A DNA stretch of 64,000 nucleotides from Macrostomum lignano (taxonomy: Eukaryota). The position numbers and the translations under genes are program-made. Below the pieces are notes generated by a model, which did no database searches, was not told where the DNA came from, and saw only the letters and a list, made by a program, of their open reading frames with translations. Shown here in pieces: positions 1 through 64,000 of this stretch. Within the stretch, counting starts at the first letter, position 1, and each line of letters begins with the position of its first letter. The stretch spans positions 310,001-374,000 of the forward strand of contig NIVC01000260.1 in assembly GCA_002269645.1 (NCBI GenBank). The letters run 5' to 3'.

Positions 1-360
1 GTTGAACAGCGATATGGGCGCTTGTATGCGTGGGTGCAGACAAAGAAAACAATTTCAATATTTCCCGAGCGCATGAGCCTGTCTTTGATAGATGCGTAGC
101 ACGCAGTAAAGAAAAGACTCGAACTCTACCACTACGAGATCTACGAACTAGTCCAATGAGGAATATCACGAGTATTCCAACTGGCAGAACTTAGAGTCTA
201 TAGATTCAATTAAGTATAGATTATAGATTATAAGATTATAAGATCATAGATTCAATTAAGTATTTCCATGTCTTATAAGGGTAAAGACTGCTTTTGAGAA
301 ATTAAATGAGCCCTTAATCAAGTAAAATGGTCGTAAAAGAGAGACAAGAGCAAAAGACAG

Positions 361-455
361 ACCAGCTCAGTGGGTAAACGCGTCCGACTTTCCGTGTGTG
401 TCGACATCAAATTGACGGCCAAAAACCTCAGGGCACAGGGCGTGTACATATCAGT
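361..455 (+). mobile_element. Fragment of a putative tRNA-derived SINE (family B)
   Basis: A-box-like AGCTCAGTGGGTAAACGCG head. CAAATTGACGGCC..CAGGGCACAGGGCGTGTACAT resembles 63864-63912 (GCAATTAACGGCC..AAGGCACAGTGAAGTGTACAT). Confidence 0.35.
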
Positions 456-1012
456 CTTAATTTGTAAAGTTCCAGAAAGGCTCACATACAATACTATTAA
501 AATATCTTAGATGGTATCACTTGCAGACGATAGACAGCATAGTTCGATAATACAAGGAGCGTATCAAATTAATCTTTTATCTTTAGCGCAGCTGTTGCCA
601 GTGTCTGTAACAGTAGGAATACATTTTCCGTCCGTCGAACTGCCAAGAGTAGAAATTCCCTAGGGACAATTTTTTGTTGCACACCTCGAAAAATAAATAA
701 GTCGCTAGCCCTCCATACAGTCGAGATATTCAACGATTCTGCCAGATCAGATTTTTCCAAAAGCTCCAGTGTATTCAATGCACCCCCGTGCACCAATCAG
801 CACTGCGCCTCACTGCGGCCTTGCGAAGCCTCCAAATTTCATCAGCACGTCGACCACACGTGTCTATGTATCTGGTCACTGGCCTTCTTCACCTAGACGG
901 AGCTTCGGGACCTTCAACAGATAGCACCGAGTGACTATGGACACTCTATTGCGAATTTCTCTGATCAAGCCTCATCAGTGGGCAAACCTCAAATGCTGGA
1001 CATCCTCAGCTA

Positions 1013-1489
1013 CGAGGGGTGTCCGGAAATAAAGTTCCGACGCTTTTGATCCCAGAGCAAAAACAGCAGCAGCTGCAAGCACAACTTTTGGTGTCATTTT
1101 AAAGCGGCACGTCTCTTCTTTACAATCAATTCAGTCGCGTGTACTTTGGTTATTTCATTCAAAAGTTGTGTTTAAAGCCATCGAAAAGCCACTGATAGTC
1201 GTACACTCATTGCACACTCATGATGGTGTCGATGATCAGAAAAAACCAAAATACTTGACTAAGCAAAATTTCGCAAGGTGCAAAACAGCGAGATTTGCTT
1301 ACAAGTGACGGAGTGTATAAAATACTCAACACAGAAGGGGTGGGCGGTAAGAGGGATGCACTGTACATTAGAGCCGTTTCGTGAACGCTGATATACTACT
1401 GCTGGTATATGACACCAAAATTTGTGCTTGCAGCTGCTACTGTTTTTGCTCTGGGATCAAAAGCGTCGGAACCTTCCGGACACCCCTCG
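1013..1489. mobile_element. Tc1/mariner-type MITE with ~80-bp TIRs and TA target duplication
   Basis: TA|CGAGGGGTGTCCGGAAA..TTTTGGTGTCAT (1011-1097) is the near-perfect reverse complement of ATGACACCAAAA..TTCCGGACACCCCTCG|TA (1409-1491). No transposase inside. Confidence 0.85.
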
Positions 1490-1895
1490 TAGTTTCTCAA
1501 GCATTCGGTCGTTATCCAGACGCTGTCGGCACCTTCAACTCAAAAGACGGCACGAAGCGACTATGGACACGGTCCGGAGGGCTGGCGACTTGATTCGTGT
1601 TTCAGAAGATGCGCAGAAAAAAATTATCTAAGGGAACCTCCCCCTCCTGGTAGTTCTATTGTTAATACGAGCGTAGACTGTAAAAAAAGAAAAAAAATTC
1701 AAATTTGTTGGATATTTCCTTGCATTTTTGCAACAAATTGACAAGCAGCAATGCAATGCAAGTAAATTTTATTTTAGAATACAATCAGTTTGAATAGTTA
1801 CACAATAAAAATGCTACAGAACAAGCAGGTTAACTAAGCAGTGAGTTTTTGCTAACTGTTATTACATTCCATTAGCTACGAGTTCCGGATTTAGT

Positions 1896-2489
1896 TCAAG
1901 CATCCTTAGGCCTATCGGACAGCTGTCGCCGGTCCAAAATATGATTCTCTGGCAGTTCAAACAGTCTTGGAACCTCATCTAGCTCCTGTTTAGAATACTC
2001 GTCCAAGCGTTTAGGCACAGGTAGCACCTGTTCAATGACGCCAGTAATGTTGTTTAGCAGGTTCTTGTTGACGGTGTCCAAGCCGTCCGGATGCAAGAAC
2101 GCCCTGGCCAGAGCGATAGGCCGCTCCCTGAGTTTGCTAGGCATCGTAGCTCGAATCTCGGACTTCATAACCAGAGTCGGATCTCGGCAGTGCATCTCGC
2201 GCATAGTCTCCTCACGTCTAAACGAAGGAAACCGAGTATGCTGTGTGTACAGCAGCCTGTCCCAGAACCGGCTGTTGTCTTTAGCGGCAATGTGTCGAGT
2301 ATTGATAACCACAACAAAATCGCCAACTTCAGTTAGATCCGGAGCGCTGATTGGTTTGTGCAGTCCGCGTAAATAGCGAGAGATTCGCTCGGCAGACAGC
2401 ATTGGGCACTGCTTGTAGCAGTCGTATAACCAATATTGCCGGGCAAATGTGGCCCATTGAAGGGCTCGCCAGTGAGGATGTGCGGGCAG
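1896..2489 (-). CDS. MRPL13: Mitochondrial ribosomal protein uL13m, main exon; the start codon lies outside this exon
   Basis: Frame reads LPAHPHWRALQWATFARQYWLYD..LRGLHKPI..GDFVVVINTRHIA..RDP..PKRLDEYS..PRLF, matching the metazoan MRPL13 hallmarks QWATFAR, LQGLHKP and PKRLDEY. Acceptor CTTTCAG at 2496-2490 with an in-frame TGA just upstream. A possible 15-nt first exon lies at 2553-2539 (MPNQK). Confidence 0.93.
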   Translation of the reverse strand: MPAHPHWRALQWATFARQYWLYDCYKQCPMLSAERISRYLRGLHKPISAPDLTEVGDFVVVINTRHIAAKDNSRFWDRLLYTQHTRFPSFRREETMREMHCRDPTLVMKSEIRATMPSKLRERPIALARAFLHPDGLDTVNKNLLNNITGVIEQVLPVPKRLDEYSKQELDEVPRLFELPENHILDRRQLSDRPKDA

Positions 2490-2637
2490 CTGAAAGTTCA
2501 GTCAGTTCGTAGTTTGTCTTTTAGATAATTTAATGAACTTTTTGGTTGGGCATTGCTAGCACTTCGGGTTTATTGTGCTGAACGCTTTTCGGAGTTGGGG
2601 CTTTTTAGGTTTGTCATCAGCCCCCCCCCCCTCCCTG

Positions 2638-3332
2638 AAGAGAGGAGACGAGAGGAGGAGAGAGACGAAAGGACAAGGGAAGGGAGAGAAGAGAAGGGAG
2701 TGGAGAGGAGGGGAGGGGGAGAGGAGGGAGTAGAGAGGTGGGAGAGGAAGAAGAAAACAAGAGGGTAGAGAATGGAGAAGAGAGAAGAGAGTGGAGAAGA
2801 TTGGATAGAAAGGAGTGGAGAGGAGGGAGAGAAAGGAAAGGAGAGGAGAGGAGGGAGAGAAGGGAGTGGAGAGGAGGGAGAGAAAGGAAAGGAGAGGAGG
2901 GGAAATGACGGAGAGGAGAGGAGGGAAGAGAAGGGAGGGGAGAGAAGGGAGGCGAGAGGAGGGAGAGAAGGGAGTGGAGAGGAGGGAGAGGAAGAAGAAA
3001 ACAGGAGGGTACAGAATGGAGAAGAGAGAAGAGAGAAAGGGGAGAGAAGGGGAGAAGGGAGGGCAGAGAAGGGAGGCGAGAGGAGGGAGTGGAGAGGAGG
3101 GAAGAGAAGGGAGGGGAGAGAAGGGGAGAAGGGAGGGGAGAGAAGAGGGGAGAGAAGGGGAGAGAAAGGAAGGGAGAGGAGGGGAGAGAAGGGAGGGGAG
3201 ATGAGGGAGAGGAGAGGAGGGAAGAGAAGTGAGAGGAGAGAAGGGGAGAAGAGAGAAGAGAGAAGAGGGGAGAGAAGGGGAGAAGGGAGGGGAGAGAAGG
3301 GAAGAGAAGGGAGAAGAGAGAAGGGAAGGCAA
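2638..3332. repeat. Purine-rich (GA/GGAGA) low-complexity tract
   Basis: Almost exclusively G and A on the plus strand. Confidence 0.9.
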
Positions 3333-3837
3333 GGGACTACTAGGTTGAGCAGGCCGGATTGCTATTGTGAAATTTTAAAGGACCCGAGGACCGGGTAGAG
3401 AGGCTTGGCAGATCCGCATGTGGCCGGCGGGCCGGATAGTAAGCTCAAAATAGCAGCCTGTTTCTGTATTTCTTTTTTTACTCAATCTAAGTTAGATCAA
3501 AACAGGTAAATTAAATAACAGACTAAGCAAAATTGCATATTCAATCAGCAACTGCAAAAATCACTTTATTAATTCTGAATAATATTCAATACAAAGAGGC
3601 AGATACGAATAAGGATTGCCAAGTTACAAAAAGCATTAATAACAAGGCATGCAATGATTTACAATCGAATACTTATTTATTAGACAAAATACCTGCAAAT
3701 TGTTACGACATAAAAATTCAATACGCCACCCGCATAAGCAGGAAATCTCTATGGGCATGTACGGCATTTTTTGTACATGAATTCTATGGATTCTTCATGG
3801 CAAAGAATAATTGGCTATGCGCAACAAACAATAGATT

Positions 3838-5256
3838 TAGCGCCATCAGAGACACTAATTTGGCGCTATTGGACACTAATTTTAGCGCCACCATGGACAC
3901 TAATTTTAGCGCCATTATGGACACTAAATTTAGCGCCATTATGGACACCAAATTTAGCGCCATCATGGACACTAATTTTAGCGCCACCATGGACACTAAT
4001 TTTAGCGCCATTATGGACACTAATTTTAGCGCCATTATGGACACTAATTTTAGCGCCACAATGGACACTAATTTTAGCGCCATGATGGACACTAATTTTA
4101 GCGCCACCATGGACACTAATTTTAGCGCCATTATGGACACCAAATTTAGCGCCATCATGGACACTAATTTTAGCGCCACCATGGACACTAATTTTAGCGC
4201 CATTATGGACACTAATTTTAGCGCCATGATGGACACCAAATTTAGCGCCATGATGGACACTAATTTTAGCGCCATGATGGACACTAATTTTAGCGCCATT
4301 ATGGACACCAAATTTAGCGCCATCGTGGACACTAATTTTAGTGCCACAATGGACACTAATTTTAGCGCCATGATGGACACTAATTTTAGCGCCATGATGA
4401 ACACCAAATTTAGCGCCATCATGGACACTAATTTTAGCGCCACAATGGACACTAATTTTAGCGCCATGATGGACACTAATTTTAGCGCCATTATGGACAC
4501 TAATTTTAGCGCCATGATGGACACCAAATTTAGCGCCATGATGGACACTAATTTTAGCGCCATGATGGACACTAATTTTAGCGCCATTATGTGTCCATCA
4601 TGGCGCTAAATTTGGTGTCCATCATGGACACTAATTTTAGCACCGTCATGGACACTAATTTTAGCACCGTCATGGACACTAATTTTAGCGCCATCATGGA
4701 CACTAATTTTAGCACCGTCATGGACACTAATTTTAGCACCGTCATGGACACTAATTTTAGCACCGTCATGGACACTAATTTTAGCACCGTCATGGACACT
4801 AATTTTAGCACCGTCATGGACACTAATTTTAGCACCGTCATGGACACTAATTTTAGCACCGTCATGGACACTAATTTTAGCACCGTCATGGACACTAATT
4901 TTAGCACCGTCATGGACACTAATTTTAGCGCCATCATGGACACTAATTTTAGCGCCATGATGGACACTAATTTTAGCACCGTCATGGACACTAATTTTAG
5001 CACCGTCATGGACACTAATTTTAGCGCCATCATGGACACTAATTTTAGCACCGTCATGGACACTAATTTTAGCACCGTCATGGACACTAATTTTAGCACC
5101 GTCATGGACACTAATTTTAGCACCGTCATGGACACTAATTTTAGCACCGTCATGGACACTAATTTTAGCACCGTCATGGACACTAATTTTAGCACCGTCA
5201 TGGACACTAATTTTAGCACCGTCATGGACACTAATTTTAGCGCCATTATGGACACC
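3838..5256. repeat. 24-bp minisatellite ATGGACACTAATTTTAGCGCCATT with two sub-arrays and an internal 32-bp inversion
   Basis: Period 24 is visible directly. GCC-type units lie before 4590 and mostly ACCGTC-type units after 4623. Confidence 0.95.
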
Positions 5257-5513
5257 AACGATAGATCTCAGATGGTGTATTCGTAAATACAACTATTGTT
5301 GGATAATTATACTGTATAAAATACAAACAATGCTTCAAGTAAACAGTTAGCTAAAGTTTTTTTTCGTATAAAATTATATTTATTACAAAATCAGAACTAT
5401 AAATCGACTGATATATTGCTACTGATAGTAGTGCATGGAAAAATCACTGCGACAATAATTAGGAAAGACAAAATCGCATAGTTCAAAATCGCCACATAGG
5501 CATCATGATTATG

Positions 5514-5773
5514 CCGTATAAAAGTGGGTGGGACGGCACAGTGTCATTTTTTGTGACACCGCCTGTCACACTTGTGACCGTCAAGTTAATAATGTGACCC
5601 TGCAATCTGACCGTCGCAAACAACTTAGTATGAGTGACCATTTATTTGACAGTCACATTTGAGGGTCACATTGACGGTCTCATGAGTGACCATTTATTTG
5701 ACGGTCACATCCAAGGGTCACATGCGATACAGTTGTTTGATGGTCAAAATGTGACCAACCCACTTTTATACGG
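5514..5773. mobile_element. Small MITE-like element with 16-bp TIRs
   Basis: CCGTATAAAAGTGGGT (5514-5529) and ACCCACTTTTATACGG (5758-5773) are exact reverse complements. Internal GTGACC/GGTCAC subterminal repeats. No clear TSD. Confidence 0.7.
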
Positions 5774-5844
5774 GTAGTTATTATGGCACGCAGAATTTAA
5801 GGACACGGGAACCAACATTTGAAAATAAACTTCTTGACCCGAAC

Positions 5845-8800
5845 TCAACGCTTCATAGCCTGAGTCCAGTCGTGAAGAGTATCAATCAGCTGAGGCATGA
5901 AAGCTGACAGACTGTCTTGGATCACTTTCACAATATGCTGAGTGGCCTCTTCGTCAGTGAGATGCAGACAGAATCGGTCAGTCAGCTTCTTCAGCGTCTT
6001 GTCCGGCTCCATAGCGATTTCTGGCACGCTGGAGTCCAGCATGAGAGAGAACAGATTAACAATGACGCTGGCGTGCCGGCGCAGACTTTTATAAGCGGTG
6101 TCGCAGTGCTTGAGGAAGGCAATAAACTCCTGACTATCCTGACCGCCCATCGCTGCCACCATGCCGTCTGTCAGCTTCATTGGCGGCGGCATCACTTTGG
6201 GATCGCGGCCAAGAATGAAGCCGAAATCAATGTGGAACAGGCGGCCATCTCTGGTCAGCATCAGGTTGTCCAGGTGCCTGTCGCCCACACCCAGCAGGTA
6301 GGTCACTATGCAGTAGCCGGCACAGGAGCGAACATAGTTCTCTAGGACTTCCGATTTGACACCGTAGGGACTGGCTGGGCTGCTGCCGCACTGGCGCAGG
6401 TAGTTCAGTACAGAGGTTTGCACCGAGCTCAGCGGCACCTGCGGGGGGAGGCAGGTAGGGATGGAGGTGTTACAGTTGACAACTTTATTGAAGACTGTTT
6501 CAGGAAATTAAAGTTGCGGGGCTGAGACAAAACACAGGGCGAGAAAACAGATGATCGGGTGAGTGATCGAGAGATTAGAAGAGAAGAGGGAGATTAGACG
6601 TGAAAGGGAGATCACAGGTGAGAGGGAGATTAGACGTGAAAGGGAGATCACAGGTGAGAGGGAGATCACAGGTGAGAGAGGGAGATCACAGGTGAGAGGG
6701 AGATCACAGGTGAGAGAGGGAGATCACAGGTGAGAGAGGGAGATCACAGGTGAGACAGGGAGATCACAGGTGAGAGAGGGAGATCACAGGTGAGAGAGGG
6801 AGATCACAGGTGAGAGGGAGATCACAGGTGAGGGGGAGGTTAGACGTGAAAGGGAGATCACAGGTGAGAAGATCACAGGTGAGAGAGGGAGATCACAGGT
6901 GAGAGGGAGATCACAGGTGAGAGAGGGAGATCACAGGTGAGAGGGAGATCACAGGTGAGAGAGGGAGATCACAGGTGAGAGAGGGAGATCACAGGTAGAG
7001 AGGGAGATCACAGGTGAGAGGGCCATACCGAATCGATGCACTGCACAAAGCCCTGCTCGCGGCCGGTGGCCAACACCCGATAAGGCGTGAGTCTGAGATC
7101 GACATTCTCCTGCCTGAGCAGCCGGTCCATCAGCTCAATCATCTGCATCACTAACTGATCTTGCCGAAGATCGTCGCCATATTTAAATATCGTAGTGTAA
7201 GCTTTAGCGCTTCTAGGAGGCGATTTCTGCTGTTGCTGCTGCTGAGGCGCCGGTTCCAATAGGAATTTAATCCTAGCCGGCATTCGAGAACTTTTAAACA
7301 GACCAGCGGAGCGGCTGTCCAAGCCTACGGCTCTGTAGGACGGATCCAGCATGAATTGGAATGGGAAAAATGTCTGCTTGGCCAGCTTAGCCTGGTGCTG
7401 CTGCTGCTGCTCAGCTACGGTTTTTCCAACGCTGGCGTTGGCGACGGCCGATGTCGGGGAAGCCGACGCTGAGTCCCGGCGGGCGTGAGCAGCGGCGCTA
7501 GGGAATTCCTCATCTAGTCGGACTCGAAGCAGTTCCTCTTTTTTTAATCGATCGCCCCGTTCGGAGTTCACCGCGGTTAGAATTGTTGCTAGGCGAGCGA
7601 CAAAACGGTCTTGACGTTTCAGATCGAGCGCGAGGCTGCGCTGGTCCAGGTTGCCGTTTTTCAACCGCTGAAGCAGCCGGTTGCGTACCTGCCAGGTGGG
7701 GTGGGGTTTTAGAGATTGGAATGCGATTCTGAGGGATTAGAGAGCCGATTCTGAGGGATTAGAGAGCCGATTCTGAAAGATTAGAGAGGCGATTCTGAAA
7801 GATTAGAGAGGCGAATCCGGGGGATTAGTGAGGCGATTCCGAGGGATTAGAGAGGCGATTCCGGGGGATTAGAGAGCCGATTCTGAGAGATGAGAGACCC
7901 GATTCTGAGAGATGAGAGATCCGATTCTGAGAGATGAGAGATCCGATTCTGAGATATGAGAGATCCGATTCTGAGAGATGAGAGAGGCGATTCTGAGATA
8001 TGAGAGAGGCGATTATGGGGGATTAGAGAGGCGATTCCGGGGGATTAGAGAGGCGATTCTGAGGGATTAGAGAGGCGATTCTGAAAGATTAGAGAGGAGA
8101 TTCTGAGAGATGAGAGAGCCGATTCTGAGAGATGAGAGAGCCGATTCTGAGAGATGAGAGATCCGATTCTGAGTGATGAGAGATCCGATTCTGAGAGATG
8201 AGAGATCCGATTCTGAGATATGAGAGAGACGATTATGAGAGATGAGAGAGGCGATTCTGAGATATGAGAGAGGCGATTATGGGGGATTAGAGAGGCGATT
8301 CCGGGGGATTAGAGAGGCGATTCTGAGGGATTAGAGAGGCGATTCTGAGGGATTAGAGAGGCGATTGTGAAAGATTAGAGAGGCGATTCTGAGAGATTAG
8401 AGACCCGATTCTGAGATTAGAGATCCGATTCTGAGAGATGAGAGAGCCGATTCTGAGATTAGAGATCAGATTCTGAGAGATTAGAGACCCGATTCTGAGA
8501 GATGAGAGAGCCGATTCTGAGATTAGAGACATGAATCGGGGAAAATCAGTGGGTGATTCTCTATGCCGATGGGAGTAAGAGGGGCAAACTCTGATCTGAG
8601 GAGACAAAATAACAATTAAAAATTTGCACCTGTCCGAAGAACTTCTCTCCCTCGCCAGCGTCCTCAGCCTCCACAGTGAGGTACCAATAGAACAGCTGGG
8701 CCAGCCGGCCGCCCTGCCGCTTGCAGCAGTGGTCGATCAGGAAATTAGTCAGCGGCTCGTCCGAGGCGGCCCCGGCGTGTCGGCGATAACTAATCGGACC

Positions 8801-11800
8801 TTCGTCCTCGGCTAGGGCTTCGGTGAGCAGGTGCTCAACTGCCGAAGATGAAGAATTGCTTGTTGCAGATTTTTGAGATGTGGTTGCGTCGAATGTCTGC
8901 TGCTGCTGAGAAGAGATCGATGATGAGTCGGCAGAAGATGATTGCTCCTGCTGCTGCTGCTGTTGCTGCTTTCGCGAAGATGCAGGACCTCCGATAGGCG
9001 GCTGGGAGGCTGGCTGCTGGTATTCATATCGCAGCGCCTGCACCAGCTGCGGCAGGTAGAGCAACTGCGGACAGGTGGGTTATGAAATTGGGAGTGGGGT
9101 GTAAGGCACATGGAAACCTGAGTACTTCACTTCAGTCACGACCTCTGATTCGATTCCGTGAATGGAGAGTGCGATGGAGAGACGACTATTGAGTCACGAG
9201 CGCATCACGTGAGCTGTAGAATCGTAAAAGGAGTCCCCGAAATAGTCGTCCAAGACTCGCTGTGTTAGCGCGTAACTTCCTACTGACTCTCAAGTAGACT
9301 ACAGCGACTCTGGCAGGTCTCAGATACAGACTCTACGGCCACAAGAGTCGTTTCAGAGTCGCAGACTCTTACCAGTTCGTCCATAGGCGACTTGGCCAGC
9401 CTGCTGACAGCGTAGTGCCGAACAGCCGGGTGCGGGAAATCCGGCGACAGCAGCTCCAAGGCCTCGGCCGAGTCCAGGGCCTGCCAGTGCCGAATCAGGC
9501 CCAGAGCCTGCTGAACCTCGGCCGGCCTGGTGAAATCTATGCAGCGTAGAAATTTGCCCAACGCTCGCTTATAGCGGCTGAGATAGTAGCGGTACTTCCA
9601 CACCAGGTCGCGCTCCTCCATGCTGATCTCGCGGTGCGGCGGGTAAGCCATGATGGCGTGCAGGCAGTCGCGCTCGACAGCGTTCGGCTTTCGTTCGCGA
9701 TCGAATGCGCCGCGCGAGACGCCGCGCTCGATGGCGTGATGCTTCTCCTCGGACAGATTGGCCGCGTTGATGTCCGGATCGGGGCACACGACCAGGTCTG
9801 CGGGCCCGGTCTGGAGAAGGTGGGTGAAGGTCTTCTTAAGGAAACTGCTGGCAAGACATAATCATAATAATTGGGTACACCTGACCCAATCGGGCCAGAT
9901 GTGCAACCGACAGCTCAGCCGCAGCTATTGCGCGGCGCATCTGAAGGCTGCGTACGACTGCTCAGTCCAAGGACTGGGGGGGGGGGGTCGCCACACGCAC
10001 CCTCAATTACCCCAGCTAATGCTGGCACCCATTTTACAGCCGAGTGAACTGAAGCAGAGTAGAGTCAAGTGTCTTGCTCAAGGACACAAACTGTTAAAGT
10101 GTCCTTGTTAAAGTAGGACGATTTCTTAGAAAACTGGTTACAACGGCACTTTTTCAAACTTAACTGTTTTAAGAGAAAACGGTTCTAGCTTCTGTGCTAG
10201 TAGCTCGTAGTATCTGTGAAACATGTATTCTAAGTTAATTTGAAATTGTGTGTAAATATTATTCTGGCATTTAAATTAAAAATTCATTTTGCACGAAACA
10301 ACCCCCATCTGCAACTGGGCCCCGCCCTCTGTGTGAGTTGTTTAGTTCGCACATCGCATTTCAGACCAGCTTTAACACCCCATCTCTTTCTTCTATCGTC
10401 TATCAGACTGGGTAAACGATAAAACTCAATTAACACCGCAAATTGCGAGCCCGAGAGAAGAGTCATAAAACGCCTTAGCTTTTATTGTGAATGTACATTC
10501 TACACTGTACATTGGCCAAGGAGAGGCCTAAATGGTTGAACTGAAGAATTAAATTCAAACGGAGCGCCCATTGAAAGCATTAAAAAAAAGCATCGTTTTT
10601 CGAATATTTGACCCACTTCCTATTCGGATTTTTTTCTTCAAAAAAAAGTTATGCATGACCGCCGAAAAACAACAATTTTTTCAAAAAAATCGGCCAGACG
10701 GTCCTCAAAAAACAATTACTGACAGACAAACAGCGCAAAATTAGTATATAGACTAGCTATTAGCGCCCCCCCGTTGGGGACCCAACAAAGAATTGAGTAC
10801 AATATTTTTAATAAACTACATGTAGCTTCTAACCTCAGCCTTGACAGCTCAGCAATTCTCAGTGCATAGATTAGCGGTTGTTAAACACACCTGAGGCAGC
10901 AGCCGATGCGCGTCTCGTTCAAAGTACACGACCGAGTGCTCCAACGAGTCCAGCAGAAACTTCTGAAATGTCACATTAAGAAACATCAGGCCGCCACGGC
11001 GCCGCTTCTCAGCCACTATCCGCACCTCCAAATCTTTCAAAGCCAGCTGGTCCTGCCAGTCAATTTTATTGATGCTGCCCTCCGAATAGCGTTTGCGAAC
11101 TTTCAACAGGCGGGACAGCTCCGGGTAGCTGGTCTTGCCCACTTTGCCCGGCGTCACGCCCGGCTCGGCCACCTGTCCGGGCCACACAACCAGCTCGTAC
11201 ATGCCGCGGCGCATCTGGCCGCGCTTGCTGAACACAGATACACAGCTGCCGCCTATTGGTCGGCGCCTATGGGAGATTGCGGTAGCGATTAAGCTGCTGC
11301 TGTTGCTGGCTGTGCACTACTGTTAGTAGTAATATTTAGCTAAACTGGACTGAATAGGGTGTCTTGGCAATCTGGATAGCTAACGGCTGATACAGAAGGA
11401 TCTGGGAGGGTGAGATCTAGGCCCAGGCCGAGGATCTGACCAACTGAGGATCTGACCAACTGAGAATCTGACCAACTGAGAATCTGACCAACTGAGGATA
11501 TGACCAACTGAGAATCTGACCAACTGAGGATCTGACCAACTGAGAATCTGAACAACTGAGAATCTGACCAACTGAGGATCTGACCAACTGAGAATCTGAC
11601 CAACTGAGGATCTGAACAACTGAGAATCTGAACAACTGAGGATCTGACCAACTGAGGATCTGACCAACTGAGGATCTGACCAACTGAGGATCTGACCAAC
11701 TGAGAATCTGACCAACTGAGGATCTGACCAACTGAGAATCTGACCAACTGAGGATCTGAACAACTGAGGATCTGACCAACTGAGAATCTGACCAAATGAG

Positions 11801-13293
11801 GATCTGACCAACTGAGAATCTGACCAACTGAGGATCTGACCAACTGAGGATCTGACCAACTGAGGATCTGACCAACTGAGAATCTGACCAACTGAGAATC
11901 TGACCAACTGAGAATCTGACCAACTGAGAATCTGACCAACTGAGGATCTGACCAACTGAGAATCTGAACAACTGAGAATCTGACCAACTGAGAATCTGAC
12001 CAACTGAGAATCTGACCAACTGAGGATCTGACCAACTGAGGATCTGAACAACTGAGAATCTGAACAACTGAGAATCTGACCAACTGAGAATCTGACCAAC
12101 TGAGAATCTGACCAACTGAGAATCTGACCAACTGAGGATCTGACCAACTGAGAATCTGACCAACTGAGAATCTGACCAACTGAGAATCTGACCAACTGAG
12201 AATCTGAACAACTGAGAATCTGACCAACTGAGGATCTGACCAACTGAGAATCTGACCAACTGAGAATCTGACCAACTGAGAATCTGACCAACTGAGAATC
12301 TGAACAACTGAGAATCTGACCAACTGAGGATCTGACCAACTGAGAATCTGAACAACTGAGAATCTGACCAACTGAGGATCTGAACAACTGAGGATCTGAC
12401 CAACTGAGAATCTGACCAACTGAGAATCTGACCAACTGAGAATCTGAACAACTGAGAATCTGACCAACTGAGGATCTGACCAACTGAGAATCTGAACAAC
12501 TGAGAATCTGACCAACTGAGGATCTGAACAACTGAGGATCTGACCAACTGAGAATCTGACCAACTGAGAATCTGACCAACTGAGAATCTGACCAACTGAG
12601 AATCTGACCAACTGAGGATCTGACCAACTGAGAATCTGAACAACTGAGAATCTGACCAACTGAGGATCTGACCAACTGAGGATCTGACCAACTGAGAATC
12701 TGACCAACTGAGAATCTGACCAACTGAGGATCTGACCAACTGAGGATCTGAACAACTGAGAATCTGACCAACTGAGAATCTGACCAACTGAGGATCTGAC
12801 CAACTGAGGATCTGACCAACTGAGAATCTGACCAACTGAGGATCTGACCAACTGAGAATCTGACCAGCACGACAGCTCACCTGCAAGTCCCGTAGACGTC
12901 CCAGATGGTGAGGCAGAGGCAGGCGTCCCTTGGCAGCGAGGCGATGGCGGCGGGCACTGCCAGCCATTCGTTCCAAGAGTAGGGGCCCCGCCTGTTGCCA
13001 GCCAGCTTGCCAACAACGGCTCGCTGAGTCTGCCGCGGCAAAGTCAGCCGGCGACCCTCCGAGTGCAGCTCTAGGGTGACGTAGGGCGAGTCGCCGTGAA
13101 AGTTCAGCAGGGCGTCCTCCAGAGCGGACTCTGGAGTAGCAGCCAAGCCGTTCGGCTGGCAGCCTTCCAGACAGCCGATTTTCAGTTTGAGATTGCATTT
13201 GTCCAGTTCGTGAGAATAGAGCACATGGAGTACTGTGTCCTGCTGTTGCTGCTGCTGCTGCTGCTGGTACTGATAGTAATACTCCAGGTCCAT
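5845..13293 (-). CDS. PIK3C3: Class III phosphatidylinositol 3-kinase Vps34, 6 exons, ~971 aa
   Basis: Exons 13293-12881, ~11266-10891, 9810-9373, 9064-8630, 7688-7029 and 6438-5845 join in phase at GT-AG. C2 domain (WNEWL..LPRDACLCLTIWDVY, PIGGSCVSVFSKRG). Helical domain (LVWKYRYYL, LLYLPQLVQALRYE). Kinase domain (IFKYGDDLRQDQL, LTPYRVLATG, YLLGVGDRHLDN, HIDFGFILGRDPK). The exon 2 acceptor is uncertain by some tens of nt. Confidence 0.95.
6586..7020. repeat. 18-20-bp intronic minisatellite GAGAGGGAGATCACAGGTGA (PIK3C3 intron 5)
   Basis: Tandem units begin ~8 nt inside the donor at 7028. Confidence 0.9.
7723..8527. repeat. ~19-21-bp intronic minisatellite GATTCTGAGAGATGAGAGAG (PIK3C3 intron 4)
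   Basis: Degenerate tandem units fill most of the intron. Confidence 0.9.
9893..10091 (-). mobile_element. Truncated copy of SINE family A in PIK3C3 intron 2
   Basis: Closely similar to 59148-59342 (GCCAGATGTGCAACCGACAGCTCAGCCG..GCTAATGCTGGCACCCATTTTACAG..GTGTCTTGCTCAAGGACACAAA); lacks the tRNA head. Confidence 0.75.
11432..12866. repeat. 16-bp intronic minisatellite TCTGACCAACTGAG(AA/GA) (PIK3C3 intron 1)
   Basis: About 90 units, starting ~14 nt inside the donor at 12880. Confidence 0.95.
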
Positions 13294-13349
13294 CCAAGCT
13301 CACTGACAAATTCAAGGGGTGGAGATTCTGGGTTAGAGATGCAAGTCAG

Positions 13350-14190
13350 CTCCATTAAGACTCAGTATCCTCGCTCTGAATTCCACCATTGCCCAGCATC
13401 CTGTCTGAGCTCCATCCTTACCCAGTATCCTCGCTCTGAATTCCACCATTGCCCAGCATCCTGTCTGAGCTCCATCCTTACCCAGTATCCTCGCTCTGAA
13501 TTCCACCATTGCCCAGCATCCTGTCTGAGCTCCATCCTTACCCAGTATCCTCGCTCTGAATTCCACCATTGCCCAGCATCCTGTCTGAGCTCCATCCTTA
13601 CCCAGTATCCTCGCTCTGAATTCCACCATTGCCCAGCATCCTGTCTGAGCTCCATCCTTACCCAGTATCCTCGCTCTGAATTCCACCATTACCCAGCATC
13701 CTGTCTGAGCTCCATCCTTACCCAGTATCCTCGCTCTGAATTCCACCATTGCCCAGCATCCTGTCTGAGCTCCATCCTGACCCAGTATCCTCGCTCTGAA
13801 TTCCACCATTACCCAGCATCCTGTCTGAGCTCCATCCTTACCCAGTATCCTCGCTCTGAATTCCACCATTGCCCAGCATCCTGTCTGAGCTCCATCCTTA
13901 CCCAGTATCCTCGCTCTGAATTCCACCATTGCCCAGCATCCTGTCTGAGCTCCATCCTTACCCAGTATCCTCGCTCTGAATTCCACCATTGCCCAGCATC
14001 CTGTCTGAGCTCCATCCTTACCCAGTATCCTCGCTCTGAATTCCACCATTGCCCAGCATCCTGTCTGAGCTCCATCGTGACTCAGCACCATCTCTACGAG
14101 CTCTTCATCACTCAGGATCTTCATGGATCTTCAGCTTCATGAGCCCCAGCATCCTCTATGAGCTACACCATTACCCAGAATCCTAACTGT
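13350..14190. repeat. 60-bp minisatellite between NDUFA2 and PIK3C3
   Basis: About 12 near-identical 60-bp copies (identical blocks line up in consecutive sequence rows), with degenerate edges. Confidence 0.95.
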
Positions 14191-14555
14191 AAGCAAAAGT
14201 AAAAAAGTCGATAAAGAAATGTTCTCCAATTAATGAGAACAAATATATCTGATTTATTACACAATATGCAGCAATAAATTCTACGCAAACAATGCAATAA
14301 GCTACTAAACTGAGAGTATACAGAGTACTACGGGTGTTATATTATAAATAAAAGCCTAACTTATCTTTACTAATTCAATGTCTTTAATTCCTACTGGACG
14401 TTGACAGCTAAGCAAGCTAAAGATTTAAAATTCTAGATCTAGGCAACTGGGGAGTCACTAAAAATTTAGAATTTACGAGCGGTTTATATGCACATCCATA
14501 CGACAATCGGTCAGTGGATCCTGTCATTCACAGAAAACAACACACAACAATATTA

Positions 14556-14840
14556 TCAACGATTAGCCTGTTGAACAACGGTCTGCAACACCTGTTCACT
14601 GGTAGCATTGCTCAAATCGAAGGCCTGCTCACGGCCGCGCTCGTAGCGAGCGTGCAGAGCCGCCGGGGCGTTGCTGCACTCGCGAATCAGGATTGGCAGG
14701 CCGGGGTTCGCGCTCTTCAACGCCACATAGTGATTGGCTATGAAATCTCTGACGCCTTGGCTAGCCGGGGAGCGCTGGCACAGGTGAATGCGCAATTCTT
14801 TCAGGTGACGGGCGAGCTTGACGGATGCAGCGGCTGACAT
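14556..14840 (-). CDS. NDUFA2: NADH:ubiquinone oxidoreductase subunit A2 (B8), 94 aa, single coding exon
   Basis: [41 protein letters not shown] matches the NDUFA2 signature [35 protein letters not shown]. Confidence 0.96.
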   Translation of the reverse strand: [94 protein letters not shown]

Positions 14841-14892
14841 AACTGGTTTTTATTAGCGATTGCATAAAGATGAGCAGTGCAGGTTGGATTAA

Positions 14893-15455
14893 CTGTGTGC
14901 TATTGAGTAGCTAGCTGTGCTATTGGGTAGCTAGCTGTGCTATTGGGTAACTAGCTGTGCTATTGGGTAGCTAGCTATGCTATTGGGTAGCTAGCTATGC
15001 TATTGGGTAACTAGCTGTGCTATTGGGTAGCTAGCTGTGCTATTAAGTAGCTAGCTATGCTATTGGGTAGCTAGCTATGCTATTGGGTAGCTAACTGTGC
15101 TATTGGGTAGCTAGCTGTGCTATTAAGTAGCTAGCTATGCTATTGAGTAGCTAGCTATGCTACTGAGTAGCTAGCTGTGCTATTGGGTAGCTAGCTGTGC
15201 TATTAAGTAGCTAGCTATGCTATTGGGTAGCTAGCTATGCTATTGGGTAGCTAACTGTGCTATTGGGTAACTAGCTGTGCTATTGGGTGGCTTGCTGTGC
15301 TATTGGGTAGCTAGCTGTGCTATTGGGTAGCTAGTTGTGCTATTAGGTAACTAGCTGTGCTATTGGGTAGCTAGCTGTGTTATTGGGTAGCTAGCTGTGC
15401 TATAGGGTAGCTAGCTGTGCTATTGGGTAGCTAGCTATGCTACCCAATAGCTAGC
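14893..15455. repeat. 20-bp minisatellite TATTGGGTAGCTAGCTGTGC upstream of NDUFA2
   Basis: Tandem units ending in an inverted partial unit (GCTACCCAATAG). Confidence 0.92.
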
Positions 15456-15632
15456 ATTTTAGTTAATATGGTAAATTAAAAGTTATGCTTATATACTAGG
15501 CCTTTGATAGCTTATATTGAGCTACAAAAAGAGTTGTATATCAAAGAAAATCTTTAATAGCATTGTATATAACTTTGTAATCAAACTTGGTAAGGATACA
15601 AGCTAATACAATTGAAATTTTATGCAGGTTAC

Positions 15633-16224
15633 CCCTATTGGAATAAATGTTAAAAACCCACGGACGCGCGCTTTAGAAAAGAGTCAAACTATTTTACCGC
15701 GCTTTAGGATTATTAGAGATGTTCTGAAAGATCTGCAGTTTCGTCGAAATCAAAATTTGCTAACTTTCCAAAATCAAAATTGAAATTTCCCGAAATCATA
15801 ATTCAGAAAAACAAAGTTTAGTATGATCAACACTCACTTTTTTACTTTCAATTTACTGCTTAAGCAAAAAGTAATACATGTATATGTAGTAGAAAGTAGT
15901 TTATTTTTAGCGACTTTTTAGACACTACCAAAATTTTCACTTCTAAATTTTATTTCGAAATTGAAATTCGCTCTAAAAAATTTCAAACTTTGGAAAATTG
16001 AAATTGAATTTTCGGAACATCTCTAAGCTTAATAAATTACGAGTGTATAAGCCCCTTCAACAGAGGTATTATACCCATTTCCATGTATATGTATTTGCTA
16101 GAGCAGCAGCCAGTAAGAAAGGGCAGCGCGCGCAGGCACTGCGTCTGTGGGCGCGCTGCGCTTTAGAAAAATTTCAAAAGTGCGCCGGACACCGTCCGCG
16201 GTTTTACAACTTTTTCCTATAGGG
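15633..16224. mobile_element. 592-bp non-autonomous DNA transposon with degenerate TIRs and 8-bp TSD CAGGTTAC
   Basis: CAGGTTAC at 15625-15632 and 16225-16232. The left end CCCTATTGGAATAAATGTTAAAAACCCACGGACG pairs imperfectly with the right end CGTCCGCGGTTTTACAACTTTTTCCTATAGGG. An internal GCGCTTTAGAAAA is repeated. Confidence 0.7.
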
Positions 16225-19200
16225 CAGGTTACTCTATGGTATATTTTTATACACAATTTACTTAACATTTATATTTTTATAACTGTAGTATTAATCAATG
16301 TTTATTTGACAACAAAACAGAAAATATTAATGAATTTTACTAATAATTTAAATTATATTTCTAGGCTTAGTAGTAGTAGTAGAATATAATAAGGGATTAA
16401 AGACAAAGTATAAACATTAACATAAAGCAATATACTATAAGCAAGCAATTAGACAAAAAACAAAGATAAAAAAGACAAAATAGAAGACAAAGCAAAAAAT
16501 AATTAAAATGGATCAATATATATATGTTGATATATTATAACATTTTTAACTAATCAATATTAAATTAGGCCTAAATGCCAAGAGATAGACAAGATAGGAT
16601 AATAATTAAAATTAAAAATTATAATTTTTGTTAAAATCAAGGCCTATAACAGAGCAGGCCTATTCATTATTCATTAAATTAATTATAGGCCTAATGCTTG
16701 TTATTAGGAAATAAACTGAGATCCATAGTCAGGAAGATGGCCTTTTTTCATGGAAAATTCTAGTACAAAAGGGCTGACACCTTCTGGCATAGACAAGGAA
16801 GACAAATCGGGCGCAGTACAGCACAAGACAAAAATAATTGGTACAATTTGGTGCAAGACAAAACTTTTGACGAGACAATATTTTCTTAGATAAAAAATTA
16901 GCATGTTATTTCTTTTTATTAGCACTTTTTGTTTGCTGTTATATTGATAAGGCCTAGCTTTTTAATTAATTTATGTTAACATTGCATTTTTTATCAAATA
17001 GATTCAAATGGCATCTACTAAAATATGAAAGCGGATAGGGAAGTGGATACAGAATGTTTGCTAAAATGTAGAAGATGGAATATTTTCTTAAATTATAAAA
17101 GCGGATATGGATGTTGTGGTGACTACGTTTAGCTTTCTGTGCAGAGTGGGGGATGGGAGGCTCTCTCTCTCTCTCTCTCTCTCTCATTGTACTTGCGCAT
17201 GTGCATACTCTGGAGCGCAAACACGCCAGAGGTAGTGGCTGATTGGTCAGCCTAGTCAGGCAGGAAAATAAACTGGTATTTATTGAGAGAGCTAGGCTTG
17301 GCCAGCTCTAAGATTTTCCTCTCTGCAAGCCACACAGACTTTGTTATAGATGTTAATTTAAATAGCGCAGATAGCTGTCAGACAAACTCACAAGCAATAA
17401 TTTTTTATCCCAAAAGTAACAAAAATTATGCCTATATTATTATGATTATAAGTATGACAAAATCATAGCTAGTACAAAAATGCTATTAGTATAAATTCCA
17501 AATTTAGAAAATATTGATTTTGAACTTGTTAGCTTATTAACAGTAGGCTATATGCATTTTTCTTCTTTTAATATATAATTTTCCTAGAATTCATACTGAG
17601 TAAGATTTTTGTAGCCATACTATTTTGTCATACTTGTAGTCATATTAATATAGGTGTGGTTTTTACTCTTTTGGGGTCATAAATCATTGCTTGTAAGCTT
17701 GTCTGATAGCCACCTATGCAATTTAAATTAATATCTACTATTTGCTTCCATAATTTAAGAAAATATTCTATCTTCCACATTTTAGCAAGCATTCTGCATC
17801 CACTTCCGCATTTTAATATATGCCATACAAGTTTAACAAAAAATACTGATTCATTGTAAAATACTCACTACTCAGCTGGAAAATTTGTAAATAGAAAATG
17901 GAAAATTTGAAAAAAAACATTTTTTTCAAAAAGTTGCGGTAAACAAAAACATTTTTTTATAAGATTTGTTCTGGTGCACAACACAATCAAACTTTTCAAA
18001 TAAGATTCATTCTAGCGCTGGCACAAGCATGCCATGATCCTGACTTGACTATAGGATAAGATACCAAGTCTAAGAGCCAAATAGGGCTTACCAAAAAAAT
18101 ATAGGCCTATTAGAATGAATAAATAAGGGTCAAAATGATTGATTATTATATATGTACTATACACTTGAGCATATTTAAAATCTTCAAAATTAAATAGTCA
18201 TTTAGGGCCTAACCCAAATTGTATCAAACTAAAATAAAAGTTTGCTTTAATTCTACTATTCAATCAACCTTAGAGTAGGTCTAATAAAAAAATAAAATTA
18301 ACTATGATTAGTATTATTAAAATGTGTAGCCTTTACTATGATCTAACGTAGCTATAAACATATAATCAAAGTTTGCATATGGCACTCAACAATTTTGTAT
18401 ATTCATAAAAAATTCATAATAGTAATTAAACTTGTGATTTAGTATGTTCTTTGGTTTCAGGACTGACTTAATAGTATTGTGGCAGATTTTTTGCGTCAGG
18501 AGCATTTAAAAACGAGTTTTGAGGCATGGAGCAGAGGGCAGAAAGGTTTTCGGCAATTTTGGACTAAATTTAAGTCATGTAGGCTAGGGCGAATTTTTTG
18601 CACAGAACAGAAGTATGGCCCAAATTGGGTTAGATCCTAAAATGTCGTTGCATAAATTTTTTGTGTGTTTTTATATAATAGAAAGCTCGCAGTTTCTGAG
18701 CAAATGATCCATAATGTAATGTTTAGAAAATTATAATTCATCCATTACGACAATCGACAACTCAATTAAATTAAATCGCAAAAGTAATTCCTACGACTAA
18801 TTTGAACTTGTCACTAAATTTCCGCGAAGTGCTTATCGATCAAAACAAGTTCGGACTACCGAGTGTCATAGGATCAGTAAATGGTAAGCCGTGATTTCTA
18901 AGATTTATAATTAAAAATGGCTACTTAATATCTTAGTAATATCGAAATCTTTGTTTGTCTGACGGATCAACTAAGCTGTTAAAACCGGTGTTAGTACGTT
19001 CTCTGTTCTTAATTTGGGAGCTACAGTCCAACAATAATTCCCGGTACAATCCTATAAAAGGTCACTAAGCAAGACCTTTACATGTGCACCTGTGAATTGT
19101 CGATATCTACATGTATGTTTACGTCAACGCGCAGATCTTGGCAAAGTCGATTTTCCATCCAATGTACATGTACATGTAAGGAGAGACAATTTGGATACTC

Positions 19201-19269
19201 CAGCATGAAGAATCAAACATGAAGTTTTGTCAAGATTACAATTACATGCAGGTTACAATTACATGGATG

Positions 19270-20540
19270 CGATAACATCCAGCGAAGCGTCGGTAAGCTC
19301 GATAACCAAAAACGGCGATGAAGCTATTATTTTTTAGTCTGGATAAAGAACCTCGCAATCAGGTCGTCCAAGTTCCGTTGTTACAGACGGAGACTTTACT
19401 CCTGCGCAGCGACACCGATTCGATGGTTAGAAAATCTTGTCGGGGTGCAGCACAGATACTATAGAATAACTGTGGAGTGCAGTCTGATTCAACCATCGTT
19501 AAGATCCTGCATGACCATACCTCAGGATAGGCAAGCTGTCCGCACGCTGAGTGCCCCATCAGCACAGCGTCGCTCAAAAGCAGGTCCGCATGGAGTTCGC
19601 GCGTCTCATGCTCGACTAATTCGATGACGGCGCCTCAAAATTAGTGGACAATAATACCCTCTTGACTTACTTGACTTAGCTGCAGGGGGCTCCGTGCGTC
19701 CGGAAACAGCGAGGAGGCATTTTCGCCCATTTTGCTAACCCCTGGCGACTACGGGCAGCTAGTGCTGCGGTGTCGCGCAGGGAGTTCCGGTGGTGCCGGT
19801 GTCCGCAGCGCGGTCCCCCTCCGGAGAGTCCAGGAGGTGGATTGTCGCTCGCCCGGTAGCCCTTAGGTACAATAATACCCTCAGGGGTGAAGACACCTGG
19901 ATCTATTTCAACGACCCGGAGACTAGGGAGCACAGCCGTCAGAGGGTCACCAGTGACGAGGATGCGCCACCGAAGTTTCGCCGCCAGCGAAGCTTCGGGA
20001 TCAAATGTGATGTCCGTCACTTTTCTCACCGCTGAAGCATCTTGCGGCCAGTACGTTGCTCGAGCAACGATCACCACAGTGACTGCTGGTACTGCAGGCA
20101 CTTGATCAAGAGTAGCAAAAATCGAGAGATAAAGACACCTTCCTTCACGACGACAACGCACCTGCGCACGGATCAGAGTCGATGCAGCAATTTCTGCAGA
20201 CAACGCAGCTTCAGCAGCTACCGCAGCCGGCTTTTTCGCCCGAATTCGTGCCTTGCGCCTTCTTCCTTTTTCCCAAGATGAAGAAGAATTTGAAAAGGAG
20301 TCGATTTGACTCGAGAGGAAGCTTGTGAATGCCTTGCAATCTGAGCTGGACTCGTTCCAAGAAGGTGATTAAGGGGTGCTTCAGCTGGTGGTTCCAGCGA
20401 ATGCAAAGATATGCTTTGATCTGAATGAAGCTGATGTTGAGAAATTTGATTAGGTTCCTAATCACGGGGTATAAATTAAATTGCAGCTGAAAACAACAAT
20501 GCGAAGTGCATTTTTCCGAGAACTTAATTAACACCCCTCT
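19270..20540 (+). pseudogene. Decayed mariner (DD34D-type) transposon with stops and frameshifts
   Basis: Fragments in order: GRPSSVVTD; IGKLSAR*VPHQ (WVPHEL motif); GEDTWIYFNDPETREHSRQ; FLHDDNAPAH; QPAFSPEF..PCAFFLFPKMKKNLK; CFSWWFQRMQR..DLNEADVEK. The right end ACACCCCTCT|TA resembles the MITE TIR at 1480-1491. The left boundary is approximate. Confidence 0.85.
19662..19868 (-). mobile_element. 5'-truncated non-LTR (RTE-like) 3' end inserted into the mariner transposase
   Basis: Flanked by a 14-bp duplication ACAATAATACCCTC (19648-19661 and 19869-19882). The minus strand ends in a TAAGTCAAG-type repeat tail. It encodes PKGYR..GPRCGHRHHRNSLRD..LAKWAK..APCS*, resembling an RTE C-terminus. 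Confidence 0.7.
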
Positions 20541-21547
20541 TAGCCCCATGGTCCAGCCCTGTCCCTCCAAGCGACATGTTGCGCCTTCCCGTGACTCCAG
20601 CTGTTCCTATCATTTGCACAAGCATCCTTATTCAGGTGCGAAAACTGTGAAAAATCGGCACCCCAAAAGCTCAATATCGCACTGCTTCGAACAAAATCAC
20701 GAGATGCGAAGCATTAGTCAAAAAGCGAAATCAGATGTCGAATCCAAACGGAGACGATCGGCAGCACACAAAGAAGTCACCAGATCCGGTTAAAAAAAGA
20801 AAAGTAAAAAAATAAAATTCGGAAGAATCTTCCAAGGCTGTGAGTTTTATTGAAACGGTGAACATATCGTAAAAATTAATTATTTTCTTGAGAATTCTAT
20901 CCAGCCATTAAATACCTGGGCAGAAACTAACGGCCCTCCAGCCGCCAAAGAAAAGTGAGGCCGCATTGCGCTCATAAGCCAATTGTTGCTTTGGCCCCCT
21001 CTCAGCTGCCCGTCACTCGCGACTGTCGCCTACCCCGCGCTCACAAAGGCCCAGCGCGGTGTCATAAAGTCAGCCATAACCCCGAGCGATGTCAGAGGGC
21101 TTCCGGGGCTCTCCTGCATTTAAGTAAGTCGATTTCTAGCCCCAGGAAAGTCAAGCAATCTGCGACTCTGCAACTGCCGAACTGCAACTTCTCTGACTCG
21201 AATATTCGATAAACCTCGCTCTACAAGCCGAAGCCATGCTGAGATTTCTGATGCTCCTCGCCGTTCTGATTCTGGTGAGCGCCACGCAACAGGCGGCTGC
21301 TGCTGATGAATGCAGCTGCCACCCGAATGGATTCTGGTGCAATGGAGGAGAGAAGTGCAACCGAGGCTTCTGCAATAGAGATAGCCAGGGCGGCTGCTAT
21401 TTATGAGGAGCTGCAACCCTGCCTTCGGAATGAACTGGAATCACTGAGCTTTTGACTCTGAATAAATATGATAGCATTGCATCTTCTGACCAGCTCTTTG
21501 AGCAATGCTTGCATCCAATAAGCTGTGTTTGTACGGTCTTAATCATT

Positions 21548-22097
21548 TCAGTCAGTCAGTCAGTCAGTCAGTCAGTCAGTCAGTCAGTCAGTCAGTCAGT
21601 CAGTCAGTCAGTCAGTCAGTCAGTCAGTCAGTCAGTCAGTCAGTCAGTCAGTCAGTCAGTCAGTCAGTCAGTCAGTCAGTCAGTCAGTCAGTCAGTCAGT
21701 CAGTCAGTCAGTCAGTCAGTCAGTCAGTCAGTCAGTCAGTCAGTCAGTCAGTCAGTCAGTCAGTCAGTCAGTCAGTCAGTCAGTCAGTCAGTCAGTCAGT
21801 CAGTCAGTCAGTCAGTCAGTCAGTCAGTCAGTCAGTCAGTCAGTCAGTCAGTCAGTCAGTCAGTCAGTCAGTCAGTCAGTCAGTCAGTCAGTCAGTCAGT
21901 CAGTCAGTCAGTCAGTCAGTCAGTCAGTCAGTCAGTCAGTCAGTCAGTCAGTCAGTCAGTCAGTCAGTCAGTCAGTCAGTCAGTCAGTCAGTCAGTCAGT
22001 CAGTCAGTCAGTCAGTCAGTCAGTCAGTCAGTCAGTCAGTCAGTCAGTCAGTCAGTCAGTCAGTCAGTCAGTCAGTCAGTCAGTCAGTCAGTCAGTC
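21548..22097. repeat. Perfect (TCAG)n microsatellite, ~550 bp
   Basis: Uninterrupted tetranucleotide run. Confidence 0.98.
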
Positions 22098-22366
22098 ACG
22101 AACCAAACTATTTTTTTTGCAATTGAAACGGTGCGGCTTGTAAGCCAATGTTAATAATTTATTATGAGAAATTTTAATTGTTTAGAAACTAGCGTTACTA
22201 ATGAAATCAGGACTTAAGAGACTTAACAACAAAACAAAACTGGTTACTGATGTTGAAACTATTGCGCAATAGGAAGTCATAAAAACTTCGAGATTAACAC
22301 AACGAAACGCATATTTGGCGCCAATTCAAACACATCAACCTGCCCAAATCAATTTAACACACTCAG

Positions 22367-24469
22367 TCAACGTCGCTTGTCATTCCATCCGTGGTGCCAT
22401 TCGTAGTTCGCCGAATTTCTGTCGTAGACGTCGTAGCGATTGCCGTTGAGCAGCTCGTCCAGCAGCAGATCGACATAGTTCTCGTCGCTCATCAGCAAAT
22501 CGACAAACCAGTCGTCCGGTCTCGGACGGCTGTTGCTGACCGGATGTTTGTAGGGCCTATTTGTGAGCGTTTTGTGTTTAAAAAGTTATTGTAAATTCCA
22601 ACGGTTTGCTTAATGCAATTAGACTGTAGGTGGCAAAGCGGGTTCTTGTGTCATAGTCGTTTGTCATGACCGCAGATACTAAAATAACTAGATGGACCAC
22701 TCAGGAGGCACTTGTACTTAGTAAAGCAGCTTTTTACTTGCATTTCAGTAGCAAAGAAGAATACATAAGCTATTTTATAAAAAATAAAGGCAGCTTAAAT
22801 GACTTTGATAAGTTTAGAAGCCCAAAGCTTGCAGGCGTAAACAGCTTGCTAATTGGTTCAGCAATAATGTACATTGGCCAGTCCACTGAAATGTACATGG
22901 CAGCTTTAGGCAATAAAAATTGGGGCGGGCGGGGGGTTGTGTGGAAAGGCTCGGTTGGATGAGGGGTAAGAGCCTATAAATGAGCCTTGGCTTTAAAAAA
23001 GACATTAAAATGCTTCAGTTTAACTTACTACTGAACTGAAAGTAGCTTACACGCAAATGTGCTGAGTGGCCCATCTAGTCTAATTATTCTAGTATCTCAG
23101 TATCTGCAATTTTTTGCATCCTGAATTTGGACTCAGTTTTTTTCCCAGCTGGGTGTCATTTAATTCAGTTCTATGTTAAACTCATATTTCCTTTAAAATA
23201 TCAATACTGGATACTGGGATTCTCAATATTTCAAGGCCTCTACTCTAAAAATTGTAAACTTTGATTAATTTGTAAACCTGAAGTCCGCAGATTTTCTGCA
23301 ACTTCTATGGGTGAGAGCTAGACTGCTCAGCAGTCGAAAGGGTCGAGTAGAGTATCCAGATGGCACTGTGATTCTGACGCTTAAGAAAAAATCGAGGTAG
23401 CAAATATGAATTGTGTTTCAAATACCTGCGACTTTCGATGGGTCCCTCGTCGGCAATGATGCCATCTCCGGCGTAGTTTGAGCTCGCCAACTTCCCTCCT
23501 TCATAGTCTCGACTCCGCCTGTCGTTCTTAGCCTTGATGCCGTCATTGTTGTTGCTGCTGCTGTAGTCAGTTCTGCCGCTGTATGCACTGGACTTGGTTG
23601 CCAGGTCCTTTCCTGGCTTCTCATTGTAGTAAATCTCGATGGGTTGCTTCTTTCGATTGTATTCGTTCTCCAACTCTCTGTTGCTGACATCATTGTAACG
23701 TTTAATGCTGGGTCTTTGCTTAGCGTTGTTGTACTTGTTGTCAACTTCTCTGTTGTTGTACTTGTTGTCAACTTCTCTGTTGTTGTACTTGTTGTCAATT
23801 TCTCTGTTGTTGTTGTACTTGTTGTCAACTTCTAGGTTATTGTTGTACTTGTTGTCAACTTCTCGGTTGTTGTTGTACTTGTTGTCAACTTCTCTGTTGT
23901 TGTTGTACTTGTTGTCAACTTCTCTGTTGTTGTTGTACTTGTTGTCAACTTCTCGGTTGTTGTTGTACTTGTTGTCAACTTCTCTGTTGTTGTTGTACTT
24001 GTTGTCAACTTCTCTGTTGTTGTTGTACTTGTTGTCAACTTCTCTGTTGTTGTACTTGTTGTCAACTTCTCTGTTGTTGTTGTACTTGTTGTCAACTTCT
24101 CTGTTGTTGTTGTACTTGTTGTTAACTTCTCTGTTGTTGTTGTACTTGTTGTCAACTTCTCTGTTGTTGTTGTACTTGTTGTCAACTTCTCTGTTGTTGT
24201 ACTTGTTGTCAACTTCTCTGTTTTTGTTGTACTTGTTGTCAACTTCTCTGTTGTTGTTGTACTTGTTGTCAACTTCTCTGTTGTTGTTGTACTTGTTGTC
24301 AACTTCTCTGTTGTTGTACTTGTTGTCAACTTCTCTGTTGTTGTTGTACTTGTTGTCAACTTCTCTGTTGTTGTTGTACTTGTTGTCAACTTCTCTGTTG
24401 TTGTTGATTTTGTATCTGTTGAGAGCTTCTCGGTTGCTGTTGTATTCATATCTGTCGTTAACTTCTCGG

Positions 24470-24528
<59 letters not shown>

Positions 24529-25251
24529 GGTGGTGTATCTGTTGTCAGCTTCTCGGTGGTTTTTGTTGTTGTTGTTGTGGTCGAATTTATTGTCAACTTC
24601 TCGGTTGTTGTGGTTGTTGTGGTTGTTGTATTTTTTGTTGTCTTCTCGGTTGTTGTGGTTTTGGTTGTTGTATTTGTTGTCAGCTTCTCGGTTGTTGTGG
24701 TTGTTGTTGTTGTCGTTGGATTTGGTATCAACTTCTCGGTTGTTGTTGTTGTATTTGTTGTCAGCTTCTCGGTTGTTGTGTTTGTGGTTGTTGTATTTGT
24801 TGCCAACTTCAAGGTTGTCGCTGTACTTGTTATCTCTGCGGTTGTTGTGAATGTTGCTATTGGTGCTGCTTTGATATTGGGCATCTGAAGCTTCTTCGCC
24901 ATTCGGCATTTTATTGTAGTTCTCTTTCTTCACTTTGTTGTTATTGCTAATCTCACTGTTGCCAACTCCAATCTTCCTTTCGTTCAAAATAGTTCTTTTC
25001 TGCTCCTGATGCTCGCTTCGACTCTCGCTTTTGTGCCGGCGTTCTTCTTGACGGTTGAAATGATGATGTTCGGCTAAGCTTCTGGATGCAACATCAACTG
25101 CCTCCGGACTCTTGGGTGGCGGTGGCGGTGGCGGTGGCGGTGGCGGAGGCCCACGCTCTGATCCTCCCAGCATCCAGGAGAGACCTTCAGCAGCGGGTGC
25201 CACAGACGCCAGTAGAACAATGGCAAATGCAAGTTTACAGAAAAGATGCAT
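22367..25251 (-). CDS. Secreted Asn-rich tandem-repeat protein, 2 exons (25251-23426, 22556-22367), ~671 aa
   Basis: Signal-peptide-like start MHLFCKLAFAIVLLASVAPAAEG. About 23 N(N)NREVDNKY units whose length changes are all multiples of 3. A phase-2 donor CGCAG|GTATTT at 23426/23425 joins acceptor AATAG|G at 22557/22556, giving a non-repetitive tail ..PDDWFVDLLMSDENYVDLLLDELL..EWHHGWNDKRR*. Confidence 0.75.
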
Positions 25252-25808
25252 GATTTTTTAAAATGATAATAATAGACAAGAAGGTAGGCTCTTTTCATTA
25301 AAATTACCTGACTTTTAAGACACTTTCTTAGTCCGATCAAGCCAGAATACTTGTACATCGAATTGCATGGCTTTGTACGTAGTTGATTGAGTCATTCTAT
25401 CTGTTCAGTGTAGATTTTTGCCAGCGAAGAATTAAAAAGGGGTGCTTGGTTTGATTGAAGGCGGCGCTTTCAGTGTACATCTAGCTGTACAGCCTCAAAC
25501 CCTTACCCCGTAGGTCAGACAGGCTCGCGCAATGATTTCTACTCCCCTCTCCCCGAGGCGATCGCTGATTGGCTGGTGTGAAAAAGCCGACTTCGCACTC
25601 CTCTTGTTAGCTTGAAAGATAGGCTTTGAACGGAAACCAAAGTGGATTTAGGAACGTCATATCAGAAACGTTTTTGCGTTGCAAAACAAAACACCGTTGA
25701 GTATAATTCAGTATATTTATTATAACTTCATTGTACTAGAAATTTTCCTTGCAAAGTGATATAATAAAGCGGTAGTTTATTATCACAATAAGAACAGTTT
25801 TTTTGGAT

Positions 25809-28800
25809 CTACTTTGCCCATTTTCCAACTCCGGGACGAATTCCGCGCGCATTGATGACTTCATCAACTACCGCTTGCTTCGTCTCGTTCCACTCCTTGG
25901 CTGACTCTTGGACTACGTACTCGCGTTCGACTTCCTCCTGAATTGAGTCAAAGGTTGACGGGTTTGTCATTTACTAGTACATTGTCTACGGTGCTAGACA
26001 ATGTAGATGCACTGAGTATGATAATAAATCAAGTTTGCTGGTAATTAATAAACGAAACTAAACGAGATGCCATGGCTCAAGGGGAGTTGCTGAGATGCCA
26101 TGGCTGAAGGGGAGTTGCTGAGAGTCATGGCTCAAGGGGAGTTGCTGAGAGTCATGGCTCAAGGGGAGTTGCTGAGATGGCATGGCTCAAGGGGAGTTGC
26201 TGAGATGCCTTGGCTCAAGGGGAGTTGCAGAGATGCCATGGCTCAAGGGGAGTTGCTGAGATGCCTTGGCTGAAAAGACAAGAAAATCAAGTTCGCAATG
26301 TTTTTGTAGTAGATCAAAAACTTCAGCGAGCACCCCAAACGCCCACCTGCGGCATTTTCCCAAGGCTGGCATCGGCCGACTGTCCAATCAGTAGCCGAGT
26401 GTCCGAGTCCAGCTCGGCCAGCTTGTCCGGCCGGAGTACAGCCATTCGGACAGTGTCCGTCTCTGCGATGAGAGTGCACGGCATGTCCTCCTGATCTAGC
26501 AGGGAGGCTTCCCCGAACGACTGCTTCGGCCCGATGCGACTCATGACGATGTGGGCGGTGCGCTGCACCTCCTGCCCATTTTTCAGAGTCTTGTTCGCGA
26601 CCAGCTTGCGCAGGAGGAGGCAGGTACCCGATTGGATGTAGCCTAGAAGCGCAACGGGGGGAGGGGCGCAGGGTGAGTCATCAGTTTTCAAGCAATATTT
26701 GTTTCACTTGCTGTTTTCATGTAACTCACTGTTCATCCAAATGTCAATCCTTATGGATAACAATGTCACTATTCTTTTCAATTTCACTCTATATTCACCC
26801 CAATTTCACCCTTGCTTATTACCACTGTCACTCTGTGTGCTCATCCATACTGTCACTCTGTGTGCTCATTCCTACTGTCACTCTGTGAGCTCATCTATAC
26901 TGTCACTCTGTGTGCTCATCCCTACTGTCACTCTGTGTGCTCATCCCTACTGTCACTCTATGTGCTCATCCCTACTGTCACTCTGTGTGCTCATCCCTAC
27001 TGTCACTCTGTGTGCTCATCCCTACTGTCACTCTGTATGCTCATCCCTACTGTCACTCTGTGTGCTCATCCCTACAGTCATCTGTGTGCTCATCCCTACA
27101 GTCATCTGTGTGCTCATCCCTACAGTCATCTGTGTGCTCATCCCTACAGTCATCTGTGTGCTCATCCCTACTGTCACTCTGTGTGCTCATCCCTACTGTC
27201 ACTCTGTGTGCTCATCCCTACTGTCACTCTGTGTGCTCATTCCTATTGTCACTCTGTGTGCTCATTCCTATTGTCACTCTGTGTGCTCATCTCTACTGTC
27301 ACTCTGTGTGCTCATCAATACTGTCATCTGTGTGCTCCTACTGTCACTGTGTGTGCTCATCCCTACTGTCACTCTGTGTGCTCATCAATACTGTCACTCT
27401 GTGTGCTCATCAATACTGTCACTCTGTGTGCTCATCCCTACTGTCACTCTGTGTGCTCATCCCTACTGTCACTCTGTGTGCTCATCAATACTGTCACTCT
27501 GTGTGCTCATCAATACTGTCACTCTGTGTGCTCATCCCTACTGTCACTCTGTGTGCTCATCAATACTGTCACTCTGTGTGCTCATCAATACTGTCACTCT
27601 GTGTGCTCATCCCTACTGTCACTCTGTGTGCTCATCCCTACTGTCACTCTGTGTGCTCATCAATACTGTCACTCTGTGTGCTCATCAATACTGTCACTCT
27701 GTGTGCTCATCCCTACTGTCACTCTGTGTGCTCATCAATACTGTCACTCTGTGTGCTCATCAATACTGTCACTCTGTGTGCTCATCCCTACTGTCACTCT
27801 GTGTGCTCATCAATACTGTCACTCTGTGTGCTCATCGTTTCTGCCCAACTTACCAATAAAAGGTGCCTTGAAGCCTTCGCTGGCAATGACGCTATTGGCT
27901 GGCACGGTCAGCCAATCGACCAGCCGAACGACCTTCAGCAGCGGCTGTCGTGACCAGAGCGTGTAGCCCGGGTTCTCAAGCAGCAGGCCAACCTTCTCAG
28001 TCTCGTCCTTGTTCTCCAGCTGCTGTTTGAGTCGCTGATAATCGTAGGAAGAAATCTTTAAAAACTCGCTGCCATCGTCAGGGAGATACACTGAGAGAAT
28101 CTTATCGCCGGAACGCGGCTGCTCCGTGTACTTTAGCGTGCCGAACATTTCGCCGACTTTGATCTGGGGTAGGGGGGGCGGTGAAAGAAAGATTGGAAAG
28201 ATTTTGTCATTTGTAAAATTCTTAAAACGATAGAGAGATGCAGTGAGGGATAAAGGGAGGAAGGTAGGGATGAAGAGATGCAGGGAGGGATGGGAAGATA
28301 AAGGTAGGAATGGAGAGATGCAGGGAGGGATGAGAGATGCAGGGAGAAATGGAGAGATGCAGGGAGGGATGAAGAGATGCAGGGAGGGATGGAGAGATGC
28401 AGGGAGAAATGGAGAGATGCAGGGAGGGATGAAGAGATGCAGGGAGGGATGGAGAGATGCAGGGAATGATGGAGAGATGCAGGGAGGGATGGAGAGATGC
28501 AGGGAATGATGGAGAGATGCAGGGAGGGATGGAGAGATGCAGGGAATGATGGAGAGATGCAGGGAATGATGGAGAGATGCAGGGAGGGATGGAGAGATGC
28601 AGGGAATGATGGAGAGATGCAGGGAGGGATGGAGAGATGCAGGGAATGATGGAGAGATGCAGGGAGGGATGGAGAGATGCAGGGAGAAATGGAGAGATGC
28701 AGGGAATGATGGAGAGATGCAGGGAGGGATGGAGAGATGCAGGGAATGATGGAGAGATGCAGGGAATGATGGAGAGATGCAGGGAGGGATGGAGAGATGC

Positions 28801-30722
28801 AGGGAATGATGGAGAGATGCAGGGAGGGATGGAGAGATGCAGGGAATGATGGAGAGATGCAGGGAGGGATGGAGAGATGCAGGGAATGATGGAGAGATGC
28901 AGGGAGGGATGGAGAGATGCAGGGAATGATGGAGAGATGCAGGGAATGATGGAGAGATGCAGGGAGGGATGGAGAGATGCAGGGAATGATGGAGAGATGC
29001 AGGGAGGGATGAAGAGATGCAGGAAGGGATGAAGAGAAAAAGTGGAGTAAAACTCGATCTACTCACCACCTGCTGCTCATCCTTCTCCAGCGTCCGGCAG
29101 CGTTCAATAAAAGCGGCCTCGTCCGCATCGTCCATGCCGTGCATAGAAGGCTCGGTGAGCGCCACCGCGCAGCCGTGCAGCACCAGGAACAAAGACCCGT
29201 GCGCCAGCAGGGTGACGTCACCTTCCGGCCATCGTTCCAGTTTAACAACTGTAGCCAGCTCTTTCAGTAGACTGTCCGACACTTGACTGCTCAACGGTTC
29301 GATGTTGCGCATCAGCTGGTAGATTTTGTCGTTCTCCTCGGCGGTTCTCTCATACATTGGCTGTTTGAGCAGCCGGCGGAGGGCCTGCACCACCGCGTGC
29401 TTGGTGGGCTTGGCGGCCGCTGCTGCTGCGGTTGGTGGGGGGGGGTGCAGCAGGAGCTGGGCTTAGCCAGTTGCTAGGCAGTTAAAGTAGAAGGACGCGC
29501 ACTAAAATCGCCAAATCATTGACAAAGCACGAATGTGTTCTGTCCGAGGTGCACTCAAAAGTTTATCAAGCTATTTTTATAGCTGACGGGCAAACTTCCC
29601 GCGAAATTTTGACTGTTCATTCAGTAAATTCATTCAGTTGAGTATTACTATTTCGATCTCGATTTTAACGTCATCTGACACCAGATTTGGCGCTCATCTG
29701 ACACCCGATTTGGCGCTCATCTGACACCCGATTTGGCGCTCATCTGACACCCGATTTGGCGCTCATCTGACACCAGATTTGGCGCTCATCTGACACCCGA
29801 TTTGGCGCTCATCTGACACCCGATTTGGCGCTCATCTGACACCCGATTTGACGCTCATCTGACACCCGATTTGGCGCTCATCTGACACCTGATTTGGCGC
29901 TCATCTGACACCCGATTTGGCGCTCATCTGACACCCGATTTGGCGCTCATCTGACACCCGATTTGACGCTCATCTGACACCCGATTTGGCGCTCATCTGA
30001 CACCCGATTTGGCGCTCATCTGACACCTGATTTGGCGCTCATCTGACACCCGATTTGGCGCTCATCTGACACCCGATTTGGCGCTCATCTGACACCCGAT
30101 TTGACGCTCATCTGACACCCGATTTGGCGCCATCTGATACCCGATTTGGCGCTCATCTGACACCCGATTTAGCGCTCACCTGATACCCGATTTGGCGCTC
30201 ATCTGACACCCGATTTGGCGCCAAGCGACACATGAATTAGACATAATAAAGTCTACAATAATGGAAAACTTCCTTTTGGATAAATGCGCTTTGCCCTGCG
30301 AGAACTGACCTACAGTGGGAGTGTAACAACACAACACAATCGTGCCGATCAATCGCTCATGGAAGCTACTATAAGTAGAAACAGATGAACTTCCAATAAC
30401 AATAGCAGCAATTAAGTAGGATTGTCACTTGCCAACTTTGCTATTGGCGTGGGCCCGCCTGGTGAACTCGCGAATGTCGTGCGGCTTGTACTCGATGGCC
30501 AGCAGGGAGCCTCCGCCGCCCGGCTGTTGCTGGGCGCAGCAGCTCCGGTCGGCTGGCAGCTCGGCGGCAGGCGGCTGAGTGATTCTCAAACTAGCCCGGT
30601 CGGAGAACCGCTTCTCGGTGTGCAACGGCGGCAGGCGGCTCGGGGCTGCCGAGTCGACGAAAACTCGGTGATAATTGCGCATCACTTCGGCGTGCGCATC
30701 GGCCGTGCTGCGCTTTTGCAAA
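25809..30722 (-). CDS. CNBD1: Cyclic nucleotide-binding domain protein, CNBD1-like
   Basis: Exons ~30722-30435 (5' structure uncertain), ~29458-29067, 28163-27854, 26642-26347 and 25937-25809; the last three junctions are in phase. Segments LKQPMYERTAEE..LKELATVVKLERW, GEMFGTL..EFLKIS, FIGYIQSGTC..QSFGEASLL..PCTLIA recall the two cNMP-binding domains of CNBD1. It ends GIRPGVGKWAK*. Confidence 0.75.
26069..26270. repeat. ~28-bp intronic minisatellite CATGGCTCAAGGGGAGTTGCTGAGATGC
   Basis: About 7 tandem units in the last CNBD1-like intron. Confidence 0.85.
26820..27836. repeat. 25-bp intronic minisatellite TACTGTCACTCTGTGTGCTCATC(CC/AA)
   Basis: Starts ~16 nt inside the donor at 27853. Confidence 0.92.
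28244..29035. repeat. 20-bp intronic minisatellite GGAGAGATGCAGGGA(GG/AT)GAT
   Basis: Fills most of intron 29066-28164. Confidence 0.92.
29672..30222. repeat. 23-bp minisatellite ATCTGACACCCGATTTGGCGCTC (array 1)
   Basis: About 24 units; the same unit recurs at 32660-32978. Confidence 0.93.
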
Positions 30723-32240
30723 CTAAAACAAAAATGGGGTTGGGGTTATAAAAATACTAATCAAACTGAAATTCAATTAATAATTCCAGTGATTTCCCAA
30801 CTTTAATACTTCAATGTTTAAATATTACTCTAGTGCAAATTCATGAATTTACTGTATGGAAGTTTTGAAATGCGTAAATACTATTTCAAACATTTTTAAT
30901 GATCAATTTACAATGAATGTAAATTAAATAGGCCTATAAAAAGTGTAAAAAATATGTCTAATAAATTTTTCCAAATATTTTTTGCTTGTCTGCCTCCGTC
31001 CCAGGTATATATTCTTACTAAAAATAAAAATTTTTCCATCAAATTCATTCATATTATTAATAAATAGATCAAATGTTTGTAATGCAGCTGTAACCTGTAA
31101 CTTAAATAAGTAATGTCAATATAAAAAAATCATTAAAGTCCATAAGTTTGAACGATCATACGACTTAAAAGCTTTTATATCAGAGTAAATTAGCCATAAT
31201 CAAATGATAAAAATAAAGCATGGTTAAATTGATTGAATAGTTTTATTTCAACAAATAAACCAAGCAAAAAAATAGGTTCAGAGGGTTCAGTCAAAATTCT
31301 TAATCATCATTTGAATGTCCTACTTACACGTTTGAAAGTCCTTCAATACCAACGAGCTTCCGAAGGAAATCATAGTTAATTGGTTTTGTAGATTCATCCA
31401 TGGCTTAAGTTTAAGTGATATTTATTAGGTTAGAATGTGTCTGCTGGCATCGTTAACAATAACAACATATTATGATAGCAGTGTTTCTGATCCTACCATG
31501 TAAAAATCGACACTCACTAACATGTTAAAAACCAATATTGTCTCGAATGATGCTTAAAAAACAATGTATCTATTCAACTTCAATATTTAAACATATTTTG
31601 GAATATTCGAGTAACTAAACACCTTAGTTGCGTTCTACTAGCTAGACATGCAATAATTTGTTATACTTTAGCAAAAATTACCGTGCAGAGAAAATTTCAA
31701 ATGTGTTTTATAATATGTTTCAAACATGTCTTCACGATCAATTTATACCTAAGGGGATTTAGTGTATACATTATTAACATTATTCGAGCGACAGGTAGCA
31801 TTACATACGAGAAGTTTTGTCTATATGCCTTTTTGAGAAAATACTATTTTTGATAAACTCTTAAAACGTAATTTGTTTCATAAATTCCAACATTAATTAA
31901 TATCGGGAAGAGAACATCCAATATGTTACACTGCACTTTTCCACGAAGCACACCTTAAATAGCTTAGTAGTAGTATCTCTAACTTCACGAGACTGTATTT
32001 CGCTCTTTTTATTTGCAATTATGCTGGTTATATACCGGTAATCACAACTGAAGTGTGTCAATATTTCTTCTATACATGTGCAAATAATTTTATACAAGCC
32101 TGAAAAGTTACTGCTGAAAGCCTGAAATTGTATGGTCTGCTGCGCAGCCAATCACATTCAATATTTTTAACAAGCAACAATCTTATTAAATAGACAGAAT
32201 TTATTTTACGCTACATGCCACTACTGTAAGCGCCGCTAAA

Positions 32241-35350
<3,110 letters not shown>

Positions 35351-35439
35351 ATGCGGAACCGACATTTCAGCTGCTGTTGGGTGCGCTTGGGGATTCGCTG
35401 CTGTATCTGCCAGTTTGTTTCTCTGCTTTTCTCCACTCT

Positions 35440-35885
35440 ACCAAATCTACTCTACCACCCGATCTACTCTACCACTCGATCTTAGTCTACTAGCCGATCT
35501 ACTCTACTACCTGACCTACTCTACCACCTGATCTACTTTAACACCTTATCTACTCTACCACCCGATCTACTCTACCACCCGATCTACTCTACCACCCGAT
35601 CTACTCTACCACCTGATCTACTCTACCACTCGATCTTAGTCTACTACCCGATCTACTCTACCACCCGATCTACTCTACCACCCGATCTACTCTACCACCC
35701 GATCTACTCTACCACCTGATCTACTTTTACACCCGATCTACTCTACCACCTGATCTACTTTAACACCCGATCTACTCTACCACCTGATCTACTTTAACAC
35801 CCGATCTACTCTACCACTCGATCTTAGTCTACTACCCGATCTACTCTATCACCTGACCTACTCTACCACCCGATCTACTCTATCA
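35440..35885. repeat. 17-bp minisatellite GATCTACTCTACCACCC downstream of the SDR stop
   Basis: Direct tandem units. Confidence 0.88.
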
Positions 35886-36565
35886 TCCCAATTTACCTAA
35901 TTTTTCGATACAATGTGCTCAAAAGTTTACATCAATAAAATTTATTTTTACAATACTTTTAACATTAAAATAACGGGAACGAGAACTACTTTCAAGTATT
36001 TAATATAGTACTTCAATCCTAAGCTATTTAAATTTATCTGCATTCGTTTCAATTCATCAGATTATAAATGATTTTGCGAAATATACTACTCACTACCAAA
36101 TTAAGTAGAAAGATGCTGTTAACCGTCATATTTAAATTAACAATAAAAATAATGGTACGCAAATTGCAGCCATTAAAGTCTGCTTAGCTGGGTGGTCAAG
36201 TGTTTTTTTAAATCTCTTTTGTCTTTATTTTTTTTCCGCGATTCAGCACCATCAGGAGCAATTCCCACGGGTTCGCAAATATTTAGCTATTACCAGAACA
36301 ACAGCGAGCTGACCCAAATTAGCCCAGCTCTGGGTGCTAGTTTTGGGTCATGCGCCCCACTGTGAAGCTGGAGTAGGTATTTTATTTTACACTGTTCTCA
36401 AGCTGGGGGCTGTCGTGAGCTCTTCGTGAAGAGACCTTAATCTAGCGCTGCCCATTGTCTGGCTATAGGGGTCAGTCAGTGCAAACCCATTTGGCCAGCA
36501 CTGGTTTGCACTAGTGCTGCATCTGGGGCAGACCTGTCCGTTTATGCTCTGCCTAGACTAATACT

Positions 36566-37620
36566 ATCTACCTGTCCATCTACCTGTCCATCTATCTGTC
36601 TATCTACCTGTCCATCTACCTGTCCATCTACCTGTCTATCTACCTGTCTATCTACCCCTGTCCATCTACCTGTCTATCTACCTGTCCATCTACCTGTCTA
36701 TCTACCTGTCTATCTACCTGTCTATCTACCTGTCCATCTACCTGTCTATCTACCTGTCTATCTACCCCTGTCCATCTACCTGTCTATCGACCTGTCTATG
36801 TACCTGTCCATCTACCTGTCTATCGACCTGTCTATCGACCTGTCTATCGACCTGTCTATCGACCTGTCTATCGACCTGTCTATCGACCTGTCTATCGACC
36901 TGTCTATCGACCTGTCTATCGACCTGTCTATCGACCTGTCTATCGACCTGTCTATCGACCTGTCTATCGACCTGTCTATCGACCTGTCTATCGACCTGTC
37001 TATCGACCTGTCTATCGACCTGTCTATCGACCTGTCTATCGACCTGTCTATCGACCTGTCTATCGACCTGTCTATCGACCTGTCTATCGACCTGTCTATC
37101 GACCTGTCTATCGACCTGTCTATCGACCTGTCTATCGACCTGTCTATCGACCTGTCTATCGACCTGTCTATCGACCTGTCTATCGACCTGTCTATCGACC
37201 TGTCTATCGACCTGTCTATCGACCTGTCTATCGACCTGTCTATCGACCTGTCTATCGACCTGTCTATCGACCTGTCTATCGACCTGTCTATCGACCTGTC
37301 TATCGACCTGTCTATCGACCTGTCTATCGACCTGTCTATCGACCTGTCTATCGACCTGTCTATCGACCTGTCTATCGACCTGTCTATCGACCTGTCTATT
37401 GACCTGTCTATCGACCTGTCCATATCTACCTGTATAGCTACCTGTCTATCGACCTGTCTATCTACCTGTCCATATCTACCTGTATAGCTACCCGTCTATC
37501 TACCCTGTCTATATTTATCTGTCTATCTATCTGTCTATCTACCTGTCTATCCACTTGTCAATCTACCTAAATATCCACCTGTCTATCTAGTTTCCAATCC
37601 ACTCTTTGTATCTACTTGTC
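36566..37620. repeat. 12-bp minisatellite CTATCGACCTGT with degenerate flanks
   Basis: Perfect core 36820-37400. Confidence 0.95.
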
Positions 37621-38035
37621 TATATACATGTACCAATGTGTCTAACAATTGTCTTTACCATTGTATTCCTGCCACATAGAGAGCATACTATGTGAGAGGA
37701 AGCACTAATTCCATGGTAGCTAGTAGATAAATGTTTCTGAAACCGCGAAATTCTCTCTTTCTCGCCCTGTGGGGTATTCCGTCTCTGGCAGAATCTCGGC
37801 TGCCTGCACCCCTGCCTATGCTGCACTGTACACCATTGTTTTTTTTCTGTCTTGTCCTACCAACAGAAATTTGCTTTTTCTCTCTCTGCTTCTCTGCATA
37901 TTTAAAGACATGCTGCGGCATTTGGTAGTTATAATACGAGTAGATTATGCGCGTGGCGAGCAAAGAGTCTGCGGACTGAACCTGCACCGCACTTCGATTC
38001 CAATTCGATCTATTAAAAGTAAGTAAGGGCGACAA

Positions 38036-38582
<547 letters not shown>

Positions 38583-38613
38583 TATCACCTATTTACTCAC
38601 CAGGCAACAGGCC

Positions 38614-41600
38614 ATGCTGAGGATCGGCTTGCTACCACAGTGGCTTCTAGTAGCAGCAATGAGTGCTGTTCTGCTGCAGCCAATGGGCTCCGAGGCCCAA
38701 GCAGCAGCCCCTCGGCACACGGTCAACCTGACCAACGGCTCCAGCATCCAAGGCTTCACCAGCACAGTCCGCAGCCGAACGGTGTGGAGCTACCTGGGCA
38801 TTCCCTACGCCAAGCCGCCCGTGGGAGCGCTGCGCTTCAAGCCCTCGGTGCCGCTGGACTCACCTATTGGCAACAGCAGCATGCCATACGATGCCTCGAA
38901 GAAACCGCAGACCTGCTACTACTGGCCCCTGCTTCCGCAGGAGTTCGAAAAGACGGTGAGTCTTTGATGTTTTTTGATCGATTTGGTTTTGTTTTTTAAT
39001 GACTTGGTTTTGTTCGCAACAGGGGATATCATTTACAAGGAATTTGAATGTATTTGAGTAACGCGGGTCTACATCTTTTGAGTGCTAGCCAACGAGTTGA
39101 AGTGTGTGTTCCGGACACCTTCTGCCCGGAACACACAGTGCCACATTTCTAGCGACACATTTCTAGCGACACATTTCTAGCGACAAATTTCTAGCGACAC
39201 ATTTCTAGCGACACATTTCTAGCGATATCTTTCTAGCGACACATTTCTAGCGACACATTTCTAGCGACACATTTCTAGCGACACATTTCTAGCGACACAT
39301 TTCTAGTGCCACATTTCTAGCGACACATTTCTAGCGACACATTTCTAGCGACACATTTCTAGCGACACATTTCTAGCGACATCTTTCTAGCGACACATTT
39401 CTAGCGACACATTTCTAGCGACACATTTCTAGCGACACATTTCTAACGACGCATTGTGACCAATTCCTTGGTGATATAAAAAGTCAGGGGGCCACTGTGT
39501 TTTCATCTGTGCAACTTTGTTTCACAAAAACGATTTGAAGGCTTATGAATTAAACTAATAAAGCAATAAAACGGATTGCTATTTTTGTGTATAAAATTGT
39601 GCTGTATTTTCTATTTAAAGCCGTGTAGAGTTTTCTTGGAAAGTTTTCTAAGAAACAGATAGTGCGCGTCTGTCTACGTCCCGGCGGACTGTCCTGCTAA
39701 GACGCAATAAACTTCATAAACTATTCGACTGCAGCAACAACTCTCTCTCTCCCGCGCAGAACCCGGCCCTGATGATGTGGTGGAACAACACCGAGATGTC
39801 CGAGGACTGCCTCTACCTAAACGTCTGGTCGCCAACTTCTGACTCCGCTGCTGGCAAGGCCGTCATGGTGTGGATCTACGGTGGCGGCTTCTTCGGCGGC
39901 TCGTCCTCGCTCGAAGTCTACGACGGCGCGGTGCTGGCGGCGACTGGCGACGTTGTTGTCGCCTCGATGCAGTACCGGACTGGAGCGCTCGGCTTCATGT
40001 TCTTGGACGACACCGAGGCACCGGGGAATGCGGGACTGTACGACCAGTACAGAGCGATTCAGTGGATTCACGAAAATATTCGGTGAGTGAAGTAACTGTA
40101 GTGTATTTTTTGGGTTGCATGGCCTAACTCAGTGAGTAGCTGCTCCAATTCAGTCATGGATCGTTATCGCTTCACTTCAAAATCCTTTGGCTTGTTCTCC
40201 GTCTACTGGTTTGCAACTTACTACTGAATTGCGCTAAGTAGTAGCTACCGATTTTCCCAAGTTTACGGGTACTATCATATCTGACTTGTTTCAATGCCAA
40301 CAGTGCCTTCGGCGGAGACAACAGCCAGATCACGCTGTTCGGCGAGTCAGCCGGTGCCGTGTCAGTCAGCTACCACCTGCTGTCGCCCTACACTCAGGGC
40401 TACTTCAGGCGAGCCATACTTAACAGTGGCAGTGCCATCGCCTGGTGGGCCAGCGAGGACCGATCGACTGGATGGAGCAAATCCCTGGCGCTGGCCGACC
40501 TGGCCAAATGCCGTCCGGACTACACGAGAGACGGAATCAAAATTGCCAACTGCCTGCGCCAGGTAACGCCCGAGCTGCTGCAACAGCATACCTGGAACGC
40601 CATGAGCAACGTGTTTAAGGCGAGGAAGCAGAGCTACTCTCGCTACTATCAGCAGAATCTGAGGCGATATCAGGAATCCGGCAACAGCGCAGCCATTGCC
40701 AATTTAGAGACGGCGCTGTTTTTCGACGTGCCGTTCAAACCAGTCTTTGGCTCGGATTTCCTGCCGAAAGTGCCGGTAGAGCAGCTGAGAGACTCGAAAA
40801 TGAACAATGATGTCAAGAAGGCGGACTTGTTGTTGGGTAAGCGTTAAATTCTATGCTTTTGAGATAGTTGCTGTTAGCTTCCCGATTTAGGCACTTAATT
40901 AAGCTTTACCTTAAGTCTCGAGCCTCTTCTCTCGGAAGCTTCTTATTACATGTAGCTCTTAGTAGCGTCGGTAGTGCTGCCACCAGTTCCTTCAGGTCTC
41001 GGCCTTCGGTGAGGTGAGCTTCCCGTCGGAACGAAATAAACAAGTCAACGAACTCAGCACAGCGTGCAGATTAATGAACAAGGCCAGCATATCACGCCGG
41101 GCTCAGGGGGTGGCTGGGAAAGCAGTGTTAGCCTCTCTTAGGCTTTGGCGTCTAAGTTTAGTCAGGCCAATTAGCTCGTACAGATAGTTTAAGCGGGCAA
41201 CTGAACGAAGTCTGGAAAACTAGACTAAAGAAGAACAACAATAACAAAAATCTTTGACTGAACCAAGGGTGAGGGGCACGTATTTATAGGCAGGAAATCC
41301 CCGCTGCGCTAGTGTGCACCGGACCTCGTGACTCTGTTCTATTTTTAGAACTGACGTCACCCTCCGCCTTAGAGAAGGCAGGGTCTGCGGGTAAAGTGCA
41401 CTGGGCCGCATGACTCAGTATCTATTTTTAGAAACATGAGTCACCTGTTACCTTAGAGAAGGCAAGGGCCCCGAAGCACGTGATTTCTCCCGTTAACACG
41501 GGCCAACGAGTGCAGTAAGCATGTTTACTGCACTTTAGGACTTCGAGAAAACAAGACTTGTCAGGTGACTTGCTCACATGACAAGGGAAACAGGCCGCCA

Positions 41601-43673
41601 GCGTGACCTCAGGACAGGAACGAAACGCAGAGCAGGCCACAGCAGAGAAGCTCGTGGCTGCAAGCAAAAGCGCAGAGAAGAGGCGGGGGCGACAGTGAAC
41701 AGGCAGCAAAAGGGGAGGAAGGCTGCCCAGCGGCAGACAGCAACCCAGGGCGAGGGCGAGGGCGAGGGAAGCTGCTGACAATAGTGCGACGCCTAACACC
41801 AAACTAGCGGATCACTAAACTTTTTAGGATCCGAAAATATAGTCTTTGTAATTGATCCGACTACACTCGCATCATTTATCAAACATATTTCAATCGTTCT
41901 TCAGGTGTAGTCAAGGATGAAGGCACATTCTGGATAATGTACGCTCTAGGCGGCATATTCATGCACAAAAACGGCAACTGGAATATTCCATTCTGGTGGG
42001 GCCAACCCCTCGACCAGCAGCTGAACAGGGACTACGATTTTCTGGTGCAAAACCGTACCGGTCTGGACATGGACAAAGACCCGTACAACCTGGTTGCTAG
42101 GTACTTCATCGTCAATAATACTCACCTGGACAGCTTAGTCACGGAGGCGGTCTCCTTCGAGTACCAGGTGCCGTCGAAGCTCTTTGGTCGGACTTCGTGG
42201 ACAGCGAAAGAAACGCTGGACGCTCTCGACGATTTGACCAGCGACAGGAGTTTTAAGTGTCCCACCGTCGACTTCGCCGAAATGTACGCCCAGATGTTGG
42301 GTATGAATGGGTCGAACTCGATTTGGATGTACTCATTTGAGCAGAGAAGCCAGATGCTTCCGCTGCCTGAATGGACGGGAGTTCTGCACGGTTATGAGCT
42401 GGACTACGTGTTCGGGACACCGTTTAATCAGCGATTCGGCCCGGAGTTTTACAATTTTACAACATCAGAGTCGCAGCTAAGCGACGATGTGATGAAATTC
42501 TGGACTAACTTTGCCAGGACTGGGTGAGTTTGATGCGAAGTTTTTGCCAATTTCTTCATCGAGGTTTATCGGAGTATCTGCTTCGGGTGTCTGGGATGAT
42601 CACAGCGTCCCAGACCACTGATTCTTGACTGTACAGCGATCCGACGTCTATCCAATGTCTATCTGGCTTGTTCATCTAGAGGCTAGAGGCTCATCTAGAG
42701 GCTTGTTCATCTAGAGTTTAGAGGCTCATCTAGAGTCTAGAGGCTCATCTAGAGGCTTGTTCATCTAGAGTTTAGAGGCTCATCTAGAGTCTAGAGGCTC
42801 ATCTAGAGGCTTGTTCATCTAAAGGCTAGAGGCTCATCTAGAATTCTACCCGAGTCCAATCCTCAAAATTTGAACAGCAACCCTAACCAGTTCAACTCGA
42901 GCAGCCTGAGTGGAGAGGCTTGGCCGGCCTACAACCTATCCGACCGCTCATACATCGTGCTCAAATCGAGGCTCTCAACAGCTTCATCGTTCCGAATTGG
43001 TCAAAATTTGCGCAAACGGCAGTGCGACTTTCTGCGCTACCAGGTGCCAAATATTGTGCGACAAATTGGTGCAAGATGTGAGTCTGGGACTTGAGTGGAG
43101 AGAAAAGGAGAGGAGAGGAGAGATGGAAGAGAAAGAACTTCACAATATAACTCTGTCTCGCTCAAGGTTTGTGTCTCTTCTCAGCTTTCTTATCTCTTGT
43201 CTCCTATCTCTTCTCTCCCCTTTCCTCTCCACCCTATCTGTCCTCTCTCCTCTATCTCTCTCATCTTCTCTTCTCATCTCTTCTCTCTTATCTCTTCTCT
43301 CATCCCGTCTCTTGTCCCTTTCATCCCCCTCTCATCTCTCATCTCCTCTCTTTCAATTTATTTACCATAGACAATCTTGATCAAGCTGCGCAGTTGCTTT
43401 TTGCTCATTTGTCTATGGCCCAAAACCAAGTGACGAAACCATTTATCTTGCTGTTTATGTTTAGGTTTAGCCAGGTGCATAAAAATCCATGCAGGTTTAT
43501 GCCTGAGAAACTACTGTTTTAAATAATATCCACCTACCCTACAATCAGATGATTGTTCGTCAGATAGGCGCAGCGAGCCGACCATGGGACCAGCCAGCTC
43601 TGCTAATGCACTGCAGGGCAAACTTGCCTTCATCATCCTGGTTGCTGGATTGGTTCAACTGTCTCTGCTTTAA
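38614..43673 (+). CDS. Acetylcholinesterase-like protein 1, 6 exons, ~713 aa, signal peptide and GPI-type C-terminus
   Basis: Exons 38614-38955, 39760-40082, 40304-40836, 41905-42523, 42878-43077 and 43549-43673 all join in phase. Motifs: YLGIPYAKPPVG, MW..EMSEDCLYLNVW, WIYGGGF, FGESAG (Ser), KDEG (Glu) and GVLHGYELDYVFG (His). Tail YDCSS..ASSANALQGKLAFIILVAGLVQLSLL*. Confidence 0.92.
39143..39448. repeat. 14-bp minisatellite GCGACACATTTCTA, intron 1 of cholinesterase 1
   Basis: The same unit occurs in intron 1 of cholinesterase 2 (54028-54228). Confidence 0.92.
42660..42843. repeat. CTAGAGGCTCAT-type intronic minisatellite
   Basis: Short degenerate tandem units before exon 5. Confidence 0.8.
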
Positions 43674-44299
43674 CCAGCTAGATATGCATGCAGACAAATT
43701 AACGTTGATTTTTGTTATAAGTGTGCTAACAAAAAAGTTAACGTCAAGTAATCGGTTGGAAATTATTTTTTCAATATCGAACACTGATAATATTATTAAT
43801 TCTTTTTTAATCCTTTGCTACTGTTTTTAAAGCATTCTAGCTTTTCGCAGAACCTTATTTTTGTTATATTTTTTGTCTATAATTTCATTTTCCATATTTT
43901 GTTACAATTTATTACAAATAATCTCAAAAATACATGCAGCTGATTAAATTTAACGTTTTTTTCTTTTTTATATTCTAACCTTTTCAACAAATTTAGCTAC
44001 TTTAATTGAATAAAACCATTTTTGAAGACTTGAGCTTAAATTTCTTGAACTTTTATTATTAACATTATCGGCATTAGTATAACAAAATAAAACATCTAAG
44101 CTGCCTTACTAATAGTTATTCAGATGTTACTTATGCTATTTATTATTAAGCTTTTTATAATGACGATAAGAATACATTTTTATAAATTTACAATGGCTTA
44201 ATCCTTATCCTTGATTACAAAGAATCTAGCTAGCTATTAAACTTCAACTCCCGAACTCCTAACTTGACTTCATTCATTTTGGTAGCAGAGCCACAACAC

Positions 44300-47200
44300 T
44301 GGCATCGCAAGTAGGGACTTAATTACGAAATCCCAACCCGCGCAGAATTCAAAGTTCTCAACTCACACTATCGCCTTGCAATTCTGCAAGCTTAACACAG
44401 CGAATTTTGAGTTTTTAAAATTTCTTGACAGCCCAAGAACACCTGCGGTTTCATTGGAAACTTTGTGGTCCACTGAGTTCGACACCTGCCTGCTAGCGTC
44501 AGGAGTTGACGGCTTGCAAGAAGCCAGGAAGATCGCACTGCTTGTGCACTGCCTCGGGCGAGAAGGAGTGCGAGTCCACCGGACTGTCATCAAGTCCCCG
44601 GATGAAGCTCCAGAGACACTCGAGGCGGCATGAAAACTGCTCCGGCCGCCAGAGACTGAGGGTTCCAGAGCCTTCACGCCGAACTCATCCTGGACCAGCT
44701 GATCTTCGGCACTTCATCAGCGAAGGTGCGCGAACGCCTCCTGCTAGAACGAGAGCTCACCCTGGACGGAGCAATCCAGATTGCCGCCCAGGTGGAAAAA
44801 GCTGTCCAGATTTAGAAGTCCTTGACCGGTAAGAATGCAGCTGACGAGGGAGCTCCGCTTAGCAAATCATCTTCGCCGTCATTCCGCTGTTGATGGACAA
44901 TTCTGCCAAGGTCTCCATCATCAACATGCAGGCCTGCTGGAAGCTTTTCGGGCCCAAGATCCCCCTGCGACCGTCAACGTCGCCGGGGAGGCCTTCCGGA
45001 CATCAGATTGCTGCAGTCGAGTCAAATTAGGAGCCTTCGACCACGTCCATGCTTGGATGGATTTCAGGCAAGTACAATGCCCTGGGCACTGAACTCGGTG
45101 AAATCAAAAGTTTCTGCCCACCGTCTGCCCCCTTCTACCCGAAATTTCCACCCGCAGCTCTGCGTCTGAGCCGACTGCCTCTAGCTCTGCGCCAGGAGTG
45201 CGACAGCGAGATTCAACGTTAGGATGAAGAAGGCATCATCGAGCTGTCTAACGTCACCTGTGCCCGCAAGGCCGATGGGAAGCTGCGTCTCTGCGTTGAT
45301 CTGCAAAACGTCAACAAGGCGATAATCTCGGACTCGATGTCCACTGCCATACCTTCGCCGATCAGGTGACTGAATTAAACAATTCAAAGTTTTCTCAGGG
45401 ATCGACCTCAACCAGTCGTATCTACAGCTGCCTCTGCGCGATGACGCATAAACCAGCTCCACACCAAATTCGGCCTCTGCCAACTCGATGCCTTTTGAGA
45501 TCAGCTCAGCTTCGGAGGCCTTCCAGAAGGTCGTCGACAAGATCCTCCAAGGCATCAGAGGCCTCGTTCACAATCAAGACGACATTGCTGTTGCACGACA
45601 GTCGCGTACTTCAGGTACTGGACAAGCTGCTGCTGTATTGGGTGACCGTCAATCTCAACCGGCAACCGGCTATGTGCTGGTCTCACGTCGAAGCTCCCGA
45701 CATCCCTCCGTCTCGCTGCCTGCTCTAGCCTATGCTGACGACATTGCCCTTCTGTGTCGCGATCCGGCTGCTGCTCAACGGGCTCTGTCTAGACTCTACG
45801 AAGAGGGCACCCGAGTTGGCTTGGTGATCAACGCATCCAAGACTGAGGTGCTCCACGTGGGCACTGCAACTACCCCTGCGCTAGCTCTACCAAACGGAGA
45901 AGTCGTCAAGGTGTGCGAAGACTTCCGCTACCTCGGCTTGTCTTGTCTTGAGCCCCGACACCATTGTCTCTGACAGGAGAACTCAAGCCTGGCGTTCGGC
46001 ACGCATGCTCAGGAGCATCTTCAATTCAACCGCGCGCGACGATCTAAAGATGCGCCTTTTCCGCACTGCCGTTGAACCGATTCTCCTATATGGCATGGAG
46101 GCTGTGCCAATGACTGCAACGCGACAGCAAGCCCTGGATGCCCACTACAGGTCGCTGCTCCGCTATGCCCTGGGCGTGCACTACTGTGATACTGTGCCGA
46201 CCAGGGACCTGATGACTCGCGCTGGTGTTCCCGCGCTCAGCTGCACTATCCGCAAACGCCGACAGATGTTACTTGGCCATTGCCTAAGAAGCTACGGCCG
46301 CGGCGAGCAAAATCCTCCGGCGCTGGCTCTCCTGCATCAGCCCACTGAGCGCCTGCGCCGTGGCCAAGGCCGAACTGTGACGCTATATGATACGTTTTTG
46401 ACTGACTTGCAGGCCATCGGACTCAGCCCCCAGTCCGCCATGACTTGCCCTTCTCGGTTGTTCTGCGAACGCGTCCGCGCAAAGACTAGCTAGATGTCTT
46501 TTTGTCTATGCTACTCTCTGCGTCGCTATATATATATATATATATACCGTCAATCTCAAGAAGTGCAACTTCAAGGCGTTGAAGATCGAGTTCGTCGGAT
46601 ATTGCGTCAGCGCAGCTGGAATCTAACCGCTCCAGTCGCACAACGAGTCCGTATTTGAACTCAAGGCCCCCAAGAATACAGCAGAGTCGGCTTCATTCCT
46701 CGACTTTGCAAGGTTTTTCCAGTTCTACATCAAGAACCTGTCTCAAGTCACCGAACCACTTTCAAGGCGGCCTTCAGCGAGGTGCCATCACAGAACCGGT
46801 CGTCTTCAGTGACTGCAGCGACGCCGTCCTGAGCGCGACCCTGAGCCAAGTTGACATGGCCGATGAAACCCAGAGCGACAATCAACTGCAGCGAGTCATC
46901 GGGTTCTTCTTCAAAGGATGACTAAACGAGGTTCCAGCCAGCCTGAAAGATTTCTATCAAGTGCAACACGAGCTCTGGCTATCGGCAGTCGAGCCCGTCA
47001 TCCCGACTGACCTCCGCGACTTTTTGTGCTGCGACTCGGTCTCGTTGCCTCGCATCGACAGCGACGTGGAGGGCATGACGCGGAACTGCAGCGCCTGCAT
47101 CCTGTCCGAGAAGGCGTTCAAGCCGATCGAGAGGTCCCATGGTCAGCAACGAAGCTACCAGCGAGTCCATGGCGGCAACTGCAAAGTCGACACCGTTGGA

Positions 47201-47860
47201 GAGCTGCCAGCAGCCGAGGTGCCGCAGTCCCATCGATTTTTCATCGCAGTCCAATATCCCCGCTCCAAGTGACTTGATATATCAGCGCATCTTCATCCGC
47301 GTGACTTCCGCTGCCAACATCGAAGCCCTTCGCAGCCTTTTTGTCTGCTGGGGCTACCAGACGAAATCACCATGCACGGACAACGGACCTCAGTTTGTGT
47401 TGACCGAGTTCACAGACCTAGAGCACCGTCGCCCTTCGCTCTACTGCCCACAGCAGAATTGCGGAGTCGAGAGGTTCAACGGCTTCATCAAGACCTCACT
47501 GCGCGCGCTCTCGCGCCGACGGCGTGCCGGTGAAGCAGGCGGTCCAGGAGCTGCTGCTAGTGCATCGGTCATCTGAGCACGCGCTGTCCAGGAAGTCGCC
47601 GGCCGAACTGATGCTGGGACAGAAGCTCCATCTGCCCCTTATAGATCGTCTTCAACCAGCAAGCACCGAGTCAACGACGGACCTGGAGCCGCGGTGCAGC
47701 GTCACGGAGCGTCACGTAACTTAATCGCACTGAAGTACATTTATCAGTCAGACAATATGCTCATATATCGAGTGCTAGCTCACTAGCCAAGAGCCACCTC
47801 TCCTTTCTCTGAACTCCCCGAGTCGAAATCATTTATTTGGCTGGCAGAAACAACAGTATC
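44300..47860 (+). mobile_element. Decayed Ty3/Gypsy LTR retrotransposon (gag-RT-RNaseH-integrase order)
   Basis: gag-like: FLDSPRTPAV..RKIALLVHCLGREG, RERLLLERELTLDGAIQIA. RT: KADGKLRLCVDL, MPFEISSASEAFQK..NQDDIAV, VNLKKCNF..IEFVGY. Integrase: VEGMTRNCSAC, TDNGPQF, PQQNCGVERFNGFIK, KSPAELMLG. Many stops and frameshifts. Possible LTR-end remnants: TCATTTTGGTAGCAGAGCCACAACA (~44274-44298) and TTATTTGGCTGGCAGAAACAACA (~47833-47855). Confidence 0.85.
45659..46545 (+). mobile_element. 5'-truncated non-LTR retrotransposon (RTE-like RT C-terminus) inserted in the Gypsy RT
   Basis: LAYADDIALL, GLVINASKTE, FRYLG, EPILLYG. (TA)n tail at 46527-46545. 14-bp TSD ACCGTCAATCTCAA at 45645-45658 and 46546-46559. 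Confidence 0.88.
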
Positions 47861-48544
47861 CGTGCGCCTGTGTGCCTGCTCATGGGAGTCGGCATAATGG
47901 GCAGCAATGCCTCTCGCCGGTTGTGCGACAATGTCGCTTAAAGTGCACCAGAGTGCACACAGCCACCGTGCGTCTAATAAAATAAAAAAGGAAGAGAGTA
48001 GAGAGAAAGATAAAGCAGAGATAAGAAGAGAGTAGAGGCAGAGGGAATAGAGGCGGAGAGAAGAGAGGGAACTAGTAGAGATGAAGAGAGTAGAGATTGA
48101 GAGATTATAAGGAGAGAGAGTATAGACATGGGGAGAGTAGAGAGGGAGAGATTATAGGGAGAGAGAGTATAGACATGGGGAGAGTAGAGAGGGAGAGAAA
48201 GAGACTAAGTGTAGAGGTCGATCACGATCGAGAGAATGGAGAGCAGGAAAGCTGAAAGTCATTTGAAGTGAGACGGAACCTGAGAAAAAATGGGCACATT
48301 ATTCGGGAGAACAATGGAAGGCAAACTTGGCTGCCGCTTCGTTAACTTAAGCCGGTGAGTTGTATTTTTTGACAAAAAATATTTTCGCAGTACGGCCAAA
48401 ATTAAATGGATAAAAAATATTTTAGCAATGTTTCTTACGGTTTCAAGAATATTTTTTCGAGCTTCATTGCAAAACAATTAAACAAATTTGACTTTTGCTA
48501 TTCGGTTCGAATCGACGAAAAGTTTTGTTACATCGAGTCAATTT

Positions 48545-50920
48545 TTAAGCCTGTTTGGACAGGGCCTCTTTCCAGAACTCGTCGAAGAACGCGTCGTCTG
48601 TGGTTACGAAGACGTTAATCTGTAAAAATGAAAAAACGTAATTGTACTAAGTTTACCAGATTTGCTTTTTAATATTTGTTTTAATAAACTCTCACAACAG
48701 CGTTGGCCATCTTTCGAAATTCCGGAATGTCGTCCGGACAGCGAAACACCGGCAGAGCGGTGGGGCTGCGGAATCACAAACGAAATTAGGGGTGTTCCAG
48801 AAAATTTAGCGAGTTGTTTTTCACTTTTACATGGAATGGGTTAAATATATACTCGTATTTAGAGATTTAAGAGTTTGCGAACGATAGCTAATTAGATTTA
48901 TCTTCTTTTTTTGCATTTTGCATTTTGCACCGGATTCAATTCAAATGGATTGCTAATCTATCTCTTTAATTCAATTCCAATGGATTGCTAATCTATCTCT
49001 TTAATTCAATTCAAATGGATTGCTAATCTATCTCTTTAATTCAATTCAAATGGATTGCTAATCCAGCAAATAGCCAAAGTTAATACGAAAATCCCCGGCC
49101 AAGGAACTCACTGCAGCGGTCCCGGGTTTTTGTTTCTCTCCGTGTCGGCACCCTTGTGATGAAAAGCGTTGAGCGTGTAGCGCATCTGGATGCCGGGGCA
49201 CTGCATCCGGTTTCTGAAGGCCCGCACCGCGTTTAGAAACGGCACCTTGCGATGCTGCGAAACTCGAACGTACCGCGTCCAATAGTTCAAATTTTCCGGC
49301 TTAAATGGTGAAAAACGTTTTGCAAATAAAATAAACATTAAATACGCTTTCCAGCTACTGTAAGTAGAAAGTAAGAAATCTAGTCGTTGGTACACAGATA
49401 AATTATATAAAATTAAATGAGATGCGCGATAGTGTGTACTATTATTATTCTTGAGAATATTGAAACAAGATTCGCGTGACTTTGAGAGCAAGATTGAAAG
49501 CAAAAAAGCGACGGATTCTCGAGTCGGCTCACTGATGTACTAAAAAGGGTCGTGAGACTGCAAAATGTTATCAGGTATACGAGCATAGCTTGCTTGGGGC
49601 AGACTGTTTCCAATATATAGATTGAGCATATTGCTAGTCTACAAGGATTCTGCCCGTCTACCTTGAGCCACATGACAAACCCGCTGTGATAGTCGCGTGT
49701 GCAGCAAACACGGAACTGCATCACAGTTATCAAGGTGGCTGTTTTGTTTGCTGCATAAAAACGGCTCTTAAAATAAAAAAAGCAATAGGGCCAACAAAAA
49801 TTAAAAATGTCTAGTTCCACCATAGCAAATTAAGAACGTTAAGTTGCTGCAAAAAGTTTGGTTATATTATTTAGTAGTCAGACGCTTACATGTACACTTC
49901 CTACAGTTATCTTAATAGTAGCTCGTAATAGTAATAATAATATTAATATATTCAAGAGAGTCAGACGCCATAGCCTGTGGTGCCCCTCCACCCATCAGCA
50001 CTCTGCGATCGATAATGTTCTCACCTTGTAGGCATCCTCTTTCGAGTGCTTCTCCAGAAATGGCTTGGCCTGATGCCAGCGCATCCGGTAGCGGAAGTTG
50101 ATGACAATCCAAGTCTTCTGCTTGGCCAAAGCCTCCGCTGTTGACGGCAAGTTCAACACATCGATGCCTTTGCTGTTGTTGTTGTCATCCAGCAGCTGCT
50201 TGCTGTTGCTGCTGGACCTGACGGCGTCTTCTGGATCTTCTTCGTCGGTGGCGGCGACGCTGCGGTTGACATCAGCTCGACTCTGAGGACTGTCGACGAC
50301 TTGCGGCGACGAGGATGAGGACGAGGAGCTGCAGCCGAAATCGTCGAACCACTGCAGCGACTTCATAACGTTTGGCTGCTGCCTGCGAGTCTGGTTGGCT
50401 GATGGGGGACAACAAAGGAGTTAACATTGGGAAGTGAGGAAGTGAGGGTTGAATATCTGAGTTGGATGGGTGCCTGTGTGAACACCTCCTATTGTGCCCG
50501 TGTTAGACTGTGACTTGTGTAACACCTCCCATTGTGTCTGTGTTAGACTATGACTTGTGTAACACCTCCCATTGTGTCTGTGTTAGACTATGACTTGTGT
50601 AACACCTCCCATTGTGTCTGTGTTAGACTATGACTTGTGTAACACCTCCCATTGTGTCTGTGTTAGACTATGACTTGTGTAACACCTCCCATTGTGTCTG
50701 TGTTAGACTATGACTTGTGTAACACCTCCCATTGTGTCTGTGTTAGACTGGGACCTTAACCTAACCTTGTATAAAATCATGTAACTTTTCCTTAATTAAG
50801 ATTATTTAAATCAATAACTGAAGAAGGCGATGGCGGCTTACCAAACTGGGCAAAGCTGTCTTGGCTCTCCAGCTCACCGACTCGCAGCTTCAAACTGCTG
50901 CGGCACTTTTTGCTCAACAT
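48545..50920 (-). CDS. Unassigned protein, 5 coding exons, ~262 aa
   Basis: Exons 50920-50842, 50398-50025, 49299-49112, 48765-48696 and 48619-48545 join in phase (1,0,2,0) at GTAAGC/GTGAGA/GTGAGT/GTGAGA donors with pyrimidine-rich acceptors. No family recognised; a further 5' exon is possible. Confidence 0.65.
48935..49062. repeat. 35-bp unit x~3.5 (AATTCAATTCAAATGGATTGCTAATCTATCTCTTT)
   Basis: Direct tandem copies in an intron of the unassigned gene. Confidence 0.85.
50490..50750. repeat. 40-bp intronic minisatellite GTGTTAGACTATGACTTGTGTAACACCTCCCATTGTGTCT
   Basis: About 6 copies. Confidence 0.9.
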
Positions 50921-51171
50921 GATCGACTTTTCTTTGTGTAGGCAACTCGTGCCGCTTCTGTGAGTGCCGAAAAAGAAAGTGATTCAAGTTTCTGTTGCTG
51001 AGCAAAGTTAAATTTTAGCAAGCAATTGAAACTTACTTAATATCAGAGAGTATAAACGTTGTCTGCTGCTTTGGACACACACTCTCTGCCATAGACTAAA
51101 CTTTCATGCTGCATGGATTGAGCTGATAAGTACCATATTGCATCTCAAGTTATATTTTGTGCACTGCCACT

Positions 51172-51522
<351 letters not shown>

Positions 51523-52659
51523 GCTCGCTCGCTCTTTCTCGCTATCTACTATCTATTGCCAGGACCTGCACCGGAGCGGTTACGAAAATTAGACTTCTCG
51601 GTAGTTGCACGCACTCTTTTGCACTACTTGAGTAGTCTGATTTTCGTACGGCATGGCTGGTTCCAGCAGGTAGTTCCTCACGATAAAAGCGCTTACCGCG
51701 CCCATTGGCTTTCCAGCTGCCTTAATCGTTTCCGGTGATCTTGTGTGCGTGCTTTCAGCTTGATTGGCTGCGGCAAGGAAGCTCGAAAGAGCTCGCTTCG
51801 CTCGCTCTTTCTCGCTATCTACTATCTATCTATCTATCTATGGGTAGTTTTATTGCCACCCGACTGGAGAATATTGGCAATTGGGCACTGTTGCTGGCAC
51901 TTTAGTGAAGCCCTGCGCTCCCTGCCCACTTGTGCACTCCCCTCGCCCACCCCCGCCAAAGTAAGACTCGCTCCAACAAGTCCAACGCGCCACTTCTTCC
52001 TCATCCCCGTCTTTCAATCCCTGACCCCCTGCCGGCTTTATGGGTCCCCACTTAAGCGCCGCGCCATCTCCTCGGCAGCGCCAATATTTGACTGGAGTGG
52101 CTCCGCCTAATCCCGGCTGCACGAGAAGTTTTCTTCACTGCAAAACCGCACCGGACAGACTGAGCTGCGCGGGGCCAACCCGGCCACCACCCCTGCTCCG
52201 GCCCCAGCCTCCCTCACTCTCCTCTCCTATGCTGCAGATAAATACAGGAGCACAGTTTTATAAAAAATTGGTTTAAGGCATCAACATTCTTCGTCCTCCC
52301 GTTCTGCAACGGCTTTGTAGCGAGCCTCCGTTTTCTACGGCTGACGAATTTCGTGTCACCCCCACGGCTGAACTGAACACCTTTTTTGCTTGGAATTAAA
52401 GACAGAAGAAGACAAACTTGCACAGGAGAACAGGGAAGGGCTGGGAGAGAGCGGCACCTTCAGCCGGAGTCTCATTCGCGTCGCTAACAAGGCCCTTAAT
52501 TATGTGAGTCCTCTAATTGCACGGCCTTCCCTTTGCCTCGTGTACTTTTGCAGCTTCTGGATAGCAGGATTAATGCAGGTGGAACTGAAGAGAAACTTTT
52601 TGCATTTCTGCCTACACCTGTACTGAAGCAATCTGACTGCCACACTCAACAAGATGGAT

Positions 52660-53140
<481 letters not shown>

Positions 53141-53638
53141 GCTGCCAGCGCCCTCCCATCTCAGTTTCGCAGCTCCTCACCAAGCAGTTTTCAGTCCCGC
53201 AGCCCCAAGGCAGCCAGGGCGGTGGATGTTGCCTGCTGAATTATTTATAAGCATCTTCAGGCGCAGTCCAGCCGTTCCTTGAAACGAAGCCCCCAGAGCA
53301 AGCCGCGTGAGCAAAGTTTTACAAAACTCTCTCCATGCCCACCCTGGGACCCTGGGCGTTGCCAGCTAAAGTTTACTGGATGGGATTTCCATAGCGGCAA
53401 GAGAAACTTCCCATTACTTTACGTTTGAGATCTTAGGAGAAGTGCTTGCCGGGTGTGGCTGGGAACACGGGGCTGGTGAAGGCAATGCCGTTTCTGCCTA
53501 TTAGCCAGCAGGGCCCGTGGCTGTTTGCACCCAATCCGACGGACTGACAGTTTCGCTCAGACTTAAATAAGCTTCTGTGCATCCATCAGCTATCAAATTT
53601 CAATCCTTGCAGACAGACAGGCAGTACGACGCTGAGCC

Positions 53639-56600
53639 ATGCAGATTGACGCTCTCCCGGCTGTTCTGCTAGTAGCAGCAGCAGCAATCAATGTTGCGCT
53701 ACACTGCGAAGCCCTGGCCATACCCAGCCACAGCAGGCCCGAGCGGCAGGCCTCGGACAACGGGCACACAGTCTACCTGTACAAAGGCTCCCAGGTGTCC
53801 AGCATTCATGGCTTCAAGAGCAGCATTAGGGGCAAGTCGTTGTGGAATTACCTGGGCATTCCCTACGCCAAGCCGCCTGTGGGCCCGCTGCGGTTCAAGC
53901 CCACCGTGCCGCTGGACACGCCTCTGGGGACTTACAGCCAGCCCTTTGACGCCTCTCGAAAGCCGAAGACCTGCTACTACTGGCCCCTGAAACCGCAGGA
54001 TTTTGAGAAGAAGGTGCGTTCCAACTGCTAGCGACACATTTCTAGCGACACATTTCTAGTGACACATTTCTAGCGACCCATTTCTAGCGACACATTTCTA
54101 GCAACACATTTCTAGCGACACATTTCTAGCTGCACATTTCTAGCGACACATTTCTAGCGACACATTTATAGCGACACATTTATAGCGATATCTTTTTAAC
54201 GGCACATTTCTAGCGACACATTTCTAAGGCGGCTATGTATCATTCTGTGCAACTTTGTTTCACAAAAACTATTTGAAGGCTTCAGTAACTAGTTTTTTAA
54301 GAAACAGATGGTGCGCGTCTGTCTAGGCACCGGCGGACTGTCCTGCTAAGACGCAATAAACTATTCGACTGCAGCAACAACTCTCTCTCTCTCTCTCTCT
54401 CCCGCGCAGAACCCGGCCCTGATGATGTGGTGGAACAATACCGAGATGTCCGAGGACTGCCTCTACCTAAACGTCTGGACGCCAACCTTGGACAAGGCGG
54501 GAGAGAAGGGCAAGGCTGGCAAGGCCGTCATGGTGTGGATCTACGGCGGCGGCTTCTTTGGCGGCTCGTCCTCGCTCGAAGTCTACGACGGCGCGGTGCT
54601 GGCGGCGACTGGCGACGTTGTTGTCGCCTCGATGCAGTATCGGACTGGAGCACTCGGCTTCATGTTCTTGGACGACACCGAGGCACCGGGAAATGCGGGA
54701 CTGTACGACCAGTACAGAGCGATTCAGTGGATTCACGAGCACATCCAGTGAGTGAGACTTGTGCGTTCACGGGAATTGTAGATTGTAGTTTCCCGTCCAA
54801 GTGCACTTTTACAGACCCGGGACTGTACACGCTGAGAACCTTCTGGATCTTACCTGTGTCCCAATACCCACAGTCTCCTATATATATACTGAGTGTACCT
54901 GTGTCCCAATACCCACAGACTCCAATATATATACTGAGTGTACCTGTGTCCCAATACCCACAGACTCCTATATATATACTGAGTGTACCTGTGTCCCAAT
55001 ACCCACAGACTCTTATATATATGCCGAGTGTACCTGTGTCCCAATACCCACAGACTCCAATATATATACTGAGTGTACCTGTGTCCCAATACCCACAGAC
55101 TCTTATATATATACTGAGTGTACCTGTGTCCAAATACACACAAACTCCAATATATATGCCGAGTGTACCTGTGTCCCAATACCCACAGACTCCTATATAT
55201 ATGCCGAGTGTACCTGTGTCCCAATACCCACAGACTCCTATATATACTGAGTGTACCTGTGTCCCAATACCCACAGACTCTTATATATATACTGAGTGTA
55301 CCTGTGTCCCAATACCCACAGACTCCTATATATATACTGAGTGTACCTGTGTCCCAATACCCCTGACTAATCTGAGTCTCCCTGTTGACCCCTATTGAAT
55401 TTCCCCTGTCCAGACAGCAGTTTTGCATGAGTCAGCCAGCGTTAACTGCTGCCTGGAGCTTCAATATTTTTACCATATTCGATTTCAAGGATTCTCCGTT
55501 TGAGCCTAGGCTTGTACTTTAACAGCCAGGGCTTCGCTGGATTAAAGGAAGTGAAATTGGGAGTTTGATTGATGGGATATCGGGCGAGGGGTGCTCGGGG
55601 AGCGGAGCCTTTGCTGCCTCCCTGGAGATGGTCTGGGGATTCTGCCCAGCAGCCTTCGTTCCCATCTCCCCCCTGCCCTCGATTCCGAGTTGCAATTTGG
55701 AGCAAAAGAATTTTTCTCTGCATGCAAGCTAATTACAGCGGCTGAATGCCCAGAATAAATATTCTTGGCTGCAGAAATGCTCCATACTGACTACTACTCT
55801 TGACTGGAACTGTTAGTAGTCACGTACAGCTCAAACCTGAAAGCTTGCTTTTCGAACTTTTGGTTCGCTTGTTTTTAGTTGCTAAGGGCTTTGGGTGCCA
55901 CTGAAAATGGCACCCACCCCCTGAGCACGCACAAAGATGCACACGGATGCACACGGATGCACACGGATGCATGCACGGATGCACACGGATGACGATGGAT
56001 GCACATGGATGCACACGGATGCCGATGGATGCACACGGATACACACGGATGCATGCACGGATGCACACGGATGCCGATGGATGCACATGGATGCACACGG
56101 ATGCCGATGGATGCACACGGATGCACACGGATGCACACGGATGCACACGGATGCACACGGATGCACACGGATGCACACGGATGCACACGGATGCATGCAC
56201 GGATGCACACGGATGCCGATGGATGCACATGGATGCACACGGATGCCGATGGATGCACACGGATGCACACGGATGCACACGGATGCACACGGATGCACAC
56301 GGATGCACACGGATGCACACGGATGCACACGGATGCACACGGATGCACACGGATGCACACGGATGCACATGGATGCACACGGATGCCGATGGATGCACAC
56401 GGATGCACACGGATGCACACGGATGCACACGGATGCACACGGATGCACACGGATGCACACGGATGCACACGGATGCACACGGATGCACACGGATGCACAC
56501 GGATGCACACGGATGCACACGGATGCACACGGATGCACACGGATGCATGCACGGATGCACACGGATGACGATGGATGCACATGGATGCACACGGATGCCG

Positions 56601-59600
56601 ATGGATGCACACGGATGCACACGGATGCATGCACGGATGCACACGGATGCCGATGGATGCACATGGATGCACACGGATGCCGATGGATGCACACGGATGC
56701 ACACGGATGCACACGGATGCACACGGATGCACACGGATGCACATGGATGCACACGGATGCCGATGGATGCACACGGATGCACACGGATGCACACGGATGC
56801 ACACGGATGCACACGGATGCACACGGATGCACACGGATGCACACGGATGCACATGGATGCACACGGATGCCGATGGATGCACACGGATGCACACGGATGC
56901 ACACGGATGCACACGGATGCACACGGATGCACACGGATGCACACGGATGCACACGGATGCACACGGATGCACACGGATGCACACGGATGCACACGGATGC
57001 ACTCGGATGCACTCGGATGCACACGGATGCACACGGATGCACTCGGATGCACACGGATGCACACGGATGCACTCGGATGCACACGGATGCACACGGATGC
57101 ACACGGATGCACACGGATGCACACGGATGCACACGGATGCACACGGATGCACATGGATGCACACGGATGCCGATGGATGCACACGGATGCACACGGATGC
57201 ACACGGATGCACACGGATGCACACGGATGCACACGGATGCACACGGATGCACACGGATGCACACGGATGCACACGGATGCACTCGGATGCACACGGATGC
57301 ACACGGATGCACACGGATGCACTCGGATGCACACGGATGCACACGGATGCACTCGGATGCACACGGATGCACACGGATGCACTCGGATGCACACGGATGA
57401 CGATGGATGCACATGGATGCACACGGATGCCGATGGATGCACACGGATGCACACGGATGCATGCACGGATGCACACGGATGACGATGGATGCACATGGAT
57501 GCACACGGATGCACACGGATGCACACGGATGCACACGGATGCACTCGGATGCACACGGATGCACTCGGATGCACACGGATGCACACGGATGCACACGGAT
57601 GCACACGGATGCACACGGATGCACTCGGATGCACACGGATGCACTCGGATGCACACGGATGCACACGGATGCACTCGGATGCACACGGATGCACACGGAT
57701 GCACTCGGATGCACACGGATGCACACGGATGCACTCGGATGCACACGGATGCACACGGATGCACTCGGATGCACACGGATGCACACGGATGCACTCGGAT
57801 GCACACGGATGCACACGGATGCACTCGGATGCACACGGATGCACACGGATGCACTCGGATGCACACGGATGCACACGGATGCACTCGGATGCACACGGAT
57901 GCACACGGATGCACTCGGATGCACACGGATGCACACGGATGCACTCGGATGCACACGGATGCACACGGATGCACTCGGATGCACACGGATGCACACGGAT
58001 GCACTCGGATGCACACGGATGCACACGGATGCACTCGGATGCACACGGTTGCCATAGTTGCCTCTGGTATCATAGTTGCCACTTAAGGCCCCATCTTGGG
58101 TGACAAGTAGCAATCTGGAGGGCCCACGTCATGCACTTGAGGCGGAGCAGCTCAGCGATAAACTCCCCGACTCTCACGTCACGGCCCCTGGTTCGATTCG
58201 CATGCCTGACGAATAGAAAGCCAGGACCGATGTACACCCTGTGTGAGCGCGTGCATGGTGCGCGCCTGCGTACAGCATTGGCATTCTTTTGTGTGCTCAG
58301 AAGTCAGCGGAATGAGCAGAATTGCCGTCCTCAGATTTCATGTTCACATCATGTCTTTTGATTTACATCTCTACTCACTTCAACCGCCCCCCCCCCCGCG
58401 AAAAAAATTCAGTGCCTTCGGTGGAGACAACAGCCAGATCACGCTGTTCGGCGAGTCAGCCGGTGCCGTGTCAGTGAGCTACCACCTGCTGTCGCCCTAC
58501 ACTCAAGGCTACTTCAGGCGAGCCATACTCAACAGCGGCAGTGCCATCGCCTGGTGGGCCAGCGAGGACCGCTGGGCAGCGTCCAGACGCTCGCTGACCC
58601 TCGCCAAGCTGGTGAAGTGCGGGCCCGATAACGACAGCACAGACGTGAATAAAATTATTGACTGCATGCGACAGGTGAGACTGTAGCGGTTTTTTGTTTT
58701 AGATAAAGTTATATTTAATATTGGTTATAACCAGTGCAACTATTGCAATTAATTCGCTAGGCATTCTTCTTGATCCAAAGGTTTTGTTAAAATAAATTTA
58801 ATTCGAATTCGTGCCAAAAAGGGACATTGTCAAGCTATAAATGTATAAACACTCCTTAAAAGACAGGGCCTATGGCCCTAAGCTAAAGCGAATTTTTTTC
58901 AAGATTAAAAAAACGTCTGGCTTTTAAATGTATTTTTTAAGGTTTTTTACTATTACGAGCTAGTTAAAAACGTCCGTTATTTGGCGCGAATTTGAACTCA
59001 ATTTAATTGCACGAGATTGAGCCAATGACCGTGAAGCGAGAATTTTAATTTTGTAGAAACTAATTTGTGATTAATTATAGAGGCTTGATTTTTACCTTAT
59101 GATAAGTCTAGACTCATAATGATAAATGATGACACCTGCCGCAGTTGAGCCAGATGTGCAACCGACAGCTCAGCCGCTGCTATTAATTGCGCGAAGCCTC
59201 TTAGGGCTGTGCACGGCTGTTCAGTCCACGGACTGGGGGTCGCCACACACAGCCTCAATTACCCCAGCTAATGCTGGCACCCATTTTACAGCTGAGTGAA
59301 CTGAAGCAATGCAGAGTTAAGTGTCTTGCTCAAGGACACAAATTGTTCCAGTGGGATCGAGATTCGAACCCCCGACCATCAAGTCGTGACTACGACACTC
59401 TAACCACTAGGCTACAACCCCGTTATAAACTAGACTCATAACAAGCTTATCAGTTTATCAGGCTTATCGAGACCCGAAATTATGAAAGACATTTCAGGTG
59501 TAAATTGGTTGCAAAATTAAATTAATTTCAATTAAAATTGTGCAATTAACTTTAATTAACAAACAGGTGACACCCGAGACTCTGCAGCAGCTGACTTGGA

Positions 59601-62600
59601 GCGCGATGAGCAACGAGATTAGAGAGCGCCGAATCCAATATGCTCAATACTATCAGCAGAATTTGCACAGGAATCAAGAGCCCGCCAACGAGGTTGCAAA
59701 CGTGGAAACCATGCTGTACTTTGACCTGCCGTTTAAGCCCGTTTATCCCTCGGATTTTATACCGAAAATGCCATTCATGCAGCTAAGAGACTCTGTGAAG
59801 AACCAGGACGTGAAGAGAGCGGATTTGCTGTTGGGTAAGTGTTGATAACTGAGCAGAACTGTGGAGCTGCGGAGTGGGGTGGCTGAGGATTGGGGTGGCT
59901 GAGGAGTAGGGTGGCTGAGGAGTAGGGTGGCTGAGGAGTGGCTGAGGAGTAGGGTGGCTGAGGAGTGGCTGAGGAGTAGGGTGGCTGAGGAGTGGCTGAG
60001 GAGTAGGGTGGCTGAGGAGTAGGGTGGCTGAGGAGTGGCTGAGGAGTAGGGTGGCTGAGGAGTAGGGTGGCTGAGGAGTGGCTGAGGAGTAGGGTGGCTG
60101 AGGAGTGGCTGAGGAGTAGGGTGGCTGAGGAGTGGCTGAGGAGTAGGGTGGCTGAGGAGTAGGGTGGCTGAGGAGTAGGGTGGCTGAGGAGTAGGGTGGC
60201 TGAGGAGTAGGGTGGCTGAGGAGTAGGGTGGCTGAGGAGTGGCTGAGGAGTAGGGTGGCTGAGGAGTGGCTGAGGAGTAGGGTGGCTGAGGAGTGGCTGA
60301 GGAGTAGGGTGGCTGAGGAGTAGGGTGGCTGAGGAGTAGGGTGGCTGAGGAGTGGCTGAGGAGTAGGGTGGCTGAGGAGTGGCTGAGGAGTAGGGTGGCT
60401 GAGGAGTAGGGTGGCTGAGGAGTAGGGTGGCTGAGGAGTGGCTGAGGAGTAGGGTGGCTGAGGAGTGGCTGAGGAGTAGGGTGGCTGAGGAGTGGCTGAG
60501 GAGTAGGGTGGCTGAGGAGTAGGGTGGCTGAGGAGTAGGGTGGCTGAGGAGTGGCTGAGGAGTAGGGTGGCTGAGGAGTGGCTGAGGAGTAGGGTGGCTG
60601 AGGAGTGGCTGAGGAGTAGGGTGGCTGAGGAGTGGCTGAGGAGTAGGGTGGCTGAGGAGTGGCTGAGGAGTAGGGTGGCTGAGGAGTGGGGTGGCTGAGG
60701 AGTAGGGGTGGCTGAGGAGTGGGGTGGCTGAGGAGTGGCTGAGGAGTGGGGTGGCTGAGGAGAGGGGTGGCTGAGGAGTGGGGTGGCTGAGGAGTGGGGT
60801 GGCTGAGGAGTAGGGTGGCTGAGGAGTAGGGTGGTTGAGGAGTGGCTGAGGAGTAGGGTGGCTGAGGAGTGGGGTGGCTGAGGAGTGGTGGGGTGGCTGA
60901 GGAGTGGGGTGGCTGAGGAGTGGTGGGGTGGCTGAGGAGTGGCTGAATAATTTCTTATCATTTGCGAATTAATTTTTGAATTAACAGTCAGACTCTGCCC
61001 TCCAATTTGCAGGTGTAGTCAAAAATGAAGGTGTGTTCTGGATCATGTACGCTCTGTACAAAATATTTCTGATCAGAAACAGAGAATGGAACATCCCGTT
61101 CTGGTGGGGTCAGCCAATGGACCCGCGGCTTAGCAAAGAGTATGAATACTATTCAAAATTTAGCAAAGAACTCGATATGGACACGGATCCACACAACCTA
61201 GTTGCTAGGTACTTCATTACCAACATCAACATGGACGGCCTCATATCCGAGGGCACCTCGTTCGAGTACCAGGTGCCTTCGAAACTTTTCGGCAAGACAT
61301 CCTGGACAGCTAAAGAAACCTTAGACGCACTGGACGCGATGACAAGCGACAAGAGCTTCAAGTGTCCGACAATTGAATTTGCGGAGAAGTACGCCCTCAT
61401 GCTCGGCAGAAATGCTGCTCATTCGATTTGGATGTACTCGTTTGAGCAGCGCAGTGAGCTGTTGCCGCTACCAGACTGGACAGGAGTTCTGCATGGCTAC
61501 GAGCTGGATTATGTGTTCGGCTCACCGTTCAATGAGCGCTTCACTGGGAAGTACTACAACTACACTGAGACTGAGAGGCAGTTCAGCGATGACTTGATGA
61601 AGTTCTGGACCAACTTTGCCAAGACTGGGTGAGCTTTTTATTCAGTTAACCCTCGAACGTTGGGGAAAACAATTGTCGGTTTATTATATTTGGGGTCCAA
61701 TAAACCCCAACATCTTTCGAGGGTTAAACTTTGTGTGCCAGGGCTTGCTGGGGGTTTCTTGCAAACTGCAAATAGTTTCACATAGAAATAAACCTTTGAA
61801 GCTGGCGCCCTCTCTGTAGCTAACTGGCGCCTGCTCTGGCGCCTCCTCTGTAGCTGGCGCCCTCACTGTAGCTGGCGCCCTCACTGTAGCTGGCGCCTCC
61901 TCTGTAGCTGGCGCCCTCACTGTAGCTGGCGCCCTCACTGTAGCTGGCGCCTCCTCTGTAGCTGGCGCCCTCACTGTAGCTGGCGCCCTCACTGTAGCTG
62001 GCGCCCTCACTGTAGCTGGCGCCTCCTCTGTAGCTGGCGCCCTCTCTGTAGCTGGCGCCTCCTCTGTAGCTGGCGCCCCCTCTGTAGCTGGCGCCCTCAC
62101 TGTAGCTGGCACCCTCACTGTAGCTGGCGCCCCCCTCTGTAGCTGGCTCCCCCATTTTAGCTGGCGCCTCCTCTGTAGCTGGCGCCCTCATTGTAGCTGG
62201 CGCCCTCATTGTAGCTGGCACCCCCTCTGTAGCTGGCGCCCTCATTGTAGCTGGCGCCCTCATTGTAGCTGGCACCCCCTCTGTAGCTGGCGCCCTCATT
62301 GTAGCTGGCGCCCTCATTGTAGCTGGCGCCCTCATTGTAGCTGGCGCCCTCATTGTAGCTGGCGCCCCCTCTGTAGCTGGCGCCCTCACTGTAGCTGGCG
62401 CCCTCATTGTAGCTGGCACCCCCCTCTGTAGCTGGCGCCCTCACTGTAGCTGGCGCCCTCATTGTAGCTGGCGCCCCCCTCTGTAGCTGGCGCCCCCTCT
62501 GTAGCTGGCGCCCTCACTGTAGCTGGCGCCCCTCATTGTAGCTGGCGCCCCCTCTGTAGCTAGCACCCTCTCTGTACCTGCGCCCCATCTGTAGCTGGCG

Positions 62601-63638
62601 CCTCCAAAACCAGGAAAGCAGGTTCTACTATAATGGAAAATATTTCGCAGTCTTACTGCATGATGGCCAACTCCCATGACATTAAGCTTCAGACTGTCGG
62701 GTTGCGGGTGATAGCTGTTATGATAGATCGACGAACTGTCGTACTGTAGCAATTTGATTATTTCACAAATCCCCAAACTCGCTATAGCAACCCCAACAGA
62801 ATGTCCGACTCGAGTGCACCGGACGGACCAGGCGCTTGGCCAGAATACGACGCGATCAACCGCAAGCACATTGTTCTCAAGGCCAGGTCGCCCACTAGCA
62901 GGGGATTTCAAATTGGCGAAAACTTGCGCAAAAGGCAGTGCAATTTTTGGCGTTATCAGGTGCAAAATCTTCGAAATTATACTAATCCGAAGCGTGAGTT
63001 TTTTGGCTCATTTGCCAGAAATGTTTTCTTATATTCCATAACTTATGTACTATAATATAGAGTTGTTTTTTTGTCCGATAGTTAGTCTGGTAGAGCAGGC
63101 AATGTACTGAGTACAGTTAGCATATTTGAGCATAATACAACAGTATGTTTGAGTACAGAGTGCAGTACAGTAGTTATGTTTGAGTACAGAGTGCAGTACA
63201 GTATCATATTTGAGTACAGAGTACATTACAGTAGTTTTGTTTGAGTACAGAGTACAGTGTAGTAGTCTGTTTGAGTACAGAGTACAGTGTAGTAGTCTGT
63301 TTGAGTACAGAGTACAGTGCAGTAGTCTGTTTGAGTACAGAGTACAGTGTAGTAGTCTGTTTGAGTACAGAGTACAGTGCAGTAGTCTGTTTGAGTACAG
63401 AGTACAGTAAAATAGTCTAGTAGAGTACACTTATAAATGGAGCCGTGGCATGGCAAGTCACCTTTGTCAAGCAACCGCCCACCCTCATCTTGCAGCAAAC
63501 TGCTCATCAGGAGTTGGGACTCGTCGTGCTCAAACAGTCGGCCCAACGAAATCGGCGACGTCCAAGCATAGTAGATTTCGAGGCGTCTTCTTAGTTCTGG
63601 TTGGGGCGTTTGAGCTGCTGCGGTTCCTTCATCTATAG
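53639..63638 (+). CDS. Acetylcholinesterase-like protein 2, 7 exons, ~735 aa, signal peptide and GPI-type C-terminus
   Basis: Exons 53639-54013, 54410-54747, 58413-58674, 59567-59834, 61013-61628, 62788-62993 and 63496-63638 all join in phase. Motifs: FGESAG, KNEG, GVLHGYELDYVFG. Tail PNCSSG..KSATSKHSRFRGVFLVLVGAFELLRFLHL*. Confidence 0.92.
54028..54228. repeat. 14-bp minisatellite GCGACACATTTCTA, intron 1 of cholinesterase 2
   Basis: Starts ~15 nt after the donor; same unit as 39143-39448. Confidence 0.9.
54850..55365. repeat. ~43-45-bp minisatellite ACTGAGTGTACCTGTGTCCCAATACCCACAGACTCCTATATATAT
   Basis: About 12 units in intron 2 of cholinesterase 2. Confidence 0.9.
55938..58048. repeat. 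10-bp satellite GGATGCACAC with variant blocks and a 30-bp higher-order period at the 3' end
   Basis: 2.1-kb array. Variants GGATGCCGAT, GGATGACGAT, GGATGCACAT and GGATGCACTC recur in ordered blocks. Confidence 0.95.
59130..59416 (-). mobile_element. tRNA-derived SINE (family A), near full length
   Basis: The minus strand begins TGTAGCCTAGTGGTTAGAGTG (A box)..GGGGTTCGAATCTCGATCCC (B box), followed by TGTGTCCTTGAGCAAGACACTTAAC..CTGTAAAATGGGTGCCAGC, a CORE/MIR-like central motif. A second copy lies at 9893-10091. Confidence 0.8.
59862..60945. repeat. 11/16-bp minisatellite GAGT(AGGGT)GGCTGAG, intron 4 of cholinesterase 2
   Basis: Starts ~27 nt after the donor and fills the intron. Confidence 0.93.
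61800..62605. repeat. 18-bp minisatellite TGTAGCTGGCGCCCTCA(C/T), intron 5 of cholinesterase 2
   Basis: Direct tandem units. Confidence 0.93.
63105..63425. repeat. 30-bp minisatellite GAGTACAGAGTACAGTG(T/C)AGTAGTCTGTTT
   Basis: About 10 units in the last intron of cholinesterase 2. Confidence 0.9.
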
Positions 63639-63751
63639 GTAACCAGCTTTAGTGACAGTTATTAAAAGAGGCATGTGCAGAGATGTCTGGATCCGCGGCC
63701 ACTGTTTGCAAGTTACCAAGGGCATCTTTCAGAAATCCATAAAATAGGGGG

Positions 63752-64000
63752 GCTCCCAGTGGTCTCGCGCCGTACTGATGTGCCAGCGGCCCAGGTTCGA
63801 TTCCACGTGCCAGTCACATTAATTTGGGGCTAAGTTGGAATCTCGGCTTGGCTCTGCTCGTGCAATTAACGGCCTTGAGGGCCAACCCCCCAAGGCACAG
63901 TGAAGTGTACATGACTAAGGATATATAAAGTTAGGGCCGCTGTACACTCCTGTGTGAGTGTGTGCCTGCGTACGTATCCGCGCGCTTGTGTGCCTGCTCA
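63752..64000 (+). mobile_element. Putative tRNA-derived SINE (family B)
   Basis: GGCTCCCAGTGG..GGTTCGATTCC (A/B-box-like). The body is shared in part with 58140-58270 (GGTTCGATTCG..GTACACCCTGTGTGAGCG) and 361-455. Confidence 0.45.

What the first reader, a model, noticed from the sequence alone, without database searches (positions are those of the whole stretch)
22367..25251. Unrecognised secreted protein built of ~23 NNREVDNKY repeats with a hidden second exon
Seen: signal peptide, poly-Pro, a charged spacer, degenerate then near-perfect N(N)NREVDNKY repeats, and a poly-Asn run. A spliced acidic tail not in the ORF track (DDWFVDLLMSDENYVDLLLDELL..EWHHGWNDKRR) ends in a basic cluster. Repeat length changes are strictly in-frame (27 versus 30 bp), unlike the intronic arrays. 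Inference: a gland-secreted structural material. One Tyr and one Lys per repeat would suit DOPA/quinone cross-linking as in flatworm eggshell proteins, and the Asn richness would suit amyloid-like assembly (rhabdite, mucus or cocoon). A peptide precursor cut at single basic residues is the alternative. It does not resemble the Lys/Arg-rich or glycosylated adhesive proteins I know from Macrostomum.
Basis: partly seen in the sequence, partly recalled or inferred. Interest (0 to 1): 0.7.

Follow-up and report, generated by a model that had tools for sequence, protein, structure and literature searches.

The report
Orphan secreted asparagine-rich repeat protein
A small two-exon animal gene appears to encode a secreted, floppy, asparagine-rich protein made of about 33 copies of a 9-10 residue unit; nothing like it is in any database searched, and its function can only be guessed from its composition.

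Summary
On the minus strand an ATG at 25251 opens an ORF with a signal-peptide-like N-terminus, P12, a charged/His spacer, about 10 degenerate units, an N20 run and 23 near-identical NN(N)REVDNKY units (18 of 30 bp, 5 of 27 bp).

The proposed junction (CAG|GTATTT at 23426, AATAG|G at 22556) is in frame. It leads into a 62-codon GC-rich island with a strong codon-usage signal, a stop, and AATAAA 204 nt further on. The read-through extension and the whole intron score as non-coding. No RNA data were available, so splicing and expression remain inferred.

The 671-aa product matches no Pfam family, no PDB chain, and nothing among 5.8 billion proteins or 1.84 billion representatives. It is an orphan.

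The mature protein has no Cys and no N-X-S/T sequon despite 182 Asn (5.8 expected), which fits passage through the ER. The repeat unit has no net charge and is 40% charged, which argues against amyloid and for a soluble disordered chain with regular Tyr/Arg/Lys.

The eggshell and adhesive families fail their membership tests. "Gland-secreted material" is plausible but untested. The 27/30 bp in-frame argument is weak, because the length change is slippage of an AAC triplet. Ordinary kind, new family; modest interest.

The parts
25252..25700 (-). Presumed promoter / 5' region, lying between the upstream gene's poly(A) signals and the ATG. It contains CCAATCAG at 25572-25565, A/T-rich stretches at 25318-25312 and 25260-25254, and A at -3 of the ATG.
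   Evidence: Read directly from the sequence. The upstream cNMP-binding gene ends with its own terminal exon 25970..25809 and AATAAA motifs near 25775 and 25725. Promoter function is inferred and was not tested.
23426..25251 (-). Exon 1 coding sequence (1826 nt; 608 codons plus 2 bases).
   Evidence: ORF. Codon log-odds are best in this frame in all four segments: N-term -0.9 vs -23/-51; degenerate repeats +61; array +104; C-terminal non-repeat +19.7 vs -24/-37.
25183..25251 (-). Signal-peptide-like N-terminus (residues 1-23, MHLFCKLAFAIVLLASVAPAAEG).
   Evidence: Hydropathy profile and the -3/-1 rule. The h-region is about 15 residues, too short for a membrane anchor. No SignalP run was possible.
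25114..25149 (-). Poly-proline run, P12, encoded by (CCGCCA)6.
   Evidence: (TRF period 6, 6 copies).
24847..25113 (-). Charged, His-containing spacer (residues 47-135) with four dibasic sites.
24407..24846 (-). Ten degenerate repeat units (RRDNKY, LEVGNKY, READNKY, REVDTKS, REDNKKY, REVDNKF, READNRY, REVNDRY, REALNRY...) with Asn/His spacers of variable length. The region includes the N20 run at 24469-24528.
23725..24406 (-). Near-perfect array of 23 units NN(N)REVDNKY: 18 of 30 bp and 5 of 27 bp. It shows partial 117-bp higher-order periodicity.
   Evidence: TRF and the unit table. There are 8 substitutions in 682 bp: 3 synonymous, plus 4 amino-acid replacements, one of which (R>L, AGA>CTA) took two base changes.
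23427..23724 (-). Post-array non-repeat region of exon 1 (residues 510-608). It is Tyr/Ser/Lys-rich and ends in RR at the exon junction.
22557..23425 (-). Intron (869 nt), GTATTT...AATAG.
   Evidence: GC 0.38. Coding score is negative or near zero (at most +3.6 bits) in every 90-nt window. Of the three in-phase GT donors nearby, only this one has a consensus-like context. Local introns for comparison: TCG|GTATGG...CGCAG|G and CAG|GTGGGC...TTCAG|G.
22367..22556 (-). Exon 2 (190 nt), encoding an acidic tail: PYKHPVSNSRPRPDDWFVDLLMSDENYVDLLLDELLNGNRYDVYDRNSANYEWHHGWNDKRR, then TGA at 22369-22367.
   Evidence: Codon log-odds +25.5 bits in the model frame vs -11.5 and -9.5. GC 0.547, GC3 0.73. Net charge -4, pI 5.1. 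Two short low-confidence helices fall on the duplicated [FY]VDLL..DE motif.
22158..22366 (-). 3' UTR with ATTAAA (22178-22173) and AATAAA (22163-22158).
   Evidence: GC 0.32. The (TCAG)138 microsatellite begins just beyond, at 22098.

Best explanation
This is a real, lineage-restricted (orphan) two-exon gene. Its product enters the secretory pathway through a cleavable signal peptide.

The mature protein has these properties:
- About 78 kDa, Cys-free, and free of N-glycosylation sequons.
- Intrinsically disordered: P12, then a charged spacer, then about 33 copies of a net-neutral, well-mixed polyampholyte unit (N2-3, R+, E-, V, D-, N, K+, Y).
- An acidic, Leu/Trp/Tyr-containing C-terminal module encoded by exon 2. 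It is separated from the rest by an RR site at the exon junction and ends in KRR.

Most likely (inferred) it is a gland or secretory-granule cargo that acts as a hydrophilic matrix. The regularly spaced Tyr and Arg/Lys would act as weak 'stickers' between Asn 'spacers', allowing dense reversible packing (condensate-like) in granules. The Tyr/Lys might also allow later cross-linking. The acidic tail would be a sorting, solubilising or cleaved pro-segment.

The near-perfect array is a young, concertedly evolving coding minisatellite whose copy number probably varies between individuals.

Shown here: the anatomy, the coding signal, the lack of homologues, the composition and the sequon absence. 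Inferred: expression, splicing, secretion, tissue and material function.
For: Gene reality:
- The three non-repeat pieces (134 + 99 + 62 codons) are open in one frame. Naive chance is 3.5e-7.
- That frame has the best codon log-odds in every segment.
- An in-frame stop lies 3 codons upstream of the ATG.
- The upstream gene terminates independently.

Exon 2:
- The GT-AG junction is in frame.
- It is the only consensus-like in-phase donor.
- There is a sharp GC/GC3 and coding-score island.
- A stop and AATAAA at +204 follow.
- The read-through extension scores -5.7 bits.

Secretion:
- The N-terminus has an n/h/c layout.
- There are 0 N-X-S/T sequons among 182 Asn, against 5.8 expected from within-region shuffles (P(0) = 6.5e-4). 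S/T sit next to Asn at other offsets.
- The mature chain has no Cys.

Disorder and polyampholyte character:
- AF2 gives mean pLDDT 38 and no secondary structure in the repeats.
- The unit has no net charge, with 4 of 10 residues charged.

Orphan status: no Pfam family, no PDB match, and no hits.

Young array: 8 substitutions in 682 bp and a partial 117-bp higher-order period.
Against: - No transcript, peptide or orthologue evidence exists, so expression and the junction are unverified.
- The source organism is absent from the protein collection. 'No homologue' therefore means none outside its close relatives, and conservation could not be assessed.
- Among seven degenerate cores I count about 3 synonymous against 12 non-synonymous differences. 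Individual residues are therefore not visibly under purifying selection.
- The N-terminal segment has only a neutral codon score (-0.9).
- The sequon test was chosen post hoc, and its shuffle null ignores the relatedness of the repeats.
- AF2 without an alignment is weak evidence of disorder.
- The sticker-spacer/condensate mechanism rests on analogy only.
Confidence: 0.55

Rival explanations
1. Eggshell or cement precursor hardened by DOPA/quinone tanning. Tyr in each unit would be hydroxylated to DOPA, oxidised, and cross-linked to Lys of neighbouring chains.
For: There is one Tyr and one Lys in each 9-10 residue unit, and Tyr is 10% of the array. The protein has a signal peptide and a Cys-free mature chain, as do most trematode vitelline proteins (PMC11727788). 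The DOPA-Lys/His chemistry is established for trematode eggshells.
Against: No trematode eggshell synthesis (TES) domain or any other Pfam match was found. Tyr is 7.0% overall, against 12-15% in typical vitelline proteins. Gly is only 2.7%, whereas schistosome p14-type proteins are Gly-rich (my recollection). Asn at 27% is not a feature of known tanned proteins. No tyrosinase or tyrosine hydroxylase was seen among the neighbouring genes that were checked. No expression data exist.
Confidence: 0.12
2. Fast-evolving reproductive secretion, such as a prostate/seminal-fluid or female-tract gland protein. Such a protein would have lineage-restricted sequence and variable repeat number, shaped by sexual selection rather than by a structural role.
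For: The protein is an orphan and is predicted to be secreted. It carries a young expandable array and shows near-neutral change in the older units. Reproduction-related secreted genes of Macrostomum are reported to evolve rapidly and to turn over (PMC7336406, PMC8662610 and PMC10092323, listed). This applies only if the window really is from that genus.
Against: The organism could not be verified and there are no expression data. The same features fit any gland product.
Confidence: 0.13
3. Functional secreted amyloid, in which Asn ladders drive cross-beta assembly of the repeats (in rhabdites, mucus or cocoon).
For: Asn is 27% of the protein and there is an N20 run. Tyr recurs regularly.
Against: Four of the ten residues in each unit are charged. 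Known prion-like or amyloid-prone N/Q-rich domains are poor in charged residues (established knowledge; PAPA/PLAAC-type composition rules). The unit length varies (9 or 10 residues), which is awkward for a regular solenoid. AF2 predicts no strands. Only the N20 tract is a credible nucleus.
Confidence: 0.07
4. Prohormone-like precursor that is cut into many small peptides and/or releases the C-terminal 62-residue acidic peptide.
For: The protein has a signal peptide. It has 11 dibasic sites, including RR exactly before the exon-2 tail and a terminal KRR that a carboxypeptidase would trim.
Against: There is no dibasic site and no amidation Gly inside any of the 23 perfect units, so the repeats would not be released by classical convertases. 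The units are unlike known flatworm neuropeptides. At 78 kDa the protein is large for a neuropeptide precursor.
Confidence: 0.06
5. Not a functional gene, or a different gene model. One version is a minisatellite that expanded inside a decaying or never-translated ORF. Another is that only the unspliced 648-aa ORF is used and 'exon 2' is a chance island.
For: The genome is saturated with tandem arrays, about a third of which have periods divisible by 3. A second frame is open through almost the whole array. There are no homologues and no transcript evidence. An ATTAAA lies in the intron 141 nt after the read-through stop.
Against: The non-repeat flanks are open and score best by codon usage in one common frame. 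The N-terminus looks like a signal peptide. Sequons are avoided. Exon 2 has a 25-bit frame-specific coding signal that begins at the acceptor, whereas the read-through tail scores negative and is hydrophobic junk (YLKHNSYLLPRFFLKRQNHSAIWILYSTLSTAEQSSSHP).
Confidence: 0.07

Closest known systems
Trematode eggshell (vitelline) precursor proteins, e.g. Fasciola vitelline protein B, with the TES domain IPR012615
   Same: Both are secreted flatworm-type structural precursors. Both are Cys-free and carry Tyr and Lys that could undergo DOPA-quinone cross-linking (PMC11727788).
   Different: This protein has no TES domain and no sequence similarity. It has 7% Tyr rather than 12-15%, 27% Asn, and is about 78 kDa rather than about 29 kDa. 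It is built of 9-10 residue tandem units.
Mussel foot protein 1-type decapeptide-repeat adhesives
   Same: Both have a signal peptide followed by tens of tandem ~10-residue units, each carrying Tyr and Lys. Both are disordered and are stored in gland granules (own knowledge).
   Different: The unit here is net-neutral and Asn-rich and contains no Pro/Hyp or Ser/Thr. Mfp-1 is strongly basic and heavily hydroxylated. There is no sequence relationship, and DOPA was not tested.
Macrostomum adhesive proteins Mlig-ap1 / Mlig-ap2
   Same: Both are secreted, highly repetitive, low-complexity gland proteins of a free-living flatworm (PMC8621496).
   Different: ap1 has Gly/Arg/Lys-rich regions plus EGF, TSP-1 and lectin domains. 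ap2 is 14,794 aa long, has 221-255 aa repeats and is glycosylated. This protein has 9-10 aa units, no known domain and no sequon.
Tyr/Arg 'sticker-spacer' low-complexity domains (FUS family) and secreted coacervating proteins
   Same: Tyr and Arg are evenly spaced and separated by polar spacers (here Asn). The chain is predicted to be disordered. This grammar is known to drive phase separation (own knowledge).
   Different: Those domains are mostly intracellular, Gly/Ser/Gln-rich and poor in acidic residues. Here each unit also carries Glu and Asp, and the protein is predicted to be secreted. The behaviour was not tested.
Asn-rich tandem-repeat proteins of Plasmodium and Dictyostelium
   Same: Both have high Asn content, homopolymeric Asn runs and repeat arrays driven by AAC/AAT slippage.
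   Different: Those arise in very AT-rich genomes and are mostly insertions in housekeeping proteins. Here the window is 47% GC, and the repeat makes up the body of a dedicated secreted protein.

Membership tests
Trematode eggshell / vitelline proteins (TES domain) | Conserved trematode eggshell synthesis domain (IPR012615) | tested here: not met
   A Pfam-A scan of the full protein, the tail and the N-terminus at E<=1 gave no such hit. No homologue was found.
Trematode eggshell / vitelline proteins (TES domain) | Tyr about 12-15% of residues (PMC11727788) | tested here: not met
   Tyr is 47 of 671 residues, or 7.0%. It is 10.3% within the perfect array.
Trematode eggshell / vitelline proteins (TES domain) | Tyr converted to DOPA; expression in vitelline or shell-forming cells | not testable with these tools
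   This needs mass spectrometry or amino-acid analysis, plus in situ hybridisation.
Macrostomum adhesive proteins Mlig-ap1/ap2 | EGF/TSP-1/C-lectin/vWD-type domains with GRK-rich regions (ap1), or 221-255 aa repeats with glycosylation (ap2) | tested here: not met
   There are no Pfam domains. The unit is 9-10 aa. Gly is 2.7%. There are zero N-glycosylation sequons, and the units contain no Ser or Thr.
Mfp-1-like DOPA decapeptide-repeat adhesives | Tandem ~10-residue units, each containing Tyr and Lys | tested here: met
   There are 23 units of 9-10 residues, each with one Tyr and one Lys.
Mfp-1-like DOPA decapeptide-repeat adhesives | Pro/Hyp-rich, strongly basic unit (pI about 10) | tested here: not met
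   The unit contains no Pro and has no net charge. The array has pI 7.8.
Neuropeptide / prohormone precursor | Signal peptide | tested here: inconclusive
   A classical n/h/c layout is seen by hydropathy and the -3/-1 rule. No dedicated predictor was available.
Neuropeptide / prohormone precursor | Repeated peptide copies flanked by dibasic cleavage sites, often with Gly for amidation | tested here: not met
   All 11 dibasic sites lie outside the 23 perfect units. No unit contains a Gly-basic motif.
Prion-like / amyloid-forming N/Q-rich domain | High N/Q content | tested here: met
   Asn is 27% of the protein and there is an N20 run.
Prion-like / amyloid-forming N/Q-rich domain | Few charged residues | tested here: not met
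   Four of the ten residues in every unit are charged (R, E, D, K).

The most novel reading that the evidence does not exclude
The protein is the matrix of a flatworm-specific secretory organelle or envelope (rhabdite, eggshell granule or cement). It would represent a new class of unglycosylated, Cys-free, Asn-spaced Tyr/Arg/Lys polyampholyte biomaterial. It would be packed as a condensate in granules and would solidify after release. The acidic exon-2 module would act as a removable solubility or sorting switch.
Probability: 0.15. Interest if true: 0.6.

Novelty: new member of a known kind. Interest (0 to 1): 0.3.

Why it matters
If the gene is expressed as modelled, it is a clean and compact example of how a coding minisatellite builds a lineage-specific secreted protein. 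It has an old degenerate array, a young homogenised array and non-repeat ends.

It is also a candidate component of an uncharacterised invertebrate secretion. The combination of extreme Asn content with complete sequon avoidance, no Cys, and a neutral polyampholyte unit with periodic Tyr is unusual. It gives a simple, synthesisable 10-mer for testing phase separation or cross-linking.

The find is modest. Orphan repetitive secreted proteins are common in invertebrate glands, and nothing here yet points to a new principle.

Tried and rejected
- Homology searches, all empty:
  - Pfam on the full protein, the tail and the N-terminus. The only result was a sub-threshold poly-Pro artefact, Mito_fiss_reg (21 bits against a cut-off of 26.3).
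  - Word-indexed search of 5.8 billion proteins with the 162-aa tail and the full 671 aa.
  - Full phmmer of the tail against 1.84 billion representatives.
  - Back-translated scan of metagenome contigs.
  - PDB sequences, where the best hits had E>0.2 and were low-complexity artefacts.
  - Exact look-up of the 648-aa ORF.
  - Literature search for REVDNKY.
- Organism identification. The window's Vps34 exon finds only 57-59% identical proteins, so the source genome is not in the collection. Rfam found nothing in the window.
- Paralogues. tblastn of the three protein parts against the window found none.
- Exon 2 as the terminal exon of the upstream cNMP-binding gene. Rejected, because that gene has its own terminal exon, stop and AATAAA upstream of our ATG.
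- Alternative splice pairs. The other in-phase donors (GAA|GTTGGC, GCA|GTCTAG) lack consensus. In-frame downstream acceptors at 22535, 22529 and 22520 cannot be excluded, but they lie inside the coding island.
- Alternative T-rich frame (TTTEKLTTS). It is open for 356+136 codons, but it has strongly negative codon scores and no signal peptide. Its openness follows from the scarcity of hydrophobic codons in the main frame.
- Structure prediction. AF2 on the full protein gave pLDDT 38. On the tail it gave pLDDT 53 with two short helices. Both are too weak for a fold search, so none was run.
- Amphipathicity of the tail. The helical hydrophobic moment is only moderate, 0.30-0.36.
Full report
**What is there.**
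On the minus strand an ATG at 25251 has A at -3 and an in-frame TAA three codons upstream. It opens a 648-codon ORF.

In order, the product has these parts:
- A signal-peptide-like start, MHLFCK-LAFAIVLLASVAPAA-EG. The 9-residue hydropathy mean reaches 3.14, and small residues sit at -3/-1 for cleavage after A20 or G23.
- P12, encoded by (CCGCCA)6.
- A charged, His-containing spacer.
- Ten degenerate units (RRDNKY, LEVGNKY, READNKY, REVDTKS, REDNKKY, REVDNKF, READNRY, REVNDRY, REALNRY), with an N20 run among them.
- 23 near-identical NN(N)REVDNKY units.
- A 99-residue non-repeat stretch.
- The 62-residue tail encoded by exon 2.

TRF places the array at 23725-24406 with period 30, 23.2 copies and score 1203. 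It also reports a 117-bp period. Unit by unit there are 18 units of 30 bp and 5 of 27 bp. Only 8 substitutions occur in 682 bp: 3 synonymous, plus 4 amino-acid replacements (one of them a two-base change).

**Is it more than chance, and is it coding?**
The array by itself is weak evidence, for three reasons:
- The window holds about 30 tandem arrays with periods from 4 to 61, and roughly a third are divisible by 3.
- Two of the three minus-strand frames are open through the array.
- The 27/30 difference is one AAC lost from an (AAC)3 run. Length changes in threes are therefore what slippage would produce without any selection.

The real evidence lies in the non-repeat parts:
- The N-terminal 134 codons, the post-array 99 codons and the 62 exon-2 codons are all open in the one frame that the array and the junction preserve. 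Naive chance is 3.5e-7, given a stop-triplet frequency of 0.049.
- With a codon table trained on other exons of this window, the model frame scores best in every segment:

| Segment | Model frame (bits) | Other two frames (bits) |
|---|---|---|
| N-terminal non-repeat | -0.9 | -23, -51 |
| Degenerate repeats | +61 | -46, -128 |
| Perfect array | +104 | -99, -229 |
| Post-array non-repeat | +19.7 | -24, -37 |

Against strong residue-level constraint, I count about 3 synonymous and 12 non-synonymous differences among seven degenerate cores. What is kept is the frame, the composition, the R-E start, the charge pattern and a terminal aromatic, not the exact residues.

**The second exon.**
The donor is CAG|GTATTT and the acceptor is AATAG|G. 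Two introns of neighbouring genes in this window look similar: TCG|GTATGG...CGCAG|G and CAG|GTGGGC...TTCAG|G.
- Seven GT dinucleotides lie near the end of exon 1. Three are in phase, and only 23426 has a consensus-like context.
- Exon 2 scores +25.5 bits (0.41 per codon) in the model frame, against -11.5 and -9.5 in the other frames.
- No 90-nt window of the intron rises above about +3.6 bits, and most are strongly negative. The read-through extension scores -5.7.
- GC is 0.547 (GC3 0.73) in exon 2, 0.38 in the intron and 0.32 in the 3' UTR.
- The frame opens only 10 codons upstream of the acceptor. It ends in TGA, followed by ATTAAA at +189 and AATAAA at +204.
- The upstream cNMP-binding gene (Pfam) has its own terminal exon 25970..25809, its own stop and its own AATAAA motifs before our ATG. 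Exon 2 is therefore not its last exon.

I could not reach any transcript data, so the junction remains a well-supported prediction. In-frame acceptors a few codons downstream (22535, 22529, 22520) cannot be excluded.

**Relatives.**
None were found. The empty searches were:
- Pfam.
- The PDB.
- 5.8 billion proteins searched with the tail and with the full protein.
- A filter-free phmmer search of the tail against 1.84 billion representatives.
- Metagenome contigs.
- An exact look-up of the ORF.
- The window itself, for paralogues.

There is a caveat. The window's own Vps34 finds nothing above 59% identity, so the source organism and its close kin are not in the collection. 'Orphan' here means no detectable relative outside that lineage.

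**What the protein would be like.**
- The mature chain is 648 aa and about 78 kDa. It has pI 8.6 and no Cys, with 27% Asn and 7% Tyr.
- Each unit carries R+, E-, D- and K+ (net 0, 40% charged) plus one Tyr.
- The tail has net charge -4 and pI 5.1. It holds an internal duplication, [FY]VDLL..DE. AF2 places two short, low-confidence helices on that duplication.
- AF2 on the whole chain gives pLDDT 38 and no structure in the repeats.
- All 11 dibasic sites lie outside the perfect units. One (RR608-609) sits exactly at the exon junction, and the protein ends in KRR.
- There is not a single N-X-S/T sequon among 182 Asn. Shuffling within the non-array regions gives 5.8 on average and zero in only 0.065% of trials. 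S/T do occur at offsets -1, -3, +1 and +2 from Asn. The test was chosen post hoc and its null is generous. Even so, sequon avoidance is what one expects of an Asn-rich chain that passes through the ER and must stay unglycosylated.

**Mechanism.**
My best reading is a secreted, disordered, hydrophilic polyampholyte with regularly spaced Tyr and Arg/Lys. This 'sticker-spacer' layout is of the kind known to favour reversible condensation (own knowledge). On this reading the protein is stored in gland granules, and the acidic tail acts as a sorting, solubilising or cleavable module. Tyr/Lys cross-linking after release is possible.

This is inference from composition. The tissue and the role are unknown.

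The rival readings fare as follows:
- Eggshell reading: no TES domain, and 7% Tyr against 12-15% (PMC11727788).
- Macrostomum adhesives: none of the domains, repeat sizes or glycosylation (PMC8621496).
- Amyloid: disfavoured by the 40% charged units, although the N20 tract could nucleate.
- Classical peptide precursor: fails because the units lack dibasic sites and Gly.

**Verdict.**
The gene model is well supported in silico. The functional interpretation is plausible in outline (secreted material) but unsupported in its specifics.

The protein belongs to a familiar kind, lineage-specific repetitive secreted proteins, though it founds its own family. Interest is modest.

Noticed in passing
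window 22367-25251 (whole CDS): There are no N-X-S/T sequons despite 182 Asn. Within-region shuffles give 5.8 on average, with P(0) about 6.5e-4. S/T occur at every other nearby offset from Asn. This suggests selection against N-glycosylation.
   Followed up: yes
window 23418-24902, minus strand, +1 frame: A second, Thr-rich frame (TTTEKLTTS...) is open for 356+136 codons. It is broken only by one TAG, which was created by the R>L change in unit 20. Its codon scores are strongly negative, and its openness follows from the lack of hydrophobic codons in the main frame. It is probably not dual coding.
   Followed up: partly
window 21548-22098: A perfect (TCAG)138 microsatellite (100% matches) starts about 60 nt after the gene's AATAAA signal.
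   Followed up: no
whole window, e.g. 11430-12866, 26824-27836, 55936-58052: Tandem arrays are extraordinarily dense (about 30 arrays, periods 4-61). Most lie in introns of conserved genes. Examples are 16 bp x 90 in the Vps34 gene and 10 bp x 210 in a carboxylesterase gene.
   Followed up: partly
window 25809-26691 and 27819-29393, minus strand: The upstream neighbour is a cyclic-nucleotide-binding-domain gene. Its last intron (CAG|GTGGGC...TTCAG|G) holds a 28-bp array. Its terminal exon ends at 25809 and is followed by AATAAA motifs only about 500 bp before our ATG.
   Followed up: partly
window 5845-13293, minus strand: This is a class III PI3-kinase (Vps34) gene. The best database identity is only 57-59% (molluscs, crustaceans), which shows that the source organism is absent from the protein collection.
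   Followed up: partly
window 40359-42527 and 53639-61632, plus strand: Two tandem carboxylesterase-family paralogues. A reverse-transcriptase fragment (45488-45973) lies between them.
   Followed up: partly
window 22430-22510, minus strand: Exon 2 has an internal duplication at both the DNA and the protein level (TTTGTCGATTTGCTG...GACGAG / TATGTCGATCTGCTG...GACGAG, i.e. FVDLLMSDE / YVDLLLDE). Each copy is predicted as a short helix at low confidence.
   Followed up: partly
window 23725-24406: The 27-bp units sit at positions 4, 8, 13, 22 and 23 of the array. This gives two clean 117-bp (30+30+30+27) higher-order copies at its 5' end, a sign of block duplication by unequal exchange.
   Followed up: partly
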